Of a DNA stretch of 64,000 bases, positions 1 to 64,000 are shown piece after piece. The stretch spans positions 57,742-121,741 of the forward strand of contig JAGWWA010000001.1 in the NCBI GenBank assembly GCA_018970605.1, written 5' to 3'. This DNA is from Planctomycetota bacterium (GTDB lineage Bacteria > Planctomycetota > Planctomycetia > Pirellulales > UBA1268). A program made the position numbers and the translations under genes. The notes beneath the pieces are model-generated. The model did not search any database. It saw only the letters and a program-made list of their open reading frames with translations, and had not been told where the DNA came from. Every line of letters starts with the position of its first letter. Positions within the stretch are counted from its first letter, which is position 1.

Positions 1-2
1 TT

Positions 3-1013
3 GCCATCGACACGGAGAATGACGACATCCATCTCGACATCACCTCGGTGCTCGAGGCCGATGCCGCCGCCGTGGCGTCGTTCAAGGACGCCGGCAACGC
101 CACCTCGACGATCGCGTCTCCGGCCACGGCCGACGGCAAGCAGGCGGCCCTCCGCGGGCACTACGCCGTCAACGTGCCTGCCGAAGGTCGCGCAGCGGTG
201 AGGGCCGGCCTCGACCAGGCCCTCGAACAGGCCGACGACGATGCGACCACCCGCGTGGTCGCCAACCTTGCCCGTGATCTGGTGGCTGCGATGCTCGACA
301 CCGGCGCGATCGACGCCGGCTTCACGGTTGATACGAGCGCCGCCGACGGCACGAGCCCGCTGCCGTCCGTCACGGTCGGCATGAAGGTGAAGGACGGCGC
401 GGCCCTGCAGAAGCAGGTGAAGGACCGTCTCGGCAAGGCCGATGCGCTGCCGCCGCAGGTGAAGGTGGCCTTCGACGCCGGCAAGGAGGGAGCCGCCACG
501 CTTCATGAGATCACGATCGATGTGTCGGGCACGCCCGCCGCGGAACGGCTCGGTGAGTCCGTGAAGCTCACGCTCGCCGTCACCCCCGACCACGCGTTCC
601 TGCTGGCCGGCGGCGATCAGCGAAAGCGGCTTGCCGCAGCGTTGGCGAGCGGTGGCACGCCGGTGGCCGAAGCGGTGCCCTTCGCCGGCGTCGATGTGTC
701 GCTCGCGGCCATGGTTGGCTACGCGGCGAAGATGATGAAGGCCCTCAGCCCCGACGACCCGCAGGGCGAGGCGCTCCAGGATGTCGCCGAGCAGGCGGCC
801 GCGATGAAGTCGACGCAGGTGCAGTTCTCGGCGAAGCCGATCGACCGCGGCGTGACGCTCCGGCTCAAGGCCGACGCCGGCGCGCTGCAGACCGTCGCCG
901 CCAGCACGTCGATGCAGCAGCAGCCGGCGGCGCGGGTTCGCCCGGCGGTGCCGCTGCGGCCCGCCCAGCCACGGGTCATCGAGAAAGACGACTCCCCCGC
1001 CATCGCTCCCTAA
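3..1013 (+). CDS. hypothetical protein, 5' end cut by the window edge (Ala/Asp/Gly-rich, no domain recognised)
   Basis: Frame 3 is open from nt 3 to the stop at 1011-1013. The M at 48 in the ORF track is probably internal. GC-rich third codon positions match the rest of the window. Confidence 0.45.
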   Translation, partial: AIDTENDDIHLDITSVLEADAAAVASFKDAGNATSTIASPATADGKQAALRGHYAVNVPAEGRAAVRAGLDQALEQADDDATTRVVANLARDLVAAMLDTGAIDAGFTVDTSAADGTSPLPSVTVGMKVKDGAALQKQVKDRLGKADALPPQVKVAFDAGKEGAATLHEITIDVSGTPAAERLGESVKLTLAVTPDHAFLLAGGDQRKRLAAALASGGTPVAEAVPFAGVDVSLAAMVGYAAKMMKALSPDDPQGEALQDVAEQAAAMKSTQVQFSAKPIDRGVTLRLKADAGALQTVAASTSMQQQPAARVRPAVPLRPAQPRVIEKDDSPAIAP

Positions 1014-1040
1014 CCTCTTCTTCTCCCGCTTTCCCCTGCC

Positions 1041-2330
1041 ATGATCGCATCGTCCGCCTCCGGGCTCCGCCGCGAGATCGCCGGCGCGAGTGTCGCCGAA
1101 CTTGCCGAGACCTACGGCACACCGCTCTACGCGTATGACGCCGAGGTGATTCGCCACCGCTGCCGTGACCTCGCGGCCTGGGACACGGTGCGGTTTGCTC
1201 AGAAGGCCTGCTCGAATCTCGCGGTGCTCGACCTCGTTCGCCGCGAAGGCGTGCTGGTTGATGCCGTCAGCACGGGCGAGATCCACCGGGCACTCGCTGC
1301 GGGCTATGCGCCGCACGCCGCGAAGGCGGCCAGCGGCGATGCCCTGCCGCCGGCCGATCCGATCGTCTACACGGCCGACATCTTCGACCGCGACAGCCTC
1401 GATGCGGTCGTCAAGCACGGAATCCACGTCAACTGCGGCTCGGCCGACATGATCGAGCAGTTGGCGGAGCGGATGCCGGGTGCGTCGATCACGCTCCGCG
1501 TGAACCCCGGTTTTGGGCACGGCCACAGCCAGAAGACCAACACCGGCGGCGAGGGCTCGAAGCACGGCATTTGGCACGAGGAGATTCCCGACGTGCTCCG
1601 TCGCGCCGAGTGGGCCGGGCTGCAGGTGAGCGGCCTCCATATGCACATCGGCAGCGGCACCGATCTGGCGCACCTCGCCGAGGTGGCCGGGGCGCTGGAA
1701 CGGGTGGCGATCGAGGTGGGTCGCTCGCTCACCACGGTGAGCGCCGGCGGCGGCCTGCCCGTGCCCTACAAGCCGGGTGAGGTGCATGCCGACCTCTCCG
1801 GCTACTTCACGCTCTGGGATGCCACGCGAAAGCGGCTCGAGGACCGCTTCGGCCACCGCATTCGCCTGGAGATCGAGCCGGGCCGGTATCTCACTGCGGA
1901 GAGCGGCTTCGTGATCACCGAAGTGCGGGCGGTGAAGAAGCAGGGCGGGCGGAAATACCTGCTCGTGGACGCCGGCTTCAACACGCTCGCGCGGCCGGTG
2001 CTCTACGGCTCCTATCACCCGATGAGTGTCTGCCCGCGGGGCGAGGAGCCGTCGCATGGTGCCGAAGACGTGGCGGTGGGCGGCCCGTTGTGCGAGTCGG
2101 GTGACATCTTCACGCAGACCGACGGCGGCTTCGTGGCCACCCGCAGCCTGCCGACCGCGAGCGTCGGCGACCTGCTGGTGATCGAAATCGCCGGCGCCTA
2201 TGGCTTCGTGATGGCGAGCAACTACAACTCGAAGCCGCTGCCGGCCGAGGTGCTCGTCGACGGCGGAACGCACCGCCTCGTCCGCGCCCGCCAGACGCCC
2301 GAAGACCTGGTCCGTGGCGAGTGTGTCTAG
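1041..2330 (+). CDS. lysA: diaminopimelate decarboxylase (PLP-dependent Orn/DAP/Arg decarboxylase family)
   Basis: YGTPLYAYD start, FAQKACSN PLP-lysine region, GHGHSQKTNTGG, EPGRYL, CESGD motifs. 429 aa, a typical length. Confidence 0.9.
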   Translation: MIASSASGLRREIAGASVAELAETYGTPLYAYDAEVIRHRCRDLAAWDTVRFAQKACSNLAVLDLVRREGVLVDAVSTGEIHRALAAGYAPHAAKAASGDALPPADPIVYTADIFDRDSLDAVVKHGIHVNCGSADMIEQLAERMPGASITLRVNPGFGHGHSQKTNTGGEGSKHGIWHEEIPDVLRRAEWAGLQVSGLHMHIGSGTDLAHLAEVAGALERVAIEVGRSLTTVSAGGGLPVPYKPGEVHADLSGYFTLWDATRKRLEDRFGHRIRLEIEPGRYLTAESGFVITEVRAVKKQGGRKYLLVDAGFNTLARPVLYGSYHPMSVCPRGEEPSHGAEDVAVGGPLCESGDIFTQTDGGFVATRSLPTASVGDLLVIEIAGAYGFVMASNYNSKPLPAEVLVDGGTHRLVRARQTPEDLVRGECV

Positions 2331-2393
2331 TTTCAGATGCCACGAGCCCTGCGTGGTCCTGTTCCAACGGGCGGCCGCTTCCGGCGTGATGGG

Positions 2394-2527
2394 CCCGCGG
2401 CCTTACGGCCGGTCGGCTTGAACACGGGCTCCTGCGTGGCGGGACGCCCGCGGCCTTACGGCCGGTCGGCTTTCTGGAACTGTCGTATAAGCCCAACGCC
2501 GTGAGGCGTGGGGCGAACCGCCATCAG
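2394..2527 (+). repeat. intergenic repeat family B, with an internal tandem duplication of a 25-nt unit
   Basis: cccgcggccttacggccggtcggct occurs at 2394-2418 and 2447-2471. The segment 2443-2527 recurs as a reverse complement at 47124-47200 and partly at 51231-51259. Confidence 0.7.
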
Positions 2528-2871
2528 ACGCCGTATCCGACGCGGTGCGCCTGCGGCCTCACAGCCCGAGCGCCCTCATGCCGTCATCCCCTCGCTGCCG
2601 CTCGGGGCTTTTTGGATGCTGGAAGGACACGATGCGAGGGGTTGCCCGTACCCCGGGAGCCGGCCTTGCTGACCAGCGGAGCCATGGATGGCGAAGCGTA
2701 GTCAGCATCGAGAGCGTGGAGGCCCGGAGGGCCGTAGCGAACGTCCGGCGACGGAGTATGGGCAACCCCGAGGCGCGCGTGGCGAACACAGGTTGGAAAC
2801 GCGTGCTCCTGAACCGGCCTTGCGGCGACGCCCCCGCTTCGCCATTCTCCGCGGCCCACCGAGGCTGCCGC

Positions 2872-3567
2872 ATGCTGATCTCACACCGCCACAAATTTGC
2901 GTTCGTCCACGTGCCCAAGACGGGCGGCTCGAGTGTCGCCTACTCGCTCTGGAAGTTCGCCGATCACACGGGCGGCTACTGGGCCAACCGTTGGCTCGCG
3001 AAGATCGGCATCCACGTCAATCACTATGCCCCCTATCGGCAGCGGAAGTTTCGCCCGCACACACCGGCCGAGGACCTCCGGCGAAACCTGCCGGCAGGAG
3101 TGTTCGAGTCGCTGTTCACGTTCGCCTTCGTTCGAAACCCGTGGGATCTGCTCGTCTCCTACTATCACTTTCTCCGCGACGCCGAAGGGCATTCCAGACA
3201 CGTGAGCCATCGCCGTCGCCGAACCGCCGAACTGCCCGACTTCGAGGCCTACGTCCGCTACGAGATCGGCCGTGGCAAGATTTCGCAGACGCGGATGGTG
3301 GCCGATCGCCGCGGCCACGTGCTCGTCAACTTCCTCGGCCGCTACGAGTCGCTGCACACCGACTTCGCCCACGCCTGCCGCTGCATCGGTATCGACGCGT
3401 CGCTCGGGCAGGCCAACGCGAGCACCCGGGGCGATTACCGCGACTACTACACCGACCGACTCGCCGCCCTCGTCCGCGACCACTTCGCCGAGGACATCGA
3501 GCGGTTTGGCTACGAGTTTGCCGACCCGGACGTGGCCGCCGCTCGGCCGTACCTCGCGGCCGCCTGA
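2872..3567 (+). CDS. sulfotransferase family protein (family-2-like)
   Basis: MLISHRHKFAFVHVPKTGGSSV matches the PAPS 5'-phosphosulfate binding loop (PKxGxS/T). The ATG at 2872 is chosen over the ORF-track start at 2545, which runs through repeat DNA. Confidence 0.7.
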   Translation: MLISHRHKFAFVHVPKTGGSSVAYSLWKFADHTGGYWANRWLAKIGIHVNHYAPYRQRKFRPHTPAEDLRRNLPAGVFESLFTFAFVRNPWDLLVSYYHFLRDAEGHSRHVSHRRRRTAELPDFEAYVRYEIGRGKISQTRMVADRRGHVLVNFLGRYESLHTDFAHACRCIGIDASLGQANASTRGDYRDYYTDRLAALVRDHFAEDIERFGYEFADPDVAAARPYLAAA

Positions 3568-3660
3568 CCGGACAGGATGTGCCGGTTTTGACGCGCCGGG
3601 CGTGCCGGCTACGATGATCTGAGTGCAGGACTCCCTTCCGCCCCACCGATTGCTCCCACC

Positions 3661-4056
3661 ATGGCCAAAGCTGGACCCCGCAAAAAGCTTCCGAAGGAAC
3701 TGGCGGTCATCAACGCCGACAACTGCACGGGGTGCGAGTCGTGCCTCGAGGTCTGCCCGGTCGACTGCATCGTGAAGGTGCAGCAGTTCGACCAGTTCCA
3801 CAACCTCCAGAGCTGGTGCGAGATCGACATCGAGCGGTGCGTGGGCTGCGAAGTCTGCGTGCACATCCCGGGCAAGAAATCGAACCCCTACGACCTCAAG
3901 GTCTGCCCGTGGGATGCAATCGAGATGGTGCCGACCGAGCAGGTGGCCCAGGTGGTGGCCCAGATCGGCGGGCCACCGGAATACGTCGAGCAGAACTGGG
4001 ACCGGCTCGTGAACACGGCCCAGCATCTGGCGGAACTGAAGGTCGCGGCCGGCTGA
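3661..4056 (+). CDS. 4Fe-4S dicluster ferredoxin-domain protein
   Basis: CTGCESCLEVCP (CxxCxxCxxxCP) plus a second motif, CVGCEVC-15 aa-CP. Confidence 0.8.
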   Translation: MAKAGPRKKLPKELAVINADNCTGCESCLEVCPVDCIVKVQQFDQFHNLQSWCEIDIERCVGCEVCVHIPGKKSNPYDLKVCPWDAIEMVPTEQVAQVVAQIGGPPEYVEQNWDRLVNTAQHLAELKVAAG

Positions 4057-4156
4057 CAGCCCGCACCTCCGGACGGTTGGCCTCGTTGGCATGATTGACG
4101 CGGCCGCACGGCACAGCCTATAACGGTACACGCGTACACCACCCGCGGAGACCGCG

Positions 4157-5293
4157 ATGGCACCTGCTCCCGCCGTCCTTGACGACTCGTTCCTCGCCCA
4201 CGTCCGACTCGCGTGTGTGCCGGGCATCGGCGGCAGGCTCCGCCGCCTGCTGCTTGATCGATTCGGTTCACCGCAGGCCGTCTTCAATGCCACGCCGAAG
4301 GAGATCGCGTCGGTGGGGAGGATCGGCCCGCGGCTGGCGGCTTTGATCCCGACGCTGGCCACGAACGGCGTCGCCGAGGAGGTGATCGACACCTGCCGTC
4401 GCGGCCGGATCGAGGTGGTGATCGAAGGTGGAGATCGTTACCCGGCCCTGCTGTCGCGCATCGACGATCCTCCAGGGGTGCTGTTCGTCCGAGGTGCGAT
4501 CGAGCCGTGCGACGCCCTGGCCGTGGCGGTGGTCGGCTCCCGACACCCGTCGCCCTACGGCAAGCGGATCGCCTGGCAGCTCGCCGGGGGCTTGGCCAGG
4601 GCGGGCTACACGGTGGTGAGCGGACTGGCCCGCGGCATCGACGCGGCGGCACATCGCGGCGCGCTCGACGCCGGCGGCCGCACGATCGCGGTGCTCGGCA
4701 CCGGCGTACTCAACATTTATCCTCCCGAAAATGCCGATCTGGCCGCCGAGGTGATCGGCCGTGGAGCCGTGGTCAGCGAGGCGCCGCCGCTGGCGGAGGG
4801 ACATGCCGGTGCCTTCCCGCAGCGAAACAGGATCGTCTCGGGGCTCACTCTGGGCACGCTGGTGGTCGAGGCCGCTGAGCGGTCGGGCGCCCTGATCACG
4901 GCGCGACTCGCCGGCGAGCAAGGCCGCGAGGTCTTTGCCGTGCCGGGGCAGGTTGACTGCCGGACGGCCCGGGGCTGCCACAGACTGATCCGCGACGGCG
5001 CGAAGCTCGTCGAAAGCGTGGACGACATTCTCGAGGAACTCGGCCCCCTGTTCGAGACGACGACCTCGGCTGACGGCCGTGCGGTGCGGTCACCCGCCGA
5101 ACTGCAGCTGGACGACATCGAGCGGCGGGTGCTGGCCGCGGTCGATGCCTCCGGCAGCCCGTCATCCGTGGACATCGATGACGTGGTCGCCGCGAGTGGC
5201 TTTTCCGCATCGCAGGTGCTCTCCACGATCGGCGTGCTGGAGATGCGGCGGCTCCTCCACCGCTTGCCTGGCAGCCGTGTCGGCCGGGTCTGA
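4157..5293 (+). CDS. dprA: DNA processing protein DprA/Smf
   Basis: VGSRHPSPYG, GLARGIDAAAHRGAL, FPQRNRIVSGL, VVEAAERSGALITA. This is the canonical DprA Rossmann core. Confidence 0.9.
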   Translation: MAPAPAVLDDSFLAHVRLACVPGIGGRLRRLLLDRFGSPQAVFNATPKEIASVGRIGPRLAALIPTLATNGVAEEVIDTCRRGRIEVVIEGGDRYPALLSRIDDPPGVLFVRGAIEPCDALAVAVVGSRHPSPYGKRIAWQLAGGLARAGYTVVSGLARGIDAAAHRGALDAGGRTIAVLGTGVLNIYPPENADLAAEVIGRGAVVSEAPPLAEGHAGAFPQRNRIVSGLTLGTLVVEAAERSGALITARLAGEQGREVFAVPGQVDCRTARGCHRLIRDGAKLVESVDDILEELGPLFETTTSADGRAVRSPAELQLDDIERRVLAAVDASGSPSSVDIDDVVAASGFSASQVLSTIGVLEMRRLLHRLPGSRVGRV

Positions 5294-5303
5294 TAGGGCT
5301 TGG

Positions 5304-5494
5304 ACGCCTCACACATGATCCTGAGGCGTTCCTGTGGCGGTATCACTCCGCCAGGAAGCCCCGAGCGGGAGCGAGGGGATCACGCGTGGCGGCGGCGAAC
5401 GACGCGTGCCGATCCGCGAAGCAGTTCCCGTCGCTTCCGCTCCGGGCTTTGAGGATTCCGTGGAACAACGCGCCACGATCAAGGGGAAACCGTA
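5304..5494 (+). repeat. palindromic MITE/REP-like element, family A, copy 1 (most diverged)
   Basis: Aligns along its length with 47241-47431 and with the reverse complement of 50991-51182. Shared core: ccaggaagccccgagcgggagcgaggggatcacgcg ... ttcccgtcgcttccgctccgggct. Confidence 0.7.
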
Positions 5495-5771
5495 TCAGAC
5501 GGATCCGTCTTTGTGTGGCTGCCGTACACACCCAACACCGTGAGGCCACATCTGTTTGGCTCGCCGATTGCTGTTTGGCACGCCGATTGCTGTCTGAACT
5601 GACGCCGCCGGGACTCGCCGCGACAGCCTGCGGCCCAGGTGGCTGTTTTGACGGCCCAAACACCATGGAGCCAGCACCGTGCACCTTCCACGATCTCCCC
5701 GTCGGCCGCATCAAAACGCAACGCGCGCCGCATTTTGCACCGGCCCGGAGCGTTTGGAGTGCCGGTCCCTG

Positions 5772-7799
5772 ATGGCAGCCGACTCCCACATGGCCATCGG
5801 GATGAATCTTGAAAACATCGTCGACTGGTCGCCTGCCTGGACCTTCACGGATGCGTTCAAGGCCTCGCGGCCCTGGATCGACCAGGCCTTCAACACGGCC
5901 ACGTGGGGGACGTCGTGGGACGACCCCGCCACGCCGCCCTTGGCCCTCGACGGCGATGGCAACGTCCTCCGACTGGCCACCTGGACGAACGCGGCGGGGC
6001 AGACAGTGCAGCAGCGAGCAGGCACGCTCATGTTCCGCGGCCTCGGGGGCGGATATGCCGCCGGCACCTACCGCGCCGAGTGGGACGGCGACGGCGTGGT
6101 GTCCTTCGGGTTCGACGCCCGCGTCATCGCCAGCGGCCGCACCGCAACGGGTCGCAGCTACGCCGACCTGCTCGTCACCCCCTCTGACGATGGCATCCTC
6201 ATGGTGATCGAATCCACGAATCCGACGAACCCAGCCCGCGCCTTCAACGTCTGGATGCCCGACTGGCAGGGGCAGCGTTTTGCGGGCCAGCAGTGGCAGC
6301 CCGGGGCCTCGTTCTCGCCGTTCCATCCACTCTTCCTCCAGCGGCTCGCCCCCTTCCACACGCTCCGTTTCATGGGGATGCAGGAGACCAACTCGTCCGA
6401 TATCCGCACCTGGTCGGATCGCCGCAATGCCGCCGACATCCGCCAAGGCTCCGGCCCGGAAGGCACCGCCAGCGAGCCGATCGTCAACGGAATTTCGGTC
6501 GAATACATGGTGCAACTCGCCAACGACCTCGACGCCGATCCGTGGTTCAACATGCCCTACCTCGCCGACGACACGTTCGTCCGCCGATTTGCGACCTACG
6601 TGCGAGATCACGTGGAGCCGGGGCGGAAGGTGTTCGTGGAGTGGGCCAACGAAGTCTGGAACTTCGGCTGGGGATTCGAGGCGTCGCACTGGATCGAGGC
6701 ACAGAAGCGGCTGCCTGAGAACGCCGGCCTCGATCCCGATCTCGCCCAGTGGCAGATCGCCGGCCGCGAGGCCAAACGAGACATGGACATCTGGTCGGAA
6801 GTGTTCGCGGGCCGCACGGATCGTCTCGTCCGCGTGGCTGCAGGCTGGGCGGCGGTGGACTGGGTGAGCGGGCAGATCGCGGAGGCGATGGGCGGCTCGT
6901 TCGATGCGATCGCGATCGCTCCCTACATCACGCCGACAGACGACCAACGGGCGGCCTACTCCGCAGGCACCACCGTCGATCGCGTGATCGCCGACACGCG
7001 AGCCAACGTGGCGACCAGCCTCGCGTGGACGGCCAACCACGAACGTCTGGCGCAGCAGTGGTCGGCACGGCTCGGGAGGCCGATCCAGCTGGTCGCCTAC
7101 GAAGGCGGCCCCCACCTCGACGGCCGCGGCGAGCCCTACCAGCAGGCCTTCTACTCGGCCACCAACGACCCGCGCATGGGCGACATCGAGCGCGACTATC
7201 TCCGGGGCCTCGACGCGGCGGGCATGGACCTGTTCGTAGACTTCCAGTTCACCGGCCAGGCCGGGGCCACTCCGTGGGGCGACTTCGCGAAGCTGCACCG
7301 GATGGACGAACCGCTCGCCACGGCCTACCGCTACGCCGCCGTGGTGGCCGCCGCCGACGGCTCGCTCTGGGCCCCGGCGCCGCCGCCCCCATCCATGAGC
7401 ATCGCCTCGGCGACCATCGGTGAGGGAAACACCGGTCGGAAACTCCTCGTGTTCACGCTCACGCTGTCGGCGGCATCCGTCACGCCCGTCACGGTTGCCT
7501 GGGGCACGGCCAATGGCACGGCCGTCGCCGGCCGCGACTACGTGGCAGGCCGTGGGACGGTCACCTTCAAGCCAGGCCAGACACGGCGGACGGTCAGCGT
7601 GTGGGTGATCGGCGACCGGCTTCGCGAGGGCAACGAGACCTTCTCGGTGAGCCTCACCGCACCGGTGAACGCCGTCCTCGACTCAGGCGGCTCACGGGCG
7701 ACCGGCACGATCATCGACGACGATGGCGGCCGCCGTGCCGCCTTCGCCGCGCTGGCGACCTCGGTGCCGGCGGGCGTCACGGGAAAGCGGGTGCGGTAG
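5772..7799 (+). CDS. putative TIM-barrel glycoside hydrolase-like protein with a C-terminal Calx-beta domain
   Basis: VEWANEVWN (NE acid/base-like motif of clan GH-A enzymes). The C-terminus GTANGTAVAGRDYVAGRGTVTFKPGQTRRTVSVWVIGDRLREGNETFSVSL is a clear Calx-beta repeat. The start is uncertain (5679, 5772 or 5790) and no obvious signal peptide is present. Confidence 0.6.
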   Translation: MAADSHMAIGMNLENIVDWSPAWTFTDAFKASRPWIDQAFNTATWGTSWDDPATPPLALDGDGNVLRLATWTNAAGQTVQQRAGTLMFRGLGGGYAAGTYRAEWDGDGVVSFGFDARVIASGRTATGRSYADLLVTPSDDGILMVIESTNPTNPARAFNVWMPDWQGQRFAGQQWQPGASFSPFHPLFLQRLAPFHTLRFMGMQETNSSDIRTWSDRRNAADIRQGSGPEGTASEPIVNGISVEYMVQLANDLDADPWFNMPYLADDTFVRRFATYVRDHVEPGRKVFVEWANEVWNFGWGFEASHWIEAQKRLPENAGLDPDLAQWQIAGREAKRDMDIWSEVFAGRTDRLVRVAAGWAAVDWVSGQIAEAMGGSFDAIAIAPYITPTDDQRAAYSAGTTVDRVIADTRANVATSLAWTANHERLAQQWSARLGRPIQLVAYEGGPHLDGRGEPYQQAFYSATNDPRMGDIERDYLRGLDAAGMDLFVDFQFTGQAGATPWGDFAKLHRMDEPLATAYRYAAVVAAADGSLWAPAPPPPSMSIASATIGEGNTGRKLLVFTLTLSAASVTPVTVAWGTANGTAVAGRDYVAGRGTVTFKPGQTRRTVSVWVIGDRLREGNETFSVSLTAPVNAVLDSGGSRATGTIIDDDGGRRAAFAALATSVPAGVTGKRVR

Positions 7800-7845
7800 C
7801 ACGTCGGCTTCTCCTGCGGCGGATGGCCGCGTAGACTCCGTCCCC

Positions 7846-8971
<1,126 letters not shown>

Positions 8972-9042
8972 CCTTGCTGGACTGCCCGGCGGCGGCGGGC
9001 TACATTCGTCCCTGTCCCCCCGCTGGTCCACCAAGGAAATCC

Positions 9043-9264
9043 ATGGCCGAGAAAGAACAGGCTCTCGAGGTCGAGGGCGTCGTCACGCAGGCCCTCGCCA
9101 ACACCCGGTTCCGGGTCCAGATCGCGGGCGGACATATCGTCAACGCCCACGTCGCCGGCCGCATGCGGAAGAACTTCATCCGCATCGTGCCTGGAGACAA
9201 GGTGAAGGTTGAACTCTCCCCCTACGACCTCACCAAGGGTCGGATCACGTTCCGCGAACGGTAG
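9043..9264 (+). CDS. infA: translation initiation factor IF-1
   Basis: 73 aa. [64 protein letters not shown] is near-canonical IF-1. Confidence 0.95.
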
Positions 9265-9293
9265 GATTCCCGGCGCCACCAGGCGCGGGGCCT

Positions 9294-11810
9294 TCACGAC
9301 GCGGCCGGTTCTTCGCCGTCGTTCTTCTTCTCGAGGAACTGCATGAGGTCGCTGAACGTGCGGAGCGGTTCTTTCCCCTCGCGCATCTCCTTGGAGATCT
9401 TCGTCGGCGGCGACTTGGGCTTCGCCACATAGACGCGTGGCTCTTGCTGGCGAGGCGGCCGTTCATGCCGCTGGTCCCGGGGCCGCGGAGGCCTGGGGGG
9501 CCGCTCCGTAGGCTGGGCAGCCCGCTGCGGCGGCTGCTCGGCCCGCCGGGCCTTTCGCTCCTTCTGCTCCCGCCGGGCTTCCTCGAGCCGTTGCTGCCGC
9601 TCCCGCTCAGCCGGCGGGATCATCGTCAGCGACACGCGGCGCCTGGCCTTGTCGAGTTCCAGAACCCAGACCGGCACGATCTGCCCGACGCTGACGAAGT
9701 CGTGCGGATCACGCACGTATTGGCTGGAGAGCTGGCTGAGGTGCACCAGTCCGCTGTCGTGGAGACCGATGTCGACGAACGCCCCGAAATCAACCACGTT
9801 GAGAACCGAGCCCATCAGTTCCATGCCCACGGCCAGGTCCTCGAGCTTGAGCACGCCCTTCTTGAAGAACGGCTTGGGGAGGTCCTCGCGGGGATCGCGG
9901 CCCGGCCTTGCCAGCTGTTCCACGATGTCGGCCAGCAGCAGCCGCCCCACGCCCAGCTCGCGGGCGAGCGCGTCGAGATCCACCGAGGCCGCCTTCTCCG
10001 CGAGCGCCTCGGCCTGTGGACGCGACGCCAGATCGGCGACGCTGCCGCCGAGCCGCCCGAGCACCTGCTCCGCGACGGGGTAGCTCTCCGGATGAATCCA
10101 AGTTGAATCGAAGGGATTCGTGCCGCCCGGGATCTTGAGGAACCCCACGGCCTGCACGTAGGCGGCCTCGCCGAAGCCGGGAACCTCCAGGAACTGCTGC
10201 CGCGAGGTGAACGGTCCGTTCTTCGTCCGCCATTCGTGGAAGTTCTTGGCGGTGGTCTGATTGAAGCCCGATACCCGCCGGAGCAGCGCGGGGCTGGCGG
10301 TGTTCACGTCCACGCCGACGTAGTTGACGCAACTCTCGACCACGTTGTCGAGCGAGGCATGGAGATGCCTCGCCTTCACGTCGTGCTGGTAGAGCCCGAC
10401 GCCGATGTTTGCGGGCTCGATCTTCACGAGTTCCGACAGCGGATCCTGCAGCCGGCGGCCGATCGAGATCGCCCCGCGGATCGAAGCCTCGTGGCCCGGC
10501 AGTTCCTCGCGGCCGAATGGGCTCGTCGAATAGACGCTCGCGCCGGCCTCGTTCACGATCGCATAGCCGACGTCGAGATCCTTGAGATCACCCGCCACCA
10601 GATCGGCGACCAGATTTTCGGTCTCCCGAGCCGCGGCCCCGTTGCCGATGGCGATCACCGTGCAGGCATGGTTGCGCACCAGTTCCGCCACCTTCGCCGC
10701 CGCCGCCGACCGCTTCTCCTGCTTGCCGACGACGTGCAGCACGGCGTGATCCAGCGGCGTGCCGCACTCGTCGATCACGGCCGCCTTGCAGCCGCTCTTG
10801 AAACCGGGGTCGAGGGCCAGCACACGGCGCCCCGGCACGGGCGACTGGAGCAGGAGGTTGCGGAGGTTTCGGGCAAACACGTGCACCGCATGCGACTCGC
10901 AGACGTCCGTCATTTCCCGGCGGATTTCCCGCTCGAGGCTCGGCAGAATCAGCCGCGCCAGGGCATCGCGGGCACAGGCCTTGAGCACCTCGCCGTGCGG
11001 ATGCCCCGCAGGCACGAGCAGCTCTTCAGCCACCGCCTGCATCTCATCGGCCGGCCCGTCGATCCGGACCTTCAGGAGCCTCGCCCGCTCGCCCCGATTG
11101 ATCGCCAGGAGCCGATGAGGCGGTACTCGCTGGATGTGCTCGCCGTAGTCGAAATAGTCGCGGTAGTGCTTCTCCTCCTTGGAGAGCGCCTTGCCCTCGC
11201 TCTCCACCCGCTGGCTCTTGAGGTGGGCTGAGCGGTAGAGGATCTCGCGGAGCCGCTGCCTGAGGTCGGCCCGCTCGCTGAACTCGTGGGCGATGATGTG
11301 CCCCACACCGAGGAGCACATCGGCGACGGTGGCCACCTGGGCGTCGGCATCGACGAAATCGGCTGCTCGGAGGTCGAGATTCGCGGCCGCGGGGTCTGCG
11401 GCGAGGATCTCCCGGGCGAGCGGCTCGAGTTTCCGCTGCCGCGCCACCTCGGCGAGGGAGAGTTTCCGAGGCTTGAAGGGCAGGTAGAGGTCCTCGAGTT
11501 TCTTGGTGCTGTCCGCAGCGGCAATCCGCGACTCGAGCGCGGGGGTGAGCCGCCCCTGCCCCTGGATCGTCCGCAGGATCGTCTGCTTGCGGTCGGCGAG
11601 TTGCCTCGCCCGCGCGACAGCCTCGGCGATCAGGCGGATCTGCTGCTCGTCCAGACCGCCGGTCTGATCGCGGCGATACCTGGTGATGAAGGGGACCGTA
11701 TTGCCGGCGTCGAGCAACTCGACCGTCGACTGCACCGCCGCCACGGGGAGCCCGAGCCGTTGGGCAATCAGGCCCAGATCGATGACAGCAGTGATCGCCG
11801 TGGATCCCAT
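9294..11810 (-). CDS. tex: Tex-like transcription accessory protein (S1 RNA-binding domain) with a basic/Pro-rich C-terminal tail
   Basis: IAQRLGLPVAAVQSTVELLDAGNTVPFITRYRRDQTGGLDE N-terminus, YqgF-like and HhH regions, and an S1 domain (GMELMGSVLNVVDFGAFVDIG). The ATG at 11810 is preferred to 11912. Confidence 0.9.
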   Translation of the reverse strand: MGSTAITAVIDLGLIAQRLGLPVAAVQSTVELLDAGNTVPFITRYRRDQTGGLDEQQIRLIAEAVARARQLADRKQTILRTIQGQGRLTPALESRIAAADSTKKLEDLYLPFKPRKLSLAEVARQRKLEPLAREILAADPAAANLDLRAADFVDADAQVATVADVLLGVGHIIAHEFSERADLRQRLREILYRSAHLKSQRVESEGKALSKEEKHYRDYFDYGEHIQRVPPHRLLAINRGERARLLKVRIDGPADEMQAVAEELLVPAGHPHGEVLKACARDALARLILPSLEREIRREMTDVCESHAVHVFARNLRNLLLQSPVPGRRVLALDPGFKSGCKAAVIDECGTPLDHAVLHVVGKQEKRSAAAAKVAELVRNHACTVIAIGNGAAARETENLVADLVAGDLKDLDVGYAIVNEAGASVYSTSPFGREELPGHEASIRGAISIGRRLQDPLSELVKIEPANIGVGLYQHDVKARHLHASLDNVVESCVNYVGVDVNTASPALLRRVSGFNQTTAKNFHEWRTKNGPFTSRQQFLEVPGFGEAAYVQAVGFLKIPGGTNPFDSTWIHPESYPVAEQVLGRLGGSVADLASRPQAEALAEKAASVDLDALARELGVGRLLLADIVEQLARPGRDPREDLPKPFFKKGVLKLEDLAVGMELMGSVLNVVDFGAFVDIGLHDSGLVHLSQLSSQYVRDPHDFVSVGQIVPVWVLELDKARRRVSLTMIPPAERERQQRLEEARREQKERKARRAEQPPQRAAQPTERPPRPPRPRDQRHERPPRQQEPRVYVAKPKSPPTKISKEMREGKEPLRTFSDLMQFLEKKNDGEEPAAS

Positions 11811-12225
11811 CCCGCTCGCGGGGCGGCCAGAAGATATGGCCGACTCGCGCAACTCTCCTCCTCGATCCCAGCTCCCGCGCATGCGCGCAGGTGGCACACG
11901 GATCTGGAACACGCGACGAATCTAGGGCGTGCCCCTGATCGGTGTCAAACGCCGAAAATCGACCATCTCCCGCGGCCCCCCCAGCCTGCCGCGATTTCCC
12001 ACCCCACCGCCATGTCGCCTGCCCTTGACCCTCCGTCTCCGATTCGCCTATTCCCCGCTCGCCGCGGCAGTTTGTCGCCTGCCCGCGGCTCCGTCATCGA
12101 ACCGACGGAATCCATTGGAGAGGCCTGCACGATCGTGACGATCACGAAGCGGAACCCGGTCGCGCCGACCGCGCGACCGTGACTGCCACCATCCACATGC
12201 CAGGCCCGACGGAGCTCGCCCCATC

Positions 12226-13503
<1,278 letters not shown>

Positions 13504-13554
13504 GCGGGCCACGCGGCCGCGGGAAGCGGAACGCCGTCTGGCGTGCGGCATGCT

Positions 13555-13645
13555 CAGGAAGCGTGACGCCGTCAGGCGTACGGCGAAATCAACGCCGATC
13601 TCCACACCGGGCAGGCCCCCATCGCTCACGCGATTGGGCTTCCTG
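13555..13645 (+). repeat. 91-bp intergenic repeat, family C, copy 1
   Basis: Reverse complement matches 15057-15147, with about 14 mismatches in 91 by eye. The termini caggaagc ... gcttcctg form an 8-bp terminal inverted repeat. Confidence 0.7.
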
Positions 13646-13746
13646 AACCAGCAGCATGCCGGTGTGTCGCGTGTCGCCGCCACGAAGGCGGCAAGTCAGG
13701 CGCGGCGAACCTTGGCTTCGCCCCGCCTGACCCAAGCGGCCGGCCG

Positions 13747-13768
13747 TCGACGGGCCTCCGCCCGTCGA
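13747..13768. terminator. GC-rich hairpin in the convergent DegT/top6A intergenic region, a possible bidirectional terminator
   Basis: tcgacgggc-ctcc-gcccgtcga, a 9-bp perfect stem. There is no U-tract, so the function is uncertain. Confidence 0.3.
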
Positions 13769-13798
13769 GGCGGCAGGATGCCGGTGTTTCGCGTGTAG

Positions 13799-14938
13799 TC
13801 AGTCCAGCCAGTCGGCTTCGGCGATGCGCTCGGGCGTGTAGGTCTCGGTCACATAGCTGATGTCCTTCGAGATCAACGACTCGACTTCCAGCTTGAAGCC
13901 GTTGTCGAGCATGGTCTCGATCTCCTTCTGCCATGCCTTCTTGCCGGCAAACCAGGGGTAGGCGGCAATCTGCTTGGCCCGCTTGATGTCGGTGTCGTTG
14001 AGCTGGATCTGCACGCTCTGGCTGAGCTTGCACCGCTGGTAATCGCGTGAGCGGATGCCGAGGAAGCGGGCTTCGGGAATCGCCATGCGCTTCGACTCGT
14101 AGGCAAGATTGATCGAGCCCTGCTTGAGCACCGAGTAGATGTAGTAGCCCCAGGGATCGTTGTCGAGCAGGCAGTAGACCGGCAGCTTGAGCTCGTTGTG
14201 GAGCCGGTAGAGCATCCGTCGGACGCCCCGGGGCGGCTGGCCGCCGCCGTGCGTCAGCAGGCAGTTGTGCTTCCGCCAGAACTTGTCCTCGTTGAAACGC
14301 CGCCAGACCGTGTCCTTCTCGACGTGGAGGATGAACTTCGCGTCGCACGACTTGAACTTCACGATGTCGGCCTCGACGATCGACGGGATCGAGTAGCCGC
14401 CGGAGCCCATCCGGGAGCAGTCGATTTCGTCGCCCGAGTCGATCAGCGTGATCGGGCCGACCATGCCGCCGCGGTTGCTGGCGTAGACGTGGAGCTCCTC
14501 GCGGAGGCTCTCGAGCGTCACCTCGAGGTCTTCGATGATCGGGTCGCACTCCTCCTGGGTGGCAAATGTCTCCTCGCGCGTGCCCTCGATCGTGTGCTTG
14601 AGAAGGTAGTAGAGACCTCGGATGCTGGTGGTCTTCTGCTGGTCGATGAGCTGTTTGCAGCCGGTGGCCACCAGCAGCGTCTGCATGTAGCTCTTGGCCT
14701 GCGAGAGGTTGAAGAGTTGGCGGCGGTTGGTCTGGCCCCCCATCTCGATGATCTTCCGCGACTTGTTGAAGCGGACGTTCGAGAGGCTGCGCGTGGGAAT
14801 GTCGAGGTGCGGATCGCGCTTCTTCTCGGCGGCGGAGGCCACCTCGTCGGCGAGATCGACGATCAGCCGGAGCGTCTTCTGATCGATGACGGGCAGTTTG
14901 CCGGCAGCCTTCGGTGGGCGTTTCGACTTCGTGGCCAT
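13799..14938 (-). CDS. top6A: DNA topoisomerase VI subunit A / Spo11-like protein (5Y-CAP plus Toprim)
   Basis: IRGLYYLLKH (catalytic Tyr context RxxYY), ILHVEKDTVW (Toprim Glu), CLLDNDPWGYYIYSVLKQGS (DxD), GFKLEVESL C-terminal motif. ATG at 14938 (MATKSKRPPK). Confidence 0.85.
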   Translation of the reverse strand: MATKSKRPPKAAGKLPVIDQKTLRLIVDLADEVASAAEKKRDPHLDIPTRSLSNVRFNKSRKIIEMGGQTNRRQLFNLSQAKSYMQTLLVATGCKQLIDQQKTTSIRGLYYLLKHTIEGTREETFATQEECDPIIEDLEVTLESLREELHVYASNRGGMVGPITLIDSGDEIDCSRMGSGGYSIPSIVEADIVKFKSCDAKFILHVEKDTVWRRFNEDKFWRKHNCLLTHGGGQPPRGVRRMLYRLHNELKLPVYCLLDNDPWGYYIYSVLKQGSINLAYESKRMAIPEARFLGIRSRDYQRCKLSQSVQIQLNDTDIKRAKQIAAYPWFAGKKAWQKEIETMLDNGFKLEVESLISKDISYVTETYTPERIAEADWLD

Positions 14939-15056
14939 GTCGGATGCAATGAGGGCGGAGGAAGGAGCGAACAACGCCCGGAATCCTACCTGCAATCCCG
15001 GCGCCTCGCACACCGGCCGAAATCCATGCTCTCGTGCCCCGGAGACGCTTCCTACC

Positions 15057-15147
15057 CAGGAAGCCCAATCGCGTGAGCGATGGGGGCCGGACTGCCGAGG
15101 AGATCAACGCCGATTCTGCCGTACGCCTTACGGCGTTACGCTTCCTG
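15057..15147 (-). repeat. 91-bp intergenic repeat, family C, copy 2 (inverted relative to copy 1)
   Basis: caggaagcccaatcgcgtgagcgatgggggcc ... ccgtacgccttacggcgttacgcttcctg. It is preceded by the small hairpin gcttcct-accc-aggaagc. Confidence 0.7.
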
Positions 15148-15186
15148 CAGCTGTGCCGAATCGCTTCCCCGGAGGCGCTTCCTGCT

Positions 15187-15218
15187 CAGGAAGCCCAGCC
15201 GCGTGAGCGATGGGGGCC
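15187..15218 (-). repeat. partial third copy of the family C arm
   Basis: caggaagcccagccgcgtgagcgatgggggcc repeats 15057-15088 and abuts the stop codon of the upstream gene (15219-15221). Confidence 0.6.
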
Positions 15219-16076
15219 CTACGCCTCTTCGCGGAGCATCGCGGGCGGCTCGTCGAGTTCCTCGAGTTCCGGCGGGAGCTGGAGCTGCCGCATCGTCTCG
15301 TCCGTCTTCCGCATGCCCTCGGCCACTTCGTCCACCCGCTGGGCGATGTCGGTGACGTCGCGCTTGGCCACGGAACTCTCCGCCAGGGCGGCGATCTTGG
15401 CCTCCAGCCGCTCGATCTCGGCGGCCACGAGGTCGAGCTTCCGCCGCGCCTCGTCGATGTTGTCGAGCCGTTCGCGACTCGTCTTGAGATGGTCTTCGAG
15501 GGTGCCCCGCATCGCCGCCGACCCTGGGTCGTCCTTCGGCATCTTCGCCAGCCGTCGCTCCAGATCGGCGATTCGCGCCCGGATCGCGCCGTCGTCGGTC
15601 CGGTCGAGGAAGTCGGAGAGCGTGTTGGCGCCCCAGATCATCCGCAGGTAGCCCCAGAGCAGACGATCGAGCGACTCGAGCGCCGTCTTGTCGGGTCCGC
15701 TCCCATCCGGCCCGCGGATGCTGCCCCCGAGTTCCACGAGCTTGAGGCAATGATCGCGGAGCTGGTCGAATCGCTTCAGCAGGGCCGGCGGAAGGTTCTT
15801 GCGGATTCGCTCATAGGCTTCGCGGGCTCCCGCCGCCTCCGTCGCCCGGCGAGACTTCGCGTCCTGCGCCTCGACGGCACTGCGGAAGCGGTCGTTGGCG
15901 AGCATGCTGGCGAGATAATACACCTCGCCGGCCGCCACCAGCGGCAGGATGATCCCGGGAAAGCCGCTGATGAAGGCCGCCGCCACGCCGCCGCCGAAGA
16001 GGAGCAGATTCCACCTCGTGGTGAATGCGGTCTTCAGGTAGGCACCGACGCGACTGAACACGATCACCTCGCTCAC
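15219..16076 (-). CDS. hypothetical membrane protein: two N-terminal TM helices plus a long coiled-coil region
   Basis: The GTG start overlaps the ABC ATPase stop (GTGA). Hydrophobic stretches WNLLLFGGGVAAAFI and GFPGIILPLVAAGEVYYLASML. The C-terminal heptad-like RKLDLVAAEIERLEAKIAALAESS. No family recognised. Confidence 0.6.
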   Translation of the reverse strand: MSEVIVFSRVGAYLKTAFTTRWNLLLFGGGVAAAFISGFPGIILPLVAAGEVYYLASMLANDRFRSAVEAQDAKSRRATEAAGAREAYERIRKNLPPALLKRFDQLRDHCLKLVELGGSIRGPDGSGPDKTALESLDRLLWGYLRMIWGANTLSDFLDRTDDGAIRARIADLERRLAKMPKDDPGSAAMRGTLEDHLKTSRERLDNIDEARRKLDLVAAEIERLEAKIAALAESSVAKRDVTDIAQRVDEVAEGMRKTDETMRQLQLPPELEELDEPPAMLREEA

Positions 16077-16954
16077 GTGGGCCGCTTGGCGGCCGCCTCG
16101 ACCTGCTCGATCCGGGCGTGCAGGGCGTTGACCTGCTCGTGAAACCACGGCTCCGATTGCACCTCGCGGGCGGGCGCCGAGGCCGCCGGCATCCGGATCT
16201 CGTCCACGATCCTGCCCGGCGTCGTCGCCATCACGAACACGCGATCTCCAAGATACACCGCCTCCTCGACCGAGTGGGTCACGAAGAGCACCGTCGCCTC
16301 GACCTCCCGCCAGAGCTTCACCAGCAGGTCCTGCATGTCGAGGCGGGTCGCCGGATCGAGGGCCCCGAAAGGCTCGTCCATGAGGATCACCCGGGGCCGG
16401 AGGATCAGCGTGCGGGCGATCGCCACCCGCTGCCGCATGCCGCCCGAGAGCTCGTGCGGATACTTCGCGGCGTCCCGCCGCGGATCGAGCCCCACCTTCG
16501 CGATCCACTCGAGCCCCTCGGCCTCGCGCTCCCGCCGGGCAACTCCGCGGCACTCGAGACCGAAGACCACGTTGTCGAGCACGGTGCGGTTGTCGAAGCT
16601 CGTGTAGTCCTGAAACACCATCCCGCGGTCGGCTCCGGGACCGACCACCGGCCGGCCGAGCACCGTCACCCTGCCGCTCGTCGGCGGATGCTGCGGCTCG
16701 AGCCCGGCCACGAGCCTGAGCACCGTGCTCTTGCCGCAGCCGCTCGGCCCCAGAAACGACGAGATCTCGCCATGATCCACGATGTCGGGAATCGTGAAGC
16801 TCACGGACGAGATCGCCACGTATTCCCTGGGCGAGCCCTCGCCGTAGATCTTGGTGACATGGCGAAACTCCACCGCAGGCGGGCGTTCGGGTGCGGGCGG
16901 GGCAGCGGGGGCCGGCGTCGCAGCGGGGGGCGTGTCGGGGGTGGCGTCGCTCAT
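16073..16954 (-). CDS. ABC transporter ATP-binding protein (NitT/TauT nitrate/sulfonate/bicarbonate-type)
   Basis: Walker A GPSGCGKST, Q-loop, signature LSGGMRQRVAIAR, Walker B ILMDEPFGALD, H-loop VTHS. The ATG overlaps the permease stop (ATGA). Confidence 0.9.
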   Translation of the reverse strand: MSDATPDTPPAATPAPAAPPAPERPPAVEFRHVTKIYGEGSPREYVAISSVSFTIPDIVDHGEISSFLGPSGCGKSTVLRLVAGLEPQHPPTSGRVTVLGRPVVGPGADRGMVFQDYTSFDNRTVLDNVVFGLECRGVARREREAEGLEWIAKVGLDPRRDAAKYPHELSGGMRQRVAIARTLILRPRVILMDEPFGALDPATRLDMQDLLVKLWREVEATVLFVTHSVEEAVYLGDRVFVMATTPGRIVDEIRMPAASAPAREVQSEPWFHEQVNALHARIEQVEAAAKRPT

Positions 16955-17910
16955 ACGGCCTCCGTCGATGCCGCCGCGCCGTGGAGCAGCGATCCGACGA
17001 ATCGGGGGAGCAGCCCGCGGCCGCCATACCGATGCGGAAACAGGTCGCACTGCAGCCACCAGAGGGCCCGGTCGATCGCGTAGGCGACCAACGGGATCAC
17101 CACGAGCACGATCAGGATCGGCTCCCGCTCGCCGCGGCGCTGCGAGACGTTGATCAAGTCTCCGAGGCCACCGGTGTCGCCTCCGAGTTTCACCACCTCC
17201 GCGAGCATCACGTAGCCGAAGGCGATGCCGAACAGCAGCCGCAGCGAATTGAAGATCGCCGGCGCCGCCAGCGGCACCAGCACCTTGAGGATGATCTGGA
17301 GCCGCGAGGCCCCGAGTGTGAGCGCCGTATCGACGTACCGCTGCGGCACCTCCAGCACCGCTGCCGTGGTGTCGCTGACGACGAAGGCGACGCTGGCGAT
17401 GAACAGAAACATCATCTTCTGAAACTCGCCGATCCCGAAGAAGAAGAACGTCAGCGGAATGAGCGCCGCCACCGGGATGTTGCGGCCGAAGATCGTCAGC
17501 GGGGCGATGAAGGACCGCACCGCCGGAAAGCAGGCGGCCAAGACGCCCAGCGGCACGCCCACCAGCCCGCTGAGGCCGAATCCCAGGCAGACCCGCCGCA
17601 ACGTCACCAGCGTGTTGGCGACGAGCCGCCGCTCGCCGAACGTCGTCTGCAGGGCGGCCAGCGTCTCGGCCGGGCTCGGCAGCGTGGCAGGACTGATCAG
17701 CCGCGTCTCAGGACCGCTCATCTCCGCTTCGGGTCCGACGCCCGGCCGCATGCCGTCCGCCGTACCCACGAACCAGAGGGCCAGCACGCACGCCACGCAG
17801 GTCACGCCCCAAAACAGACCCGTGGCCGCGGGCACCTCGCCCCGCAGCGGCTTGGCGGGCTCCGCGGTCGGAGGAACCGGCTGCGGCGAGGGTGCCGGTG
17901 CGGTGGTCAT
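16951..17910 (-). CDS. ABC transporter permease (binding-protein-dependent transport, NitT/TauT-type)
   Basis: Multiple TM helices and an EAA-like loop: DTALTLGASRLQIILKVLVPLAAPAIFNSLR. Confidence 0.9.
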   Translation of the reverse strand: MTTAPAPSPQPVPPTAEPAKPLRGEVPAATGLFWGVTCVACVLALWFVGTADGMRPGVGPEAEMSGPETRLISPATLPSPAETLAALQTTFGERRLVANTLVTLRRVCLGFGLSGLVGVPLGVLAACFPAVRSFIAPLTIFGRNIPVAALIPLTFFFFGIGEFQKMMFLFIASVAFVVSDTTAAVLEVPQRYVDTALTLGASRLQIILKVLVPLAAPAIFNSLRLLFGIAFGYVMLAEVVKLGGDTGGLGDLINVSQRRGEREPILIVLVVIPLVAYAIDRALWWLQCDLFPHRYGGRGLLPRFVGSLLHGAAASTEAV

Positions 17911-19685
17911 TCCTTTTCCGCGGCGTAGACCTTGATCTCCACGCGTCGATTGAGCGCGTGGTTGTCGGGATGGTCGTCGTCGGCCGGCCGATCCCAGCCG
18001 AGGCCGTCCACGGCAAACCGGTTGTCGTCGAAATCGAACTTGTCCACGAGGGCGTCCTTCACCGCCCGGGCCCGCTCGAGCGAGAGCTCCTTCACCATCG
18101 CGGCCGGCACCGCGCCCCGCATCGACGAGTCGGTGTGCCCCTCCACCACGATCCGGGCGTTGCCGAACTGCTTGGCGAGCGCCCCTGCCTCATCGAGCAC
18201 GAGATCAACCCGGGCGTCGTACGGCTCCTCCACATCCTTGCCTTCGATCCGCCGCGTCACCTTCTTCCGCAGTTCGGCGCTGTTGGGGAAAAAGTGGATC
18301 ACGATCGTGTTGGTGAGGATCTCCTCGTTTTCGGCGCGGATCTGCTGCACCGTCTTGGGCGGGAGCGACAGGGCATACTCGTCCTTCGTCTCGGCGTACT
18401 TCGGCTCCTTGCCGAGCTTCTGGATCACCGAGAAATCCATCACCTGGTCGAACGGCACCGGGTTGTTGGAAATCACCCCGATCCGCCGGTAGAGCATGTA
18501 GGCCTGCTTCCAGATCCGCTCGAAGTTCGCCGGGTTGTTGCGATTCAGGAAGAACTGGTAGTTCTCCGCCCAGTTGGTGCTGTGGGCGTCGCCCAGCATC
18601 GAGAGCGCGTCGGCGGCGGGGATCGTGTAACCGTCGGCCATCAGCTGGGCCACCTCCTGGCGGGCGGTCTCCGACTTGAGTTCGCCCATCGCGTCGAAGA
18701 TGCCCCGCGCGATCGCCTCGATCTTGTCGGGGTGGTCCTTGGCGAAGTCGGCGCGGGCGAACCAGATGTCGGCGATCAGCCGATTGGCGGTCTGGGTGGT
18801 GACCAGCATCCGGTTGCCCTTCGCGTCGGCGAGGTTGTAGATGTCGGGCGCCCACGACACACAGCCGGCGATGCTCTTGTCGCGGTTGAACGCGGCCGCA
18901 GCCTCGAAGGCGGTGCTCGTGAACACCATCTCCACGTCCTGCGGCTGCAGGCCGCCGGCGACGAGCATGTTGAGGGCGAAGAACTGGCTCGGCGAGTTCT
19001 GGGCGAGCACGAGCTTCTTGCCGGCAAGATCCCTCACGGTCTTGACCGTGTCGCGGACGACGATGCCGTCGCCGCCGTTGGAGAAGTCCACCTGCTGGTA
19101 GACCCGGGGCATGATCCGCGAGTCCTTGGCGAAGCTGTCCACGAACAGCGGGAGCATGTCGAGCGTGGCCCAGCCGATGTGCACCTCGCCGGCGGCGTAG
19201 GCGTCGCGCATCTGCACGGGGTCATCGATCAGCACCAGCTCCACCTTGAAGGGCTTGCCCCCCGGTGCCTGCCAGAGCTTGCCGGCCTTGAAGCCATTGT
19301 TGGCCCGGATGATCGGCGCCCAGCCCGCCCACACGTTGAGCGCAAACTTCACCGTCTCATCCTCGAGCGGCTTGTAGCCGCTCACGCCCTTCACGGGCGG
19401 CAGTTTTTCAGCCGGCTTGAAGGTGTATTCCTTGACGGTCGTGGGCACCGACACGTCCGGCGCCTCCGTCATCCCTTCGGCACCGCCGGATCCTTCGGCT
19501 CCACCTCCCGTGCCAGCACCTGCCGGACCGCCGCCCCCGGCTGCCATGGGCCGCTGACCTGCGGCGCCCGGGCGACCGAGGCCAAACTGCTCGAGCATGC
19601 CGGACCGCCAGGCCGCAAGGCCGACGAGACCGAAGATCACGGCCCACACCGCGAGCCAGAAAGGAGCCTTGGGTTGACTGGACAT
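17907..19685 (-). CDS. ABC substrate-binding protein (NMT1/THI5-like) with an N-terminal membrane anchor and a C-terminal OmpA-like peptidoglycan-binding domain
   Basis: N-terminal TM FWLAVWAVIFGLVGLAAW followed by a Gly-rich linker. SBP core FALNVWAGWAPIIRANNGF ... LVLAQNSPSQFFAL. C-terminus IVVEGHTDSS ... LSLERARAVKDAL ... GLGWDRP ... NRRVEIKV is an OmpA_C/MotB motif set. Confidence 0.8.
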   Translation of the reverse strand: MSSQPKAPFWLAVWAVIFGLVGLAAWRSGMLEQFGLGRPGAAGQRPMAAGGGGPAGAGTGGGAEGSGGAEGMTEAPDVSVPTTVKEYTFKPAEKLPPVKGVSGYKPLEDETVKFALNVWAGWAPIIRANNGFKAGKLWQAPGGKPFKVELVLIDDPVQMRDAYAAGEVHIGWATLDMLPLFVDSFAKDSRIMPRVYQQVDFSNGGDGIVVRDTVKTVRDLAGKKLVLAQNSPSQFFALNMLVAGGLQPQDVEMVFTSTAFEAAAAFNRDKSIAGCVSWAPDIYNLADAKGNRMLVTTQTANRLIADIWFARADFAKDHPDKIEAIARGIFDAMGELKSETARQEVAQLMADGYTIPAADALSMLGDAHSTNWAENYQFFLNRNNPANFERIWKQAYMLYRRIGVISNNPVPFDQVMDFSVIQKLGKEPKYAETKDEYALSLPPKTVQQIRAENEEILTNTIVIHFFPNSAELRKKVTRRIEGKDVEEPYDARVDLVLDEAGALAKQFGNARIVVEGHTDSSMRGAVPAAMVKELSLERARAVKDALVDKFDFDDNRFAVDGLGWDRPADDDHPDNHALNRRVEIKVYAAEKE

Positions 19686-19736
19686 GCTGCGCCTCTCGGG
19701 AACCAGGGTTGGGAATCATCCGCCTGCGGCCGATTG

Positions 19737-20030
19737 TCAGCCGCGGAACTTCGTCTTCGCGCGGGCATGACCCGCCATGTGCAGTGCCTGCATGAGGTCG
19801 TAGGACGTCACCTCGCAGAGCAGCCGAGTCACCTTCTCATGGGCCTCGGGCGAGAGGAGCGGCTCGACCTCCTTCATCAGCGCCACCACCCGCTTCTCCT
19901 GCTCGTCGAGTTCGCGGGTCTCGATCCGGGCGTCAGCCACCGCGTCGAGGAAGGAGTCGAGCTTGCGGGCATACTCAGCGATCAAGGGCGTGTCGGTCGA
20001 GTCGTCGAACCAGGGGGTCTTGGCTGCCAT
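19737..20030 (-). CDS. hypothetical small acidic helical protein (97 aa)
   Basis: GAGGAG lies 8 nt upstream of the ATG. Codon usage looks coding. No family recognised. Confidence 0.6.
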   Translation of the reverse strand: MAAKTPWFDDSTDTPLIAEYARKLDSFLDAVADARIETRELDEQEKRVVALMKEVEPLLSPEAHEKVTRLLCEVTSYDLMQALHMAGHARAKTKFRG

Positions 20031-20088
20031 GAAATCTGCTCCTCGGGTATGCGTGGTCTTCGATCCAGTGTTTTCAAAAAAGCGTGCG

Positions 20089-21957
20089 TCAGGAACCGAT
20101 CACCTCGCGGATGGCCGCGAGCCGCTCCTGCAGGTGGGACCGACCGCCCGGCTGGCCCACCTTCTCCTTCCAGCGTTCGGGGAGGAATCGCTTCTCGGTG
20201 CATTCGAGCACCGCCGCGATCTCCTGCATCTCCTTCTCGAGCCCCTGGGCGCTCGGCATGAAATCGTCGAGGGCCGCCTTCAGGTCTGCGGCGGAGATGG
20301 TGTCGGGCGTCGGCAACCCGGCATCGGCAGCCCGCTCCAGGCCTTTCCTGCGGGCGGCCAGCACGACGCTCTCGATGTCGGCGCCGGAGAGACCGAGGTC
20401 GAGATCGATCGGCCCGGGCAGGCCTGCAGCGAGCTTGACGTGCGACTTCCTTGCCATCGCCGCGAACATCGCGTCCATCTCGGCCTGGTCGTGCGGATAG
20501 AAGAGGGGAATGTGCACCTCGGCGCGGCCCTGCCGCTTGAGGTCGATCGGCAGCAGGTCGGGGCGGCTCGTGAGCAGCATCCAGACGATCTTGCCGCGAT
20601 ACCTGGTGTCGCCCATCTGGCGGGCGATCATCGAAAACACCCGGGCGCTCGTGCCGGAGTCTCCGTCGCTCTGGCGGTTGCCGAGCGCGGCGTCGGCCTC
20701 GTCGATCACGACCACGACCGGCCCAAGACTGCGGAGCACGCCCAGGGCATGCTCGAGGTTGCCCTCCGTCTCTCCCACGTACTTGCTGCGGAAGTTCTTC
20801 AGCACCACGCAGGGAATCCCCACGCTGCCCGCGTAGCATTCGGCGATGAAGCTCTTGCCCGTGCCCACCGGTCCGCAGATCAGGTAGCCCATCGGGGCGC
20901 TCTCGAACTGCCCTCGCTTGATCGCCCGGGCGTCGGCCTGGAGTCGCTGCTTGGCATCCACGTGCCCCGCCACGGCGTCGAGCGTGAGCCGCGGTTGGAT
21001 GAACTCGATCAGCCCATGGCACGACCGCTCGATGAGGTCCTTCTTCCGGGCAGCGAACTCGGGCCCGTTGGGATCACTGCCCTCGCGGGCGGACAGGGTG
21101 ATCACGGCACGGAGGCTCTCGAGCGTCAGTCCGCCCGAGACGGCGGCCACCTGCTTCACGCCCTCCATCTGCTCAGGCTTCACGCCCGCGGCCGCCGCTG
21201 TGGCCAGGGCAAACCGCTCACGATCGCCCGCGTCGGGCATCGGCACCTCGATCGCGGTGATCGCGGGATTCTGCACGAGCCGAGGATGCACCTCCGAGAT
21301 CGTGTCGGCGAGCAGCACCACCGCCACGTTCACGCGACGCAGCAGCGGGTTGGTCGCCCAGCCGAGCACCCGCACAAGCCGGCTGGCGGCACTTCGCGAT
21401 CCGGCCTCGCCATCGGGCACCAGATACTGGGCGTAGTCGAGCACGACCGCAATCCGCTTCCGTTGCTCGGGCGGGTCGATCAGGTTGCGTTCCAGGATCG
21501 CATCGATGGCGGCCACGGCCTGATCGGGGTCGCGGGGCCAGGTGGCGGCGTTGCCGATCCGCTCGGTAAGCCACTGGGCCATCGTCCGCAGACGGTTCGG
21601 GTCGGGGCCGGCGAGCGGCCTCAGCCCCTTGCCGACGTCATAGGCCAGCACGATGTCCCAGCGGCCGAACATTTCCCGGGCCAGAAAATCGGAAACCGTC
21701 CCCCAGGCAGCCGCATCGGCTGCCTGACCGTTCGCATTCGGCGCCGCGACCGGCACGAGGTCGCGGACGTTGCCGTGCATCAAGAAGACGCAGCTCGTTC
21801 CGGAGAGATACGAGTCGCCGAGCCGCTCGGCCCATGCCGGACACCAGTCGGGCAGCGATCGCGAGCCGCCCGACGCGGCCGACGTACCGAGCGACGTCGA
21901 TGCCTCGGCCACCGGCGGGCGCGGTGATGAATCAGTGGGCGTGGCAGGGCTGGTCAC
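20089..21957 (-). CDS. AAA+ ATPase, classic clade (spastin/Vps4/Cdc48-like active C-terminal module) with a degenerate N-terminal AAA-like half
   Basis: Walker A GPVGTGKS, SKYVGETEGNLEHAL, Walker B VVVIDEAD, SRH-like LLTSRPDLLPIDLKRQGRAEVHIPLFYP. The N-terminal half lacks a P-loop (VFLMHGNVRD, VVLDYAQYL). GTG start with GGGAG 6 nt upstream. Confidence 0.85.
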   Translation of the reverse strand: MTSPATPTDSSPRPPVAEASTSLGTSAASGGSRSLPDWCPAWAERLGDSYLSGTSCVFLMHGNVRDLVPVAAPNANGQAADAAAWGTVSDFLAREMFGRWDIVLAYDVGKGLRPLAGPDPNRLRTMAQWLTERIGNAATWPRDPDQAVAAIDAILERNLIDPPEQRKRIAVVLDYAQYLVPDGEAGSRSAASRLVRVLGWATNPLLRRVNVAVVLLADTISEVHPRLVQNPAITAIEVPMPDAGDRERFALATAAAAGVKPEQMEGVKQVAAVSGGLTLESLRAVITLSAREGSDPNGPEFAARKKDLIERSCHGLIEFIQPRLTLDAVAGHVDAKQRLQADARAIKRGQFESAPMGYLICGPVGTGKSFIAECYAGSVGIPCVVLKNFRSKYVGETEGNLEHALGVLRSLGPVVVVIDEADAALGNRQSDGDSGTSARVFSMIARQMGDTRYRGKIVWMLLTSRPDLLPIDLKRQGRAEVHIPLFYPHDQAEMDAMFAAMARKSHVKLAAGLPGPIDLDLGLSGADIESVVLAARRKGLERAADAGLPTPDTISAADLKAALDDFMPSAQGLEKEMQEIAAVLECTEKRFLPERWKEKVGQPGGRSHLQERLAAIREVIGS

Positions 21958-21984
21958 GGTCGGCTCCCGGGGTGCGCCGGCAGA

Positions 21985-22734
21985 TCAGGTGGTCTTCTGC
22001 GTCGCCCGCTCGGAGCCGAGTTCCTTGTCGTCGGCCTTCACGCCGGCGGTTTCGGGCGTGACCATGCCCATCGAGATTTCAAACTCGCGAAGCGCGTTGT
22101 CGGCCATCGCCTTCTCGACCGCCTCTTCCTGCTTGATCTGCTCGAGCCCCTCGCCGGACAGGTCGGCCGCGACGCGGACCTTGGCTCGATTGAGGCCGAT
22201 CTTGTCTTGGATCACGTCCTCGATCTGGCCGAAGTCGGTGGTGATGTCGAAGTTGAAGCTGGTGGCGAGCTTGGCGAGTTCCGCCTCCGCCCGCGAAAGC
22301 TTCAGTTCGGCGTCGTACTTCTGGATCTTCTGCTTGAGGTCCGCCAGTTTCTTGGTGGCATGCTGGATCTTGGTGACATTGTTGGTGTAGGCGGTCTCGT
22401 GGAGTTTGAGTTGGGCCTCGTTCTCGGCAAGCTCCTTCTTCGCCTTTTGAAGCTCGAGGGCGAACTTCGAGGCCGTCTCCCGCTCACCGACCTGAAGGTA
22501 GGCCTTGATGCGGGCCTCGAGCGCCGCCACATGCTGGCGGTCGCCGTTCACCTGCCGGGTCACCCGCTCGACGAGGGCCCGGTACTGCTCGAGACCTTCG
22601 CGTCCCTCCTTCATCTGATCGACGGCCTTGTCGTACTCGTACTGGAGCTGCGCGATCGGGTCGGCCGTCCAGAAGAAGTTGGCGATCTTGTTCATCTGGG
22701 CCGCGAGGGACTTCCAGAGTTTGCCGAGAATCAT
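21985..22734 (-). CDS. PspA/IM30 family protein (ESCRT-III superfamily fold)
   Basis: MILGKLWKSLAAQMNKIANFFWTADPIAQLQYEYDKAVDQMKEGREGLEQYRALVERV is a typical PspA/Vipp1 N-terminal helix followed by long coiled coils. ATG at 22734, 249 aa. Confidence 0.85.
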   Translation of the reverse strand: MILGKLWKSLAAQMNKIANFFWTADPIAQLQYEYDKAVDQMKEGREGLEQYRALVERVTRQVNGDRQHVAALEARIKAYLQVGERETASKFALELQKAKKELAENEAQLKLHETAYTNNVTKIQHATKKLADLKQKIQKYDAELKLSRAEAELAKLATSFNFDITTDFGQIEDVIQDKIGLNRAKVRVAADLSGEGLEQIKQEEAVEKAMADNALREFEISMGMVTPETAGVKADDKELGSERATQKTT

Positions 22735-22773
22735 GGCCTTGAACTCCGCGCAGGGAGGAGAGACGGTTGGGTG

Positions 22774-22797
22774 GGACTCCTGGCCAACCAGGAATCC
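22774..22797. promoter_or_regulatory. imperfect palindrome just downstream of the candidate -10: an operator or a 5'-UTR hairpin
   Basis: ggactcctgg-ccaa-ccaggaatcc, with 9 of 10 arm positions complementary. Confidence 0.35.
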
Positions 22798-22807
22798 CCG
22801 AGGCTTT

Positions 22808-22836
22808 TTGATACCGCTGCCGGGGGACGCCGTCAA
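22808..22836 (-). promoter_or_regulatory. candidate sigma70-type promoter for the PspA-AAA+ cluster
   Basis: On the minus strand it reads TTGACG - 17 nt - TATCAA. The -35 element overlaps the stop codon of the upstream giant gene. Confidence 0.4.
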
Positions 22837-25800
22837 TCGGCCCGTCGATTCCGACGGCGGCTGATCACGAGGCCCGCCGCCGTCGTCACCAGCGTTCCGA
22901 CCATCAGCTGTGCCGACGGCTCGGGCACGGCGGCCACCTCCTCCCCGAGACCTGGGGGCGCGTTGTACGGCCCCGCATCGAAGAGCCCGGTGGAAAGGAA
23001 GTCGGCCGCGTCGAGGATGTCCACCAGACCGTCGTACCCGAAGTCGCCCTCGATCCAGGAAGCCGGCTGTCCGCTGTCAAACTTTCCTCCGGCGAGGAAG
23101 TTGGCGGCGTCGAGGATGTCGACGTTCCAATCGAGGTTGGTGTCGCCCGCGGCGGCGAAGGCGAAGGTCACCGATCCGTCGCCGTTGTCGAGCCAGCCGA
23201 CGGTTCGCGGAATGCTCTGGGCAATGTCGGTGGCAGCCTGGCTCGACGTGATCCCGCTCGTGCCGCTCCATGAGCCGTCGCCGCGTCCGGCAACCAGCGC
23301 CGTCAGCATGTCGACCGTCGATAGCCCCGCGGACACGGTCATCAGTCCACTGCCGACATCGGTCATGCCACCCGCATTGGGCTTCAGCCCGCCGACCGTC
23401 GTCTGCAGGCCCGCCGCCAACGCGAGCGTGCCGCCGGCGAGGGGCACGATGCTGCTCGAGCCGAGCGCGGAGCCGTTCGCCAGTTGGAGCACGCCACCCC
23501 GCACGGTCGTGCTGCCGCTGAGCGAGTTGGCCGCTGCCAGCACCATCCGGCCGGCGCCGGTCTTGCGGAAGCCGTTGGTGCCTCCGATCCAGCCCGAGAC
23601 GACGAGATCGTCGCTGGCCGTACCATCGGCCACGTCCACGGCGAAGCCGTCGGTGCCGAACCGCACGTCCTGCGCCGTGATCCGCGACGTGGTCGCCCCG
23701 CCGGCGACCGAGAGCGCATTGCCCGATCCCGAGAACACATAACTCCCGTAGGTGGCGCTCGCGGCGCCGCTGGCGAGCGTGCCGCCGGCGAGGGTCACGT
23801 TGGTGGCGTGGGTCGTCACATTGTCGGCGGTCGTAAGAACGCCCCCGGCCTCGATCACGTAGGGCCGGGTACCGTCGGCGTAGCCGTGGAGCGCATTGTC
23901 GGCCGCGACGACGATGGTGCCGCCCGCCGTCGCCCGCACCACGCCCGATGTGCCCGCGACTGTGCCGAACTGCGACTGCGCGACCGCCAGTTCCAGCGTC
24001 CCCGACGCCACCGTCAGGTCGCCGGCAAGATCGCTCGTGCCCGTCAGCCGCAGCGTGCCGGCGGACCGCTTCGTCACCCAGAGCCCGCCGGTGAGACTCC
24101 CTGAGTAGGCATTGCTGCTCCCCGACGGGATCGCCAGTGTCAGCATCGCCGAACCGCTCGTGGAGGTGATGCGGCTGTACGACGTCGCCCCGGTGAGGTT
24201 GTTGGTCACGCCGGCGAGTTGCTGGTCGAATCCATTCAGGTCGAGGATCGCCGTCGTGTTTCCGTTGCCGGTGTCGCCAATCCGCATCGTGGCGCCGATC
24301 GGGATCACGTTGGCCCTCCCCAGCCGCACGGTGCCGGCCGTCAATCGCAGCTCGTCGTAGCTGCTGCCGGAACCCGACAGCACGACGATGCCGTCGCGCA
24401 CCGTCACGAATCGATCGGCGGGGAGCGCCGCCGTGTGCGCGATCGGGCCCGCGATCTCCAGCGTGCCGCCCGAACTGGCGCTGAAGTGACCGCCTGCCTG
24501 CACCGAACCGCTGATCGTGATCGGCCCGGTCACCGTGGCCGTGCCGCTCGAAATCGCCGCCTGCACGGCCCCGACGCCAACCGCACCACCCCCCCGGATC
24601 GTGATCGGGGTGGCGACCGACACGCCTGCCGCATCCAGCGTGAACTGGTTTCCCGTGCCCTCGTAGATCGTGAGCGACGACGTGGATGGGACGGCCGCCG
24701 AGGTCGTCACCGCCAGTCGGCCGCCGAGCACCGTGATCGGACCGGTGAACGAGTTGGAGGCGGACAACGTCAGCTTCGCAGACCCGGCCTTCGTGAGCGA
24801 TACGGCCGCCGACCCGTTGTCGCCGATGCCGGCGGCGATCGTCAGGCCGCCGGAGTTCGCCTGGTTCACGAGCAGTTCGGCCGCCTTCGTACCATCGCCG
24901 GCGGTGAGGCCCACCACGTCGGTGAATCCGCTGATCGTCACCGCCGCCGCCGTGGCCGAGGCGATCGAAAGCAGGCCGCCGCTGCTGAGAGTCAGCTTGC
25001 TGGAGCCAAGATCGAGCGTCTGGCCGGCCGCGTTGGCCGCGATCCGCAGGCTGTTGGTGGTCAGCGGCGCAAGCATCGTCTCGCTCGTGCTCGTCTCCGT
25101 GTTGTTCGTGTCACTGCCGCCGAAGATGTTGAGCAGGCCGTAGCTCAGCGCGTCGAGCCCGGTCAGCCCGCCGGGATTCGTGCCGTCGCCTCCCGAGACC
25201 GCCCAGGTCGTACCCCCTACGGTCAGCCAGGGCCCCACGATTCCATTCGTGTTCGCCGTCGTCGTCGTGACCTGGCCGGACGAGGGCACGGTGAGCGTGG
25301 CGACCGATGGCCCGGTTCGAGTCAGGCCGCCCAGATTGAGCGTCATGCTGCCGGCGGAGCCGCTCGCTGCCACGATCGTCGAGACGCCCGGCAACACGCT
25401 GGTGGTGGCGAAGGTCTGCGTGTTCGACTTGCTCGCGCCCCCCGCCGCCCGCACGCCACCGCCGCCGAGCCGCAGCGCTGCCGTCGGAACCACGATGTCG
25501 TCGTTGACCGCGGATGTCCCGAAATCGAGGGTCACGGTTCCCTGAGACACGGCCACCGCACCAACCGTCGTCAGGTTCGACAGCGCGAGTGTGCCCGACC
25601 CGACCTTCGTGATCGATGCCGCAGTGAGTTGGCCGGCGTACGCGGTCGAACTGCCGCTCCGGCCCACGGAGAGATCGTTCGTGCCGGCGTTGAGGTCGCG
25701 GGATCCCTTGAGCCCGCCGAGCACATAGGCCCCGGTTCCGGTGGCCGTGAACCCGAGACCGCCGGTGTCGCCGGCGGCGAGATTCACCACCGAGTTTTGC

Positions 25801-28145
25801 AGGGCCTCACGATCCCGCAGCGCCAGCGTGCCCTCCACCACGCGCGTGTCGCCGGTGAAGCTGCCGGCGGCGGCGAGCGTCAGGGTGCCGGCGCCGAGTT
25901 TGGTCAACGTGCCCCCGGCGCTCGCCAGCGGCGACGCGAACGTCACCGCCTGTCCGTTGGTGTCGATCCTCACCGCCTGGTTGGCAGCCGACGAGAATCG
26001 TGGGGAATAGTCGGTGGTGTTGGCAGCCGAATACTGGAGCGTGCCGCCGCCGAACGAGATCGTGCCGCTGCCTCCGAGGGCTCCGGCCGCCGCGGCCTGC
26101 AGCACGCCGCCGTTCAACGCCACCGCGCCCAGGGTGTTGGTCGCCGCCAGCACTACCGAGCCCGACCCGACGACCGTCAGCGGCAGCCCCCCGACGAGGC
26201 CGGAGGATACCGTGAGGATGCCGTCGCCGCCGCCGAGCCGATACCCGGCCGAGCCCGAGGTCACCGTGCCGGAGAGCGTCGCCGCCCCCAGAGCGCCGAT
26301 GGACAGTCCCGGATACGACGCCAGCGACAGGTTGCTCGAGTCATTCGCCGTCGCGAGGATCGATCCAGCCGATGCCGTCGCCACCCGGCCGCTCGCCAGC
26401 CAGCCGCCGACCGACGCATAGGCACCGTCGGCGACAAGCGCGGCGCCCGCGCGGACATCCACGCTCCCGGCGGTCGGCAGCGACGCGGGCGTGGTGAAAC
26501 GGATCACACCTCCCGCCACCACGGTCCCGCCCGAGTAGCCGTTGCTCCCAGAGAGGCTCAGGGTGCCGCTGCCGAGTTTTACGAGGCCGACCGCCCCACC
26601 CCCGACACCGGTCGTGTCGAGCACGGAGTCGGCGAGCGTGAAGCTGCCGGCCGCCGAGGTGTCGAAGCCGATCCGCGCGCCGGCGAGCAGCCCATTGCCG
26701 TTCACGCTCCGATCGACGGCCGCGATCACGGCCGAGATCGCGGCGGCATCGAACCCCGACGTGCCGCCCACCACGAAGGCGGCCGTCGCCCCCGATCCGG
26801 TGACGAGCCGCGCCGGAGTCCAGGCGGCGACCGTCCCGCCGACGAGCGTGGCCGGCGTGGTGAAGAGCAGCGTCCCCGCCGACACCGTCGTCGGCCCCTG
26901 AAACGTGTTGGCGGCGGTGAGGCTCACGAGGCCGGTGCCGACCTTCCTGAGCGACCCGACCCCAGAGAGCGGCACCGTGAGCGAGGTCGTGCCGGAGGTT
27001 CCCACGTTGAGCGCCACCCCCGCACCCGACGTGCTCGTGAGCACCACCGCGTTGGAGCCGGTCAGCCCGCCGATGTTCACCTCGCTCAGCGCCCCGAACG
27101 TGAGCGTGCCCGTCGGCGATGTGCCCGACTGTGTGTTGAAGGTGGTGCCGGCCAACGCGTACTGGTTGCCGAGCACGAGCCGCCCGGCGGTCACCGTCGT
27201 CGTGCCGCTGAACGTGTTGCTGCCGGAGAGCAGAAGCGTCCCAGTGCCCGACTTCGTGAAGCCGTTGCCGCCGATCACCTGGGCCGAGATCTCGAGGTCG
27301 ACCCCGGAGGCGTCGCCCGTCCCGTTCACCGTGAACGTCCGCGTGGAGTTGAGGTTGATCTGGCCGCTGCCCGTCGTCGACAGGATCGTGGACTTGGCCG
27401 TGCCGCCCACGGTGACCGCGGAGTTGTTCTGAAACACCAGCGATGCACCGGACGAGCCTCCGGATCGCGCGTCGATCGTCGCCCCGTTGAGCGTCATCGT
27501 CGTGCGGTAGTTGTTGGTCTTGTCGAGCTGCAGCGTGGTGCCCGCGCCGAGCGTCAGCGCGGTGCTGTTGTCGGAGTTGGCCGTGCCGTCGAGGCCGTTG
27601 ACGCCCGAGAAGATCAGCCGCGTGCCCGCCGTCGAGACCGTGATCGCTCCCGGGTAGGGTTTGTTGGCCGACGTGAAGTTCACGGTGCCGCCGCCTTGGA
27701 TGCCGAGACCAAGACCGGCGCCGTTGGTGCTGGTGATCGTCAGGGACGTGCTGGGGCTGACCACGATCGCCCGCGCGGGAGAGAGCGTGCCGTTGTTCGC
27801 CCAGGCGACCACGCCGGAGAGCGTGAACGAACCCGACGTCACGTTGATCCGGCAGAACTGCGGGATCCCACTCGCCGTGAGCGTGCCGCTCGTGCCCTGG
27901 AGATACGCCTGGCTCGTCGTCGAACTCACGAAGGATCCCAGCGTTCCGCTGCTGGAACCGACGAACCAGTTGCTGCTGGTGGTGTTCCATGTGCCCGACC
28001 CGCCGAGCGATGTGCCGGTGGCGGTCCAGTAGTAGTCGACGGCCATCGTCTCACGAACCGGCACCGCGACGCTCGCCACGGCCATCACCGCCGCCGCGAT
28101 CCGCCCGACCAGGGAACCAGACACACCGTGACCCGTGCGATGCAT
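22833..28145 (-). CDS. giant surface protein: signal peptide, autotransporter-associated beta-strand (PATR) repeats, dockerin-like repeats, PEP-CTERM anchor (1770 aa)
   Basis: N-terminus MHRTGHGVSGSLVGRIAAAVMAVASVAV. Dozens of LxKxGxGTLxLxGxNxYxGxTxVxxGxL units. DTNLDWNVDILDAANFLAGG ... GDFGYDGLVDILDAADF. C-terminus VPEPSAQLMVGTLVTTAAGLVISRRRNRR. Confidence 0.85.
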   Translation of the reverse strand: MHRTGHGVSGSLVGRIAAAVMAVASVAVPVRETMAVDYYWTATGTSLGGSGTWNTTSSNWFVGSSSGTLGSFVSSTTSQAYLQGTSGTLTASGIPQFCRINVTSGSFTLSGVVAWANNGTLSPARAIVVSPSTSLTITSTNGAGLGLGIQGGGTVNFTSANKPYPGAITVSTAGTRLIFSGVNGLDGTANSDNSTALTLGAGTTLQLDKTNNYRTTMTLNGATIDARSGGSSGASLVFQNNSAVTVGGTAKSTILSTTGSGQINLNSTRTFTVNGTGDASGVDLEISAQVIGGNGFTKSGTGTLLLSGSNTFSGTTTVTAGRLVLGNQYALAGTTFNTQSGTSPTGTLTFGALSEVNIGGLTGSNAVVLTSTSGAGVALNVGTSGTTSLTVPLSGVGSLRKVGTGLVSLTAANTFQGPTTVSAGTLLFTTPATLVGGTVAAWTPARLVTGSGATAAFVVGGTSGFDAAAISAVIAAVDRSVNGNGLLAGARIGFDTSAAGSFTLADSVLDTTGVGGGAVGLVKLGSGTLSLSGSNGYSGGTVVAGGVIRFTTPASLPTAGSVDVRAGAALVADGAYASVGGWLASGRVATASAGSILATANDSSNLSLASYPGLSIGALGAATLSGTVTSGSAGYRLGGGDGILTVSSGLVGGLPLTVVGSGSVVLAATNTLGAVALNGGVLQAAAAGALGGSGTISFGGGTLQYSAANTTDYSPRFSSAANQAVRIDTNGQAVTFASPLASAGGTLTKLGAGTLTLAAAGSFTGDTRVVEGTLALRDREALQNSVVNLAAGDTGGLGFTATGTGAYVLGGLKGSRDLNAGTNDLSVGRSGSSTAYAGQLTAASITKVGSGTLALSNLTTVGAVAVSQGTVTLDFGTSAVNDDIVVPTAALRLGGGGVRAAGGASKSNTQTFATTSVLPGVSTIVAASGSAGSMTLNLGGLTRTGPSVATLTVPSSGQVTTTTANTNGIVGPWLTVGGTTWAVSGGDGTNPGGLTGLDALSYGLLNIFGGSDTNNTETSTSETMLAPLTTNSLRIAANAAGQTLDLGSSKLTLSSGGLLSIASATAAAVTISGFTDVVGLTAGDGTKAAELLVNQANSGGLTIAAGIGDNGSAAVSLTKAGSAKLTLSASNSFTGPITVLGGRLAVTTSAAVPSTSSLTIYEGTGNQFTLDAAGVSVATPITIRGGGAVGVGAVQAAISSGTATVTGPITISGSVQAGGHFSASSGGTLEIAGPIAHTAALPADRFVTVRDGIVVLSGSGSSYDELRLTAGTVRLGRANVIPIGATMRIGDTGNGNTTAILDLNGFDQQLAGVTNNLTGATSYSRITSTSGSAMLTLAIPSGSSNAYSGSLTGGLWVTKRSAGTLRLTGTSDLAGDLTVASGTLELAVAQSQFGTVAGTSGVVRATAGGTIVVAADNALHGYADGTRPYVIEAGGVLTTADNVTTHATNVTLAGGTLASGAASATYGSYVFSGSGNALSVAGGATTSRITAQDVRFGTDGFAVDVADGTASDDLVVSGWIGGTNGFRKTGAGRMVLAAANSLSGSTTVRGGVLQLANGSALGSSSIVPLAGGTLALAAGLQTTVGGLKPNAGGMTDVGSGLMTVSAGLSTVDMLTALVAGRGDGSWSGTSGITSSQAATDIAQSIPRTVGWLDNGDGSVTFAFAAAGDTNLDWNVDILDAANFLAGGKFDSGQPASWIEGDFGYDGLVDILDAADFLSTGLFDAGPYNAPPGLGEEVAAVPEPSAQLMVGTLVTTAAGLVISRRRNRRAD

Positions 28146-28251
28146 GAAAGCCTCCCGGCTCGCGAGCGACGCGGCCACGCGGCATGTCGCTCGATGCCGC
28201 CGCGTCCACCGCTCAAACCCCCCGGAGAATACGGGTCGCCATCGAAAGGGA

Positions 28252-28293
28252 GTATTAGCCACCCGGCTAATCCCCGTCGTCACGATGGGCCTG
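28252..28293 (-). promoter_or_regulatory. conserved upstream block containing the 16-bp palindrome TTAGCC-N4-GGCTAA (28255-28270)
   Basis: The minus strand reads caggcccatcgtgacgacggggaTTAGCCgggtGGCTAAtac. The same block occurs at 36149-36188. Exactly 109 nt separate the palindrome from the ATG at 28145. Confidence 0.5.
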
Positions 28294-28297
28294 CACA

Positions 28298-29638
28298 ATG
28301 CGCCTGGTCGCGTTTTGCCGCCGCCCTCGACCTGCGGAATCAACCTTCGTGCCTCGCCATGCCGCTCGATTCTTTCCGTGCGCCCAGGCCGTCCTCCTGG
28401 CGGTGATCTTCCCGTGGTCGCCGCTCGCCGACGCGGTCGTCCCTCCGGTTGCGCACGGGCCACGAACTGCTCGGCTGGCGACCACGCCGATCAAGGGCAT
28501 CTGCGGCAACGCTCGCCTCGCCGACGCGGTCGCCTGCGGGGCCAACGTGATTCGCACCTACGCAGCGCCGACCGTCGCGGAACTCGACCGGTACGAGGCG
28601 CTCGGGCTTCGCGTGATCGTCGGCCATTGGATGCCCCACGAGGGCACCAACATCGGCAAGGAAGGCTGGCCCTGGAAACACTCCTACGCAGCAGCCGCCG
28701 AGACGATGGATCGCGAGTTCGCCGCCGTCGTCGATCGAATCGGCGACCATCCCGCCATCGTGATGTGGAGCCTCGGAAACGAAGTGCGGCTCGAACCGGC
28801 GTATCTCCGCCAGGCCGACAGGCTGTCTCGCATCGTGCACGAGCGGCACCCGGCGATGCCCACGAGCCTCACGATGGTCAATGCGCCGGCAGCGTCGATC
28901 GCGCTGATCACGGAGCATGCCACCGACATCGACGTGCTCGGCGTCAACAGTTACGGGCACGGTGCCGTCGGCGGCGCGATCGCCACCCTGCAGGAGCAGT
29001 GGCGGAAGCCCTTTTATTTCTCCGAGTTCGGACCCACCGGGCCGTGGTGGGGGCCGCAGGCCTCGTGGGGGCCACGATTCGAGGCGGGAGCGTCGGCCAA
29101 AGCCGCCGATCTCGGCAAGGCATGGGAGCGGATCGCCGCGGCCGAGGGCTGCCTGGGAGGCTGCGCATTCCTCTGGGGGTGCTGGCCTCGGGAGCGGATC
29201 TCGTACTTCAGCATGCTGCTCACCCCCGATCCCTGGTGCCCGACTCAACTCGATGCCGACTGCCGCTTCACGCCGCTCGCCGACGTCCTCGCGATCGCAT
29301 GGACAGGATCGTGTCAGCGGCGCCCTGCGCCACGACTTGAACGGCTCGAGATCGACGGACTGACGAATCAGGACGTCGTCGTGGAGGCGGGAGCGACGAT
29401 GCGGGCGACCGCGGAGCGAGGCGGGCATGATCTCGGACCAGTCCGCTTCCGCTGGTGGATCGCCCGCGAGACAGCGGAAGGCTTTCGCCCCGTCGCTGGA
29501 CCATGCGACACACTGGAACCGTCCGCCACCCTCGTCGCCCCCGCGGAGCCGGGCGCGGCATTCATCCTCTTCTGCCTCGCCCTCGACGACGGCACCGGCG
29601 CCTGCGCCACCACGCTGCCCTTCAAGACCGCCGACTGA
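28298..29638 (+). CDS. putative glycoside hydrolase (clan GH-A TIM barrel, GH2/GH5-like) with a C-terminal beta-sandwich-like region
   Basis: IVMWSLGNEV (acid/base NE) and FYFSEFGP (nucleophile-like E), with a signal-like AVLLAVIFPWSPLADA. The start is uncertain: ATG at 28298 or an in-frame GTG about 50 nt downstream. Confidence 0.6.
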   Translation: MRLVAFCRRPRPAESTFVPRHAARFFPCAQAVLLAVIFPWSPLADAVVPPVAHGPRTARLATTPIKGICGNARLADAVACGANVIRTYAAPTVAELDRYEALGLRVIVGHWMPHEGTNIGKEGWPWKHSYAAAAETMDREFAAVVDRIGDHPAIVMWSLGNEVRLEPAYLRQADRLSRIVHERHPAMPTSLTMVNAPAASIALITEHATDIDVLGVNSYGHGAVGGAIATLQEQWRKPFYFSEFGPTGPWWGPQASWGPRFEAGASAKAADLGKAWERIAAAEGCLGGCAFLWGCWPRERISYFSMLLTPDPWCPTQLDADCRFTPLADVLAIAWTGSCQRRPAPRLERLEIDGLTNQDVVVEAGATMRATAERGGHDLGPVRFRWWIARETAEGFRPVAGPCDTLEPSATLVAPAEPGAAFILFCLALDDGTGACATTLPFKTAD

Positions 29639-32600
29639 TCCGGCACCCCGCGACGGCCGCCGCCACGCAGGCAAGCCATGCGAGGCTCGTCGGCTCGGGC
29701 ACCACGGCCAGCGGTGCTTGCGCCATCCCGGCCGGCCCGGGAACGTAGTCGCCCGTGTCGAACAGCGCCGTGCTCACGAAATCTGCGGCGTCGAGGATGT
29801 CGACCAGGCCGTCGGCGGTGAAGTCGCCCTGCGACCAATCGGCGTCCAAGCCCGTGTCGAAGCGGGCACCGGCCAGGAAGTTGGCGGCGTCGAGCACGTC
29901 CACGAGCCCGTCGATGTTGGAATCGCCCGCCGCGGCGAAGCTGATCGTGAAGGAGCCGTCGCCGTTATCCAGCCAGCCTACGGTGCGAGGCACTCCGGCG
30001 GCGAGGTCGGCTGCGACCGCCGATGAGACGATGCCGCCCGGCCCATCCCAGGCGCCATCGTCGCGGCCGGCCGTCAGGTCGGCCCGCAGCATCGAGAGCG
30101 TCATGCCCGAGGCGATCGTCACCCGCCCCCGGCCGACGTCGAGTCGGCCCGCCGCCTCGTCGATCGCGAGCGACTTCAGGGTCACGGCGAGCGGACGATC
30201 GGCGGGCAGGGCCACTCTCCCGCCCGTGATCGCGACGGATCCCGTCGTCGCCAAGGCCGCGGAGTGGGCCAGGCGGAGCGTGCCCTCCTTCACCGTCGTC
30301 GGCCCGGTGAACGCGTTGGCCGCGGCGAGCGTCCACGTGCCCGAGCCCGACTTCACGAGGCTCACCGCCGACACGCCATCGGCGATCGCACCGGCAACCA
30401 TGTTGCCGGTGCTGCTGCCGGCGAGTTCAAGCGTCTTGGGCACCGCGTTGATCGCGGCCGCGGCGCCGCCGAGCGTCACCATCGCGGTCGTGGGCATGAG
30501 CCGAGTGACCGCACCGCTGGCCCCTGCGGTCAATGCCAGCGACGGCATCACCAGTTCCGCCGTCCCGCTGGTCACGCTCGTCGAGGCCTGCACCTCGACC
30601 GTGCCGCCGCTCAGGCTGATTCCCGAGGCGAGCGCGTGGCGGAGGCCGACACCCGTGGTGCCGGCAGGCCGGCCGACGACGAGCGTGGTGCCGAAGCCGT
30701 TGCTGCCGCGTAGGGACGGCTGCGGGCCGCTGCCGTCCGTGGCGAGTTCGATGGTCGAGGCCGTCGAACTGCCCAGCACCAGGCCGCCGCCGACCGGCAG
30801 GCCACCAAGGGCACCGGAATGGGCAAGCACGATGGCGCCGCCGTTGCCGACCGTGACATCGCTCGTGAACGTGTTGGCCGCCGCGAGCACGAGACGCCCC
30901 CCCGTCACCGCCAGCCCACCGGCGCCCGAAACGGCTCCGGCAAGCGTCTGAGTCGCCGAACCCTGGTGAAGGAACAGCGCCCCCGCCGCGAGCGACAGCT
31001 CGCCGGCGAACGTACCGCCCGGACCGAGCGACCCCGCCCCGCTCACGGCCAGCGTGCCGTCGGCCACCGTGATGTCGCCGCTGAAGCCGCCGCTGCCCGT
31101 AAGCGAAAGCGTGCCCCCGCCGTCCTTGCGCAGAACGCCGTCGCCGGACAGGCCGCCCGCGAGCGTGACCGCGTCGGCGTGATCAAAGGCGAGCGTGCCG
31201 CGGATGACGAACTCGGAACTCGGAATCACGAGACCGCTGCCGCCGCTGCCGAATCGAAGAGTGCCGTCGGCGACGGTGGTGCGGCCGGTGTAGCCGCTCG
31301 ACCCGTTGATCACGAGCGTCGCCGTGCCCGCCTTGGTCAGGCCGCTGGCGCCCGCGGCGTTGTTGAAGACGCCGTTGTGCAGGATAACGTCGGCCGTGGC
31401 CGTGTTCACCACGAGTTCCCGCGTCGCCCCGGCCACGAGATCCATGCGGGGCGAACCGCCGATCGTCAGCGGCCCGGCGCCGGTCGTGAGGATCCCATTG
31501 ACCGTGAGCGTGACCGTGTTGGCCGCCGGTTGCACGCCCCCGCCGCCGCCGTAGTTGATGGTGTTGACGACCCGCGTCAGCCCCATGGCGGCGAAGGTGC
31601 CCGACGAGGTCACGTCGTAGTTGACGGTGCCCGTGTCGCCGGACGGGATGCCGCCGAAGGCGGAGGTGCCGCTGAGCACCGTCCCGGTCGTGAACGCCGC
31701 GATCGTCCCGGCGGCCACCGTGGCATACCGCGTGCCGGTCCCGGAACCGGTGAACGCCCAGGCGGCGAGAATCCCGTTCGTGGCCGTCGCCGACGTGGTG
31801 ATCGGTCCCGTTCGCGTCACGAAGCGAACGACGCCGCCGTTCTCGCGCGTGAGGGCCGACAGCCCGAGCGTACCGGTGGCGATCGTGTTCGACACGGCCG
31901 AATCGCCGGCGGTGATCGTCACGCCAGCGACGGCCTGCGATCCGCCCGCCTTCGCCAGGCCGAACGTGCCGCCGGCGAGCGTGAGCCGCGCCGCAGGGTT
32001 CACGCCACCCGCCACCTGCAGCATGCCCGCCTCCACCCGCATGCCGCCGCTGAAGGTGCTCGTGCCGGAGAGCGTGAGCGTGCCGTCGCCGACTTTCACG
32101 ATCCCGCCCGTGCCGCTGATCGTATTCGCATAGGTCGCCGTCCCCGCCCGATCGAAGATGACGCTCGCCTGGTTCGCGATCGGCCCCGTCAGGCCGCCCG
32201 TCGTGCCGCCGGCGCCAATCCGGAGCGCGCCCGCGGCCACCGTGGTGGTGCCGGTGAAGGCGTTGTTGCCGGCGAGCGTGAGCATGCCGCCGCCCTCTTT
32301 GACCAGGCCGCCGCTGCCGCTGATCACGCCGCCATACGAGGTGCTCCGCCCGGTGCCGCCGATCCGCAGCGACTGACCTCCCAGGGCGAGGTTTCGCACG
32401 CCCGTCAGGCCAGCCAGGCTGAACGTCGCGGGCGCCGTGCCACCGAACACGATGGTGCCTGCGTCGGCGGCATCGAGATCGAGCGTCGCGGCGGCGAGGG
32501 CCGCGGTGCCCGAGATCGCGAGCGTGCCGGCGGCGATCCGCACCGTGCCATCGAGATCGTTGACGGCTGCGAGTGCGAGCGTTCCGCTGCCGAGCTTCGT

Positions 32601-35438
32601 GAGCGATCCGCCGACGCTCACGAGCGGCTGTGAGTAACCGACGCTGCGGCCCGCGGTGTCGATCCGAAAATCCTGGCCGGCGGCCTGCGAGAATCGCGGC
32701 GAGTAGTCGGTCGCATTCGCGGCGGAATGTTGGAGCCCGCCCCCCGAAAACACGATCGTACCGGCCGCGCCGAGAGCCTCCGCCGAACCGGCCTGCAGGA
32801 GCCCGCCAGCCAGCGTGAGCCCGCCGGTGAACGAGTTGGCGCCCGTCAGCGACACGGTGTCGCCGCCGACCTTCACGAGCGGCGCACCGGTCGCCAGATC
32901 GGCCGTCACCAGCAGGAAGCCGTCGCCGCCGCCGAGCCGGTATCCCCCTGCCCCGGGCGTCACGCCGCCGGTGAAGGACGCCATGCCGCTGCCACCGAGG
33001 GAGAGTCCGGGCAGGCCACGCAGATCGAGGGATGCGCCGAGCGTCCCCGAAATCGCGACCGCTCCCGTCGACGCAGGATCGATCCGCCCACCCGCGATCC
33101 AGTCCGCGACGGGAGCGCCGTCGAACGGCGCGAATACACCGCTCGACCCGATGAGCACCGTGCCGGTTGCGGGCAGCGCGGTCGACCCGGTGAACCTCAG
33201 GATGCCCTCCTCGATGATCATGCCGCCACCGAACGTGCTCGTGCCCCCGAGCGTCAGCACGCCCGACCCGGTCTTCACGAGGCCCCCGGTACCCGCGATG
33301 CCCCCCGTGGAGACCGTCGAGCGGCCGTTGCCGCCGACACGCAGCGTGTGTCCTGCGATGGAGAGGCCACGGCTTCCCGACAGGCCGCCGACCGAAAACG
33401 TCTGCGGGAAGGCCGCCACGAAACTGATGGAGCCTGCATCAGCCGCATTCAAGTCGAGCGTCGAGCCGGCGAGGCTCGAGGTGCCGGCGATCCGCAAGGT
33501 GCCGGCCACGACCCGCGTGTCGCCCGCGAAGGCATTGTCGCCGGCGAGCGTCCAGATCCCGCTGCCGGTCTTGATGAGTCCGCCGGAACCGACATACGCC
33601 TTGGCGAGCGTGCCGGATCCGGTGGTCGCCTGGAGCGTGAGATCGCCACCGAGCGACACGATCCGCCCGACGGAGTTCGACTCCAGGAACGACACGGTCA
33701 CACCGGGCTGCACTTCGAGGATCGCCCCGCCCGGTCCCACCGTGAAACCGCGGCTCGTCGAGCCGGAGCCTCCGAGGCGAAGCGCGCCGCCATCGAGGAT
33801 CACTCGATCGGCGGCCGGCGGCAGGTTGCCGAGCGACCCGGTGGGCTGGTCGGAAAAACTGCTCGCGAACAGCGTGCCCGACGAGACCGTGATCGCGGCC
33901 TCCGTCCCCACGACGCCCGTGTAGAGCCGGCCCGAGACGGCCAGCATGCCGCCCTCGACGCGGGTCGGCCCCGCATACGTGTTCGCCGTGGTCGAGAGCA
34001 CGAGAATCCCGCCGCCCGCCTTGGTGATCCCTGCGGCGGCGGTGCCGGCCACGAGCGGGCCGGCGAGCGTGGTCGTGCCCGTGCCGACGAGCGTGGTCTG
34101 GCCGGACACCGTCGCCGTGCCGGTCAGCCGCAGGTTGCCGACGGCATCGATCGCGCCGCCGTCGAACGCGAACGGATCGTCGAGCGTGAAGGTGCCCGCC
34201 GCCTGCTCGATCGCCAGCGTCCCGGCGGCGCCGAGTCGCATGCTCCCGGCCCCCGTCATGCTCGCCGATCCGGTGAGCCGCAGCGTGCCGCCGATCACCT
34301 CGATCGTGCCGTCGTTGGTGATCTGCGTGCCATCGAGCGAGAGTCGGTTGGTGCCCGTCTTCCGCAGGACGGCGTCCGGCTCGACCCGGACCCACGTGCT
34401 CGTGCCACTGAGCCCCCAGTTCATGCCCCCGGTGACACTGCTGGTATTGGCCAGGGCGCTGAGATACTTCACCGCGCCGGGAGCCGTGCCGGTCATCGTC
34501 AGCGTGCCGCCGGCCAGGTAGGCCACGTACTCGCCGAGGTTTTGGCCGCCGATGTTGGCCGTGCTGCCGCTGGCGACCGCGCCCACGTAGCGGTGGGCCA
34601 TCGGGGTGGGCGTGGGGGGCGAGCCCGAGTAGAGCGGCGCGTCACTGAACCAGTGGTACCAGGCGTACCCGGGCACGTAGCTCCGCGACTCGAGCCGCGG
34701 CAGCACGTTGTCGAGAAACAGCTTGTTGGCGTCGATGATCTGCTGGTCGGTGTAGGCGCCGCCCCAGTCGTGGATCGCGAACTCGGTCGGCATCACCGAC
34801 TTGCCGTAGGTGGTGCGGTAGTAATCGACGCTGCCGATGAACCAGTTGGCCGCCTCGGTGGGGTTGTTGGGATTCGAGTAGCCGTACCAATGAAACGCGA
34901 TCGCATCGACTCGAAGGTTGGGGTTGTACTTCGGGTTGGCCGCGTTGGTGCGGCGGTCCTCCAACTGGGTCATGAAGTCGGAGATCCAGGTTCGGCCCGC
35001 CGTGTTGTCGGAGACGGCAGGACTGGCCAGCTTCACGCTGGTGCCGGCGAAGGCGTTGCAGATCCGCGACCAGGCGTCGAGCGCGGTGGTGACGCTCATG
35101 TTCGCCTGGTCGGTCCGCTCCGGCTCGTTGAAGCCCAGCACCCACTCCACGCCGGCCCTGTTCTTGACCGTGTTGATCGTCGCATCGCTCGGCGAGTTCC
35201 AGAACATCGGGTAATGCTTGGCGCCGAAACTGCCCGGCTGAGCGGTGCCCGTTCCCCAGGTGTAGTACCAGCCGGCGCCCACGGCCTGGAGGTTCGCGTA
35301 GTTCGCCCCGACATCGCCGAACCCACGCTTGGAGTTGATGATCTGGGCGGACGAAGCTTCGGCGAGGCAGATGCCGACCGCGATGGCGATCAGTCCACGC
35401 GTGAGACCGGCACGGCGGCGAAGAGACGGGGCTGCCAT
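29622..35438 (-). CDS. giant surface protein: signal peptide, GH128-like 'glycosyl hydrolase catalytic core', PATR repeats, dockerin-like repeats, PEP-CTERM anchor (1938 aa)
   Basis: The N-terminal ~300 aa (KRGFGDVGANYANLQAVGAGWYYTWG ... VEWVLGFNEPERTDQANMS ... VDAIAFHWYG ... VMPTEFAIHDWGG) resemble the Glyco_hydro_cc family. C-terminus GDSNIDGLVDVLDAANF ... VVPEPTSLAWLACVAAAVAGCRISRRS. Confidence 0.85.
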   Translation of the reverse strand: MAAPSLRRRAGLTRGLIAIAVGICLAEASSAQIINSKRGFGDVGANYANLQAVGAGWYYTWGTGTAQPGSFGAKHYPMFWNSPSDATINTVKNRAGVEWVLGFNEPERTDQANMSVTTALDAWSRICNAFAGTSVKLASPAVSDNTAGRTWISDFMTQLEDRRTNAANPKYNPNLRVDAIAFHWYGYSNPNNPTEAANWFIGSVDYYRTTYGKSVMPTEFAIHDWGGAYTDQQIIDANKLFLDNVLPRLESRSYVPGYAWYHWFSDAPLYSGSPPTPTPMAHRYVGAVASGSTANIGGQNLGEYVAYLAGGTLTMTGTAPGAVKYLSALANTSSVTGGMNWGLSGTSTWVRVEPDAVLRKTGTNRLSLDGTQITNDGTIEVIGGTLRLTGSASMTGAGSMRLGAAGTLAIEQAAGTFTLDDPFAFDGGAIDAVGNLRLTGTATVSGQTTLVGTGTTTLAGPLVAGTAAAGITKAGGGILVLSTTANTYAGPTRVEGGMLAVSGRLYTGVVGTEAAITVSSGTLFASSFSDQPTGSLGNLPPAADRVILDGGALRLGGSGSTSRGFTVGPGGAILEVQPGVTVSFLESNSVGRIVSLGGDLTLQATTGSGTLAKAYVGSGGLIKTGSGIWTLAGDNAFAGDTRVVAGTLRIAGTSSLAGSTLDLNAADAGSISFVAAFPQTFSVGGLSGSRGLSIAGHTLRVGGNGRSTVSTGGIAGTGGLVKTGSGVLTLGGTSTFGGGMIIEEGILRFTGSTALPATGTVLIGSSGVFAPFDGAPVADWIAGGRIDPASTGAVAISGTLGASLDLRGLPGLSLGGSGMASFTGGVTPGAGGYRLGGGDGFLLVTADLATGAPLVKVGGDTVSLTGANSFTGGLTLAGGLLQAGSAEALGAAGTIVFSGGGLQHSAANATDYSPRFSQAAGQDFRIDTAGRSVGYSQPLVSVGGSLTKLGSGTLALAAVNDLDGTVRIAAGTLAISGTAALAAATLDLDAADAGTIVFGGTAPATFSLAGLTGVRNLALGGQSLRIGGTGRSTSYGGVISGSGGLVKEGGGMLTLAGNNAFTGTTTVAAGALRIGAGGTTGGLTGPIANQASVIFDRAGTATYANTISGTGGIVKVGDGTLTLSGTSTFSGGMRVEAGMLQVAGGVNPAARLTLAGGTFGLAKAGGSQAVAGVTITAGDSAVSNTIATGTLGLSALTRENGGVVRFVTRTGPITTSATATNGILAAWAFTGSGTGTRYATVAAGTIAAFTTGTVLSGTSAFGGIPSGDTGTVNYDVTSSGTFAAMGLTRVVNTINYGGGGGVQPAANTVTLTVNGILTTGAGPLTIGGSPRMDLVAGATRELVVNTATADVILHNGVFNNAAGASGLTKAGTATLVINGSSGYTGRTTVADGTLRFGSGGSGLVIPSSEFVIRGTLAFDHADAVTLAGGLSGDGVLRKDGGGTLSLTGSGGFSGDITVADGTLAVSGAGSLGPGGTFAGELSLAAGALFLHQGSATQTLAGAVSGAGGLAVTGGRLVLAAANTFTSDVTVGNGGAIVLAHSGALGGLPVGGGLVLGSSTASTIELATDGSGPQPSLRGSNGFGTTLVVGRPAGTTGVGLRHALASGISLSGGTVEVQASTSVTSGTAELVMPSLALTAGASGAVTRLMPTTAMVTLGGAAAAINAVPKTLELAGSSTGNMVAGAIADGVSAVSLVKSGSGTWTLAAANAFTGPTTVKEGTLRLAHSAALATTGSVAITGGRVALPADRPLAVTLKSLAIDEAAGRLDVGRGRVTIASGMTLSMLRADLTAGRDDGAWDGPGGIVSSAVAADLAAGVPRTVGWLDNGDGSFTISFAAAGDSNIDGLVDVLDAANFLAGARFDTGLDADWSQGDFTADGLVDILDAADFVSTALFDTGDYVPGPAGMAQAPLAVVPEPTSLAWLACVAAAVAGCRISRRS

Positions 35439-35445
35439 GCCGCAC

Positions 35446-36105
35446 CTAGCTCGGCTCGCGGCGCGAGGCTCCGGCCTTGAGCAGTCCGAGATCGAACGCC
35501 CGCGCCACCGCCTGCGTGCGATCACCGACACCGAGCTTCTCGATCACCCCGGCGACGTGGGCCTTGGCGGTGTGCGTGGAGATGCCGAGCAGTTTGGCGA
35601 TCTCGTTGTTGGTAAAGCCCTCGCGGAGCAATCCCACCACCTCGAGTTCGCGGGGCGTGAGCAGGGCCGCCGGTCCACTCGCCGTCGCCGCGGGCCGGGT
35701 CTTCACCACACCCCTCACCGGCCGCCCCCCCCTGTGAACCTCCCGGATCGCCTCGAAGAGTTCGCGGTGCCCGACGTGCTTGGTGACGTACCCGCTGGCG
35801 CCGGCATCCAGCGACCGCTGGGCATCCTCCTGCGACTCCGCCGAGGTGAGCATGAGCACGCTCGCCGCCGGCGACGCGCGGCGGATGCGGTGGAGGGTGG
35901 CGATCCCGTCGATTCCGTGCATGGCGAGATCCAGGAGCGTGACGTCGGGCTGGTGCTGCTGCCAGAGGCTATACGCGGCCTCCCCGTCGTCGGCCTGCGC
36001 CACCACCGAAAAATCCGGCTCCGAGCCCAGGAGATTGGCCAGTCCGGCCCGCATGACGGGGTGGTCATCCACGAGAAGCAAGCGAATTTTGCGAAGCGGG
36101 GTCAT
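35446..36105 (-). CDS. response regulator, NarL/FixJ (LuxR-type HTH) family
   Basis: IRLLLVDDHPVMRAGL, the phospho-acceptor context VTLLDLAMHGIDG, LTPRELEVVGLLREGFTNNEIAKLLGISTHTAKAHV. It ends 7 nt before the start of the giant gene at 35438. Confidence 0.9.
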   Translation of the reverse strand: MTPLRKIRLLLVDDHPVMRAGLANLLGSEPDFSVVAQADDGEAAYSLWQQHQPDVTLLDLAMHGIDGIATLHRIRRASPAASVLMLTSAESQEDAQRSLDAGASGYVTKHVGHRELFEAIREVHRGGRPVRGVVKTRPAATASGPAALLTPRELEVVGLLREGFTNNEIAKLLGISTHTAKAHVAGVIEKLGVGDRTQAVARAFDLGLLKAGASRREPS

Positions 36106-36148
36106 CGCACGTCCCTGGGCGGGGCATCCCCCTTCGGTCACCTTATAT

Positions 36149-36188
36149 CAGGCCCATGACGACAGCCACTTAGCCGGATGGCTAATAC
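36149..36188 (+). promoter_or_regulatory. conserved upstream block containing the 16-bp palindrome TTAGCC-N4-GGCTAA (36170-36185)
   Basis: caggcccatgacgacagccacTTAGCCggatGGCTAAtac. There are 109 nt from the palindrome to the ATG at 36295. It lies in the divergent region shared with the response-regulator operon. Confidence 0.5.
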
Positions 36189-36294
36189 CGCCGACCGGAC
36201 CGGGAATCTATACCTGCTTTGCGGTTCAATGAGTCGGGGGTGGTTCGCCCGAGCGTGGGCTGCATCGTTTCCGGGGATCATGTTTCCGGGGGTC

Positions 36295-37827
36295 ATGAGG
36301 TCTGCCATGCCTGTCACTCACGCCATCGGCCTGCGACCGGTTCTCGTGCTTGCAGCGGTCGCGATCGTCTCCTTGGTCGCCCGCGGCGCCGTGGCGGTTG
36401 ACTACTACTGGACAGCCGACGGCACGAACCTCGGTGGCTCTGGAACCTGGAACACCACGAGCAGCCTGTGGCGTTCCGGCTCGTCGACGGGCACGCTGAC
36501 CACGTTCGTGAGCGCGACCACGAGCCAGGCATTCCTGCAGGGCACGAGCGGCACGCTCACGACGAACGGCACGCCGCAGTTCAATCGGATCACCGTGAAC
36601 TCAGGGAGCTTCACCGTGTCGGGCCTCGTGGCCTGGGCGACCGACGGCACGATCTCGCCCTCGCGGGCTATCGTCGTGAACCCCTCCACGGCGCTGACGA
36701 TCACCAGCACGAACGGCGGCGGCGTGGGGCTCTCCGTGCTCGGCGGCGGCACGCTCACCTTCACGCAGAGCAATCGCAACTACGGCGGCACGATCACCGT
36801 GTCGACCGCGGGCACCAGGCTGATCTTCTCGGCCGTCAATGGGCTCGACAACGGCACGAACAGCACGCCACTCACGATGCAGGCCGGGACGACGCTGCAG
36901 CTCAACCAGACGAACAACTATCGGACGGCGATGTCGCTGAGTTCTGCTGCGGTGGAAGTCAATGCGGGCAGCGCACTCGTCTTCCAAAACAGCTCGTCCG
37001 TTACCGTGACGGGCACGTCGGCATCGGTGATCAAGACCGGCACCAACGCTGCAGGCACGATCCAGTTCAACAGTACCAGAACGTTCACGGTCGGCTCGAC
37101 CGGCGATCCGTCGGGCATCGATTTCGACATCCAGTGCCGGGCCACCGGCGGTTCTGGGCTCGTGAAGGCCGGTCCTGGCACGATGCGGCTCTCGGGCACG
37201 ACTTCGACGTATACGGGGACCACCAGCGTCTCTGCCGGGAAGCTGATCATCGATGGCAACAACCTGGCGGCCACGGGAACTGTTTCAGTGGCGGCGGGGG
37301 CATGGCTGGCCGGTACCGGAACCACGGGCGGTCCGCTTTCCATCAGCGGCAGCCTGAGCCCCGGCAATGGCATCGGCACGCTCACGGGCGGTTCGTCGGC
37401 GTCCTTCGCGAATGGGTCTCTCTTCGATTATCAGATGCTCACCTCCACGCCGTCGGCCGATCTGCTGAAACTGGCCGGCGACCTGACGCTGACCGGGTCG
37501 GTGGCGCTCTCGCTCTCGGACCTGGGGACGTCGTCCACCCTGCCAGCCGACACCGTGCTCTCGCTCGTGAACTACGGCGGCGCACTGAGCGGACTGTTTT
37601 CCTACGGCGGCGTGACGCTCAACGACAACGACCAGTTCACGCTCGGCAGCAACACCTGGCGGATCGCCTACGCCTCCGCGCAGCAGGGCGTGAACGTCGC
37701 CTCGCCGCTGCCGTCGGGACAGTTCGTCAACCTGATCGTGGTGCCCGAGCCTGGATGCCTGACGGCGATCGCCTCCGGATTCATGCTCGCTGGAATATGC
37801 CTGGCACGCCGCCGCTCGCAGGACTGA
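36295..37827 (+). CDS. PATR-repeat surface protein with PEP-CTERM anchor, a short paralogue of the 22833-28145 protein
   Basis: MRSAMPVTHAIGLRPVLVLAAVAIVSLVARGAVAVDYYWTADGTNLGGSGTWNTTSS. The first ~330 aa align closely with giant protein 1. C-terminus VVPEPGCLTAIASGFMLAGICLARRRSQD. The start at 36295 was chosen because 36178 lies inside the palindrome and 36295 reproduces the 109-nt spacing. Confidence 0.8.
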   Translation: MRSAMPVTHAIGLRPVLVLAAVAIVSLVARGAVAVDYYWTADGTNLGGSGTWNTTSSLWRSGSSTGTLTTFVSATTSQAFLQGTSGTLTTNGTPQFNRITVNSGSFTVSGLVAWATDGTISPSRAIVVNPSTALTITSTNGGGVGLSVLGGGTLTFTQSNRNYGGTITVSTAGTRLIFSAVNGLDNGTNSTPLTMQAGTTLQLNQTNNYRTAMSLSSAAVEVNAGSALVFQNSSSVTVTGTSASVIKTGTNAAGTIQFNSTRTFTVGSTGDPSGIDFDIQCRATGGSGLVKAGPGTMRLSGTTSTYTGTTSVSAGKLIIDGNNLAATGTVSVAAGAWLAGTGTTGGPLSISGSLSPGNGIGTLTGGSSASFANGSLFDYQMLTSTPSADLLKLAGDLTLTGSVALSLSDLGTSSTLPADTVLSLVNYGGALSGLFSYGGVTLNDNDQFTLGSNTWRIAYASAQQGVNVASPLPSGQFVNLIVVPEPGCLTAIASGFMLAGICLARRRSQD

Positions 37828-37937
37828 AACACATCGAGCCCCACGCCTCGCCAGCCCCGTCGGGGTTGGTGGACGGGCCAGTGCCGTTTCGGGCGTGGCA
37901 GCCGTCACGCTATACTCGCCGCGGGAGGGCGGAGATC

Positions 37938-39035
37938 ATGACACTACAGCGACATCGATCCGTGGCTCACGCATCGGGATTTACGCTGGTCGAGCTCCTG
38001 GTCGTGATTGCGATCATCGCCACGCTGATCGGCCTCCTGCTGCCAGCGGTGCAAACAGCACGTGAAGCTGCTCGGCGGACTGCCTGCTCCAACAACCTCA
38101 AGCAGGTGGGGCTCTCACTCCACACCTACCAGAACGCGAAGAAGTGGCTGCCACGATCGTTCGGCAACCGCAACATGCAGAACTCCGCCTTCACGGCCAA
38201 CAACGGCAAGGCGGGCTGGCAACAGGGCACGCCCGACACGTGGGCGGCAGAAGTTTTTCCGTTTGCCGAACAGGCGGCGCTGTTCGACCAGTTCGATTTC
38301 ACGAAGCGGGTTGGCGACACGTCGCGGAGCCTGGCACGGCCGGTGTCCAATGCAACGCTCGTCAAGCAGGTCATTTCGATGTATGTCTGCCCGAGCGACA
38401 CGGCCGCAGGCACCCCGGTGTTCAAGAACCGTTGCAACTACAACAACTTCCGGCTGACCCAGGAGCAACACGGACTCTGGTACGCCCCGTCATTCGGGCC
38501 CACCGTGCTCATCGACCGTCCCAGTTGCACGTACTGCCCGTCGAACTCCGCGTGGGGCACGTCGCCGACCCCCGGCCCCGGCAACCCCTGCTGCAACCTC
38601 ATGGGACCGGCCAGTCACCAGGGGTTCGGCGGGATCGCCATCGGCATGTTTTCGCAGGAGCCGATTCGGGTGACGTTCAAGGACGTCCCCGACGGCCTTT
38701 CAAAGACGATCATGGTCGGCGAGACGCTCCCCGGCGACACCGTGCACAACGGTGTGTACATGAACGGGATGACGGTGCTGACCAACATTCCGCTGAACAC
38801 GTTCGCCCTGCCGAACGAACTCGTTCCCGATGGCCAGCATGATGCTCCCGGCATCGGCTCCGCGAGCGACTATCGGCTCAACGGGATCAAGAGCAAGCAC
38901 TCGGGCGGCGCGATGGTGGCCATGGGAGACGCGTCGGTGCGTTTCCTGCAGGACTCGATCGACGACACCATGCTCTGGGCCATGGGCACGCGAGCCCTGG
39001 CCGCGAGAGACGTGGCCACCGTGAGCGAGAAATGA
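37938..39035 (+). CDS. DUF1559 domain protein with a prepilin-type N-terminal cleavage/methylation motif
   Basis: GFTLVELLVVIAIIATLIGLLLPAVQTAREAARRTACSNNLKQVGLSLHTYQ is the hallmark planctomycete DUF1559 N-terminus, and a GGAMVAMGDASVRFL C-terminal motif is present. GGAGGGCGGAG lies upstream of the ATG. Confidence 0.9.
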   Translation: MTLQRHRSVAHASGFTLVELLVVIAIIATLIGLLLPAVQTAREAARRTACSNNLKQVGLSLHTYQNAKKWLPRSFGNRNMQNSAFTANNGKAGWQQGTPDTWAAEVFPFAEQAALFDQFDFTKRVGDTSRSLARPVSNATLVKQVISMYVCPSDTAAGTPVFKNRCNYNNFRLTQEQHGLWYAPSFGPTVLIDRPSCTYCPSNSAWGTSPTPGPGNPCCNLMGPASHQGFGGIAIGMFSQEPIRVTFKDVPDGLSKTIMVGETLPGDTVHNGVYMNGMTVLTNIPLNTFALPNELVPDGQHDAPGIGSASDYRLNGIKSKHSGGAMVAMGDASVRFLQDSIDDTMLWAMGTRALAARDVATVSEK

Positions 39036-39487
39036 GCCGTAGGCACCTCCTCCCGTTACGGATTCGGTCACTGGCGTCGGTGACGGTCGTGCTCGGGGTG
39101 GCGTTTGCTCCCGGATGCGACGGATCCCGGGGTGTCGTCCCCGTGGAAGGGACCATCCGATTCGGTGGCCAACCGCCTCCCGCTTCGGGTTACGTCTTCT
39201 TCGTGCCGGCCGATGGCGCGACGGGCGACCCCGCAGACCCGGCTCGGCCGCGTTCGGGATCGGCGCTGTTCATGCAGGATGGCGCGTTCAAGGTCACGAC
39301 CTTCAAACCCTACGACGGCCTGCGGCCCGGCCGCTACGAGGCCCGCGTCGAATGCTCCGTGCCTGGTGGCGCCGGGCAGGGCGAGGGGGCTGGACGGTCG
39401 GCCGTCCCGGCCGGCTTTGCCGGTCCGGTGATCGACGTACCCGCCGGCGGACCACGACCGTTTCGGGTGGAGATCGATGTCCGCTGA
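39032..39487 (+). CDS. putative lipoprotein, the usual small partner of DUF1559 genes
   Basis: The ATGA overlap with the DUF1559 stop suggests coupling. Lipobox-like VLGVAFAPGC. Beta-rich: EGTIRFGGQPP ... YEARVEC. Confidence 0.6.
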   Translation: MSRRHLLPLRIRSLASVTVVLGVAFAPGCDGSRGVVPVEGTIRFGGQPPPASGYVFFVPADGATGDPADPARPRSGSALFMQDGAFKVTTFKPYDGLRPGRYEARVECSVPGGAGQGEGAGRSAVPAGFAGPVIDVPAGGPRPFRVEIDVR

Positions 39488-39543
39488 TCGGGCCGCGACA
39501 GCGCTCGACGGCTCCCGTGACGGTCACCGGGGTTCGTAGGGCC

Positions 39544-41724
39544 ATGATCCCCGCCTGTGCCATCGCCTTTCTGGCACTCGCGACCGCAGCCAACGCCACG
39601 GAGTTCGGCAGCGACGAACCGGCAGCGGTTCAGACGATCGCCGACGTGCTCTCGCTGCCCACCGGCGTCCGCGATCGCGGCGCTGCCGTCCGCCTTCAAG
39701 CCGTGGTCACCATGTGGCAGCCGGAGCAGGCCATCGGCGTCATCCAGGATTCCACGGCGGGAATCTGGACGGCATGCACCGACCCGGCCGTCAGGGAGCG
39801 GGTTCGGGGCGTGATCCGTCCAGGCATGGAGGTCGTGGTCGCTGGTTCGCTGTACCGCGGTGGCTATTCGCCGCTCCTGCTCGTCGACTCGATCGAGTTC
39901 ACGCAGGAGGTCGATCTGCCGGTGCCGCGGCCTGCCGACCTCGAGAGGATCTTCGTGGGCGCCGACAACGGACTCAGGATCACGTGCGAGGGCGTCGTAC
40001 AAGGCTGCCAAACAGGAGGCTCCCAGGCGAGTCTCACCGTGGCCTGCGGTGCCCGGCGGATGTCGGTCCAGGTGCTCGACGCCGGCGGACTGTCCCGCCC
40101 GGAGGGGTTGGTCGATGCCCGCATCCGGATCACCGGGGTCGTCGGCTCCGTGCGGAACACGCGGGGTGAGTTCCTCGCCCCTCGCCTGGTGGCCAACGGC
40201 GCCGCTGACATCGTCGTGCTCGAGCCGGCACCCGCGTCGCCCGACGACGTGCCGACGATCCCGCTCGCCGAGATCGGCCGCTACCGGTTCGACCCCCTCA
40301 CCAGCCGCCGGATCGCGACGGAGGGGGTCGTCACCTACGCGTCGCCGACGACGGTCTTCATCCAGCAGGGTGTGCGCGGGGTCCGCGTCACACCTGCCGC
40401 TGGATTCCGTCCGCAGGTCGTTCCCGGCGACCACGTCCGGGTGACGGGCTTCATCGACACCATCCGGCGCATCGCCGGCATCCGTGAAGCCACGATCGAA
40501 CGGCTCGAGCCGGGCGAACCCCCCGCTCCAATCCGGATCTCGCCGGCCGCGGTGTTGCAGATCAACACGGCGGCCATGAGCCGGCTCGAGATGGCCGATC
40601 CGTCCGACTACGACGGCTGCCTGGTCGAGTTCACCGCGACGGTCGCCGAGATCCGATCCCGAGGCGACGATGGCGGCGACATCACGCTGACGGGTGATGG
40701 CGTGTCGACGCTGGCCTCGCTCGACCAGCATGCATTCGCCGCACTTCCGCGGCTCGACCCCGGCACCTCGGTCCAGGTTCGCGGCGTGATGCAGATCCAT
40801 CTCTTGGGCGACGACGGGGCGGCGACCGGCATCATGATCCCGATCCTCCGTCAGGTGACCGTGCTGCCGCGATCGGCGGCCGACATCGAGGTGCTGACGA
40901 TCCCCTCGTGGTGGACGCCCCGTCGACTGGCGACCCTCTTGGCGGGCGTGGCGGCCATCCTGATCGGCTCGCTGTTTTGGGTCGGCATGCTGCGGCGGGA
41001 GGTGCAGTCGCAGGCACGCTTGCTCGCCCGCGAGATGCGGCTCCGGCGCGATGCCGCGATCGAGTTCGAGGCGAGCCTCCGCGAGCGCAATCGGCTCGCC
41101 GCCAATCTCCACGACACCCTGCTCCAGACGCTCGGGGGCATCGCCTACCAGCTTGGTGCCTGCCGGGCCCGCAGCCAGGGTGGGGCGGATGCGGCCGAAC
41201 ATCTCGAGGTCGCCGGCCGGATGGTCGATCACGCCACGAAGGAACTCCGCGGCTCCGTCTGGGCCCTGCGGACGATGCCGGTGGTCGGCCATTCGTTTCC
41301 GGATTCGCTGCAGACACTCCTCAACCAACTCTCGCTCGGCCGGTCGGAGCGGCTCTGCCTCGACGTCGCGGGCAAGACGTTTTCGGTGCCGAACTTCGTG
41401 GCAGGGAACCTGCTTCTCGTGGCGCAGGAGGCGATCCTCAACGCCCTCCACCATGGCCGCTGCAGCACCGTGACCACCACGGTCGCCTTCGACGAGCCGC
41501 AGGGGGCGATCGACCTCACGGTGCACGACGACGGCGCCGGCTTTCGGATCGGAACCCAGGCCGGCCCGGAGCAGGGCCACTTCGGCCTGCAGGGCATGCG
41601 GGAGCGGATCGAGCGGCTTGGCGGCACGATCGCGATCAGCAGCAATCCGGGAGCCGGAACCTCGGTGAGGATTCGGCTGCGAACCCGCGACTACGACGCG
41701 GAACTCGACGCCGACGACCCCTGA
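39544..41724 (+). CDS. sensor histidine kinase (HisKA_3/NarX-LiaS type) with a large repeated periplasmic domain
   Basis: Signal/TM MIPACAIAFLALATAANA, a second TM LATLLAGVAAILIGSLFWVGML, H-box RNRLAANLHDTLLQTLGGI, HATPase region HDDGAGF ... GHFGLQGMRERIERLGGTIAISSNPGAGTSV. Confidence 0.85.
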   Translation: MIPACAIAFLALATAANATEFGSDEPAAVQTIADVLSLPTGVRDRGAAVRLQAVVTMWQPEQAIGVIQDSTAGIWTACTDPAVRERVRGVIRPGMEVVVAGSLYRGGYSPLLLVDSIEFTQEVDLPVPRPADLERIFVGADNGLRITCEGVVQGCQTGGSQASLTVACGARRMSVQVLDAGGLSRPEGLVDARIRITGVVGSVRNTRGEFLAPRLVANGAADIVVLEPAPASPDDVPTIPLAEIGRYRFDPLTSRRIATEGVVTYASPTTVFIQQGVRGVRVTPAAGFRPQVVPGDHVRVTGFIDTIRRIAGIREATIERLEPGEPPAPIRISPAAVLQINTAAMSRLEMADPSDYDGCLVEFTATVAEIRSRGDDGGDITLTGDGVSTLASLDQHAFAALPRLDPGTSVQVRGVMQIHLLGDDGAATGIMIPILRQVTVLPRSAADIEVLTIPSWWTPRRLATLLAGVAAILIGSLFWVGMLRREVQSQARLLAREMRLRRDAAIEFEASLRERNRLAANLHDTLLQTLGGIAYQLGACRARSQGGADAAEHLEVAGRMVDHATKELRGSVWALRTMPVVGHSFPDSLQTLLNQLSLGRSERLCLDVAGKTFSVPNFVAGNLLLVAQEAILNALHHGRCSTVTTTVAFDEPQGAIDLTVHDDGAGFRIGTQAGPEQGHFGLQGMRERIERLGGTIAISSNPGAGTSVRIRLRTRDYDAELDADDP

Positions 41725-41789
41725 CGCATGCCGGTCGGACGCTCAGTGTCGCGCCTCTCGGTCTGTCTGCGCGACCATGCCGATGAAAG

Positions 41790-41864
41790 GGTGGCTAACG
41801 GGACTCGAACCCGCGACCCTCGGTACCACAAACCGATGCTCTAACCAACTGAGCTATAGCCACC
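41790..41864 (-). tRNA. tRNA-His (anticodon GTG) with a genome-encoded G-1; no encoded CCA
   Basis: Manual fold: G-1 plus acceptor GTGGCTA/TAGCCAC, D arm GCTC..GAGC, anticodon stem TCGGT/ACCGA with loop TTGTGGT, T arm GCGGG-TTCGAGT-CCCGT, discriminator C73 pairing with G-1. Confidence 0.9.
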
Positions 41865-41875
41865 GTGCGACCGCG

Positions 41876-41903
41876 ATTGTAGCAAACCGACCCGCGGTTT
41901 CAG
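41876..41903 (-). promoter_or_regulatory. candidate promoter for tRNA-His
   Basis: The minus strand reads CTGAAA - 16 nt - TACAAT, with the -10 ending about 11 nt before G-1. Confidence 0.4.
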
Positions 41904-41960
41904 GACCCCTGCCCGGACCGCCCAAATCGGCCCGTGATGCCGCCGCTTCGGCCCGCTGCC

Positions 41961-42413
41961 TCACTCCCGTCGGCGGGAATCGACCACGATCGTCACGGGG
42001 CCGTCGTTGACCAATGCCACCTTCATGTCGGCCGCAAACACGCCCCGCTCTGGACGCCGCCCCGCCTGCGACTCCACGGCCACCAAAAAACGTTCGTAGA
42101 GCGGCACCGCCTCCTCCGGTCGAGCCGCCTCGATGAAACTCGGCCGGTTGCCCTTCGCCGTCGAAGCGATCAGCGTGAACTGACTGATCACGAGCAGGCC
42201 GCCGGCTGCGTCGGTCACGCTCCGGTTCATCTTGCCGGCGTCGTCGGGAAAGATCCGCATCTGCGCCACCTTGCCCGCGAGCCAATCGGCGTCGGCCGGT
42301 GTGTCGCCCGCCTCCACGCCGACGAGCACGAGCAGCCCCGTCGCGATCCGGCCGACCACGTTGCCGCCAATCGTCACGCTCGCCTCGCTCACCCGCTGGA
42401 TCACCGCTCGCAT
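41961..42413 (-). CDS. dtd: D-aminoacyl-tRNA deacylase
   Basis: MRAVIQRVSEASVTI ... GLLVLVGV ... ISQFTL ... KGNRPSF ... GVFAADMKVALVNDGPVTI, the canonical Dtd. Confidence 0.9.
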   Translation of the reverse strand: MRAVIQRVSEASVTIGGNVVGRIATGLLVLVGVEAGDTPADADWLAGKVAQMRIFPDDAGKMNRSVTDAAGGLLVISQFTLIASTAKGNRPSFIEAARPEEAVPLYERFLVAVESQAGRRPERGVFAADMKVALVNDGPVTIVVDSRRRE

Positions 42414-42561
42414 GGCGAAAGTGTAGCCGCGCGGCCCGGAAACCAACCTGTGCCCGGCGGTGGCGGTTTTCTACCATCGGCCGTGATCGGTGAGCCGGGG
42501 CGGCAATCCCACCGCGTGTGCCGCCAGAGTTCCTGAACCACGCGCGTCATGCGAGCGACTC

Positions 42562-43338
42562 ATGAGCAAGCAGGTACCGACCGTCTCGATCTCGCCGCTC
42601 CCTGTTGGCCGTGGCTGTGTAAACGACGTCGCGATCCTCGCGCTCGACATCCCCCTGTTTCCCGTCGACCGACTGATGCGGCTCGACACGGTCGCCGCCG
42701 CGCGGGACGCAGCCGCCGTCCGCATCGGCTGGGCGGCGATCTTCCTCAAGGCCTACGCCCTCGTGGCCCGCGAGACGCCGCCCCTCCGCAGCTGGCTCGC
42801 GGGCCGATTCCGCCAGCGGCTGGCTACGAGTTCGGAAAGCGTGGCCTCGCTGGCAATCAACCGCGGTGATGGCGGCGATGACCGGCTCTTCTTCGCCCGG
42901 CTCGCCCGGCCCGACGCCGTGCCCCTGCCGCTGCTCCAGCAGTCGATCGACCGGTTCGTCACCCAGCCCATCGAGGAGGTGTTCAAGCGGCAGCTCGAAC
43001 TCGAGGGCGTGCCGGGCTGGCTCCGGCGCACGATTCTCCGCTGGAACATGCTCTCGGCGTCGCCGAAGCGAGTCACGCGGATCGGGACCTTCAGCCTCTC
43101 GACGCTCGCCGGCTTCTCCGCCACCAACCGGTTTCATCCCACGATCTGCACGACGAGCCTCTCCTACGGACCGCTCGACGGCGACGGCCGCTGCCTCGTG
43201 ACCGTGATCGCCGACCACCGTGTGCTCGACGGCGCGGCGGTCGCGAAGGCACTGGCGCGACTGGAGGAGGTGCTCACCTCCGAGATCATCTCCGAACTCA
43301 GGACGGCTCGCCCCGTCCCTGCCGAAGCCGCCGCCTGA
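42562..43338 (+). CDS. stand-alone CAT-fold acyltransferase resembling the 2-oxoacid dehydrogenase E2 catalytic domain
   Basis: VIADHRVLDGAAVAKAL matches the DHRxxDG active-site motif. No lipoyl or E3-binding domain is present. ATG at 42562 (MSKQV). Confidence 0.55.
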   Translation: MSKQVPTVSISPLPVGRGCVNDVAILALDIPLFPVDRLMRLDTVAAARDAAAVRIGWAAIFLKAYALVARETPPLRSWLAGRFRQRLATSSESVASLAINRGDGGDDRLFFARLARPDAVPLPLLQQSIDRFVTQPIEEVFKRQLELEGVPGWLRRTILRWNMLSASPKRVTRIGTFSLSTLAGFSATNRFHPTICTTSLSYGPLDGDGRCLVTVIADHRVLDGAAVAKALARLEEVLTSEIISELRTARPVPAEAAA

Positions 43339-44626
43339 TCTCGGCGAGCCGCTCGGCGAGATCCCGCTCCATCCCGCGGTCACTCGGCTCGTAGTAGTTC
43401 TTCTCCACGCCGAGATAGTCCTGCGACGCGATTCCGTCGGGGGCATCGTGGGAATACGCGTAGCCCTGCCCGTGGCCGAGCCGCTTCGCGCCGGCGTAGT
43501 GCTTGTCCTGCAGGTGCCGCGGCACGGGGATCACCGCCTGCTCGCGGACGTCGCTGCGGGCCGCGGCGATCGCCGTCGTGCAGGCGTTGCTCTTCGGAGC
43601 GAGGGCCAGATAGATCACCGCCTGTGCGAGCGTGAGCTGGCACTCCGGCAGGCCGACGAACTCCGTCGCCTGCATCGCCGCCACCGCGATCATCAACGCC
43701 CGCGGATCGGCGTTGCCCACGTCTTCACTGGCGAGGATCACGAGCCGCCGCGAGAGAAATCGCACGTCCTCGCCCCCCTCGAGCATCCGCGCGAGCCAGT
43801 AGAGGCCGGCGTCGGCGTCGCTGCCGCGAATGCTCTTGATCAGGGCGCTGGCGCAGTCGTAATGGGTGTCGCCCGAGTCGTAGGCCACCACCTTCCGCTG
43901 CACGCTCTCGCGGGCCAGATCGAGCGTGAACGTGAGCGGCCGCTCGCCGCTCGAGAGCACGCCCACCTCGAGCGCGCCGAGCGCCCGCCGGGCGTCGCCG
44001 TCGGAGGTCTCCACGAGAAAATCCCGTGCCTCCGGCACAAGCGTGATCTGCTCCCTGCCAAGGCCGTGGTCGCGGTCGGCCACGGCCCGGTCGAGGATCT
44101 CCGCGATGTCGTGCTTCGAGAGGGCTTCCAGTTCGAAGATCCGGCTGCGGCTGACCAGGGCGCTGGTGAGCGCGAAGAACGGATTCTGCGTGGTCGCACC
44201 GATCAGCGCGATCACCCCGTTCTCGACGTCGGGGAGGAGCACGTCCTGCTGGGACTTGTTGAAGCGGTGAATCTCGTCGATGAACAAGCAGGTCTTCTGG
44301 CCATCGTCTTCGAGCCGCCGGCGCGCGGCCTCGAGCACGTCGCGAACGTCCTTCACGCCCGACGCGGTCGCGGAGAGTTCCACAAACCGCCGCTTCGTCT
44401 CGTTGGCGATGATCTCGGCGAGCGTCGTCTTCCCCACGCCCGGCGGCCCGTAGAGGATCACCGACCCGAGCCGGTCGGCCTCGATGAGCCGCCGTAGCAG
44501 TTTGCCTGCGCCGACGACCTGATCCTGCCCCACGTAGTCGGCCAGCCGCCGCGGCCGCATCCGGGCGGCGAGAGGCGCGGCCCGGGCGACGTTGGCGGCC
44601 CGCGATGCGGCGAAGAGGTCGGGCAT
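43298..44626 (-). CDS. rarA: replication-associated recombination protein A (AAA+)
   Basis: LADYVGQDQVVG, ILYGPPGVGKTTLA, LFIDEIHRFNKSQQDVLLP, IGATTQNPFF, and a MgsA C-terminal region (YDCASALIKSIRGSD). Confidence 0.9.
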   Translation of the reverse strand: MPDLFAASRAANVARAAPLAARMRPRRLADYVGQDQVVGAGKLLRRLIEADRLGSVILYGPPGVGKTTLAEIIANETKRRFVELSATASGVKDVRDVLEAARRRLEDDGQKTCLFIDEIHRFNKSQQDVLLPDVENGVIALIGATTQNPFFALTSALVSRSRIFELEALSKHDIAEILDRAVADRDHGLGREQITLVPEARDFLVETSDGDARRALGALEVGVLSSGERPLTFTLDLARESVQRKVVAYDSGDTHYDCASALIKSIRGSDADAGLYWLARMLEGGEDVRFLSRRLVILASEDVGNADPRALMIAVAAMQATEFVGLPECQLTLAQAVIYLALAPKSNACTTAIAAARSDVREQAVIPVPRHLQDKHYAGAKRLGHGQGYAYSHDAPDGIASQDYLGVEKNYYEPSDRGMERDLAERLAEIRRRLRQGRGEPS

Positions 44627-44648
44627 GGGTCGCCTCGCGTGCGGGCCG

Positions 44649-45059
44649 TCAGCCCTTCCAGACAAACTCGACCGGCACGTCGATGTCGGGATGCAGGCTC
44701 TTGTGCACGGGGCAGGTGTGGGCAGCCTGTTCGAGCGCCGTGCGGTGCGGATGGTTCGGCGGCAGCGGGATCGTGATCGTGGTGCGGAGTGAAGCGATCC
44801 GTCGTGGCGGCTCCTTCGTCATCTCCTTCACGGTCTCGACCGTCGTGCCGGTGAGATCGATGCCGTGCCTCTCGGCCACGATCCCCATGATCGTCATCAT
44901 GCAGGCTCCCAGGGCCGTCGCCACCAGGTCGGTCGGCGAAAAGCTCTCCCCCTTCCCGTGGTTGTCAACCGGGGCGTCGGTGACCAGCGTGGTGCCCGAC
45001 GGGCCATGGGTGGCGCGGCAGCGGAGGCCGCCTTCGTAGACCGACGCGAGTGTGACCAC
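44649..45059 (-). CDS. OsmC/Ohr family protein
   Basis: VTLASVYEGGLRCRATH ... TDAPVDNHGKGESFSPTDLVATALGACMMT ... AHTCPVHKSL. The GTG at 45059 has AGGAG 10 nt upstream. The 380-aa ORF in the track is an over-extension. Confidence 0.8.
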   Translation of the reverse strand: MVTLASVYEGGLRCRATHGPSGTTLVTDAPVDNHGKGESFSPTDLVATALGACMMTIMGIVAERHGIDLTGTTVETVKEMTKEPPRRIASLRTTITIPLPPNHPHRTALEQAAHTCPVHKSLHPDIDVPVEFVWKG

Positions 45060-45173
45060 GGCAACTGTGCTCCTGGACCGGGAAACGGAGGATGATGCGA
45101 ACCTCATCCTAACGTCCGGTGAGGCTACGATGGTGGCGGCCATTTCCGGCCTTGCGAGGCACCCGCCGCTCCG

Positions 45174-47093
45174 ATGGGATTCCGTTCGCTCCAGGCCTGC
45201 GTCGACGCCCTGCGAAACGACCGCCAGGCCACTGGCCCGCTGGCCCGTCGGCAGCTCGTCGTCGTCGATCACCCCGTCGATCCCCATCTCGAGATTGCCG
45301 AGATCCAACGGCGGCTGTTCCGCGCCGGCGGGCCGGCGGTGCTGTTTTCGAAGCCGCGCGGCAGCGACTTCCCGGTGCTCGTGAATCTCTACGGCACGCG
45401 GGAGCGGATCGAGCGGATCTTCGCCGATACGCTCGACCGCGTCCGGCGGCTCGTGGAACTCAAGCTCGACCCCATGGCTGCACTGCGGAAGCCGGGCCGC
45501 TACTGGCGGTCCCCCTTCGATGCGCTGGCCATGCTGCCGAAGCGGGTCCGCAGTGGTCCGGTGCTCACCCGCTCGATCCCGCTCTCCCGGCTGCCGCAGG
45601 TGGTGTCGTGGCCGGGAGACGGCGGGCCGTTCATCACGCTGCCGGCCGTCTACAGTGAGCACCCTGACAAACCCGGCACGAAGCACTCGAACCTCGGCAT
45701 GTACCGGGTACAGCTCGCCGGAAACGCCTACGAACCAGACCGCGAGGCCGGCCTCCACTACCAGCTCCACCGCGGCATCGGCGTGCACCACGCTGCAGCC
45801 CTTGCCCGGGGCGAGCCGCTCAAGGTGGCGATCTTCGTGGGCGGCTCACCGGCCATGGCCGTGTCGGCGGTGATGCCGCTCCCCGAGGGACTCTCCGAAC
45901 TCACGTTCGCCGGCGCCCTGGCGGGCCATCGCATTCCGATGATCCCGCGGAGAAATCGTCCCGCGATCTACGCCGATGCCGACTTCGTGATCGAGGGCAC
46001 GGTGAACCCCGGAGCCACCAAGCCCGAAGGCCCGTTCGGCGACCACCTCGGCTACTACGCCCGGCGGCATGAGTTTCCGCTGCTCCGCGTGGATCACGTC
46101 TGGCACCGCGAGGGCGCCATCTGGCCGGTCACCGTGGTCGGCCGGCCGCCGCAGGAAGACACGCTCTTCGGCTGGCTCGTTCACGAGCTCACCGGCCCCG
46201 TGATCCCCACGGTCCTGCCCGGCGTGTCGAGCATTCATGCCGTCGATGCCTCTGGCGTCCATCCCCTGCTGTTGGCCGTCGGCAGCGAACGCTACCTGCC
46301 GTGGAAGCGGTCTGATCGGCCGGCCGAACTCCTCACGCAGGCATCGGCGATCCTCGGCCAGGGGCAGTTGTCGCTGGCAAAATACCTGTTGATCGTCAAT
46401 GGCACCGACGCTCCGGGGCTCGACGCCCACGACGTGCAGCCGTTCCTGGCGCACGTGCTCGCCCGGGTCGACTGGAGCCGCGACTGCCACTTCCATACCG
46501 AAACGTCGATCGACACGCTCGACTATTCCGGCAGCGGCTTCAATGCCGGTTCGAAACTCGTGGTGGCGGCGCGGGGTCAGGCACGCCGCGAGCTTGCCGC
46601 CGATCTGCCGCCGGGGGTGTCGTTGCCCGACGGCTTCGCCAACCCGCGGGTCTGCCTGCCTGGAGTCGTGGCGGTCGAGGGGCCCCGGATCGAGCCGCGG
46701 CCGCGGCTCGACGCTCCGAACGACGCCGCGATCTGGGAGTCGGCCCGCACGACCCCATGGTCGGCCGACGTGGAGCGACTCTGCGCCGCGATCGGCCCCG
46801 AGCATCCGCTCCGTCGCTTTCCGCTCATCGTCGTCGTCGATGACGCCGGCTTCGCCGCCGCATCGCTCGCCAACTGGCTGTGGCTCACATTCACACGGTC
46901 GAATCCTGCGGCCGATGTACACGGCGTCGATGCCTTCACGCAGCAGAAGCACTGGGGCTGCCGGGGTCCGCTCGTGATCGACGCCCGGCTCAAGCCGCAC
47001 CACGCGCCGCCCGTCGAAGAAGATCCCGCGATCACGGCCGCCGTCGATGCACTCTGCGTCCGAGGCGGCCCGCTCGGCGACCTCGGGCTGTAA
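45174..47093 (+). CDS. UbiD family decarboxylase (prenyl-FMN dependent)
   Basis: HPVDPHLEIAEIQRR, PAVLFSKPRGSDFPVLVNLYGTRERI, HYQLHRGIGVHH, GPFGDHLGYY. Its length of 639 aa is longer than E. coli UbiD. Confidence 0.85.
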   Translation: MGFRSLQACVDALRNDRQATGPLARRQLVVVDHPVDPHLEIAEIQRRLFRAGGPAVLFSKPRGSDFPVLVNLYGTRERIERIFADTLDRVRRLVELKLDPMAALRKPGRYWRSPFDALAMLPKRVRSGPVLTRSIPLSRLPQVVSWPGDGGPFITLPAVYSEHPDKPGTKHSNLGMYRVQLAGNAYEPDREAGLHYQLHRGIGVHHAAALARGEPLKVAIFVGGSPAMAVSAVMPLPEGLSELTFAGALAGHRIPMIPRRNRPAIYADADFVIEGTVNPGATKPEGPFGDHLGYYARRHEFPLLRVDHVWHREGAIWPVTVVGRPPQEDTLFGWLVHELTGPVIPTVLPGVSSIHAVDASGVHPLLLAVGSERYLPWKRSDRPAELLTQASAILGQGQLSLAKYLLIVNGTDAPGLDAHDVQPFLAHVLARVDWSRDCHFHTETSIDTLDYSGSGFNAGSKLVVAARGQARRELAADLPPGVSLPDGFANPRVCLPGVVAVEGPRIEPRPRLDAPNDAAIWESARTTPWSADVERLCAAIGPEHPLRRFPLIVVVDDAGFAAASLANWLWLTFTRSNPAADVHGVDAFTQQKHWGCRGPLVIDARLKPHHAPPVEEDPAITAAVDALCVRGGPLGDLGL

Positions 47094-47123
47094 AGCCGCG
47101 GGCATCCTCGCTGCACGCGGCGG

Positions 47124-47200
47124 CTGATGGCGGTTCGCCCCACGGCGTTGGGCTTGTACGACCGCCGAGAAAGCCGACCGGCCGTAAGGCCGCGGGCGTC
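47124..47200 (-). repeat. intergenic repeat family B, inverted copy
   Basis: Reverse complement of 2443-2527 with a few mismatches (ctgatggcggttcgccccac ... aaagccgaccggccgtaaggccgcgggcgtc). Confidence 0.7.
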
Positions 47201-47240
47201 CCCGCACAAAGGAGCCAGCTTCAAACAGACCGGCCATACA

Positions 47241-47431
47241 ACGCGTCACACGTGATCCTGAGGCGTTCCTGCGGCAGTGTCACTCCGCCAGGAAGCCCCG
47301 AGCGGGAGCGAGGGGATCACGCGCGGCGGCGGCGAGCGACGCGTGCGGATCCGCGGAGCCGTTCCCGTCGCTTCCGCTCCGGGCTTGGAGGGTTCCGTGG
47401 AAAAACCCGCGGGGACCACGTGCGACGCGTA
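47241..47431 (+). repeat. palindromic MITE/REP-like element, family A, copy 2 (~191 bp)
   Basis: Terminal inverted repeats acgcgtcacacgtgat ... ccacgtgcgacgcgta. The left and right halves are imperfectly complementary. It is nearly identical to the reverse complement of 50991-51182. Confidence 0.75.
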
Positions 47432-47464
47432 GAAGGCCGCGGGTAAACCGCGCTCGATGCCGCG

Positions 47465-47833
47465 TCAGGCGGAGATGGACGCGATGCGAATCTTCGTCGA
47501 GATCGACCGGTGACCGGTGCGGCGGCGGTAGTTCTTGCGGCGTGCGAACTTCTGCACGTAGATCTTCTCGCCCTGCACGAGCCCGAGCACCTCGGCCTTC
47601 ACCGTCGCGCCCTTCACCTTTGGCTTGCCGATCGTGAGCTTGCCGGCCTTGCTGACGGCGAGCACATCTTCGAACACCACCTCGCTCCCGGCGGGCAGGT
47701 GGCGGAAGTCGATCTCGAGCTCCTGCCCCTCCATCACGCGGTACTGGCGGCCGCCATCGACGACGACGGCGTATTCGTGGGCGGCGCCCTTCATGGAGGA
47801 GGCAGAATCGGCGGCGGGAGTGGCCTTGGCCAT
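47465..47833 (-). CDS. rplU: 50S ribosomal protein L21
   Basis: YAVVVDGGRQYRVMEGQELEI ... VVFEDVLAV ... IGKPKVKGATVKAEVLG ... KIYVQKFARRKNYRRRTGHR. Confidence 0.9.
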   Translation of the reverse strand: MAKATPAADSASSMKGAAHEYAVVVDGGRQYRVMEGQELEIDFRHLPAGSEVVFEDVLAVSKAGKLTIGKPKVKGATVKAEVLGLVQGEKIYVQKFARRKNYRRRTGHRSISTKIRIASISA

Positions 47834-47919
47834 GGGTGCAGGTCCGTAAATGCGGCAAAAAAACTCTCAAACCGAGCCCTGTACGATATCGTCGCCGACA
47901 GGATGGGTCGAGAGGTCGG

Positions 47920-47936
47920 ATTTCCGGCCGGAAAAT
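47920..47936. promoter_or_regulatory. perfect 14-bp palindrome TTTCCGGCCGGAAA in the rplU/glpD divergent region
   Basis: atTTCCGGCCGGAAaat lies about 60 nt upstream of the glpD ATG. A near-identical motif occurs at 58555-58572. Confidence 0.3.
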
Positions 47937-47994
47937 CGCGATCCCAGGGGTTCTTTTCGGATCATCTCGCCTCCTTGTTCAGCCAGCCGCCGTG

Positions 47995-49599
47995 ATGCCA
48001 CCGCCCCCACCTTCGTCACCATCCCGCGAAGGGTTGCTCGCCCGCGTGCGAGCGTCGGACGGGTTCGACCTGATCGTCATCGGGGGCGGCGCGACGGGCC
48101 TCGGCACCGCCCTCGACGCCGCCACCCGCGGCTTCTCCACGCTGCTCGTCGAAGCCGAGGACTTCGGCAAGGGCACGTCGAGCCGGGCCACGAAGCTCGT
48201 CCACGGCGGCGTGCGATATCTCGCGCAGGGCAACGTGTCGCTCGTCCGCGAGGCGCTTCATGAACGAAAACGCTTCCTCGACAACGCCCCGCACCTCGCC
48301 CAGCCCCTTTCATTTCTCGTGCCGGCCTACGGCATCGCAGGTCGGCTCTGGGACCTGCCCTTTTACGGAATCGGTCTGGCGATCTACGAGGCGCTCTCGG
48401 GATCCGAGCGGCTCGGCCGAGTGAGTCTGCTCGGTCGCACGCGAGCCTTGGCCGCCGCGCCCGGCCTGCAGCCAAAGCGGCTCGCCGGCGCGATCCGCTA
48501 CTGGGACGGCCAGTTCGACGACGCCCGGTTCGCCGTGGCCCTCGCCCGCACGGCGATCCGCGAAGGCGCGATCGTGCTCAACCACTGCCGCGTGACGGGC
48601 CTCGTATGCGACAACGGTCGCACGACGGGCGTGATCGCCGAAGACTGCGAGACGGGGGACCGCCTCGACGTCCGCGGACGATGCATCGTCAACGCCACCG
48701 GCGTCTGGGTGGACGCGCTGCGCAAGCTCGACGAGCCCGCGGCGACCGACCTCGTCGCCCCGAGCCAGGGCGTGCACCTGGTCGTCGATCGCGACCACTT
48801 TCCATCCTCGACCGCCATGCTCGTGCCGAGGACGGCCGACGGCCGCGTGCTGTTCGCGGTGCCCTGGCTCGGGAAGGTGATCCTGGGCACGACCGACACG
48901 CCGCGGCACGACACGCCGCTCGAGCCCCGCCCGTTCGACGACGAGATCGACTTCATCCTCGCCGAGGCCGGCCGCCGGCTGGCTGCGCCGCTGTCTCGCA
49001 GCGACGTCCGTTCCGCGTGGGCCGGCCTTCGGCCCCTCGTCAAGCCGGCCACGGGTGGCCGCGACACCAAGCGGATCTCCCGGGAGCACACGGTCGAGGT
49101 CTCCCCGCACGGGCTCGTGACGGTCACGGGCGGCAAGTGGACAACCTACCGGGCGATGGCAGAGAGCGTGCTCGACACGTGCTTCGCGCAGAGCCTGCTG
49201 CCGGCCCGCCCCGGTGGCGCGACGACGCACCTGCGGCTCGTCGGGGCGCCGCCGCGGGCCGCCGCCTGCGTGTCGCTCACCGAACCACCGGGCCCCCATC
49301 TCTACGGCGCCGAGGCGGCCCTCCTCGCCACCTTGCCTGGCGTCGAGCGAATGCTCCTGCCCGGGTTCAGCGAGGCGATGGTCCGGTTCGCCGCCCGGTA
49401 CGAGCTGGCCCGCACGGTGGAAGACGTGCTCGCCCGCCGCTCGCGGTGGCTGTTTCTCGACGCCCGGCGTGCGGCCGATGCGGCGGCGGCCGTCGGCGAG
49501 ATCCTCCGCGACGAGCTCGGCGTCCGCTTCGACGCCGCCACTTCGGTCGCCGAGTTCACGAGGCTCGCGGAGGCGTACCGCGTTGCACCGCTCCCATAG
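47995..49599 (+). CDS. glpD: FAD-dependent glycerol-3-phosphate dehydrogenase
   Basis: FDLIVIGGGATGLGTALDAATRG (dinucleotide fold), EAEDFGKGTSSRATKLVHGGVRYL, ITVTGGKWTTYR. ATG at 47995. Confidence 0.85.
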   Translation: MPPPPPSSPSREGLLARVRASDGFDLIVIGGGATGLGTALDAATRGFSTLLVEAEDFGKGTSSRATKLVHGGVRYLAQGNVSLVREALHERKRFLDNAPHLAQPLSFLVPAYGIAGRLWDLPFYGIGLAIYEALSGSERLGRVSLLGRTRALAAAPGLQPKRLAGAIRYWDGQFDDARFAVALARTAIREGAIVLNHCRVTGLVCDNGRTTGVIAEDCETGDRLDVRGRCIVNATGVWVDALRKLDEPAATDLVAPSQGVHLVVDRDHFPSSTAMLVPRTADGRVLFAVPWLGKVILGTTDTPRHDTPLEPRPFDDEIDFILAEAGRRLAAPLSRSDVRSAWAGLRPLVKPATGGRDTKRISREHTVEVSPHGLVTVTGGKWTTYRAMAESVLDTCFAQSLLPARPGGATTHLRLVGAPPRAAACVSLTEPPGPHLYGAEAALLATLPGVERMLLPGFSEAMVRFAARYELARTVEDVLARRSRWLFLDARRAADAAAAVGEILRDELGVRFDAATSVAEFTRLAEAYRVAPLP

Positions 49600-49702
49600 C
49601 ACGGGTTGGCAGCGTGCCACCCGGTGCCCGTTCGCGGTTCGTTTGCATGGGCGGCGCAGGCTTCGCTATCTTCCGGCTCCCTTCGCAGGAACCTACCCGC
49701 CC

Positions 49703-50959
49703 ATGATCCGAATCCATCCCTTCGCCGCTCTCCGCCCCACCGCCGCCCATGCCGCCGAGGTCGCCAGCGATCCCTACGACGTGATCTCGACCGACGAGGC
49801 CCGCGAGCGGGCGGCCGGCAAGCCGCGGTCGTTCCTGCACGTGGTTCGCTCCGAGATCGATCTGCCGCCGGCAACCGACTGCCATGCCGCGGAAGTCTAC
49901 GAACAGGCCGACCGAAATCTGCGGGGGATGATCGCCGCCGGCTCGCTGCTCCGCGATCCCGAGCCGGGCCTCTATCTCTACCGCCAGATCAGGAACGGCC
50001 AGGCCCAGCTGGGGATCGTGTGCTGCGTCGAGGCCGAGCAATACCGCTCGGGCGAAATCCGCAAGCACGAGAAGACGCGACCCGACAAGGAAGACGACCG
50101 CACCCGGCACCTGCTCGTCACCGCCTGCCACGCCGAGCCGGTGTTTCTCTGCTTTCGCGACCGCCAGCTCGCCGGCGGCACGCTGGCCGCGCGGATGCAG
50201 GCCGACGCGGCGACCGCCCCGCTCTTCGACTTCGTCGCGGCGGACGGCGTTCAGCACACCGGCTGGCAGGCGTCTGACGTGGCCTCCTACGTCGAGGCGT
50301 TCCGCGGGCTCGATCTGCTCTACATCGCCGACGGCCACCATCGCTCCGCCGGCGCCGAACGGGCGGCCACAGCCTCGGCGCAGGCCAACCCGCGGCACAC
50401 CGGCGGCGAGGAATACGGCCGCTTCATGGCCGTCGTCTTTCCGCACGACCAGCTCCGCATCCTGCCCTACAACCGCGTCGTCAAGGATCTCGGCGGCCTC
50501 ACACCCGAGCAGTTCCTCGAGCGGCTGCGGGGCGTCGGCGACGTGAGGCCGTCGCAGGCGGGCGAACCAGACCACCGGGGCACGGTGCGGGTGTTCGTGA
50601 AGGGAAGCTGGTGGTCGCTCGTGTTTCCCGATGCGTCGATCAACCGGGCCGACCCGATCGCCAGCCTCGACGTCTCGCTCCTCCAAGACCGCGTCCTGGC
50701 CCCGCTTCTCGGAATCGGCGATCCCCGCACCGATTCCCGGATCGAGTTCGTCGGCGGCATCCGCGGCTGCGACGAGCTCGAGCGGCGGGCGGGCCGCGGT
50801 GGCGTCGCCTTTTCGATGCATGCCACGAGCCCCGACGAGCTGCTCGCCGTGGCCGACGCGGGCGAGATCATGCCGCCGAAGAGCACCTGGTTCGAGCCCA
50901 AACTCCGCAGCGGCCTGTTCGTCCACGAGTTCGAACGCATCGCCGGCGCCCGGGCCTGA
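49703..50959 (+). CDS. DUF1015 family protein
   Basis: MIRIHPFAALRP ... YDVISTDEAR ... LYLYRQ ... QLGIVCCV ... IRKHEKTRPDKEDDRTRH ... EPVFLCF, the hallmark DUF1015 motifs. Confidence 0.85.
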   Translation: MIRIHPFAALRPTAAHAAEVASDPYDVISTDEARERAAGKPRSFLHVVRSEIDLPPATDCHAAEVYEQADRNLRGMIAAGSLLRDPEPGLYLYRQIRNGQAQLGIVCCVEAEQYRSGEIRKHEKTRPDKEDDRTRHLLVTACHAEPVFLCFRDRQLAGGTLAARMQADAATAPLFDFVAADGVQHTGWQASDVASYVEAFRGLDLLYIADGHHRSAGAERAATASAQANPRHTGGEEYGRFMAVVFPHDQLRILPYNRVVKDLGGLTPEQFLERLRGVGDVRPSQAGEPDHRGTVRVFVKGSWWSLVFPDASINRADPIASLDVSLLQDRVLAPLLGIGDPRTDSRIEFVGGIRGCDELERRAGRGGVAFSMHATSPDELLAVADAGEIMPPKSTWFEPKLRSGLFVHEFERIAGARA

Positions 50960-50990
50960 TACAGTCCCGCCAGGAAGCCGAAGGCCGTCA

Positions 50991-51182
50991 TACGCGTCGC
51001 ACGTGATCCTCGCGCGTTTTTCCACGGAACCCTCCAAGCCCGGAGCGGAAGCGACGGGAACGGCTCCGCGGATCGGCAAGCGTCGCTCGCCGCCGCCACG
51101 CGTGATCCCCTCGCTTCCGCTCGGGGCTTCCTGGCGGAGTGACACCACCGCAGGAACGCCTCAGAATCACGTCTGACGCGTA
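50991..51182 (-). repeat. palindromic MITE/REP-like element, family A, copy 3 (~192 bp, inverted relative to copy 2)
   Basis: Termini tacgcgtcgcacgtgat ... atcacgtctgacgcgta. The internal sequence is collinear with the reverse complement of 47241-47431. Confidence 0.75.
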
Positions 51183-51230
51183 CAAGGCCTCGGGCGCGGT
51201 CGAGATGAGGCCGAGTCTGTTCTGGCAGCA

Positions 51231-51259
51231 CCCCGCGGCCTCACGGCCGGTCGGCTTTC
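51231..51259 (+). repeat. partial family B repeat
   Basis: ccccgcggcctcacggccggtcggctttc matches the 25-nt B unit with one or two changes. Confidence 0.5.
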
Positions 51260-51287
51260 ACTCACCACGCCTCGCGAGCTCTTCCGC

Positions 51288-52889
51288 TTACGGAAATCGC
51301 ACGCTGCGCCCGCTCGAATCCCAGGCGTCGAACACCAGATGCTCCGGCGACACGCCGTCCTTGCCGACGACGTGAAGCTGGATGTGCGTCCGGTCCTCGA
51401 ACTGCGTGATCTCCCGCCGCTTGCGGTTGTTGATCCACGTCGCCACCTCGTCGTGCACCGTGATGTTCAGCCGGGTCACATCGTCGCGGGTCTCCGACAG
51501 GTGGAGCGTCCGCATCACCTCGATCGCCATGCTCTCGGCCGTCTTCACAGTGCCCGTGCCGGTGCAGGTGGGACAGTCGCGGAAGATGCTCTTGCGGAGC
51601 GACGGACGAATCCGCTGCCTCGTCATCTCGATCAGACCGAAGGGGCTCGTCCGCAGGATCTTCGTGCGGGCCCGGTCGCGCTTCATCGCCTCGTGGAGTG
51701 ACTTCTCGACGCCGCGGCGATACTTCTCCTTCCGCATGTCGATGAAGTCGTTCACGATCACACCGCCGAGGTCGCGGAGCCGCAGCTGCCGGGCGATCTC
51801 CTTGGCCGCGATCAGGTTCATCTGGTAGGCGTTCTCCTCGGCGCTCTTTTCGGTGCGGAACGAGCCCGAGTTGACGTCGATCGCCACCAGGGCCTCCGTC
51901 TGGTCGATCACGATCGACCCGCCCCCCTTGAGTGGCACCTTCCGCTGGTGGATGCGCCCGATCTCCTCCTCCAAACCGTAGCGGTGGAAGAGCGGCTCCT
52001 TGCCCTCGTAGAGCTGCAGCCGCGGGGCGTACTTCGGCATCACGAGCTCCAGAAACTCCTTGGCACGCTCGTAGGCGGCCGGCTCGTCGATCAGGATCCG
52101 CGCCACGTCCTCCGTGAACATGTCACGGATCGTGCGGATGATCATGTCGCTCTCCTGGTAGATGTCGATCGGCGCGGAATACTTTCGCATCCGCTTCACG
52201 ATGCTCTTCCAGAGCCGCAGGAGATAGGCCATGTCGCGGGCCATCTCCGACTTCGTCCGCTCGGTGCCGGCCGTGCGGACCACGAAACCCACCCCCTTCG
52301 GCGGCTTGAGGTCGAGCATGATGTCGCGGAGCACGCGGCGATCCCGCTCGTCGTCGATCTTCTTGGAGATGCCCACGCGGCCGAGCGGCGGCATCAGAAC
52401 GAGGTAGCGCCCGGGGATCGAGATGTAGGTGGAAAGGGTCGGCCCCTTGGTGCCGAAGCCCTCCTTGATCACCTGCACGAGCACCTCGTCTCCGCGGCGA
52501 AGGACGTCCTGGATCGGCGGCTTCACCCGCGGCCGGTCGCCGAGCCGCGGCTTCCGCCGGGCCCGGGCAGCCTCGTCCCCGGCGGCCTCGACCGTCTTCC
52601 CCGAGGGATCGACCACGTCAAACGCCTTGTCGGGATCGAGCCCGCCCTGCCGGTAGTACTGCGGCTCCACGTCGCTGATGTGGAGGAAGCCGTTGCGGCC
52701 CACGCCGAAGTCCACGAACGCCGCCTGGATCGACGGCTCGATGTTGACGATCCGCCCCTTGTAGATGTTGCCGACGAGGTTGTCCTGGCTGGTTCGCTCC
52801 ACGTAGAGCTCCTCCAGCACCCCGTCTTCCATGATCGCGATCCGGCACTCTTCCGGCTGCGACACGTTGATCAGCATTTCCTGCTTCAT
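51288..52889 (-). CDS. rng: ribonuclease G/E family endoribonuclease
   Basis: MLINVSQPEECRIAIMEDGVLEELYVER ... VGNIYKGRIVNIEPSIQAAFVDFG (S1 domain), TEALVAIDVNSG, and a Zn-link CPTCTGTG. Confidence 0.9.
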   Translation of the reverse strand: MKQEMLINVSQPEECRIAIMEDGVLEELYVERTSQDNLVGNIYKGRIVNIEPSIQAAFVDFGVGRNGFLHISDVEPQYYRQGGLDPDKAFDVVDPSGKTVEAAGDEAARARRKPRLGDRPRVKPPIQDVLRRGDEVLVQVIKEGFGTKGPTLSTYISIPGRYLVLMPPLGRVGISKKIDDERDRRVLRDIMLDLKPPKGVGFVVRTAGTERTKSEMARDMAYLLRLWKSIVKRMRKYSAPIDIYQESDMIIRTIRDMFTEDVARILIDEPAAYERAKEFLELVMPKYAPRLQLYEGKEPLFHRYGLEEEIGRIHQRKVPLKGGGSIVIDQTEALVAIDVNSGSFRTEKSAEENAYQMNLIAAKEIARQLRLRDLGGVIVNDFIDMRKEKYRRGVEKSLHEAMKRDRARTKILRTSPFGLIEMTRQRIRPSLRKSIFRDCPTCTGTGTVKTAESMAIEVMRTLHLSETRDDVTRLNITVHDEVATWINNRKRREITQFEDRTHIQLHVVGKDGVSPEHLVFDAWDSSGRSVRFP

Positions 52890-52935
52890 CGGTTTTTCCC
52901 TTCTCTGTTCGCCGCCCCGGAAGGGCGGCGGGGCT

Positions 52936-54675
52936 CTAGGCCCCGGTATGGGCGAGCAGGCGGCGCATCTGGTCGCGCAGGTAGGCCTTCACCTCCTGCG
53001 CGCCGTGCATCGCCAGCGCCTTGTCGGCGACCACGCGGCAGTCGGCGGCCGAAACGCTTCGGCACACCTGCTTCACCTCCGGAACGGCGCTTGCCGGCAC
53101 GCTCAGCTGCCGCAAGCCCAGCCCCAGAAGCAGCTGCGTGAACATCACGCTGCCACTCATCTGGCCGCACACATTGGCCGGCACCCCGGCCTCCCGCGCC
53201 ACGTCCAGCGAGCGGCGCAACAGCCGCAGCACCGCCGGATCGCAGGCGTTGTACAGATCCGCAACCTCCTTGTTGCCCCGATCGACCGCCAGCGTGTACT
53301 GGATCAGGTCGTTGGTGCCGATCGAGACGAAATCAACCTCCTTGATGAACGCGTCGAGCATCATCGCGGCGGCTGGCGTCTCGACCATCATCCCCACCGG
53401 CATCTTCGGGTTGAACGAGATGCCGTGCTCGGCGAGATCCTCCATCACGTCGGCGAGCACCATCCGGGCCTGACGCAGCTCGACGATCGTGGAGATGAGC
53501 GGAAACATCACGCGGACATCGCCCAGGGCGCTCGCCCGGAGAATCGCCCGCAGCTGCGTGCGAAACACCGGCAGCTGCCGCAGCGAGAGGCGGATGCTCC
53601 GCAGGCCGAGGCAGGGATTCCGCTCCTCCTCGGGCGTCGTCTCGGTGAGCATCTTGTCCGCGCCGAGGTCGAGCGTGCGGATCACCACGGGCTTGCCGCC
53701 CATCGCGTTGACGACCTCGCTGTAGGCCCTGTAGTGGTCTTCCTCGGTCGGCTCCCGCTTGCTCGTGAGGTAGAGAAACTCGGTGCGATAGAGGCCGATG
53801 CCGTCGCAGCCGCGGCTGATGCACTGCTCCACCTCGCTCGGAAACTCGATGTTTCCCATGATCTGCACGCGAACGCCGTCGGTGGTCTCGGCGGGCAGGT
53901 CGCGGAGGCGGTCGAGCTTCGCCGCCACGTGCTTGGCGGCCTCCTCCTCAAGCCGATACTGGGCGATCGTCTCCTCGTCGGGCTGGAGGATGATCACCCC
54001 CTGATTGCCGTCGAGGATCACCGGCTCGCCCCCCGACACGTCGGCCAGGAACGGGCCCACGCCGACCACCGCCGGGATCTCGAGCCCCTCGGCCACGATG
54101 GCGGTGTGGCTGCCCGGCCCGCCGAGTTCGGTGGCGAAGCCCTTCACGAGCCGGCGATCGAGGTTGGCCGTCTCGCTGGGCGTGAGGTTGTGCGCCAGCA
54201 CCACCACCGGCTGCGAGATCGCCGCGAGCGTCTCCCGCCGCTGGCCCAGCAGGTTTCGCAGCAGGCTCTTCTCCAGGTCGTAAATGTCGTGCGCCCGCTG
54301 GGCGATGTGGTTGTCGAGGTTCTGGAAGGCCTTGGCGTAGCGGCGGAGCGTGCGGCTCACCGCGTATTCGGGCCACCAGTTCCGGTCGCGGACGGCGCTG
54401 GTCAGCTCCTCCTGGAGCTTCGGGTCGTGGAGCATCGCCAGGTGCGCCTCGAAGATCGCGGCGTACTGGTCGCCGAGTTCGCCGCGGATGGCGTCGCGAT
54501 TCCGCTCCACCTCGCAGGTGGTCTCGGCCACGGCCGTGGCCAGGCGGGCCAGTTCCGTGTCGACGGCGCTTCGCTCCACGAAGCGGCGCGGGATGCGAAA
54601 GCCCTCGGAGTCGAGGACGAGCGCCTCGCCGATCGTGACACCGGGCGAGACGGCAATGCCTTGGAGTTTGAGCAT
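52936..54675 (-). CDS. ptsI: phosphoenolpyruvate-protein phosphotransferase (PTS enzyme I)
   Basis: GIAVSPGVTIGEALVL, GGPGSHTAIVAEGLEIPAVVG (active-site His), LYRTEFLY, SIGTNDLIQYTLAVDR. Confidence 0.9.
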   Translation of the reverse strand: MLKLQGIAVSPGVTIGEALVLDSEGFRIPRRFVERSAVDTELARLATAVAETTCEVERNRDAIRGELGDQYAAIFEAHLAMLHDPKLQEELTSAVRDRNWWPEYAVSRTLRRYAKAFQNLDNHIAQRAHDIYDLEKSLLRNLLGQRRETLAAISQPVVVLAHNLTPSETANLDRRLVKGFATELGGPGSHTAIVAEGLEIPAVVGVGPFLADVSGGEPVILDGNQGVIILQPDEETIAQYRLEEEAAKHVAAKLDRLRDLPAETTDGVRVQIMGNIEFPSEVEQCISRGCDGIGLYRTEFLYLTSKREPTEEDHYRAYSEVVNAMGGKPVVIRTLDLGADKMLTETTPEEERNPCLGLRSIRLSLRQLPVFRTQLRAILRASALGDVRVMFPLISTIVELRQARMVLADVMEDLAEHGISFNPKMPVGMMVETPAAAMMLDAFIKEVDFVSIGTNDLIQYTLAVDRGNKEVADLYNACDPAVLRLLRRSLDVAREAGVPANVCGQMSGSVMFTQLLLGLGLRQLSVPASAVPEVKQVCRSVSAADCRVVADKALAMHGAQEVKAYLRDQMRRLLAHTGA

Positions 54676-54828
54676 CGGGCGCAGTCCGCCCGCCGGCCGC
54701 AGAGGCCCACGCGGGAGATCGCACGGCCCGCGGAGGCGGGGGCGATCGGGATCCCGGGGACTCGCGCCTGGCGGTTGGTCGCGGCTCCTTCAGTGGTTTC
54801 GGTCGTGTTGGTTGGACCGCGGCGAACG

Positions 54829-54846
54829 GGGGCCGTGCTCGGCCCC
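54829..54846 (-). terminator. short GC hairpin just after ptsH, a possible attenuator or terminator
   Basis: ggggccg-tgct-cggcccc, a 7-bp stem 16 nt after the ptsH stop. No U-tract. Confidence 0.25.
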
Positions 54847-54862
54847 GAACACGTTCTCCGGG

Positions 54863-55204
54863 TCAGGAATCCTGATGGTTCTCGTGTTCGTTGAAGCGGC
54901 TCTCGAACAGGCTGCCGATGGCATCGAGCGCCTCGCGGGCATCCGGCCCGGTCGCCTCCACCACCAGCCTGGTGCCCGCCTCGGCGGCGAGCGTGAGCAG
55001 TTCGAGGATGCTCTTGCCGTCGGCCCGCTGCGACTCGTTGACGAGCGCGATCCGCGACTGCCACTTCCGCGCCTCGCGGGCGAGCAGGTCGGCGGGGCGG
55101 GCGTGCAGACCCGCCGCATTCACCACGACGACCTCGCGCGACACGGTCTCCTGCTGGAGGCCGGCGGCGGCGTCGCGAACGGATTCGGGGCTCTCTGCGG
55201 TCAT
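54863..55204 (-). CDS. ptsH: HPr family phosphocarrier protein (NPr-like) with an N-terminal extension
   Basis: VVVVNAAGLHARPADLL (His-15 context) and GKSILELLTLAAEAGTRLVVEATGPDAREAL. The ATG is 1 nt after the ptsN stop. Confidence 0.8.
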   Translation of the reverse strand: MTAESPESVRDAAAGLQQETVSREVVVVNAAGLHARPADLLAREARKWQSRIALVNESQRADGKSILELLTLAAEAGTRLVVEATGPDAREALDAIGSLFESRFNEHENHQDS

Positions 55205-55205
55205 G

Positions 55206-55682
55206 TCAGGACACCACGCCGTGGCTGTCGGCCTCTTCGAGGAGGTGCTGGATATCCACCGGCTCCTTGGCCGCCTTCAGCAGCCGACAGAAGGAATCGT
55301 CGCGGAGCTGACGGGAGATGTTCTCGAGGGCGCGGAGGTGGTCGCCGGGACGGTCGGGGGGCGAGACGAGCAGAAAGAACAGCTGCACGGGCTCGCCGTC
55401 CAGGCTCTGAAAATCGATCCCCTGCTGGCTCACGGCCACCGTGCCCACGAGCTTGTTCACGCTGGGATGCTTGGTGTGGGGCACGGCCACGCCGCGGCCG
55501 ATGCCCGTGCTGCCGAGATCCTCCCGCTTCATGATCGCCTTGACGATCCCTTCGAGGTCACCCGGAGCGATCTTGCCGGCGTCCACGAGCGACTGGGCCA
55601 TCTCGCGAACCACACCCTCCTTCGTGGCGGCATGAACGTGCGAGCGGATCGCGCCGGTGGCGACGAAATCGGAAAACTTCAT
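55206..55682 (-). CDS. ptsN: PTS IIA-like nitrogen regulatory protein
   Basis: REDLGSTGIGRGVAVPHTK (phosphorylatable His context) and VQLFFLLVSPPDRPGDHLRALENISRQL. Confidence 0.85.
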   Translation of the reverse strand: MKFSDFVATGAIRSHVHAATKEGVVREMAQSLVDAGKIAPGDLEGIVKAIMKREDLGSTGIGRGVAVPHTKHPSVNKLVGTVAVSQQGIDFQSLDGEPVQLFFLLVSPPDRPGDHLRALENISRQLRDDSFCRLLKAAKEPVDIQHLLEEADSHGVVS

Positions 55683-55727
55683 GCGTGATGCCGTGTCGGA
55701 AGGTGGGTGGCGGACGGAAGCCGAGAT

Positions 55728-56048
55728 TCAGGACCGCCGGCTCGACTGCACGTGCTTGTGGTCACGGACCTTTTCCTTGTGCTTGCGGAGCTGCTGCTCC
55801 ATCTTCTGCACCGCGCCGTCCACGCTCCGCCAGAGTTGGGGGGACGCCTCATGGCTGACGAGCTCGTGGAAGTGCTCCGACGACGCCACGATCTCCACCG
55901 CTGGCAGCGACGAGTTCTGCAGATCGACCGTCACGTTCAGGGCCGTCAGCCGGTCGAAATACCGCGTCAGCCGCGACACCTTCGACTCAATCTTGGACTG
56001 CGAGGCCGGGCTCAACTGGCCGTGCCGTGCGGAAACTCTGGTCTGCAC
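55728..56048 (-). CDS. hpf: ribosome hibernation promoting factor / sigma-54 modulation protein family
   Basis: VQTRVSARHGQLSPASQSKIESKVSRLTRYFDRLTALNVTVDL ... EHFHELVSHEASPQLWRSVDGAVQKMEQQLRKHKEK. GTG at 56048 with GAGGAG 7 nt upstream. Confidence 0.8.
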   Translation of the reverse strand: MQTRVSARHGQLSPASQSKIESKVSRLTRYFDRLTALNVTVDLQNSSLPAVEIVASSEHFHELVSHEASPQLWRSVDGAVQKMEQQLRKHKEKVRDHKHVQSSRRS

Positions 56049-56152
56049 GCAAACGCTCCTCAAATGGTGGATACGAAGGAGCCAGGAGCATATCACCCGC
56101 GGCGGCAGCCCAGCAATTCAGACCGCGGAAACAACGGACGTGGGCGCGAAAG

Positions 56153-58498
56153 TCACTCGTCGTCGCGCTCCCGCGGGACCATCGGCGCAGCCGCCGGCAG
56201 ACCCCCCCCGCGCCTGATCCGGCCCTGCTCGAGCTGCGTCTTCCACCAGGCGATGCCGTCGGCGCGGAGCGTGTCGGGGCGATCGGCGCGATAGAGCGAA
56301 CGGTGCCGTGCGTCGGGCGGCACGATCTCGAGCAGTCGGCGAATCGCATATCGCCGCACCGCCAGGCTGCCGTCGCCGAGCGACTCGACGAGCAGCGCGG
56401 CGCCGCCCGCGGTGAGGTCGTCGTCGCTGAAGCCGCGGGCGCACGCCATCAGCGCGTCGGCCTTGCCCTCGGGGCCAGCCACCCGAAAGGCCTCGGCGAG
56501 CGCGGCTGCGGAGTTCTCGCCACGGGCGAGCGCCAGCGGCACCGCCAGCTGCTCCAGCATGGTCCACTGGGTCTCGGCGAGGGCGAGCGGCGGCTCTGCG
56601 GCGAGCAGGGCCACGAGTTCGCGGTAGTCACCGAGCAGCGCCATGGTCGCCGCCGCGATCATCCTGTTTTCCTTCCGGCGGTCGGCCGCCAGCCGGCGAA
56701 GCGGCTCGACCACATCCGCCTCCGGCTTGGCCGCCAGCGCGTCGGCCAGCGCCCTCGCGGCCGATTGCTCGATGCGGTCGCTCCCGGCTGACAAACGCAT
56801 CCACGCCGGCTCGTCGGCCGGCGGCACGAGCCTCGCTGCAGCGGGGTCGCGATCCTCCCAGGCAAGCCCCGCCCGCGGCGCCAGCAACACCTCGATCGGC
56901 AACCCCGGCAGCGGCGGCACCCCGCCATCGGCCGCCATCTGCCGCCAGACCTTCTCGGCGGCACCCGCATGCACCACCGCCCGCCGTGAAGGCAGCGACG
57001 CGACACCTGGGTCGCGATCGAGCAGCACCTCGATCCCCGCGGGCTGCCGCATCATGCCGGAGATCTCGCCGTTGAGCCCACCGGCCACCACGCGGATCCG
57101 CGCATCGGCCGCCTCGCCCGACACGACCGCGCGGCCAAACACGACTTCGAGTCGCGGTGTCCCGTCGGCGTCGCGGGTGAGCGTGGCCCGGGAACATGGC
57201 TCGAGCCGGATCGTCATTCCGCCGACCGCCAGCAACGGATGACACCACGGCGGAGCGATCAGGTCCTCGCGATCGGCCAGTGGCGCATCGGTGGGCAGGA
57301 GGAGCCAGCTGGCGGCACCGCCACCCTCGCCGCGATGCAACAGGGGGCCACCGGCGCGGACAGCCACTGGTACGGCCGCGTCATCACCTGCTGCGACGGC
57401 GGGTGGCACATCGGGCACTGCGGCAGGCGGCGATGCGGCCGCCACCAGCCCTGGTGGCGGTGCCGCCGCCACGATCGCCAACGCGTCGCCGCTCGGCACC
57501 CGCTGATCGACCGGCGCCGAGGCCGCTGCTGCGTCGGGGTCCGCTGCTGCTATGGGGTCCGCCGCCGCTATGGGGTCCGCCGCCGCTTCGGGAGCCGCCG
57601 CCGGCGTCGAAACCATCGCTGCAGGCTGCTCAAGCCCTGCGTCTGCGACAGGCACGCGCTCCGCCGCCGGCGTGGGTGGCTCGGCATCCTGCGCTGCCGC
57701 AGGCGGACGCGGTGCTCCCGAGACCGACGCATCCTGTTCTGGCTGTCCAGGGGCTGACGCGATCGGTTCGCCCGCGGCCTTGGACGCGACCTGCGGCGCC
57801 ACCGCTGCCGCAGCGGGCGGCACCTCGGCATCCTTCTCCGGCACTTTCCCCGGCGCTTCGACCGGTGTGACGGCGACCTCCTGCGGCTTCATCGGCCGCT
57901 TCGTGCCGCGCATGAGCGACCATACAAAGAACCCGCCGAGCACTGCCAGCAGGGCCAGCGCCGCAGCAGCCGACACCCATGCCGCCACTGGAGCGCGACG
58001 CCCCGGCGAGCGTGCCGGCGGCAGAGTCTTGACGGCGCTTGCCCGCGTCGAGCCGCGACCGCTTTCCGACACGGCCACCGCCACGGCCTCGATCGGGTCG
58101 AGCCGCCGGGTCGCCATGTCGAGGAGCTGGCGGCGGCGGGCGGCCGAGACCAGTTCGACTGCTGCAGGCTCGCGGGCCAGTTCGGCGAGCAGCTGATGGC
58201 ACGCTGCCACGTCGGCGAGATGGATGTCGGATTCCACGCACACCCGCTCGAATGCCTCGAGGCGGTCGGCGGCGAGCGTGTTGTCGAGAAACTCCGCGGC
58301 GGTGTTGGGATCATCGGCCAGACCGCGGCCCGCCGGAGGGGGCGCGGAGAGCGACTGCCGAGCGATCACGTCCCGCACCCGCTCCACGAGGGCCGGTGCC
58401 ACGCCGCTCGATTGCACTTTCTCCCCGAGTGCCGTCTGGTCTTCCGGGCTCAAAAGCCCATCGATCCATGCCAGCAGGGTTCTCACGGTCAATCGCAT
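56153..58498 (-). CDS. hypothetical single-pass membrane protein with an Ala/Pro-rich repeat linker and a HEAT-like C-terminal region
   Basis: AAGGAGG lies 9 nt upstream of the ATG at 58498, so the ATG at 58516 sits inside the SD. TM segment VAAWVSAAAALALLAVLGGFFVWSLM. Low-complexity AADPIAAADPIAAADPDAAAA. Confidence 0.6.
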   Translation of the reverse strand: MRLTVRTLLAWIDGLLSPEDQTALGEKVQSSGVAPALVERVRDVIARQSLSAPPPAGRGLADDPNTAAEFLDNTLAADRLEAFERVCVESDIHLADVAACHQLLAELAREPAAVELVSAARRRQLLDMATRRLDPIEAVAVAVSESGRGSTRASAVKTLPPARSPGRRAPVAAWVSAAAALALLAVLGGFFVWSLMRGTKRPMKPQEVAVTPVEAPGKVPEKDAEVPPAAAAVAPQVASKAAGEPIASAPGQPEQDASVSGAPRPPAAAQDAEPPTPAAERVPVADAGLEQPAAMVSTPAAAPEAAADPIAAADPIAAADPDAAAASAPVDQRVPSGDALAIVAAAPPPGLVAAASPPAAVPDVPPAVAAGDDAAVPVAVRAGGPLLHRGEGGGAASWLLLPTDAPLADREDLIAPPWCHPLLAVGGMTIRLEPCSRATLTRDADGTPRLEVVFGRAVVSGEAADARIRVVAGGLNGEISGMMRQPAGIEVLLDRDPGVASLPSRRAVVHAGAAEKVWRQMAADGGVPPLPGLPIEVLLAPRAGLAWEDRDPAAARLVPPADEPAWMRLSAGSDRIEQSAARALADALAAKPEADVVEPLRRLAADRRKENRMIAAATMALLGDYRELVALLAAEPPLALAETQWTMLEQLAVPLALARGENSAAALAEAFRVAGPEGKADALMACARGFSDDDLTAGGAALLVESLGDGSLAVRRYAIRRLLEIVPPDARHRSLYRADRPDTLRADGIAWWKTQLEQGRIRRGGGLPAAAPMVPRERDDE

Positions 58499-58554
58499 GG
58501 CAGGTGCCTCCTTCACAATAAAGAGTGGCGATTCGCGGCCGATTTCGTGCAGGT

Positions 58555-58572
58555 TTTTTCCGGCGGGAAAAA
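58555..58572. promoter_or_regulatory. palindrome TTTTTCC-GGCG-GGAAAAA in a divergent promoter region
   Basis: The core TTTCCGGCGGGAAA differs at one position from TTTCCGGCCGGAAA at 47921-47934. Confidence 0.3.
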
Positions 58573-58730
58573 CCGGCGTTCGGGGCGATCCGGGAAGACC
58601 CGGGCTCCGTAGTGGATAACGGCGTTCGGGTTGGGCATTTCAGGGTCGAGAACTAGAATTCCCCTGCTGGGTGATCCAGCGGGCGAGCGGTCGGCACGGA
58701 GGCACGGCGACCCTTCCAGGGTTCATTCAC

Positions 58731-59285
58731 ATGAACAGCCATCGTCGGCACCTGCTTCTCCGCCAGGCGGCGGGATACATCGAACTGGGTGAACTCCTTG
58801 CCGACGGCGACGCGCCGGTGCCGGAAAACGCCCGCAAACTCCTCCGCCGGGCTCTGGCGGAACTCGCGAATCTGCCCGACCCAAGCCGGTCAGGAACGGC
58901 GGCGAGCCTGCTCGAGGGTCGGGCTCTGCGGGCTCTCGGCGACTTCGAGGCGGCGATCCTGCCGCTCCGACGGGTGGCTGAGGCGGCGCCTGAGCAACTC
59001 GAGGCGTGGCTGGGCCTCGGCTGGTGCTACAAGCGGCTGGGACAGCTCGAAGAGGCCATCACCGCCCTCCGCAGCGGCCTCGAGGCCGCGCCCGGTCAGC
59101 CGCTCCTGCTCTATAACCTTGCCTGCTATCACTCGCTGGCTGGCGACGTGACAGCGGCGGTGGACCATCTCACCAAGGCGATCTCGATCGACGACCGGTT
59201 CCGCGACCTCACCGGCGCGGAGCGCGACTTCGATCCGATTCGCAGCGATCCGCGGTTCGTCGCCGTGACGCACGTGGTGGTGTGA
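58731..59285 (+). CDS. tetratricopeptide repeat protein
   Basis: TPR-like helices: LEAWLGLGWCYKRLGQLEEAITALRSGLEAAPGQPLLLYNLACYHSLAGDVTAAVDHLTKAI. Confidence 0.7.
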   Translation: MNSHRRHLLLRQAAGYIELGELLADGDAPVPENARKLLRRALAELANLPDPSRSGTAASLLEGRALRALGDFEAAILPLRRVAEAAPEQLEAWLGLGWCYKRLGQLEEAITALRSGLEAAPGQPLLLYNLACYHSLAGDVTAAVDHLTKAISIDDRFRDLTGAERDFDPIRSDPRFVAVTHVVV

Positions 59286-59354
59286 CCAACGGCCGCCGGA
59301 ATCCTCCGGCGGCAACTCCCGCCACGTGACTGCCGCCGCGAGGACGATTCCCGG

Positions 59355-60179
59355 ATGACGAGTTCCGCCCTCCAGGAAATCATCGCCCTGCTCGGCTGCC
59401 CCGCCGCCGGCAATCCCGCGCAGTACCTCTTCGAGCGGGCGATCGAGGCGGCGGAGCTTGACTGGCGATTCGTCACCTGCGACGTCGCCGAGGCCGATGT
59501 CGCCGAGGCCATCGCCGGTGTCCGGGTTCTCGGCCTTCGAGGCTGCCTGCTCTCCGGCCGGCTCCGATCCGCCGCCATGCCCCATGTCTCGATTACGAGT
59601 CCATCCGCGGCGTTCGCCGGCGCCATCAGCCTGATCGAGCGACGGCCCGACGGTCTCGCGGGCCACATGACCGACGGCCGTGGCATCGTGGAGGCGGTGC
59701 GGGCCCACGGCGATCCGACGGGCAAGGCCGCGTTCGTCATCGGTGCCGACGCCTGTGGCCGGGCGGCGGCGCTTGAACTCGCCCTCGCGGGCGCAGCGGC
59801 AATCGTCGTGGCCGATCCCCATGCAGCCGCCGCGGCGAGCCTGGTCGAGGCGCTCACGGCGGTCCACGGCACGCAGGCCTCGACGCTGGACTGGGCCGGG
59901 CAGCTGGCGGTGCCCGATCACGTGGGGATCGTGGTGCTGTGCCCCATTGCCACGACGCGAGTGTCGCCCGAATCGCTGCGGCCCGACCTGCTGGTGGCCG
60001 ACGCGACGCTCGCGGGCCAGCTGTCGGCGGCGGCCGCCCTGGCCGCCGACCGGGGCTGCTGCGTGGTCGATGGCATCGAGATCCACGCAGCCCAGACGGC
60101 GATCGAGTTTCACGCGCTCACCGGCGTCGAGCCCGATGCCGAGATGCTCCGCGAAGCGCTCGAAGAGTTTCTGAGCTGA
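59355..60179 (+). CDS. divergent shikimate dehydrogenase-family protein (tentative)
   Basis: Overall AroE-like layout: an N-terminal substrate domain, a TDGRG region reminiscent of NTDxxG, and a Rossmann-like FVIGADACGRAAALELALAGA. The canonical NVTxPxK motif is missing. Confidence 0.45.
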   Translation: MTSSALQEIIALLGCPAAGNPAQYLFERAIEAAELDWRFVTCDVAEADVAEAIAGVRVLGLRGCLLSGRLRSAAMPHVSITSPSAAFAGAISLIERRPDGLAGHMTDGRGIVEAVRAHGDPTGKAAFVIGADACGRAAALELALAGAAAIVVADPHAAAAASLVEALTAVHGTQASTLDWAGQLAVPDHVGIVVLCPIATTRVSPESLRPDLLVADATLAGQLSAAAALAADRGCCVVDGIEIHAAQTAIEFHALTGVEPDAEMLREALEEFLS

Positions 60180-60256
60180 GGCACTTTCGTAGCACCGGTT
60201 TTCAACCTCAGTGTTCCCGCTCGCGTGGCAGCGTGGGAAACGCTGTCTCCACCAGG

Positions 60257-60351
60257 AAGCCCCGAGCGCGAGCGAGGGGATGGATCGCGACGAATAGGAA
60301 GCGACCATTGCCGATCGACAGAGCCCATCCCCTCGCTCGCGCTCGGGGCTT
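60257..60351 (+). terminator. perfect 27-bp inverted repeat (41-nt spacer) followed by a T-run; related to the family A repeat core
   Basis: aagccccgagcgcgagcgaggggatgg (60257-60283) pairs with ccatcccctcgctcgcgctcggggctt (60325-60351), followed by tttt. It lies between two convergent genes. Confidence 0.6.
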
Positions 60352-60368
60352 TTTGGAAGCGATCGCCT

Positions 60369-61379
60369 TCAGCCGGCGGCGCCGAGCCGGTCGATGCGAC
60401 GGATCAGGGCTGCAGCGCTTGTTCGCACATCGGCCACGGGGTCGCTGCCGAGCGCCGTGATGAGTTTCGCAACGGCGGCGGGGGGCGGGCGTTTCGTGGC
60501 ATCCACGAGCAAGCCCACGCCCTTGATCGCATTGACCACGATCATCGCCCGGCGGTACCGCTCGGCCTGCCCCTTCGGATCGCCAGCAGCGGGCACGGCG
60601 TCGGGCAGTGCGAGCATCTCTTCGATGGTCTGCCAGGCGGCCTCGTCTCCCTGCCGGGCCAGGCCGATCGCAGCGTTGTAGCGAACGTCGTCGCCGCCGT
60701 CGTCAACGAGTTGCCGGAGCCGCTCGATGGCAGGCGCACCTCCGAGCACGCCGAGCGTGTAGGCAGCCGATGACCGCAGCGACACGCCCTCGCTCGCCGA
60801 TGCCTTCAGGACGGCGGCGGCCACGGCAGCGGGGTCGTCGAAGCTCTTGCCCGCGGCGGTGAGATTGGCCGAGAGCACGGCGATCGCCTCCACGGCCGCC
60901 TGCGCGGTCTGCGGATCGTTGGCGTCGCCCGCCCGCTTCATCAGCGGCACGGCCGCCTCCGGCACGGCAAACTCCCCGAGCGCACGGCAGAGATAGTTGC
61001 ACAGCGTCTTTGCCTGCTCGGCCGCGTTGCCACTGCCACTGGTGCGGCCGCTGGCCATCTCGTCATCGAGGATGCCGGCGAGGTCGCCGGCCAGTTTCGC
61101 GTCGCTCTTCAGGGCCGCGCCGCCCGGCCCGCGAAGATCGTTGGCGAAGTTGAGCGCCACCTGCCAGCGGCCCTCGTTGTTGCGGCGAAGGGCGCGGACG
61201 TAGCTCTCCGGGTCGTTACCCATCTGGGCGAGCCAGTAGAATCCCCAGACGACGAACAGCCCGCACGACACGATCGTGAGCGGCACCACGAACAGCTGCA
61301 CCAGAAATCCCGCGTTGGGCGGCTCGACAGGAGGCAGAGCATCGTCGGGCCGGATGCCGTGGCGGGGTTGTTCGTTCAT
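60369..61379 (-). CDS. HEAT repeat-containing membrane-anchored protein
   Basis: N-terminal TM FLVQLFVVPLTIVSCGLFVVWGFYWL. HEAT/PBS-lyase-like repeats: SSAAYTLGVLGGAPAIERLRQLVDDGGDDVRYNAAIGLARQGDEAA. Confidence 0.65.
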   Translation of the reverse strand: MNEQPRHGIRPDDALPPVEPPNAGFLVQLFVVPLTIVSCGLFVVWGFYWLAQMGNDPESYVRALRRNNEGRWQVALNFANDLRGPGGAALKSDAKLAGDLAGILDDEMASGRTSGSGNAAEQAKTLCNYLCRALGEFAVPEAAVPLMKRAGDANDPQTAQAAVEAIAVLSANLTAAGKSFDDPAAVAAAVLKASASEGVSLRSSAAYTLGVLGGAPAIERLRQLVDDGGDDVRYNAAIGLARQGDEAAWQTIEEMLALPDAVPAAGDPKGQAERYRRAMIVVNAIKGVGLLVDATKRPPPAAVAKLITALGSDPVADVRTSAAALIRRIDRLGAAG

Positions 61380-61404
61380 GCGTGAAGTCTAGGAGGCACG
61401 GAAA

Positions 61405-62163
61405 GTGAGTCAACGTCTCGTCGCGGACGGCCCCGCCCGCTGGCTCGACGTGGTGCTGCCATCCGTGGCCGAAAACCTCGCCCTCGACGAGGCGCTCCTG
61501 GCCGAGGCGCACGACGGGATGTTTGCCGGCGTGGTGGTCCGCACCTGGATGGCCCACGAGCCCGCGGTGGTGCTGGGCTCGTCGAGCCAGGTATCGCAGG
61601 AGATCGATCTCGCCGCCTGCGAAGCGGAAGGGGTGGCGATCGTGCGGCGACCGAGCGGCGGGCTCACCGTCGTGGTCGGCCCCGGCTGCTTGATGTGGAC
61701 CGTGGTCATGACATGGCCCGGGCCGACCCCTGCCATCGACCACGTGCACGCGGCGGTGCTCGACCCGCTCGCGGCTTCGCTGCGCGGTGCAGGCCGAGCG
61801 GTGGTGCGACGAGGATCGAGCGATCTGGCGATCGACGCCTCGGGCGAGCTTCGCAAGGTGTCGGGCAACGCGCTCCGCGTGCGGCGACAGGCGATCCTCT
61901 ATCACGGCACGCTGCTCGACGACTTCGATCTCGGCCTCGTGTCGCGGGTGCTCAGGCATCCCCCGCGAGAGCCCGAGTATCGCGCGGGCCGCGACCACGG
62001 CTCTTTCCTCGCCAACCTCGGCCTCGGCCGCGAACCGCTCGAAGCGGCGGTGCGCGACGCGTTTGCCGCCGCGGAGCAGCGGCACGACTGGCCAAAAGAT
62101 CGCGTCGTGGAACTCGTGCGGGATCGGTATCGCGACATCGCCTGGACGCACCGGCTGCCTTAG
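61405..62163 (+). CDS. lipoate-protein ligase / BPL-LplA-LipB family protein
   Basis: ENLALDEALL, PAVVLGSSS, RRPSGGLTVVVGPGCL, KVSGNALRVRRQAILYHGTLL. GTG start with AGGAGG 8 nt upstream. Confidence 0.75.
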   Translation: MSQRLVADGPARWLDVVLPSVAENLALDEALLAEAHDGMFAGVVVRTWMAHEPAVVLGSSSQVSQEIDLAACEAEGVAIVRRPSGGLTVVVGPGCLMWTVVMTWPGPTPAIDHVHAAVLDPLAASLRGAGRAVVRRGSSDLAIDASGELRKVSGNALRVRRQAILYHGTLLDDFDLGLVSRVLRHPPREPEYRAGRDHGSFLANLGLGREPLEAAVRDAFAAAEQRHDWPKDRVVELVRDRYRDIAWTHRLP

Positions 62164-62415
62164 CGACGGCGCGGACTGCGGCAAGCGGGCAGGCTGGGCT
62201 GACCGCGACGGACATGCGGAATGGGCAGTGGTCGATTTCCAGGGTGATCGCGGGGAGCCGGGGCGGCCGATTCTCACTTGCGGTGGCGGGTCGTGAGGCC
62301 GTGCGGGAACTCCCGGCGGCAAACCAGCCTATCGTCGGCGGCAACGCCCCGTTAGGTTTCCCGGCCCGATCGACAGGAGGTCGATTCGACAGCCCGCAAC
62401 AGGAGGTTGCCTTCC

Positions 62416-62685
62416 ATGCGTCTGCACATGAATGCCGCGGATGTCCGTGGCCTTGTTTCCCGCCACTTCCTCAAACTCGGGGCCGATGGCGCCGACGTCG
62501 AGGACCTGCAGGAAAACATCCGCATCGACCGCGGTCGCTGCGTGGCCCGGTGCTATCGCGTGGCCGAGATGTTTGCCATGTGGATGATCGATGTCGGCGT
62601 CCTCCAGTTCTACGACGCCGACGGCGAGATGCTGCACACGGTGAACCTGTTCACGGAACTGCAGCCCCAGCGGGTCGCCGCCTGA
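62416..62685 (+). CDS. hypothetical small protein (89 aa)
   Basis: AGGAGG lies 9 nt upstream of the ATG at 62416. The codon bias looks coding. No family recognised. Confidence 0.5.
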   Translation: MRLHMNAADVRGLVSRHFLKLGADGADVEDLQENIRIDRGRCVARCYRVAEMFAMWMIDVGVLQFYDADGEMLHTVNLFTELQPQRVAA

Positions 62686-62776
62686 TCGAGGCGGGCTGAC
62701 ACGCGGGGGTAGCGAGTATCGCGGCCGATCCGGGGGGATCGTCTGCGCGGACGGTAGGGGAACGGAGCGGGGGATC

Positions 62777-63784
62777 ATGGCGATACAGCGTCAGTCCGGC
62801 GGTTCGCGTCGGCTCTCGGTGGTGGTCCCCGTGACCAACGTGACCGGGCTCGAGGAGACGCTCGTCAGCGTCCTCGAACACCGTCCCGACAACACCGAAA
62901 TCGTGGTGGCGCTCGGGGCTGCCTACGACGACCCATGGAACATCCGCGAGGAGGTGACGTTCGTCGATGCGGCGCAGGGCTCGGGCCTCGTCGGCTGCGT
63001 GACCGCCGGCATGGCCGCGGCCGGCGGCGACGTGATCCACATCCTGGCCGCAGGCTGGCAGGCGACCGAAGGCTGGGCCACTGCGGCGCTCAGGCATTTC
63101 GCGCAGCCGAACGTCGCGGCGGTGGTGCCGCTGGCGGTGGCCGAGGCCGATCACGAGCAGCCGGTATCAGCGGGCATCCGCCGGACCGCCGGTGGGCGGA
63201 GTGCGACCGTCGTGCCGCGGCGGAAGGCCGGCGGCATCGTGACGGGGGCACTGCCCTCGGCCCCGCTGCTCGAAGCTGGCTTCTGGCGAGCCGACGTGAT
63301 TCGCGAGATCGGTCTCTCGACCGCCTGCGGCGACGCGCTCGCCGCGGCCGACCTGGCGGCCGGACTCACCGCCTCCAAGGTCGACGTAGTGCTCGAGCCC
63401 GATTCGCGGATCGTCAGCGGACCTCCGCAGCAGCGACGGAGTCCATTCGTGGCGGGCCTGCACGCGGAGCGTCTCTTCTGGCGTTCGCTGTCGTGCGAGC
63501 GGGCCGTGCCCGCGCTGGTCGCCCATGGTGGCGAGGTGCTGCGGCATGCGGCGCTGACCGCGCCTTTTGGCACGTTCGCGATGCTCGCAGGCCGGCTCAC
63601 GGCGCTGGTGCAGTTTGGCTCGTGCTTCGGCCGCACCATGCAGCTCCGGGCCTTGATGCGCGAGGCCGCGACCCGCGACGCGGAGGGCGACTCGTCGGCA
63701 CGCACCTACCGGATCGACGAATCGCACGAGGTGTCGCGGCCGCACATCAACCAACCGGCCCGGGAACTCAAGCGGTCGGCGTGA
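62777..63784 (+). CDS. glycosyltransferase family 2-like protein (tentative)
   Basis: LSVVVPVTNVTGLEETLVSVLEHRPDNTEIVV resembles the GT2 N-terminus, but the DxD region is not canonical. Confidence 0.45.
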   Translation: MAIQRQSGGSRRLSVVVPVTNVTGLEETLVSVLEHRPDNTEIVVALGAAYDDPWNIREEVTFVDAAQGSGLVGCVTAGMAAAGGDVIHILAAGWQATEGWATAALRHFAQPNVAAVVPLAVAEADHEQPVSAGIRRTAGGRSATVVPRRKAGGIVTGALPSAPLLEAGFWRADVIREIGLSTACGDALAAADLAAGLTASKVDVVLEPDSRIVSGPPQQRRSPFVAGLHAERLFWRSLSCERAVPALVAHGGEVLRHAALTAPFGTFAMLAGRLTALVQFGSCFGRTMQLRALMREAATRDAEGDSSARTYRIDESHEVSRPHINQPARELKRSA

Positions 63785-63877
63785 TCGCAGCTGGCGGCCC
63801 GTCTGTCGTGGTGCGGCCCATGAAACGCCGCTGCTTTCTCGGCGGTGGGGATGCTGCTAGACTGCCACAAGTTAGCT

Positions 63878-63951
<74 letters not shown>

Positions 63952-64000
63952 TTTCGGTTCTCACGCAGCACAGGTTTTCAAGTAGCACAGGTTGTCAACC

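What the first reader, a model, noticed from the sequence alone, without database searches (positions are those of the whole stretch)
13555..15218. Complete but orphan Topo VI A / Spo11-like gene bracketed by inverted 91-bp repeats, with no subunit B nearby
Seen:
- The 379-aa protein has all hallmark motifs of Top6A/Spo11: RGLYY catalytic Tyr context, Toprim VEKD and DNDPWG, and the C-terminal KLEVESL.
- No GHKL/Bergerat ATPase (Top6B) gene is present anywhere in the 64 kb.
- The gene is the only CDS between two inverted copies of a 91-bp repeat (13555-13645 and 15057-15147, about 85 percent identical by eye), with a third partial copy at 15187-15218.
- A 19-nt direct repeat, atgccggtgtNtcgcgtgt (13656-13674 and 13778-13796), ends 2 nt from the stop codon.

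Established: Topo VI is an A2B2 enzyme, is rare in bacteria, and its A and B genes are usually adjacent.

Inference, three possibilities:
- Top6B is encoded elsewhere.
- This is a stand-alone DNA-cleaving Spo11-like enzyme with a different partner.
- The gene arrived as a repeat-bounded cassette.
Basis: partly seen in the sequence, partly recalled or inferred. Interest (0 to 1): 0.65.

Follow-up and report, generated by a model that had tools for sequence, protein, structure and literature searches.

The report
Flipped Topo VI A-subunit gene
This is an ordinary, fully intact topoisomerase VI A-subunit gene whose B-subunit partner is very probably encoded elsewhere in the genome; the inverted repeats around it mark a place where the single gene has been turned around in situ, something that happened at least three times in this group of freshwater planctomycetes.

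Summary
The 379-aa gene (13799-14938, minus strand) is a complete Top6A, bracketed by 91-nt inverted repeats, and there is no Top6B in the 64 kb.

It is very probably not an orphan. In related Pirellulales, top6B sits directly upstream of top6A. In the window's clade (45 related loci) that operon is split. Unlinked, full-length Top6B genes form one clade in the same tree position as the split Top6A clade. They occur on separate contigs in the same metagenome assemblies as clade Top6A. The window's own genome could not be searched.

It is not an acquired cassette either. The gene sits between the same convergent neighbours (DegT-like gene, X280/ABC operon) in at least 45 species.

The new result is that block 13651-15035 (gene, promoter-like region, 3' structured unit) is inverted relative to the sister genome L008 and most relatives. 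Both breakpoints fall at the repeat arms. Orientation changed at least 3 times in the clade (bootstrap 100/100) but is fixed within the four species checked.

The repeats belong to a lineage-specific REP/MITE-like family. Recombination between them is the most likely cause of the flip. Modest interest: split bacterial Topo VI plus a clear repeat-associated single-gene inversion.

The parts
13799..14938 (-). top6A: complete DNA topoisomerase VI subunit A, 379 aa
   Evidence: Pfam and NCBIfam hits. Best solved relatives are 2zbk_A (E=1.8e-74, query 39-378) and 2q2e_A. It is 86-98% identical to Top6A of many Pirellulales assemblies.
14939..15035 (-). 5' region that moves with the gene. It holds a conserved GGTAGGAT box (14983-14990) about 44 nt upstream of the ATG, and GTGCG (15007-15011) about 18 nt further up. 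Promoter function is inferred.
   Evidence: It aligns in reverse orientation to the region upstream of Top6A in relatives. The boxes are invariant in both A-type and B-type genomes. The simple sigma-70 scan found nothing.
13651..13798 (-). 3' structured 122-nt unit directly after the stop codon.
   Evidence: Fold z=-5.1 with three hairpins. It is found only 3' of Top6A in close relatives, at 1 to 2.6 tandem copies. It inverts together with the gene.
13651..15035 (.). Inverted block: the whole segment whose orientation is reversed relative to flanks that stay collinear
   Evidence: blastn: 13651-15035 aligns reversed to L001-L007 at 85-89% identity, while 11901-13503 and 15219-16200 align forward. 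Against sister genome L008 the flank is collinear up to 13523 and the block 13784-15020 is reversed.
13555..13645 (-). Left arm of the inverted repeat: a 91-nt REP/MITE-like element with its head facing the gene
   Evidence: It folds on itself through the termini CAGGAAGC...GCTTCCTG (z=-3.8). It lies inside the left breakpoint interval 13524-13650.
15057..15147 (+). Right arm of the inverted repeat: a 91-nt element with its head facing the gene
   Evidence: Fold z=-2.1. It lies inside the right breakpoint interval 15036-15218.
15167..15218 (+). Partial third copy (20-nt tail-like fragment plus 32-nt head). It ends at the stop codon of the X280 gene. A similar 20-nt tail-like fragment precedes the right arm at 15037-15056.
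   Evidence: 52-nt direct repeat D2, 90% identical; sequence.
12226..13503 (+). Left neighbour: DegT/DnrJ/EryC1-family aminotransferase gene, collinear with relatives
   Evidence: Synteny and Pfam annotation in relatives.
15219..16061 (-). Right neighbour: conserved 280-aa protein of unknown family (X280), last gene of an ABC-transporter gene string and convergent with DegT
   Evidence: Synteny; no Pfam family.

Best explanation
The gene encodes the DNA-cleaving A subunit of a canonical A2B2 topoisomerase VI in a freshwater Pirellulales (Planctomycetota) lineage.

Shown: other Pirellulales have a top6B-top6A operon. In the ancestor of the window's clade the operon was split. top6A now lies between a DegT-like gene and a convergent X280/ABC-transporter gene string.

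Shown at clade level, and inferred for this genome: top6B lies at a separate conserved locus (TPR protein, two small ORFs, top6B).

Shown: the two 91-nt inverted repeats are copies of a short, hairpin-forming, lineage-specific REP/MITE-like repeat, and one copy sits in each spacer flanking top6A. The 1.4-kb block between them is inverted relative to the sister genome and most relatives. That block holds top6A, its promoter-like region and its 3' structured unit.

Inferred: the flip arose by homologous recombination between the two inverted copies, or in one step during intramolecular replicative transposition of the element. It was tolerated because the gene carries its own control region. The neighbours are convergent, so either orientation leaves top6A tandem to one neighbour and convergent with the other.

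Shown: the same single-gene flip happened at least three times in the clade. It is a fixed evolutionary difference between species, not an active switch.
For: Identity.

Ancestral operon: Top6B (Pfam transducer 175 bits) lies directly upstream of Top6A in about 38 of 42 outgroup loci. It is absent from all 45 clade loci and from the window.

The partner exists. A GC3-biased pattern scan recovered Top6B genes with no Top6A for up to 8 kb downstream. They form one long-stem clade sister to L053, exactly as the split Top6A clade does. They are 751-765 aa with intact N, G1 and G2 boxes. One cluster has 179 members. They have their own conserved neighbourhood without Top6A. Top6B P0332 and Top6A P0011 lie on different contigs of the same assemblies, 3300025606 and 3300025578. 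The B-binding N-terminus is 86% conserved in the clade (role from PMC7671362).

Inversion. Geometry: the ancestral DegT-top6A spacer of L008 is split within a 26-nt interval. Its first 25 nt stay by DegT, 31 nt from the outer end of the left arm. Its last 82 nt travel with the gene and end 36 nt from the inner end of the right arm.

Only the window has inverted repeats in these spacers, and sister genome L008 lacks them.

Recurrence: with bootstraps 100/100.

Fixed within species.

Repeat family.

Own promoter-like boxes.
Against: Top6B could not be looked for in the window's own genome. The link is by clade, congruent trees and co-occurrence in two assemblies, not by one closed genome.

The other B-orientation lineages show no flanking inverted repeats, so repeat-mediated recombination is documented only here.

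The arms are only 85% identical, with a 32-nt perfect head. That is short for RecA-dependent exchange unless the arms were more alike at the time.

I saw no clean target-site duplications by eye.

The window's orientation rests on one assembly.
Confidence: 0.8

Rival explanations
1. The inverted repeats are bystanders. The flip arose by some other route, such as illegitimate recombination or replication-associated template switching, and REP-like elements accumulated in the spacers later.
For: Three other B-orientation lineages have no flanking inverted repeats. These spacers collect repeats in any case: direct repeats flank Top6A in L011, L015, L020 and L021. The arms are 15% diverged.
Against: Both arms lie inside both breakpoint intervals and within 5-36 nt of the ends of the rearranged homology. 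Two independent later insertions would have had to land at both junctions in opposite orientation. Sister genome L008 is uninverted and has no arms.
Confidence: 0.12
2. Stand-alone Spo11-like or Mini-A-like nuclease that works without Top6B, possibly with another partner.
For: There is no Top6B within 10 kb in 45 loci or within the 64-kb window. Top6A is unusually conserved in the clade, at 83-98%.
Against: Unlinked canonical Top6B genes exist with a matching phylogeny and in the same assemblies. The N-terminal B-binding part that Mini-A and Topo VIII lack is present and constrained (PMC7671362). The T2BI box is of the Topo VI type, KLEVESL, not WELDAL or RVELNAM (PMC7671362).
Confidence: 0.03
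3. Assembly artefact: the segment between two inverted repeats was placed in the wrong orientation by the assembler.
For: Segments flanked by inverted repeats are a classic source of orientation errors. Contigs of relatives end near Top6A far more often than expected, 18 of 38 against 7.1.
Against: The longest identical run between the arms is 32 nt and the centres differ at 14 positions, so ordinary k-mers and reads span them unambiguously. The same orientation exists in other species without any repeats, on many independent contigs.
Confidence: 0.04
4. Programmed invertible element (phase variation) that switches top6A expression through the 91-nt repeats.
For: Inverted repeats bracket one complete gene. 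Orientation has changed repeatedly in evolution. Assemblies break in the flanking spacers.
Against: Orientation is uniform within each of the four species sampled on 8-24 contigs. No recombinase gene is among the conserved neighbours. The promoter-like boxes move with the gene, so a flip would not obviously switch it. The arms are diverged. The tandem 123-nt units explain breaks downstream.
Confidence: 0.04
5. Horizontally acquired, repeat-bounded mobile cassette carrying top6A.
For: The repeats have terminal inverted repeats and look MITE-like. Topo VI is patchy in bacteria (PMC2647321, PMC8837201).
Against: The gene is at the same locus in at least 45 species, and its tree is congruent with the Tex+DegT tree. 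The repeats are absent from every relative. GC3 is typical of the clade.
Confidence: 0.01

Closest known systems
Topoisomerase VI (Top6A2-Top6B2) of archaea and some bacteria; solved examples are Sulfolobus shibatae 2ZBK and Methanosarcina mazei 2Q2E
   Same: Full domain set: N-terminal B-binding part, 5Y-CAP with catalytic Tyr, all-beta domain, and Toprim with E and DxD. It passes the NCBIfam equivalog cutoff. It aligns to 2zbk_A over residues 39-378. A canonical Top6B with GHKL boxes and transducer exists in the clade.
   Different: The A and B genes are unlinked in this clade, while the nearest relatives keep a B-A operon. Activity has not been tested.
Mini-A and Topo VIII (type IIB relatives on mobile elements; PMC7671362)
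   Same: They share the 5Y-CAP and Toprim cleavage core. Mini-A likewise has no neighbouring B-like gene.
   Different: [quoted passage not shown] This protein has the N-terminal part and a Topo VI-type KLEVESL box, and it is chromosomal and vertically inherited.
REP/BIME and MITE-like intergenic repeats (for example E. coli REP, Neisseria Correia elements) as substrates for rearrangement (from general knowledge)
   Same: Short (91 nt), terminal inverted repeats, internal hairpins, intergenic, several related copies in the window, lineage-specific, and clustered in partial tandem arrays.
   Different: No Rfam family matches. Genome-wide copy number is unknown. No target-site duplication or cognate transposase (RAYT/IS) was identified.
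Invertons / invertible promoters and gene segments (fimS, hin/hix, Bacteroides invertons) (from general knowledge)
   Same: Inverted repeats flank a DNA segment that exists in both orientations among related genomes.
   Different: A whole housekeeping gene flips together with its own promoter-like region. There is no adjacent recombinase. Orientation is fixed within species. The arms are 85% identical rather than conserved recombinase sites.

Membership tests
Top6A / Spo11 (Topo VI subunit A) | 5Y-CAP domain with a catalytic tyrosine in an R..[YF]Y context | tested here: met
   PF04406 at 55 bits against a cutoff of 26. RGLYY at 107-111, with R and the final Y invariant in 88 sequences.
Top6A / Spo11 (Topo VI subunit A) | Toprim domain with the metal-binding E and DxD | tested here: met
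   PF21180 at 200 bits, full length 1-170 of 170. VEKD at 206 and DNDPWG at 259, invariant or nearly so.
Top6A / Spo11 (Topo VI subunit A) | [quoted passage not shown] | tested here: met
   Aligns to NF003333 model positions 4-367 from residue 15 and to 2zbk_A from residue 39. Residues 21-82 are 86% identical within the split clade.
Top6A / Spo11 (Topo VI subunit A) | Curated whole-protein score above the family cutoff | tested here: met
   NF003333 equivalog: 558.7 bits against a cutoff of 465.
Topo VI holoenzyme (A2B2) | A Top6B (GHKL ATPase plus transducer) encoded in the same genome | tested here: inconclusive
   Not in the 64-kb window, and the rest of the source genome is not available. 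At clade level the feature is met: unlinked Top6B with congruent phylogeny, found in the same assemblies.
Topo VI holoenzyme (A2B2) | ATP-dependent strand passage (relaxation or decatenation) | not testable with these tools
   Needs purified A and B subunits.
Mini-A / Topo VIII | [quoted passage not shown] | tested here: not met
   The N-terminal part is present. The box is KLEVESL. The gene is chromosomal and syntenic in at least 45 species.
REP / MITE-like intergenic repeat | Short, non-coding, with terminal inverted repeats and a stable self-fold | tested here: met
   91 nt with termini CAGGAAGC / GCTTCCTG. DNA-fold z = -2.1 and -3.8. The copies are intergenic.
REP / MITE-like intergenic repeat | Many dispersed copies in the genome | tested here: inconclusive
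   Three copies at this locus. At least three related head motifs elsewhere in the window, at 5352, 47289 and 60253, within a related ~190-nt family. Two head copies in another spacer of L008. The whole-genome count is unavailable.
REP / MITE-like intergenic repeat | Target-site duplications, or a cognate transposase (RAYT/IS) in the genome | not tested
   I inspected the flanks only by eye and saw no clean duplication. No transposase search of the genome was possible.
Programmed inverton (phase-variable invertible DNA) | Both orientations coexist within one population, with a dedicated recombinase | tested here: not met
   Orientation is uniform in four species (P0018 and P0011 are A; P0045 and P0104 are B). 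No recombinase is among the conserved neighbours. This was not testable for the window's own species, which is absent from the databases: the best protein hit is 96%.

The most novel reading that the evidence does not exclude
The repeated flipping of top6A is not neutral. After the B-A operon was split, orientation between the two convergent neighbours sets how much read-through or transcription-generated supercoiling reaches the top6A promoter. Selection has then repeatedly re-set A-subunit dosage by inversion. In the window's species the 91-nt inverted repeats may still allow reversible flipping. That would be a topoisomerase gene whose expression is tuned by its own local DNA topology through a structural switch.
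Probability: 0.07. Interest if true: 0.55.

Novelty: new member of a known kind. Interest (0 to 1): 0.3.

Why it matters
It removes a tempting false lead: there is no bacterial stand-alone Spo11 here. It also shows how the lead can be tested without the whole genome, through congruent A and B trees plus co-occurrence in the same assemblies.

It documents that a large, well-sampled freshwater Pirellulales clade runs Topo VI from two unlinked genes, both highly conserved. That bears on how A:B stoichiometry is kept without operon coupling.

It also gives a clean natural example of a single-gene inversion caught with its flanking repeats still in place, at a locus that has flipped at least three times. 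Finally, it flags the spacers around top6A as assembly-break hotspots in MAGs of this group.

Tried and rejected
- An exact look-up of the window's Top6A found nothing. The source species is not in the protein collection; the best hit is 96%.
- A strict Bergerat-motif regex over all loci found nothing because it was too strict.
- Two large protein searches with Top6B (L053 alone, then a 28-sequence profile) listed only B-A-linked lineages. The clade's Top6B is 72% identical to L053, which is just at the listing cutoff.
- Three candidates picked by contig count or source (P0229, P0275, P0331) all turned out to be linked to Top6A.
- Matching 'longest contig' lengths between Top6A and Top6B hit lists gave no match.
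- A search for the 91-nt element next to Top6A in 87 loci found none outside the window, so conserved recombination sites were rejected.
- Rfam has no family for the repeats or for the 3' unit; the only hit was Chloroflexi-1 at 20.7 bits against a gathering score of 80.
- The sigma-70 and terminator consensus scans were uninformative.
- Covariation in the 3' unit is insufficient: one compensatory pair.
- Within-species orientation polymorphism was looked for in four species and not found.
- Target-site duplications around the arms were checked by eye only. I saw no convincing pattern under either the two-insertions-plus-recombination model or the one-step transposition model.
Full report
**1.

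The minus-strand ORF 13799-14938 encodes a 379-aa protein. It carries the three Pfam domains of Top6A/Spo11: TP6A_N, the all-beta domain and a full-length Toprim domain. It exceeds the curated cutoff of an NCBIfam equivalog model, 558.7 against 465 bits. Its best solved relatives are the A subunits of Sulfolobus shibatae and Methanosarcina mazei Topo VI.

The 91-nt inverted repeat (13555-13645 / 15057-15147, 85%), the partial third copy and the direct repeat next to the stop codon are all present. The 30-nt core of the repeat occurs three times in the window against none in 100 shuffles.

No Top6B is encoded in the 64 kb. Probes from two outgroup Pirellulales genomes and from the window's own clade gave only noise, best E=0.95. 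The one GHKL-fold protein in the window is a HisKA_3 histidine kinase at 39115-41724.

**2. Who carries this gene**

The protein is 86-96% identical to at least 120 database clusters from Planctomycetota/Pirellulales metagenomes. A scan of species-representative genomes returned 80 loci. The closest is the MAG Pirellulales bacterium EUL_329 (L008), at 98% amino-acid identity.

In 45 loci the gene lies in one conserved neighbourhood: Tex, a DegT-family aminotransferase, top6A, a 280-aa protein of unknown family (X280), then an ABC transporter string. DegT and X280 are convergent, and top6A sits between them. This excludes arrival of the gene as a cassette in the window's lineage. The Top6A tree and the Tex+DegT tree agree on the main groupings.

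**3. The gene is very probably not an orphan**

In the more distant Pirellulales and Thermoguttaceae loci (72-79% identity), a 650-750-aa ORF directly precedes top6A. In L067 it has the Topo VI-B transducer (175 bits) and HATPase_c domains. tblastn finds this Top6B immediately upstream of top6A in about 38 of 42 such loci, and in none of the 45 loci of the DegT-synteny clade. That clade is monophyletic, sits on a long stem, and is sister to L046/L047/L053. So the ancestral B-A operon was split once at its base.

Two large protein searches failed to show the clade's own Top6B, and three candidates proved to be linked. I then exploited the clade's high GC3 (0.86-0.97 in its close members against a mean of 0.80 elsewhere). 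A GC3-restricted DNA pattern for an invariant Top6B peptide matched 1 of 44 known linked genes, while its relaxed form matched all 44. Run on the metagenome collection, it returned 120 loci.

Nine of these carry a Pirellulales-type Top6B with no Top6A in the downstream sequence held (2 nt to 6.9 kb); five further partial genes look the same. The nine form a single long-stem clade sister to L053.

The proteins are full length (751-765 aa) with intact N, G1 and G2 boxes. One 90%-identity cluster has 179 members, and individual sequences are seen on 86 and 44 contigs. That matches the heavy sampling of the clade's Top6A. These genes have a conserved neighbourhood of their own, with no Top6A within 10 kb.

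Top6B P0332 and Top6A P0011 lie on different contigs of the same two assemblies:
- 3300025606: Ga0207954_1006732 (Top6B) and Ga0207954_1000521 (Top6A).
- 3300025578: Ga0208864_1000688 (Top6B) and Ga0208864_1000610 (Top6A).

[quoted passage not shown] In the split clade this part is retained and is 86% identical. Its conservation relative to the other domains is the same as in linked genomes.

I could not search the window's own genome, so for this genome the partner is inferred, at roughly 0.9.

**4. What the inverted repeats mark**

Comparison with relatives shows that window 13651-15035 aligns in reverse orientation at 85-89% identity. The flanks 11901-13503 and 15219-16200 align forward.

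Against the sister genome L008, collinearity runs to 13523, and 13784-15020 is reversed. L008's 133-nt DegT-top6A spacer is split within a 26-nt interval. Its first 25 nt stay beside DegT, 31 nt from the outer end of the left arm. Its last 82 nt travel with the gene and end 36 nt from the inner end of the right arm.

At the other end, the homology of the inverted block to the relatives' 3' unit ends 5 nt from the inner end of the left arm.

This geometry is what recombination between two inverted copies, one in each spacer, would leave. A one-step inversion during intramolecular replicative transposition would leave the same geometry.

No relative has inverted repeats in these spacers, and L008 has neither arm.

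The arms differ at 14 of 91 positions, all central, leaving a perfect 32-nt head. That divergence (0.15) is similar to the third-codon-position divergence between the window and L008 (0.18). This fits arms that arose at about the time of, or after, that split.

Because the arms share only 32 identical bases in a row, an orientation error by the assembler is unlikely.

**5. The flip is recurrent but fixed**

Orientation relative to DegT and X280 is of the window's type (B) in L023, L026, L027, L037 and L040-L044, and of the other type (A) elsewhere. Four groupings each have 100/100 bootstrap support:
- window with L008;
- the otherwise all-A clade that contains both;
- L023 inside another A clade;
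- a basal all-B clade.

At least three changes of state are therefore needed.

In L023 and L027 the flipped homology is again just the gene: the CDS plus at most 81 nt.

Within species the orientation is uniform. P0018 and P0011 are A, and P0045 and P0104 are B, on 8 to 24 contigs each. So there is no evidence for a phase-variation switch.

An invariant GGTAGGAT box about 44 nt upstream of the start codon, and a GTGCG about 18 nt further up, are present in both A and B genomes. The gene therefore takes its promoter-like region with it. The neighbours are convergent, so either orientation leaves top6A tandem to one neighbour and convergent with the other. This probably explains why the flip is tolerated (inference).

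**6. What the repeats are**

Each 91-nt arm begins with CAGGAAGC and ends with GCTTCCTG. Each folds on itself with internal hairpins (z = -2.1 and -3.8). Neither matches an Rfam family.

The head motif CAGGAAGCCC..GAGCGA.GGGG also heads a related ~190-nt hairpin repeat, present at several other intergenic sites in the window. Two head copies lie in a different spacer of L008. The motif is absent from the other ~230 loci examined.

This is the profile of a lineage-specific REP/MITE-like family. Genome-wide copy number, target duplications and a transposase remain untested.

That unit occurs only just 3' of top6A in the closest species. It is present at 1 to 2.6 perfect tandem copies, even among contigs that encode an identical Top6A.

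Such repeats explain why 18 of 38 MAG contigs end within 700 nt of top6A, against 7.1 expected (P about 1e-5).

**7. Verdict**

This is a canonical Topo VI A subunit in a clade that encodes A and B at separate loci. The gene was turned around in place, and the repeat copies are still visible at both breakpoints. It is a new member of known kinds, both for bacterial Topo VI and for repeat-associated inversion. Interest is modest.

The literature puts Topo VI in 'some bacteria' (PMC8837201), and in 2009 it was known from only three bacterial genomes (PMC2647321). Its near-universal, highly conserved presence across Pirellulales is worth noting but was not the question here.

Noticed in passing
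window 13651-13798; L006:8349-8663; L007:8581-8831: A 122/123-nt three-hairpin unit sits directly 3' of the top6A stop codon, and only there. Copy number varies from 1 to 2.6 (100% identical copies in L006), even among contigs encoding the identical Top6A protein. Only one compensatory base pair was seen, so whether it is an RNA element or terminator is open.
   Followed up: partly
L005:9825-9923, L241:3319-3420 and equivalents; window about 15000-15035: A divergently oriented 32-33-aa ORF was called upstream of top6A in L005-L007 and L241-L250; its region is conserved at the DNA level in other relatives too. It co-inverts with top6A in the B-type genomes L023, L027 and L241. It is truncated or absent in the window and in L008.
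   Followed up: partly
L008-L045 (contig ends): 18 of 38 MAG contigs end within 700 nt of top6A against 7.1 expected (P about 1e-5). The flanking spacers are assembly-break hotspots in this clade.
   Followed up: yes
window 5295-5495, 47241-47431, 50990-51190; shorter copies at 60239-60369 and 2582-2615: A ~190-nt long-hairpin intergenic repeat family (87-94% identical copies). It shares the head CAGGAAGCCC..GAGCGA.GGGG with the 91-nt element.
   Followed up: partly
window 5294-7802: About 2.5 kb is present in the window but absent from sister genome L008. It begins exactly at one of the ~190-nt repeats and encodes a 706-aa protein with a Calx-beta domain. It may be a repeat-associated insertion or deletion.
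   Followed up: no
window 13585-13599 and 15100-15114: Inside the otherwise inverted arms, a central 6-mer (AACGCC against GGCGTT) within ATC......GAT is flipped, so the core reads as a direct repeat. Four transitions would also explain it.
   Followed up: no
window 22833-28463, 29622-35531, 36178-37827; inverted repeat 27588-28082 / 36355-36849: Two giant (1876 and 1969 aa) PATR-repeat proteins, one with a glycosyl-hydrolase core, plus a smaller paralogue on the other strand. This accounts for the many internal DNA repeats and for a 495-nt inverted repeat at 73% identity.
   Followed up: no
window 39115-41724: A HisKA_3 + HATPase_c histidine kinase is the only GHKL-fold protein in the window. 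It is not a Top6B.
   Followed up: yes
L046, L063, L081 (Top6A without Top6B within 5-10 kb); L185 (Top6B without Top6A within 8 kb): The top6B-top6A linkage appears to have been broken independently in other Pirellulales/Thermoguttaceae lineages as well.
   Followed up: no
L234-L237 (P0104 lineage): On the side of top6A away from DegT, the X280/ABC-transporter block is replaced by a 107-aa ORF, a 261-aa ORF and an MgsA-like AAA gene. This is a further rearrangement at the same junction.
   Followed up: no
window 41790-41863 (-) and 63878-63951 (+): Two tRNA genes are the only Rfam matches above gathering score in the window.
   Followed up: no

Follow-up and report, generated by a model that had tools for sequence, protein, structure and literature searches.

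Introduction

According to a 2025 review, PspA is a membrane-repair protein of the ESCRT-III superfamily, and bacteria appear to be without a Vps4-like partner. Comparative genomics has placed pspA beside transporter genes (Ravi et al. 2024, mSystems 9:e00847-23). In the example from Candidatus Handelsmanbacteria (OGG56892.1) the order is PspA, PBPB+OmpA, permease, ABC ATPase, TM+Snf7 and AAA+AAA, and in Archangium it is PspA, PBPB and TM+Snf7, with the TM protein labelled a "divergent Snf7". The type of cluster analyzed here is therefore already known, from in silico comparative genomics alone. We examined such a locus in a 64,000-nucleotide stretch of planctomycete DNA (the window). Synteny shows that the four transporter genes of the initial annotation belong to a larger unit, a conserved cluster of seven, in which the other three genes encode a PspA/IM30-family protein, an AAA+ ATPase and a protein of 97 aa.

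Results

Positions 15219-19685 of the window carry, on the minus strand, the genes for a receptor fusion, a permease, an ABC ATPase and a two-transmembrane (2-TM) all-helical protein. The sequence features reported for this region in the initial annotation were all present at their coordinates and on that strand. Among them were three 4-nt overlaps, taken as a sign of translational coupling. The ATGA overlaps at 17907-17910 (receptor/permease) and 16951-16954 (permease/ATPase) are legible directly in the sequence. The GTGA overlap at 16073-16076 (ATPase/2-TM gene) is possible but not certain, because it hinges on the start codon picked for the 2-TM gene, and gene callers elsewhere place the start five codons further on, at a GTG (16061, with GAGG before it), which gives 280 aa. 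Overlaps are kept in close relatives only, and other loci show gaps of 0-470 nt; coupling thus holds as a local trait, but not as one conserved across loci. No promoter, terminator or riboswitch delimiting transcription units was found at the cluster. Directly downstream of the 2-TM gene's stop codon lies a repeat element (15057-15218, no strand assigned) made of two hairpin-containing copies. A third, inverted copy is located at 13555-13645, and the window contains the 30-mer core of the repeat three times, against zero expected by chance. A canonical T-tract terminator was looked for and not found; the hairpin pair is possibly a terminator or a boundary element.

The receptor gene (17907-19685, minus strand) codes for a 592-aa, TM-anchored TauA-like solute-binding protein (SBP) fused to an OmpA-like domain, as revealed by Pfam, AF2, Foldseek and the family profile. 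On the same strand, a hydrophobic helix (residues 7-27; 19605-19667) is followed by an NMT1/TauA-type core (about residues 105-435; 18381-19373) and an OmpA_C-like domain (about residues 455-587; 17925-18323). All Pfam matches exceeded the gathering score: OmpA over residues 497-576 (3.1e-10, 40.7 bits, cut-off 27.2), NMT1 (30.2 bits, cut-off 20.5) and NMT1_2 over residues 107-349 (28.5 bits, cut-off 24.7). With a profile built from 43 family members, solved OmpA C-terminal domains were matched at 1e-30 (Omp38, 3TD3, at 8.5e-31) and TauA at 1.6e-23. The AF2 model was confident (mean pLDDT 90.2, pTM 0.83), with helix 7-27, a Gly-rich disordered stretch at 39-68 (pLDDT <50) and a well-predicted SBP and OmpA region. 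The best Foldseek match was Escherichia coli TauA (6SSY; E 2.8e-17, TM-score 0.78 on the target), and SsuA and CmpA were matched as well. In A. baumannii OmpA, peptidoglycan is contacted by the Asp in GHTD and the Arg in LSxxRA; they align to D519 (kept in 42/43 members) and R538 (43/43) of the receptor. Pfam, the family profile and AF2 therefore agree with the architecture first proposed, namely a TM helix, a Gly-rich linker, an NMT1-type core and an OmpA_C end, and the C-terminal region, where a failure to match OmpA_C profiles had been named as the weak point, does match. The hydrophobic N-terminal segment is found in all 43 aligned members, and across them there is neither a lipobox Cys nor a conserved AxA motif at the N-terminus, nor a conserved acidic residue in the TM helix. 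Ravi et al. (2024) annotated this segment of the receptor 'SIG'. We read helix 7-27 as a probable signal-anchor, a cleaved signal peptide being less likely.

To compare the ligand pocket with that of TauA, we used a HMMER alignment at 19% identity rather than model coordinates. TauA Glu106 and Asp205, which bind the ethylamine part of taurine, align to D206 (42/43 members) and D306 (37/43), while Gly79 and Thr132 of the sulfonate site align to D176 (42/43) and P232 (43/43). Gln30, matched by eye beyond the HMMER-aligned stretch, probably corresponds to W119. The pocket columns W119, D176, D200, S202, D206, P232, W278, D306 and F378 are very strongly conserved throughout the 43-member fusion family, regardless of gene context. 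Since the carboxylates that hold the amine are kept and the sulfonate site is replaced, we infer that the ligand is amine-bearing or cationic, and not a phosphate or a sulfonate. The earlier view that the substrate cannot be inferred was thus too pessimistic.

The permease (319 aa; 16951-17910, minus strand) is of the NitT/TauT importer type (Pfam BPD_transp_1, 3.5e-17). Its best NCBIfam matches, SaoP, TauC and NtrB, all score below their cut-offs. The ABC ATPase (293 aa; 16073-16954, minus strand; Pfam ABC_tran, 6.5e-27) best matches the taurine ATP-binding subunit in NCBIfam (1.9e-61, below the cut-off). Its translation contains Walker A (GPSGCGKST), signature (LSGGMRQR), Walker B (ILMDEPF) and H-loop (VTHS) motifs.

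The fourth gene (15219-16076, minus strand) codes for a 285-aa protein (280 aa with the start at 16061) that, as initially described, has two TM helices; it matches no family in Pfam or NCBIfam. The AF2 model (mean pLDDT 71.8) contains helices only: two hydrophobic ones at the N-terminus, forming a predicted hairpin, and a cytoplasmic part that includes a 55-residue helix. The family profile retrieved 3130 proteins, none of which carries a Pfam domain. The invariant residues W22, N23, A49 and E51 fall within the two hydrophobic helices, with the Glu inside the second. The gene follows the ABC ATPase gene in 50/51 evaluable loci, and stands where OGG56892.1 has its 'SIG+TM+Snf7' gene. This shared position, together with the TM plus all-helical architecture and the long cytoplasmic helix, would fit the annotation of Ravi et al. 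(2024), a divergent Snf7/ESCRT-III protein anchored in the membrane; the cluster would then encode two ESCRT-III-type polymers (PspA and TM-Snf7), with one AAA+ ATPase serving both. We consider this doubtful, since the assignment was not reproduced by Pfam, hhalign or Foldseek. A Pfam scan of 25 diverse members, with E values up to 5 allowed, matched neither Snf7 nor PspA_IM30, and hhalign of the 2-TM family against the co-encoded PspA family gave a probability of 0.1. The family profile retrieved only generic coiled coils from PDB sequences. Foldseek with the 2-TM model gave no match below E 0.058, and the sole ESCRT-III entry, CdvB2 (9s98), ranked 50th (E 1.2, TM-score about 0.2). Furthermore, the helix lengths do not obviously fit the ESCRT-III alpha1-alpha5 pattern.

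Upstream of the receptor gene, and also on the minus strand, lie the genes of the PspA module. The PspA/IM30-family protein (21985-22734; 249 aa from the ATG at 22734) matches Pfam PspA_IM30 (1.9e-11, 44.5 bits, cut-off 33.9). Its open frame reaches a TTG at 22836, and the family consensus MIxGKxWRAL begins at the ATG. Its orthologues are 60-92% identical and lie upstream of the transporter in 45/51 evaluable loci. The AAA+ ATPase (622 aa; 20089-21957; Pfam AAA, 5e-21, residues 359-484), whose assignment to the cluster also rests on synteny, appears to consist of a ~340-residue N-terminal region followed by one active classical AAA domain (about 350-560), with Walker A (GPVGTGKS), Walker B (VVVIDEAD) and pore loop (KYVGE) motifs in the translation. 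Its best solved relatives are Afg2, p97/VCP, Cdc48 and VAT (1.8e-32 and weaker). An insignificant match in Walker-B register is the single indication that the N-terminal half is AAA-like. The conserved acidic 97-aa protein (19737-20030) is encoded between the AAA+ and receptor genes in nearly all loci with the PspA module. It has 23 orthologues, 39-79% identical, with F27, D33, E40, E45, E56, L59, T68, L70, L71, E73 and M80 invariant, and no match was found in Pfam, NCBIfam, PADLOC or PDB sequences.

The linkage was then evaluated across loci. All seven genes occur in 34/39 loci with enough flank; the permease, ATPase and 2-TM genes in 50/51 with enough downstream flank; and the PspA, AAA+ and 97-aa genes in 45/51 with enough upstream flank. 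Gene order and strand are the same in 45 loci, and identity across linked loci goes down to about 60% (receptor), about 50% (AAA+) and about 35% (2-TM protein). Five loci (L037, L039, L043, L068 and L079; about 12%) carry the four transporter genes, with no PspA, AAA+ or 97-aa gene within 8 kb. More distant fusion proteins are accompanied by ABC genes only or are solitary, and distant relatives, huge phages included, have the SBP-OmpA, permease and ATPase genes with no PspA or AAA+ gene detectable. Hence, the transporter can exist without the PspA module. It could then be a plain nutrient importer, a self-contained NitT/TauT-type uptake system in which anchoring just prevents diffusion of the receptor in the large planctomycete periplasm, the 2-TM protein is an accessory or regulator, and PspA and the AAA+ ATPase are inherited neighbours. 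The importer gene set is complete with all motifs intact, and the 2-TM gene is more tightly linked to the transporter than pspA is. However, the PspA and AAA+ linkage lasts at 35-60% protein identity and through reordering, as in L073, which has its AAA+ and 97-aa genes downstream rather than upstream, and in Handelsmanbacteria. In addition, in L084, a 35%-identical relative, the PspA, SBP/OmpA and AAA+ genes are consecutive, with the receptor gene in the middle and no ABC genes nearby, so that the receptor may have a non-transport role. The association was also found independently, outside Planctomycetota, by Ravi et al. (2024). We therefore regard a plain importer as rather improbable.

Fusion relatives occur in at least 519 GTDB species genomes, and full-length fusions form at least 41 clusters at 50% identity. 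Of the two possibilities raised in the initial annotation, that the fusion is common and that it is already characterised with a known substrate, the first holds: the fusion is common both within Planctomycetota and outside them, has an NCBI product name, probably a wrong one, and appears in the literature. The second does not hold.

Discussion

We propose, with about even confidence, that the seven genes encode a PspA system for membrane maintenance that spans the envelope and is coupled to an importer tethered to the wall, the four transporter genes being its membrane and periplasmic half. The receptor would sit with its N-terminal helix in the inner membrane and its OmpA-like domain clamped on peptidoglycan. 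Because it would hold both, the receptor, and thereby the ABC importer, would be fixed where the wall is in reach of the inner membrane. A receptor tethered in this way, possibly in an envelope-spanning assembly, was suggested by the initial annotation and likewise by Ravi et al. (2024), and is consistent with all our findings. The receptor would take a small amine-bearing or cationic solute and deliver it to the type I NitT/TauT-family importer. The 2-TM protein, encoded by the most tightly transporter-linked gene on the cytoplasmic side of the scheme, may act in the membrane as an adaptor, recruiting or nucleating the PspA polymer at the importer site. The Cdc48/Afg2-like AAA+ ATPase, with its intact pore loop, would remodel or disassemble this polymer, as Vps4 does with ESCRT-III. 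The 97-aa protein may act as adaptor or regulator of this ATPase. If this is so, solute uptake and wall contact would be coupled to ATP-driven membrane stabilisation or repair. Several points speak against the scheme: the 2-TM protein has no detectable similarity to PspA or Snf7/ESCRT-III, some loci have the transporter genes without the PspA module, L084 is devoid of ABC genes, and a receptor clamped on peptidoglycan must still reach the permease.

Flux-sensing Bce-type ABC transporters feed cell-envelope stress responses in Firmicutes, and offer a loose analogy for a sensor. That the wall-clamped receptor, ABC transporter and hairpin-TM protein read ligand flux or wall-membrane distance or tension, with the ATPase cycle triggering PspA assembly and net uptake incidental, would suit the flexible tether of the well-predicted SBP and OmpA region, the pairing in L084, the invariant E51 and a context-independent pocket fit for one defined, possibly envelope-derived ligand, but seems unlikely given that the importer features (permease BPD_transp_1, ATPase motifs) are all intact, the cluster has no conserved regulator or kinase, and the features found here would suit transport as well as sensing.

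The proposed maintenance system can be compared with several known ones. MotB/PomB, TssL/DotU, YiaD and YfiB, OmpA-like peptidoglycan binders anchored in the inner membrane, share with the receptor a single N-terminal membrane helix (or lipid anchor) and a C-terminal OmpA_C-like domain with the Asp/Arg pair, but the receptor has a whole solute-binding protein between them, and no MotA-, ExbB- or TolQ-like partner was found among the Pfam-scanned cluster proteins. Among solved structures, the binding core is closest in fold to TauA of the E. coli taurine importer TauABC (TauA 6SSY/6ST0; Qu et al. 2019, Biochem J), TauC and TauB are the best or nearly best matches of the permease and ATPase, and both taurine-amine carboxylates are kept. 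All NCBIfam scores are, however, far below the equivalog cut-offs, the sulfonate positions are altered (Gly79 to Asp176, Thr132 to Pro232), and TauA is soluble and periplasmic, without TM anchor or OmpA domain. ESCRT-III with Vps4 in archaea and eukaryotes, and PspA with PspF/PspBC and LiaH with LiaI in bacteria, likewise set an ESCRT-III-superfamily polymer former beside an AAA+ protein and a small membrane protein, a possible recruiter. The AAA+ ATPase here is closer to Cdc48, Afg2 and VAT than to Vps4 (the CdvC model gave just 3.7e-10, below its cut-off), no MIT domain was detected, and the protein does not belong to the sigma-54 activators of the PspF type. None of these systems is coupled to an ABC importer tethered to the wall.

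The closest relative is the operon of Ravi et al. (2024), with which the cluster shares a proposed logic: the OmpA domain on the wall, the binding domain on the transported solute and the AAA+ ATPase remodelling PspA. In their example the AAA+ gene comes last, whereas here it lies between the pspA and receptor genes, and the 97-aa gene, conserved in the planctomycete cluster, is absent from the published architecture string. Our analysis reproduced neither the Snf7 assignment of the TM protein nor an AAA-like N-terminal half in the ATPase. That study gave a single example without prevalence figures; among the planctomycete relatives sampled here, the cluster is the rule.

A conserved seven-gene cluster

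The initial annotation treated four genes in a row on the minus strand (15219-19685) as a unit. Comparison with related loci showed that the conserved cluster comprises seven genes, the additional three, upstream, being those of PspA, an AAA+ ATPase and a 97-aa protein. In the window all seven lie on the minus strand: PspA is encoded at 21985-22734 (Pfam PspA_IM30, 44.5 bits; cut-off 33.9), the AAA+ ATPase at 20089-21957 (Pfam AAA), the 97-aa protein between the AAA+ and receptor genes at 19737-20030 (syntenic, and of no family), the receptor (592 aa) at 17907-19685, the ABC permease at 16951-17910 (BPD_transp_1), the ABC ATPase at 16073-16954, and the hairpin protein with two hydrophobic helices (2TM) at 15219-16076, which falls in no Pfam or NCBIfam family.

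The proteins of the window were compared by tblastn with 80 fetched loci, and counts were restricted to loci with enough flank. The permease, ATPase and 2TM genes lay downstream of the receptor gene in 50 of the 51 evaluable loci, and the co-occurrence of the coiled-coil (2TM) gene with this transporter, which the initial annotation had proposed to examine, was thereby found to be nearly constant in these loci. The PspA/IM30, AAA+ and 97-aa genes lay upstream in 45 of 51, and all seven genes were present in 34 of 39. Gene order and strand were as in the window in 45 loci. These loci include proteins whose identity to those of the window is as low as ∼60% (receptor), 50% (AAA+ ATPase), 40-55% (97-aa protein) and 35% (2TM protein). 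The closest relatives of the window, whose G+C content is 66-73%, are freshwater Pirellulales and other Planctomycetota MAGs.

Overlaps of ATGA, ATGA and GTGA had been reported between the last four genes. Both ATGA overlaps can be read in the sequence, and the GTGA overlap depends on the start codon chosen for the 2TM gene, which public gene calls place at a GTG at 16061, with GAGG 6-9 nt upstream. Translational coupling to the 2TM gene is hence possible in the window. In the tblastn loci the intergenic distances vary between 0 and several hundred bases, and tight coupling is therefore a feature of the local arrangement that does not extend across relatives. A scan for promoters and terminators gave none exceeding the shuffled expectation, and Rfam gave no riboswitch or leader RNA at the gathering threshold window-wide, nor any at E up to 1 over the cluster.

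Directly downstream of the cluster lies a gene for a topoisomerase VI subunit A/Spo11-like protein (13799-15013, minus strand; Pfam TOP6A-Spo11_Toprim at 3.8e-59, TP6A_N and Topo_VI_alpha), whose synteny is limited to close relatives (receptor identity ≥72%). It is flanked by a 91-nt inverted repeat (13555-13645 and 15057-15147, 85% complementary), and a third, partial copy (15167-15218) adjoins the stop codon of the 2TM gene. Every copy contains the hairpin GCTTCCTGnnCAGGAAGC, and the 30-mer core of the repeat occurs at only 3 sites in the 64 kb window (chance expectation 0). Immediately upstream of the PspA gene is an ORF of 1876 aa (22833-28463, minus strand) that is rich in Gly/Thr/Ser/Ala repeats. 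As read from the translation, it ends in VPEPS, a hydrophobic stretch and RRRNRR, which looks like a PEP-CTERM sorting signal.

The receptor joins an NMT1-type binding protein to an OmpA-like domain

The two domains assigned to the receptor in the initial annotation, an NMT1-type (NitT/TauT) solute-binding core and a C-terminal OmpA_C domain, were both recovered by profile searches. Pfam OmpA (PF00691; 40.7 bits against a cut-off of 27.2, 3.1e-10), NMT1 and NMT1_2 all scored above their gathering scores. Among the sequences of solved structures, the receptor matched E. coli TauA (2.9e-11) and the C-terminal domain of A. baumannii OmpA (1.2e-10), and the receptor family profile matched the OmpA-like domains of Omp38 (3TD3, 8.5e-31), OprF, YiaD, YfiB, MotB/PomB, Pal and TssL, at 1e-31 to 1e-15. 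In A. baumannii OmpA (structures 3TD3-3TD5) the Asp of GHTD and the Arg of LSxxRA touch the peptidoglycan diaminopimelate. This pair aligns with D519 and R538 of the receptor, which are kept in 42/43 and 43/43 family members, respectively. The OmpA-like domain presumably clamps the receptor onto peptidoglycan.

An AlphaFold2 model of the receptor, built with 43 diverse full-length relatives aligned, had a mean pLDDT of 90.2 and a pTM of 0.83. It consists of a helix (residues 7-27), a disordered Gly-rich stretch (39-68) and a well-predicted part (∼75-587) in which the OmpA-like domain follows the two-lobed binding protein. The stretch that connects the two (∼435-475) is also well predicted, so they do not look like units strung loosely together. 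Foldseek placed TauA (6SSY) at the top (E 2.8e-17; TM-score 0.78, normalised to TauA), followed by SsuA, CmpA, NrtA and ThiY-type proteins, with E-values of 1e-17 to 1e-10 from TauA through NrtA. The N-terminal segment is hydrophobic in all 43 family members and has neither a lipobox nor a conserved AxA motif; we read it as a putative signal-anchor, and Ravi et al. 2024 (mSystems; PMC11237479) label it 'SIG'.

The permease carries BPD_transp_1, and in the translated ABC ATPase all the catalytic motifs (Walker A, Walker B and signature) can be read. Together with the receptor they make up a predicted type I ABC importer of the NitT/TauT family (NMT1/TauA-like). Identity with the taurine transporter TauABC is not supported, every NCBIfam score falling below the equivalog cut-off: against the two TauA models the receptor reached 47.7 of the required 490 bits and 37.6 of 304, and TauC and TauB gave 88 (cut-off 342) and 208 (cut-off 357).

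The fusion is common and has a distant phage branch

The initial annotation proposed a search for NMT1 plus OmpA fusions and their spread, and many were found. A word-indexed protein search at E up to 0.001 returned 5688 proteins, the best 120 of which all have OmpA plus NMT1-type Pfam domains. An exhaustive search of 50%-identity representatives returned 249 clusters at E up to 1e-30, with at least 41 full-length fusions among the best 150 clusters, matched in one stretch over both domains at 28-65% identity. GTDB species genomes hold at least 519 stretches encoding a relative of the receptor. The TM + NMT1 + OmpA fusion is common. The GTDB loci, found with a 10-sequence alignment, were fetched as the best 80 of at least 519 and are all near the planctomycete type, and spread of the fusion beyond that type is therefore drawn from nine single look-ups. 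Seven loci (L016, L018, L027, L029, L046, L050 and L073) bear the GTDB titles Candidatus Kuenenia, Chitinophaga, Deltaproteobacteria and Acidobacteriota, and have a Pirellulales-type cluster with a receptor identity of 61-77%. These records are probably mislabelled MAGs or mis-binned contigs and not true spread, and for this reason we claim no spread outside Planctomycetota from record titles.

Several of the best relatives are named 'phosphate ABC transporter substrate-binding/OmpA family protein' by NCBI. The binding domain of the receptor matched NMT1, NMT1_2 and, below threshold, Phosphonate-bd in Pfam, and PstS/PBP_like_2 was matched neither in Pfam nor in the 25 best of 27 NCBIfam matches. 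The 'phosphate' name is thus unsupported, because only NMT1/TauA-type profiles match and none of the PstS type.

Forty phage records matched the fusion, 19 of them over ≥80% of the query, including ∼545-kb Lak megaphages and a 735-kb phage. Huge phages thus encode a distant branch of the family. In Prevotella phage Lak-B5 (MK250024.1, 5851-10688) and the uncultured 735-kb phage (LR756501.1, 5968-9662), genes for an ABC permease and an ATPase lie downstream of a fusion gene (Pfam NMT1_2 and OmpA). An ORF of ∼353-355 aa precedes the fusion gene; it has coiled-coil-only Pfam matches in the former and none in the latter. Two low-GC metagenome loci (L081 and L089) carry the same fusion and ABC cassette among phage-like neighbours.

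The pocket suggests an amine-bearing ligand

In TauA, Gln30 and the main-chain amides of Gly61, Gly79 and Thr132 coordinate the sulfonate, Glu106, Thr132 and Asp205 coordinate the taurine ethylamine, and the E106A mutation abolishes binding (Qu et al. 2019, PMC6906117). We aligned these contacts with the receptor by HMMER, taking the chain number + 21 as the published number, a deduced relation that is consistent for E106, T132, W176 and D205. The comparison is alignment-based at 19% identity, and Gln30 and Gly61 fall outside the aligned stretch. The ethylamine ligands Glu106 and Asp205 correspond to D206 (kept in 42/43 family members) and D306 (37/43), and Trp176, a ligand contact in the MES complex, corresponds to W278 (39/43). 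The sulfonate-coordinating site is not retained in this low-identity alignment: Gly79 is replaced by D176 (42/43), and Thr132, which contacts both sulfonate and ethylamine, by P232 (43/43). Other near-invariant residues are D200, S202, W119, W172 and F378. On this alignment the amine-binding half of the TauA site appears to be kept, and the anion-binding half appears to have turned acidic and aromatic.

From these contacts we infer that the ligand is small, carries at least one amino or cationic group, as a diamine, polyamine or amino alcohol does, and is neither a sulfonate nor a phosphate. The earlier statement that the substrate cannot be deduced from the sequence thus seems too pessimistic, as the TauA contacts, at 19% identity, point to an amine-bearing or cationic compound. 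Since the pocket is conserved over the whole fusion family (43 members), the ligand is probably alike in every genomic context.

The AAA+, 2TM and 97-aa proteins

The AAA+ ATPase has one clear classical AAA domain, with Walker A (GPVGTGKS), Walker B (VVVIDEAD) and pore loop (KYVGE) motifs in the translation, and also a second region of homology. Its nearest solved relatives are Afg2/SPATA5, p97/VCP, Cdc48 and VAT, and the NCBIfam model for CdvC (Vps4-like) matched at 3.7e-10, far below its cut-off. The N-terminal ∼340 residues contain no P-loop, with HGNVRD where Walker A is expected. Alignment of the N-terminal with the C-terminal half by hhalign gave an insignificant match (probability 0.2) in the Walker-B register.

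The 2TM family comprises 3130 proteins by profile, none with a Pfam domain; the JGI names CheA, SbcC and Zn-ribbon on relatives were set aside as coiled-coil noise. An AlphaFold2 model (66 sequences; mean pLDDT 71.8) contains helices only, two hydrophobic ones followed by an all-helical cytoplasmic part. Basic residues at both ends of the hairpin would place both termini in the cytoplasm. Relatives of 34-96% identity share four residues without exception, W22 and N23 (first hydrophobic helix) and A49 and E51 (second). A conserved, membrane-embedded Glu is unusual in a mere anchor, and E51 may mark a contact between helices or a residue that can be protonated.

The label 'divergent Snf7', applied to this protein by Ravi et al., was not reproduced, as four tests gave no significant match. 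No Snf7/PspA Pfam match was obtained with 25 diverse members at E up to 5; hhalign of the 2TM family against the co-encoded PspA family gave a probability of 0.1, the alignments being shallow (Neff ∼3); a PDB-sequence profile search gave no similarity to ESCRT-III; and Foldseek of the model (pLDDT ∼72) against the PDB gave generic coiled coils, with a best E of 0.058. The Snf7 identity is unconfirmed. The only hhalign pairing of the two families, itself insignificant, covers 13 columns of the C-terminal tails, ALRxFEVxMGLV in the PspA product (window 21985-22734) and TMNELQFxTGL in 2TM orthologues (e.g., 11678-12547 of locus L040). It may reflect chance, or a short docking motif common to the two families; the clade of the window itself has LQLPPELE there, so that the motif is not present throughout.

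The 97-aa protein is conserved and acidic, with invariant residues that include D33, E40, E45, E56, T68 and E73; its C-terminal RPKTxF(R/Q)G is conserved too. No family was found for it by Pfam (23 members), NCBIfam, PADLOC or PDB profile search. A resemblance of ADGxVDxxE to TerB or an EF-hand was an impression that found no support in the family searches.

Discussion

These results are compatible with a coupled system in which the seven genes join a wall-tethered importer to PspA membrane maintenance, a reading that we consider about evenly balanced between holding and failing. The receptor, anchored in the inner membrane and clamped to peptidoglycan, would supply the NitT/TauT-type importer; the 2TM protein, which accompanies the transporter in 50/51 loci, would act as an adaptor at the cytoplasmic face that draws PspA to the site; and the AAA+ ATPase would recycle the PspA assembly, perhaps aided by the 97-aa protein. 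What was observed directly is which domains the proteins have, that their motifs are intact and that the genes are linked, and our confidence in the mechanistic details is lower than in the reading as a whole: we infer all protein-protein contacts and the direction of information flow.

The PspA, AAA+ and 97-aa genes behave as a separate module, attached in most loci and missing from some, and the 2TM gene moves with the ABC genes. Five loci (L037, L039, L043, L068 and L079) have the transporter genes and no PspA module within 8 kb, with unrelated genes upstream where inspected, and more distant fusions (25-45% identity) lie beside ABC genes only, or alone. Such loci are what a plain importer with fortuitous conserved neighbours would give; this explanation, against which stands the persistence of the linkage to PspA and AAA+ at protein identities down to 35-60%, we hold to be unlikely. 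In locus L073 the AAA+ and 97-aa genes follow the 2TM gene, and the linkage thus outlasts gene rearrangement. A metagenome contig of 48% G+C (L084, 4203-8599) carries PspA, a 35%-identical receptor and an orthologous AAA+ gene (535 bits against the AAA+ profile), in that order; within 8 kb it has neither an ABC gene (permease or ATPase) nor a 2TM gene. The receptor may therefore act with PspA and the AAA+ ATPase independently of the transporter. A sensor in place of an importer would agree with this contig and would leave the intact motifs of the ABC ATPase to be accounted for; we regard it as quite improbable. These alternatives were judged separately and overlap with the main reading. A role in anti-phage defence was discarded, PADLOC giving only weak generic matches (OmpA/MotB, AAA (IetA) and coiled-coil). 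The receptor is the common denominator of the loci, the ABC/2TM and the PspA/AAA+/97-aa genes varying with context.

A further reading, which we consider a long shot, is a trans-envelope trigger of a bacterial ESCRT-III machine, made up of the wall-clamped receptor, the ABC transporter and the 2TM protein. The signal would be ligand occupancy, or wall-membrane separation as sensed by the OmpA clamp, and would pass by way of the ATPase cycle of the transporter to the 2TM protein. There the 2TM protein would nucleate polymers of PspA, which the Cdc48/Afg2-like AAA+ ATPase would disassemble, with the 97-aa protein as adaptor. If so, the AAA+ ATPase would be a PspA partner of the Vps4 type, which, according to a 2025 review (PMC7619361), 'appears absent in bacteria'. 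The trigger could then decide at which sites, in planctomycetes, the invaginating membrane remains fixed to the wall.

The bacterial ESCRT-III proteins are PspA, Vipp1 and their relatives. The cluster pairs PspA with a classical pore-loop AAA+ ATPase and with an ABC importer whose receptor is predicted to be clamped to peptidoglycan. Present in most of the related planctomycete genomes sampled (34/39 loci), it offers a genetically testable candidate for ATP-driven remodelling of PspA in bacteria, and a candidate for physically connecting the wall with the cytoplasmic membrane and with membrane repair. We regard it as a good candidate for supplying both an ATPase partner of bacterial ESCRT-III and a wall-membrane tether. 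In addition, the widespread 'phosphate' annotation is corrected and the likely ligand class narrowed.

We found no experimental work on this type of cluster, and searches by the name of the fused architecture gave nothing relevant. The operon type was anticipated in 2024 by Ravi et al. (PMC11237479), who described the same association of PspA, AAA+, ABC and binding domain plus OmpA by comparative genomics, in a single paragraph and one row of a table, and the present evidence is likewise computational. In their proposal peptidoglycan is bound by the OmpA domain and the transported solute by the binding domain, and the operon as a whole ties membrane remodelling to transport. Our additions are a measure of how prevalent and stable the seven-gene form is in Planctomycetota, the conserved 97-aa component, the modular behaviour seen for the receptor, an analysis of the binding pocket, and an attempt to reproduce the Snf7 call, which failed. 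The planctomycete member in the window matches their operon type in PspA_IM30, the fusion of binding domain and OmpA, the permease, the ATPase and a membrane-anchored helical protein after the ATPase gene. In their operon type the AAA+ protein has an inactive N-terminal and an active C-terminal AAA domain, of which the active C-terminal one is clear in the window; their published architecture string lacks the 97-aa protein, which the window cluster has.

Follow-up and report, generated by a model that had tools for sequence, protein, structure and literature searches.

Gene content of the cluster and the two intergenic dyads

The window (the whole 64-kb stretch of DNA analyzed here) contains a 19-kb gene cluster that is organized as two divergent pairs of transcription units, one around each of two 16-bp inverted repeats, hereafter referred to as dyads. 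The genes of the cluster are listed below.

22833..28145, minus strand: gene 1, encoding a 1770-aa PATR protein that ends in a PEP-CTERM-like tail
28298..29638, plus strand: gene for a GH-like TIM-barrel protein with a weak Glyco_hydro_2_C match, divergent from gene 1
29622..35438, minus strand: gene for a giant secreted protein (Glyco_hydro_cc domain, 10 PATR repeats, PEP-CTERM-like tail)
35446..36105, minus strand: gene for a response regulator of the NarL/FixJ type, in which a receiver domain is combined with a GerE helix-turn-helix (HTH); recognition helix ISTHTAKAHVAG
36307..37827, plus strand: gene 2, encoding a PATR protein of 506 aa with a PEP-CTERM-like tail; alternative ATG at 36295
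37938..39035, plus strand: gene for a DUF1559 protein with a prepilin-type N-terminal methylation motif
39032..39487, plus strand: gene for a small, 151-aa protein whose signal peptide is lipoprotein-like
39544..41724, plus strand: gene for a HisKA_3 histidine kinase with a signal peptide, an extracytoplasmic region of ~450 aa, one membrane helix, and the kinase core

Domain predictions for the regulator gave 106 bits for Response_reg and 55.7 bits for GerE, and the kinase matched both HisKA_3 and HATPase_c. This arrangement of a regulator with a HisKA_3 kinase was kept in every related locus. The gene for the giant protein starts 8 nt past the regulator stop codon, and the two genes therefore probably form one operon. 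For gene 2, public gene calls place the start at 36307, where the GAGG Shine-Dalgarno sequence is better than at 36295. Judging from the gene lengths of orthologues, the true start of the GH-like gene is probably downstream of 28298, for example at GTG 28349. Genes 1 and 2 had been described in the initial annotation as paralogous PEP-CTERM genes. Their paralogy was borne out, with 63% identity over the ~300 N-terminal residues of the mature proteins, but their PEP-CTERM tails (VPEP, a hydrophobic stretch, and RRR) scored 16.1 and 11.3 bits, below the Pfam cut-off of 20.7.

Each divergent intergenic region carries one dyad, which in the window species is preceded by a further stretch of similarity.

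28255..28270, minus strand: candidate operator copy 1, TTAGCC-GGGT-GGCTAA, between gene 1 (minus) and the GH-like gene (plus)
28271..28293, minus strand: left-hand portion of the extended block, copy 1, CAGGCCCAT cgt GACGAC gggga; not kept in orthologues
36149..36169, plus strand: left-hand portion of the extended block, copy 2, CAGGCCCAT GACGAC agccac; orthologues keep only the terminal GCCAC
36170..36185, plus strand: candidate operator copy 2, TTAGCC-GGAT-GGCTAA, between the response-regulator operon (minus) and the gene 2-DUF1559-lipoprotein-kinase operon (plus)

The sequences, coordinates, and palindromes recorded in the initial annotation were confirmed by rereading both strands: the minus strand at 28293..28252 is CAGGCCCATCGTGACGACGGGGATTAGCCGGGTGGCTAATAC, and the plus strand at 36149..36188 is CAGGCCCATGACGACAGCCACTTAGCCGGATGGCTAATAC. 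The arms form a 7-2-7 inverted repeat, TTAGCCG-NN-TGGCTAA, that can equally be read as 6-4-6. Its two dyad-symmetric half-sites of 6-7 bp, with centres ~9-10 bp apart, match the symmetry of the NarL/FixJ 7-2-7 operator class. A search of the 64-kb window with the pattern TTAGCCNNNNGGCTAA, permitting up to two mismatches, returned the two dyads only. The chance expectation for this pattern in the window was 0.45, and at least two matches were obtained in 5 of 100 shuffles. A weight matrix built from the orthologous sites gave no further match above 10 bits within the 64-kb window, which has a G+C content of 65-73% and carries DUF1559 genes; public matches were from metagenome-derived genomes with the labels Pirellulales or Planctomycetaceae. 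The similarity between the two copies is an isolated island. The adjacent sequence on both sides could not be aligned, and neither could the leaders or the signal-peptide codons of the two genes, in agreement with the divergence of the leaders noted earlier.

Conservation of the dyads and predicted promoter geometry

Conservation was assessed in syntenic loci from ~10 related Pirellulales. Loci L007 to L011, taken from metagenomes and metagenome-derived genomes (MAGs), were found via homologues of the gene 2 protein and not via the motif; L017, L024, L102, L067, L117, L118, L078, and L065 were added through motif scans and homologues of the regulator. When the sequences were aligned on the dyad, the mean frequency of the top base per dyad column was 0.97 across nine copy 2 sequences and 0.93 across five copy 1 sequences, compared with 0.62-0.73 in the flanks. 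The conserved part is the 16-bp core and the T that follows it, and in both intergenic regions the dyad is a conserved island. The copy 1 dyad was kept in L009, L010, L011, L117, L078, and L065, and the copy 2 dyad in L009, L010, L011, L017, L024, L102, L067, L117, and L118. The site tracks the regulator: L067 and L117 have no gene 2, and in both the dyad lies between the regulator and DUF1559 genes with the same spacing.

Two claims of the initial annotation were narrowed by this comparison. It had described a conserved upstream block of ~40 bp, which is indeed common to both copies in the window, but only the 16-bp dyad and the adjacent T are conserved in orthologues. The CAGGCCCAT...GACGAC part was present in no orthologue, including those whose regulators are 92% (L118) and ~91% (L102) identical, and this part of the block is therefore species-specific. 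Its absence from every orthologue rules out the ~40-bp block as the functional unit. An identical 109-nt distance between the palindrome and the start codon had also been reported. It is exact for ATG 28145 and ATG 36295, but the distance depends on the choice of ATG, is 121 nt when counted from 36307, and is 85-93 nt in orthologues. Given the 36307 start and the distances in orthologues, we regard the identical 109-nt spacing as incidental and reject it as a conserved feature.

A different spacing was conserved. The following -10-like hexamers were identified around the dyads.

28226..28231, minus strand: TATTCT, gene 1, 23 nt past the right arm of copy 1
28294..28299, plus strand: CACAAT (tentative, read by eye), GH-like gene, 23 nt from the left arm of copy 1
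36140..36145, minus strand: TAAGGT, response-regulator operon, 24 nt from the left arm of copy 2
36209..36214, plus strand: TATACC, gene 2 operon, 23 nt past the right arm of copy 2

TAnnnT occurred exactly 23 nt past the right arm in 16 of 18 anchored sequences, the exceptions being window copy 2 and the paralogous locus L107, and at any other right-side offset from 0 to 49 it occurred in at most two sequences. The window hexamer TATACC lacks the final T that is present in its orthologous counterparts (TAGAGT, TATGGT, TATCGT, TACATT, TAGGCT, TAAGGT, or TAGGAT). On the other side, a reverse-strand TAnnnT (TAAGGT, TATGGT, or TAAGTT) was found 24 nt before the left arm in all nine copy-2 sequences. 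The TATAAG hexamer on which an earlier start-site estimate had been based is present at 36142-36147 (minus strand), but the hexamer conserved in orthologues is the overlapping TAAGGT. The left-side promoter of copy 1 is weak (CAyNAT, 22-23 nt), and CACAAT is the weakest element of the set; its counterpart in orthologues is CATCAT or CATGAT at a spacing of 22 nt. CACAAT overlaps the first ATG of the GH-like ORF, so that the real start of this gene would lie further downstream. One paralogous locus, L040, has no TAnnnT on the regulator side.

As a control for the spacing, 95 public matches to the motif pattern were inspected. Twelve had TAnnnT at +23, and 11 of these are regulator-cluster loci, the remaining one being an orphan (L097).

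We infer that the TAnnnT hexamers are -10 elements. Scans for sigma-70 consensus promoters and for terminators found nothing in either intergenic region, and the hexamers at the -35 position are poor (TACCGC, TACTCC, and TGGCTG). With a 17-nt spacer, the -35 position starts directly after the dyad. This placement explains the conserved non-palindromic T on the right, which is the first base of TAC, TAT, or TGG, and the conserved ...GCCAC on the left, which reads g-TGGC on the opposite strand. The kept GCCAC corresponds to g-TGGCTG at the -35 position of the regulator promoter. The dyad centre is 31.5 or 32.5 nt before the TAnnnT hexamers. If these hexamers occupy positions -12 to -7, the dyad would extend from -51 to -36 and be centred at -43.5 relative to the right-hand promoter or at -44.5 relative to the left-hand one. 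Transcription start sites are accordingly predicted at approximately 28219 (minus), 36221 (plus), and 36133 (minus).

We also searched public sequence collections for the motif. The strict pattern TTAGCCGRRTGGCTARTAY had 18 matches in 185,579 reference genomes, two of which were in Pirellulales MAGs; both were the orthologous copy-2 site, and each of these related MAGs had one perfect site. A looser pattern had 77 matches in JGI metagenomes, unrelated for the most part. Neither scan recovered the window's own genome. The two sites in the window and the single strict site per related MAG would be consistent with a small regulon. Among loci retrieved by the DNA pattern alone, GerE-type HTH genes were found only within ~200 bp of the motif. 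Such genes occurred in the planctomycete loci and in two further settings. In L056, the motif adjoins a gene for a NarL-type regulator that is 39% identical. In Melainabacteria, the gene for a 74-aa stand-alone HTH protein (ITHHTVKAHVAS) starts ~60 nt downstream of TTAGCCGAATGGCTAAT. In Nevskiales, an identical 19-mer lies upstream of a CRP/Clp-like gene, the neighbors being a hybrid kinase gene and the CRP-like gene, and no GerE-type gene occurs within 8 kb. The sequence by itself is thus not diagnostic of the regulator family. A literature search on the half-site sequences returned primer matches only, and literature searches on DUF1559 and on planctomycete promoters yielded no operator or promoter architecture for Planctomycetota.

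Paralogous cassettes, the recognition helix, and known operators

The search for homologues of the regulator yielded 705 sequences. Regulator homologues that are 63-68% identical are encoded in analogous cassettes with other first genes (a Pel9A-like lyase or other PATR proteins) and with related dyads, which are listed below.

L107: GTAGCC-AGAT-GGCTAA
L111: GTAGCC-ATCT-GGCTAA
L040 and L066: CTAGCC-GGGT-GGCTAG
L114: TTGGCC-AGAT-GGCCAG and AGGGCC-ATAT-GGCCAA
L119: TTGGCC-ACCT-GGCCAA
L120: CTAGCC-AGAT-GGCTAG and CTAGCC-ACGT-GGCTAA

TAnnnT followed these dyads at +23 in all loci but L107. Spacers in the paralogues read A-N-N-T, which indicates that the site is really 7-2-7; perfect examples are GTAGCCA-GA-TGGCTAA and TTGGCCA-CC-TGGCCAA. 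Two loci, L007 and L120, have split sites consisting of two dyads each, 28 and 39 bp apart, respectively. In both, the left dyad keeps a distance of 24 nt to the hexamer on the regulator side, and the right dyad one of 23 nt to the hexamer on the target side, the outcome that would be expected if selection acted on the distance to each promoter.

The predicted recognition helix of the regulator changes together with the half-site. It reads (I/V)-(S/T)-T-H-T-(A/V)-K-(A/V)-H-V-A in every family with TTAGCC, GTAGCC, or CTAGCC half-sites and A-S-T-R-T-A-K-A-H-V-A in the two TTGGCC loci (P0099 and P0112). The replacement of His by Arg in the helix thus pairs with the replacement of A by G at position 3 of the half-site, and it represents a single evolutionary event.

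In its predicted layout the site closely resembles that of NarL at the Escherichia coli yeaR promoter. There, NarL occupies one 16-bp 7-2-7 site whose centre is at -43.5, immediately before the -35 element, and activates transcription in a non-canonical class II mode (PMC10853779). Both systems have a regulator with a receiver domain and a GerE-type HTH, a HisKA_3 kinase partner, and a 16-bp heptamer-2-heptamer repeat directly upstream of the -35 position, which is a predicted one here; the dyad ends 23 nt before the -10-like hexamer. Several features set the two apart. The heptamer is TTAGCCA/G here and TACYYMT for NarL, and the regulator falls far below the model cut-offs for NarL (131 versus 250 bits) and NarP (142 versus 343 bits), so that the dyad is not a NarL box of the E. 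coli NarL/NarP regulon. Here, in contrast to yeaR, a single dyad appears to act symmetrically on a divergent pair of promoters. The predicted targets are secreted PATR and glycanase proteins in a planctomycete, whereas those of NarL are respiration genes.

Topology also fits the ComA box of Bacillus subtilis, TTGCGG-N4-CCGCAA (PMC4797271), which is likewise a hexamer-4-hexamer repeat upstream of the polymerase site, starting with TT and having a G+C core. ComA is a response regulator of the tetrahelical GerE type that binds as a dimer (PMC4797271), the type of protein proposed here. The half-site sequence differs, however, and the extra downstream direct repeat of ComA promoters was not seen; no third or fourth element is conserved downstream of the dyads, and the site is therefore not a ComA box. 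ComA sites are also located further upstream and, unlike the present dyads, are not common to divergent promoters.

A third comparison is provided by the lux box, a single 20-bp palindrome for the GerE-type HTH activator LuxR, with its centre near -42.5. In the divergent luxR-luxI region it overlaps the -35 region, and the system is autoregulated. LuxR responds to acyl-homoserine lactone through an N-terminal ligand domain, without phosphorylation. The dyads would share with the lux box the single palindrome near -42.5, the -35 overlap, the placement in a divergent regulator/target region, and autoregulation (proposed here); the sequences are unrelated. Two other candidate assignments of the regulator were rejected. 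It has neither the AAA+ nor the Fis domain of the PEP-CTERM/exosortase regulators PrsK/PrsR (AtoC-like, sigma-54-dependent), and its match to the EpsA equivalog covers the HTH only, at 56.6 bits versus a cut-off of 170.

Proposed regulatory circuit and alternative explanations

The dyads are conserved, the TAnnnT spacing is rigid, the sites are tied to one regulator family, and helix and half-site change together. Conservation, the paralogous cassettes, the helix/half-site covariation, and the position of the site all support the earlier proposal that the dyad is the operator of the locally encoded NarL-type system. We consider it probable that each 16-bp dyad binds a dimer of the adjacent NarL/FixJ-type regulator and that the bound dimer activates the two divergent promoters. 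Binding by this regulator and the nature of the signal are proposals, and activation is proposed over repression from the position of the dyad. In the proposed circuit, the membrane kinase (39544-41724) would sense an extracytoplasmic signal and phosphorylate the regulator (35446-36105), and a dimer of the phosphorylated regulator on the dyad would recruit RNA polymerase, as NarL does at yeaR. The dyad would sit back to back between divergent promoters, ending one bp upstream of each -35 position and with its centre ~43.5 bp upstream of each predicted start. Copy 1 would switch on gene 1 and probably the GH-like gene; copy 2 would switch on the operon of the regulator and the giant glycanase as well as the gene 2-DUF1559-lipoprotein-kinase operon. 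The regulator is encoded on one side of copy 2 and the kinase on the other, and we therefore propose a positive feedback loop. The location of the second site, flanked by the regulator operon and by the operon whose last gene encodes the kinase, makes autoregulation plausible. As a mechanism this is an ordinary type of bacterial switch, and the dyad, read in this manner, is a two-component operator of the standard kind, for which NarL at yeaR provides a close precedent.

NarL-family regulators repress at some promoters, and the same regulator might bind the dyad as a repressor, or repress one promoter and activate the other. Steric block is conceivable, as the dyad abuts both -35 positions. 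We nevertheless consider repression unlikely. A centre near -43.5 and an end just upstream of -35 correspond to the position of an activator, as for NarL at yeaR (PMC10853779), and the poor -35 hexamers, with no consensus promoter detected, suit dependence on an activator. The split sites of L007 and L120 moreover retain the exact activator-type spacing to each -10 hexamer.

It is very unlikely that another transcription factor encoded elsewhere, such as a global regulator, binds the dyad and that the adjacency of the regulator gene is coincidental. The Nevskiales loci, with their identical 19-mer and no GerE-type gene within 8 kb, suggest that other proteins may recognize this sequence. Against this, the dyad accompanies regulator homologues across several paralogous families with differing targets, the regulator gene is the sole conserved transcription-factor gene in those neighborhoods, and the His to Arg change in the helix matches the A to G change in the half-site. 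Two sites in 64 kb and one perfect site per related MAG also argue against a global regulator.

Both the T next to the right arm and the fixed distance of 23 nt to TAnnnT are strand-specific and promoter-like, and could point to the dyad, or its right half GGCTAAT(A/G)(C/G), as a promoter element for an alternative sigma factor. We find this highly improbable, since GGCTAA and the -10-like hexamer, at 23 nt apart, are too distant to form a -35/-10 pair and the conserved T is accounted for as the first base of a -35 hexamer at a spacing of 17 nt, with no need for a special sigma factor. The arms also change symmetrically (CTAGCC...GGCTAG in L010, L040, and L066; TTGGCC...GGCCAA in L119), which points instead to recognition by a dimeric protein.

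Scarcely any weight attaches to the dyads being a neutral relic of the gene 1/gene 2 duplication or of recent gene conversion, or an RNA hairpin in the 5' leaders. Recent exchange would fit the sharing of CAGGCCCAT and GACGAC by the copies of the window species and their absence from orthologues, yet the duplication is older than the split of the species, the leaders and signal peptides have diverged, and only the dyad and the hexamer spacing survive. A hairpin would fit a paired change from T...A to C...G in copy 1 of L010, with a T...G intermediate in L009 and L011, but the stem would be disrupted in L007 copy 2b and in L010 copy 2, and transcripts starting at the conserved -10-like hexamers, which are downstream of the dyad on either side, would not include it. 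A structured RNA or riboswitch leader was likewise rejected, the dyad being upstream of the predicted promoters on both strands and no Rfam match being found at E<=1 across positions 27500-37000.

Activation by the adjacent regulator at both dyads, if correct, makes the locus a concrete and well-supported example in a phylum, the Planctomycetota, in which gene regulation is almost unexplored. It offers a regulator, a 16-bp site, three or four predicted promoters, and a proposed positive feedback loop, and it is a well-defined entry point to the recurring cassette of regulator, PATR protein or CAZyme, DUF1559 protein, and kinase. It also ties DUF1559 and giant PATR/PEP-CTERM-like surface proteins to a dedicated sensor, which may help to reveal what these abundant proteins respond to.

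More tentatively, the two sites may be one case of a widespread and undescribed planctomycete cassette, possibly with a helix-operator rule that crosses phyla. We regard this broader reading as possible, with the balance of probability somewhat against it. Such a cassette would comprise a regulator with the helix (S/T)-T-(H/R)-T-x-K-x-H-V-A, a self-contained 7-2-7 operator at -43.5 of both promoters, and a divergent operon with four products: a secreted protein (PATR or polysaccharide-degrading), a pseudopilin-like DUF1559 protein, a small lipoprotein, and a kinase that senses extracytoplasmic signals. If so, it would be the planctomycete counterpart of polysaccharide-utilization loci, and the hugely expanded DUF1559 family would be linked to substrate-induced secretion or uptake. 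The pairing of the K-A-H-V helix with TAGCC may span phyla, as the stand-alone HTH of Melainabacteria suggests, and would then amount to a readable recognition rule for a GerE-HTH subfamily. Within the cassettes compared here, a putative natural specificity variant already exists, with His paired with TTAGCC and Arg with TTGGCC.

The regulator cassette in planctomycetes

The gene order at 35446-41724 of the window, which includes the NarL-type regulator, is repeated as a cassette across planctomycete metagenomes (loci L107, L111, L114, L119, and L120). The regulator gene is divergent from a gene for a secreted PATR protein or polysaccharide lyase/hydrolase, which is followed by a DUF1559 gene and then by a gene for a small protein of 140-190 aa, with a HisKA_3 kinase usually encoded last. 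The first gene is variable, encoding PATR or a Pel9A-like beta-helix protein or having a heparinase-like gene nearby. The cassette resembles a polysaccharide-utilization locus.

37828-37937 of the window: 110-nt gap separating gene 2 from the DUF1559 gene

Within this gap are a TATACT hexamer at 37911-37916 and an inverted repeat rich in G+C, ccagccccgtcggggttgg. They may represent an internal promoter or attenuator, and the kinase operon therefore need not rely on the operator alone.

Sequences around the proposed operator copies

The two proposed operator copies of the window (TTAGCC-N4-GGCTAA dyads) share flanking sequence, and the open reading frame (ORF) of a glycoside hydrolase (GH)-like protein begins close to copy 1.

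28271-28293, minus strand: shared flank of copy 1
36149-36169, plus strand: shared flank of copy 2
28298-28349: start region of the GH-like ORF

Both flanks belong to the spacers of leftward promoters and carry CAGGCCCAT and GACGAC, at offsets differing by 2 nt. These shared elements are confined to the species of the window and absent from relatives whose regulators are 88-92% identical, a pattern that suggests recent gene conversion between the two promoter regions or a site, specific to this lineage, that a second factor recognizes. In the GH-like ORF, the first ATG (28298) overlaps a tentative -10-like hexamer, CACAAT. Orthologs of this gene are ~20 codons shorter, and a good signal peptide (MPRHAARFFPCAQAVLLAVIFPWSPLADA) begins at an in-frame GTG (28349), which is probably the true start.

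Two lineages have a pair of dyads rather than a single one, 28 bp apart in L007 and 39 bp apart in L120.

L007, 3184-3199 and 3212-3227: two dyads
L120, intergenic region 5779-6001: two dyads

Each dyad retains the 23- or 24-nt spacing to its own -10-like hexamer; the downstream L007 dyad has lost its left arm (CCCGCC).

The motif in other organisms

The motif was also found at the following loci.

L020, 1113-1131, with ORF at 1190-1411 (also L054, L068, and L019): Melainabacteria
L056, 599-617 (also L063, L036, and L079): contigs of 53-61% G+C
L013, 4589-4607; L016, 6159-6177; L021, 56-74 (also L018 and L025): Nevskiales
L097, 640-658 (oriented): orphan metagenome contig of 1.4 kb and 62% G+C

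In the Melainabacteria loci (32-36% G+C), TTAGCCGAATGGCTAATAT lies ~60 nt upstream of a gene for a 74-aa stand-alone GerE-type HTH protein. Its recognition helix, ITHHTVKAHVAS, is similar to that of the planctomycete regulator; a helix-operator pairing may be shared across phyla.

In the L056 group, the motif comes after a terminator-like hairpin. In L056 itself, a gene for a NarL-type regulator (39% identical, helix VSHATAKAHVSN) has its 3' end ~166 nt before the motif. This arrangement does not resemble a divergent promoter.

An identical sequence, cATTAGCCGrATGGCTAATAC, occurs in the Nevskiales gammaproteobacteria Sinimarinibacterium, Solimonas, and a related MAG, with a hybrid histidine kinase gene on one side, a CRP/Clp-like gene on the other, and no GerE-type gene within 8 kb. 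L013 has an inverted second copy 15 nt downstream, adjoining a TGTGA...TCACA site.

In L097, TTAGCCGGGTGGCTAATAT is followed after 23 nt by TAGGTT, with a 256-codon unannotated ORF downstream and no regulator gene visible on the contig. This motif may mark a regulon member of another organism or be a chance match.
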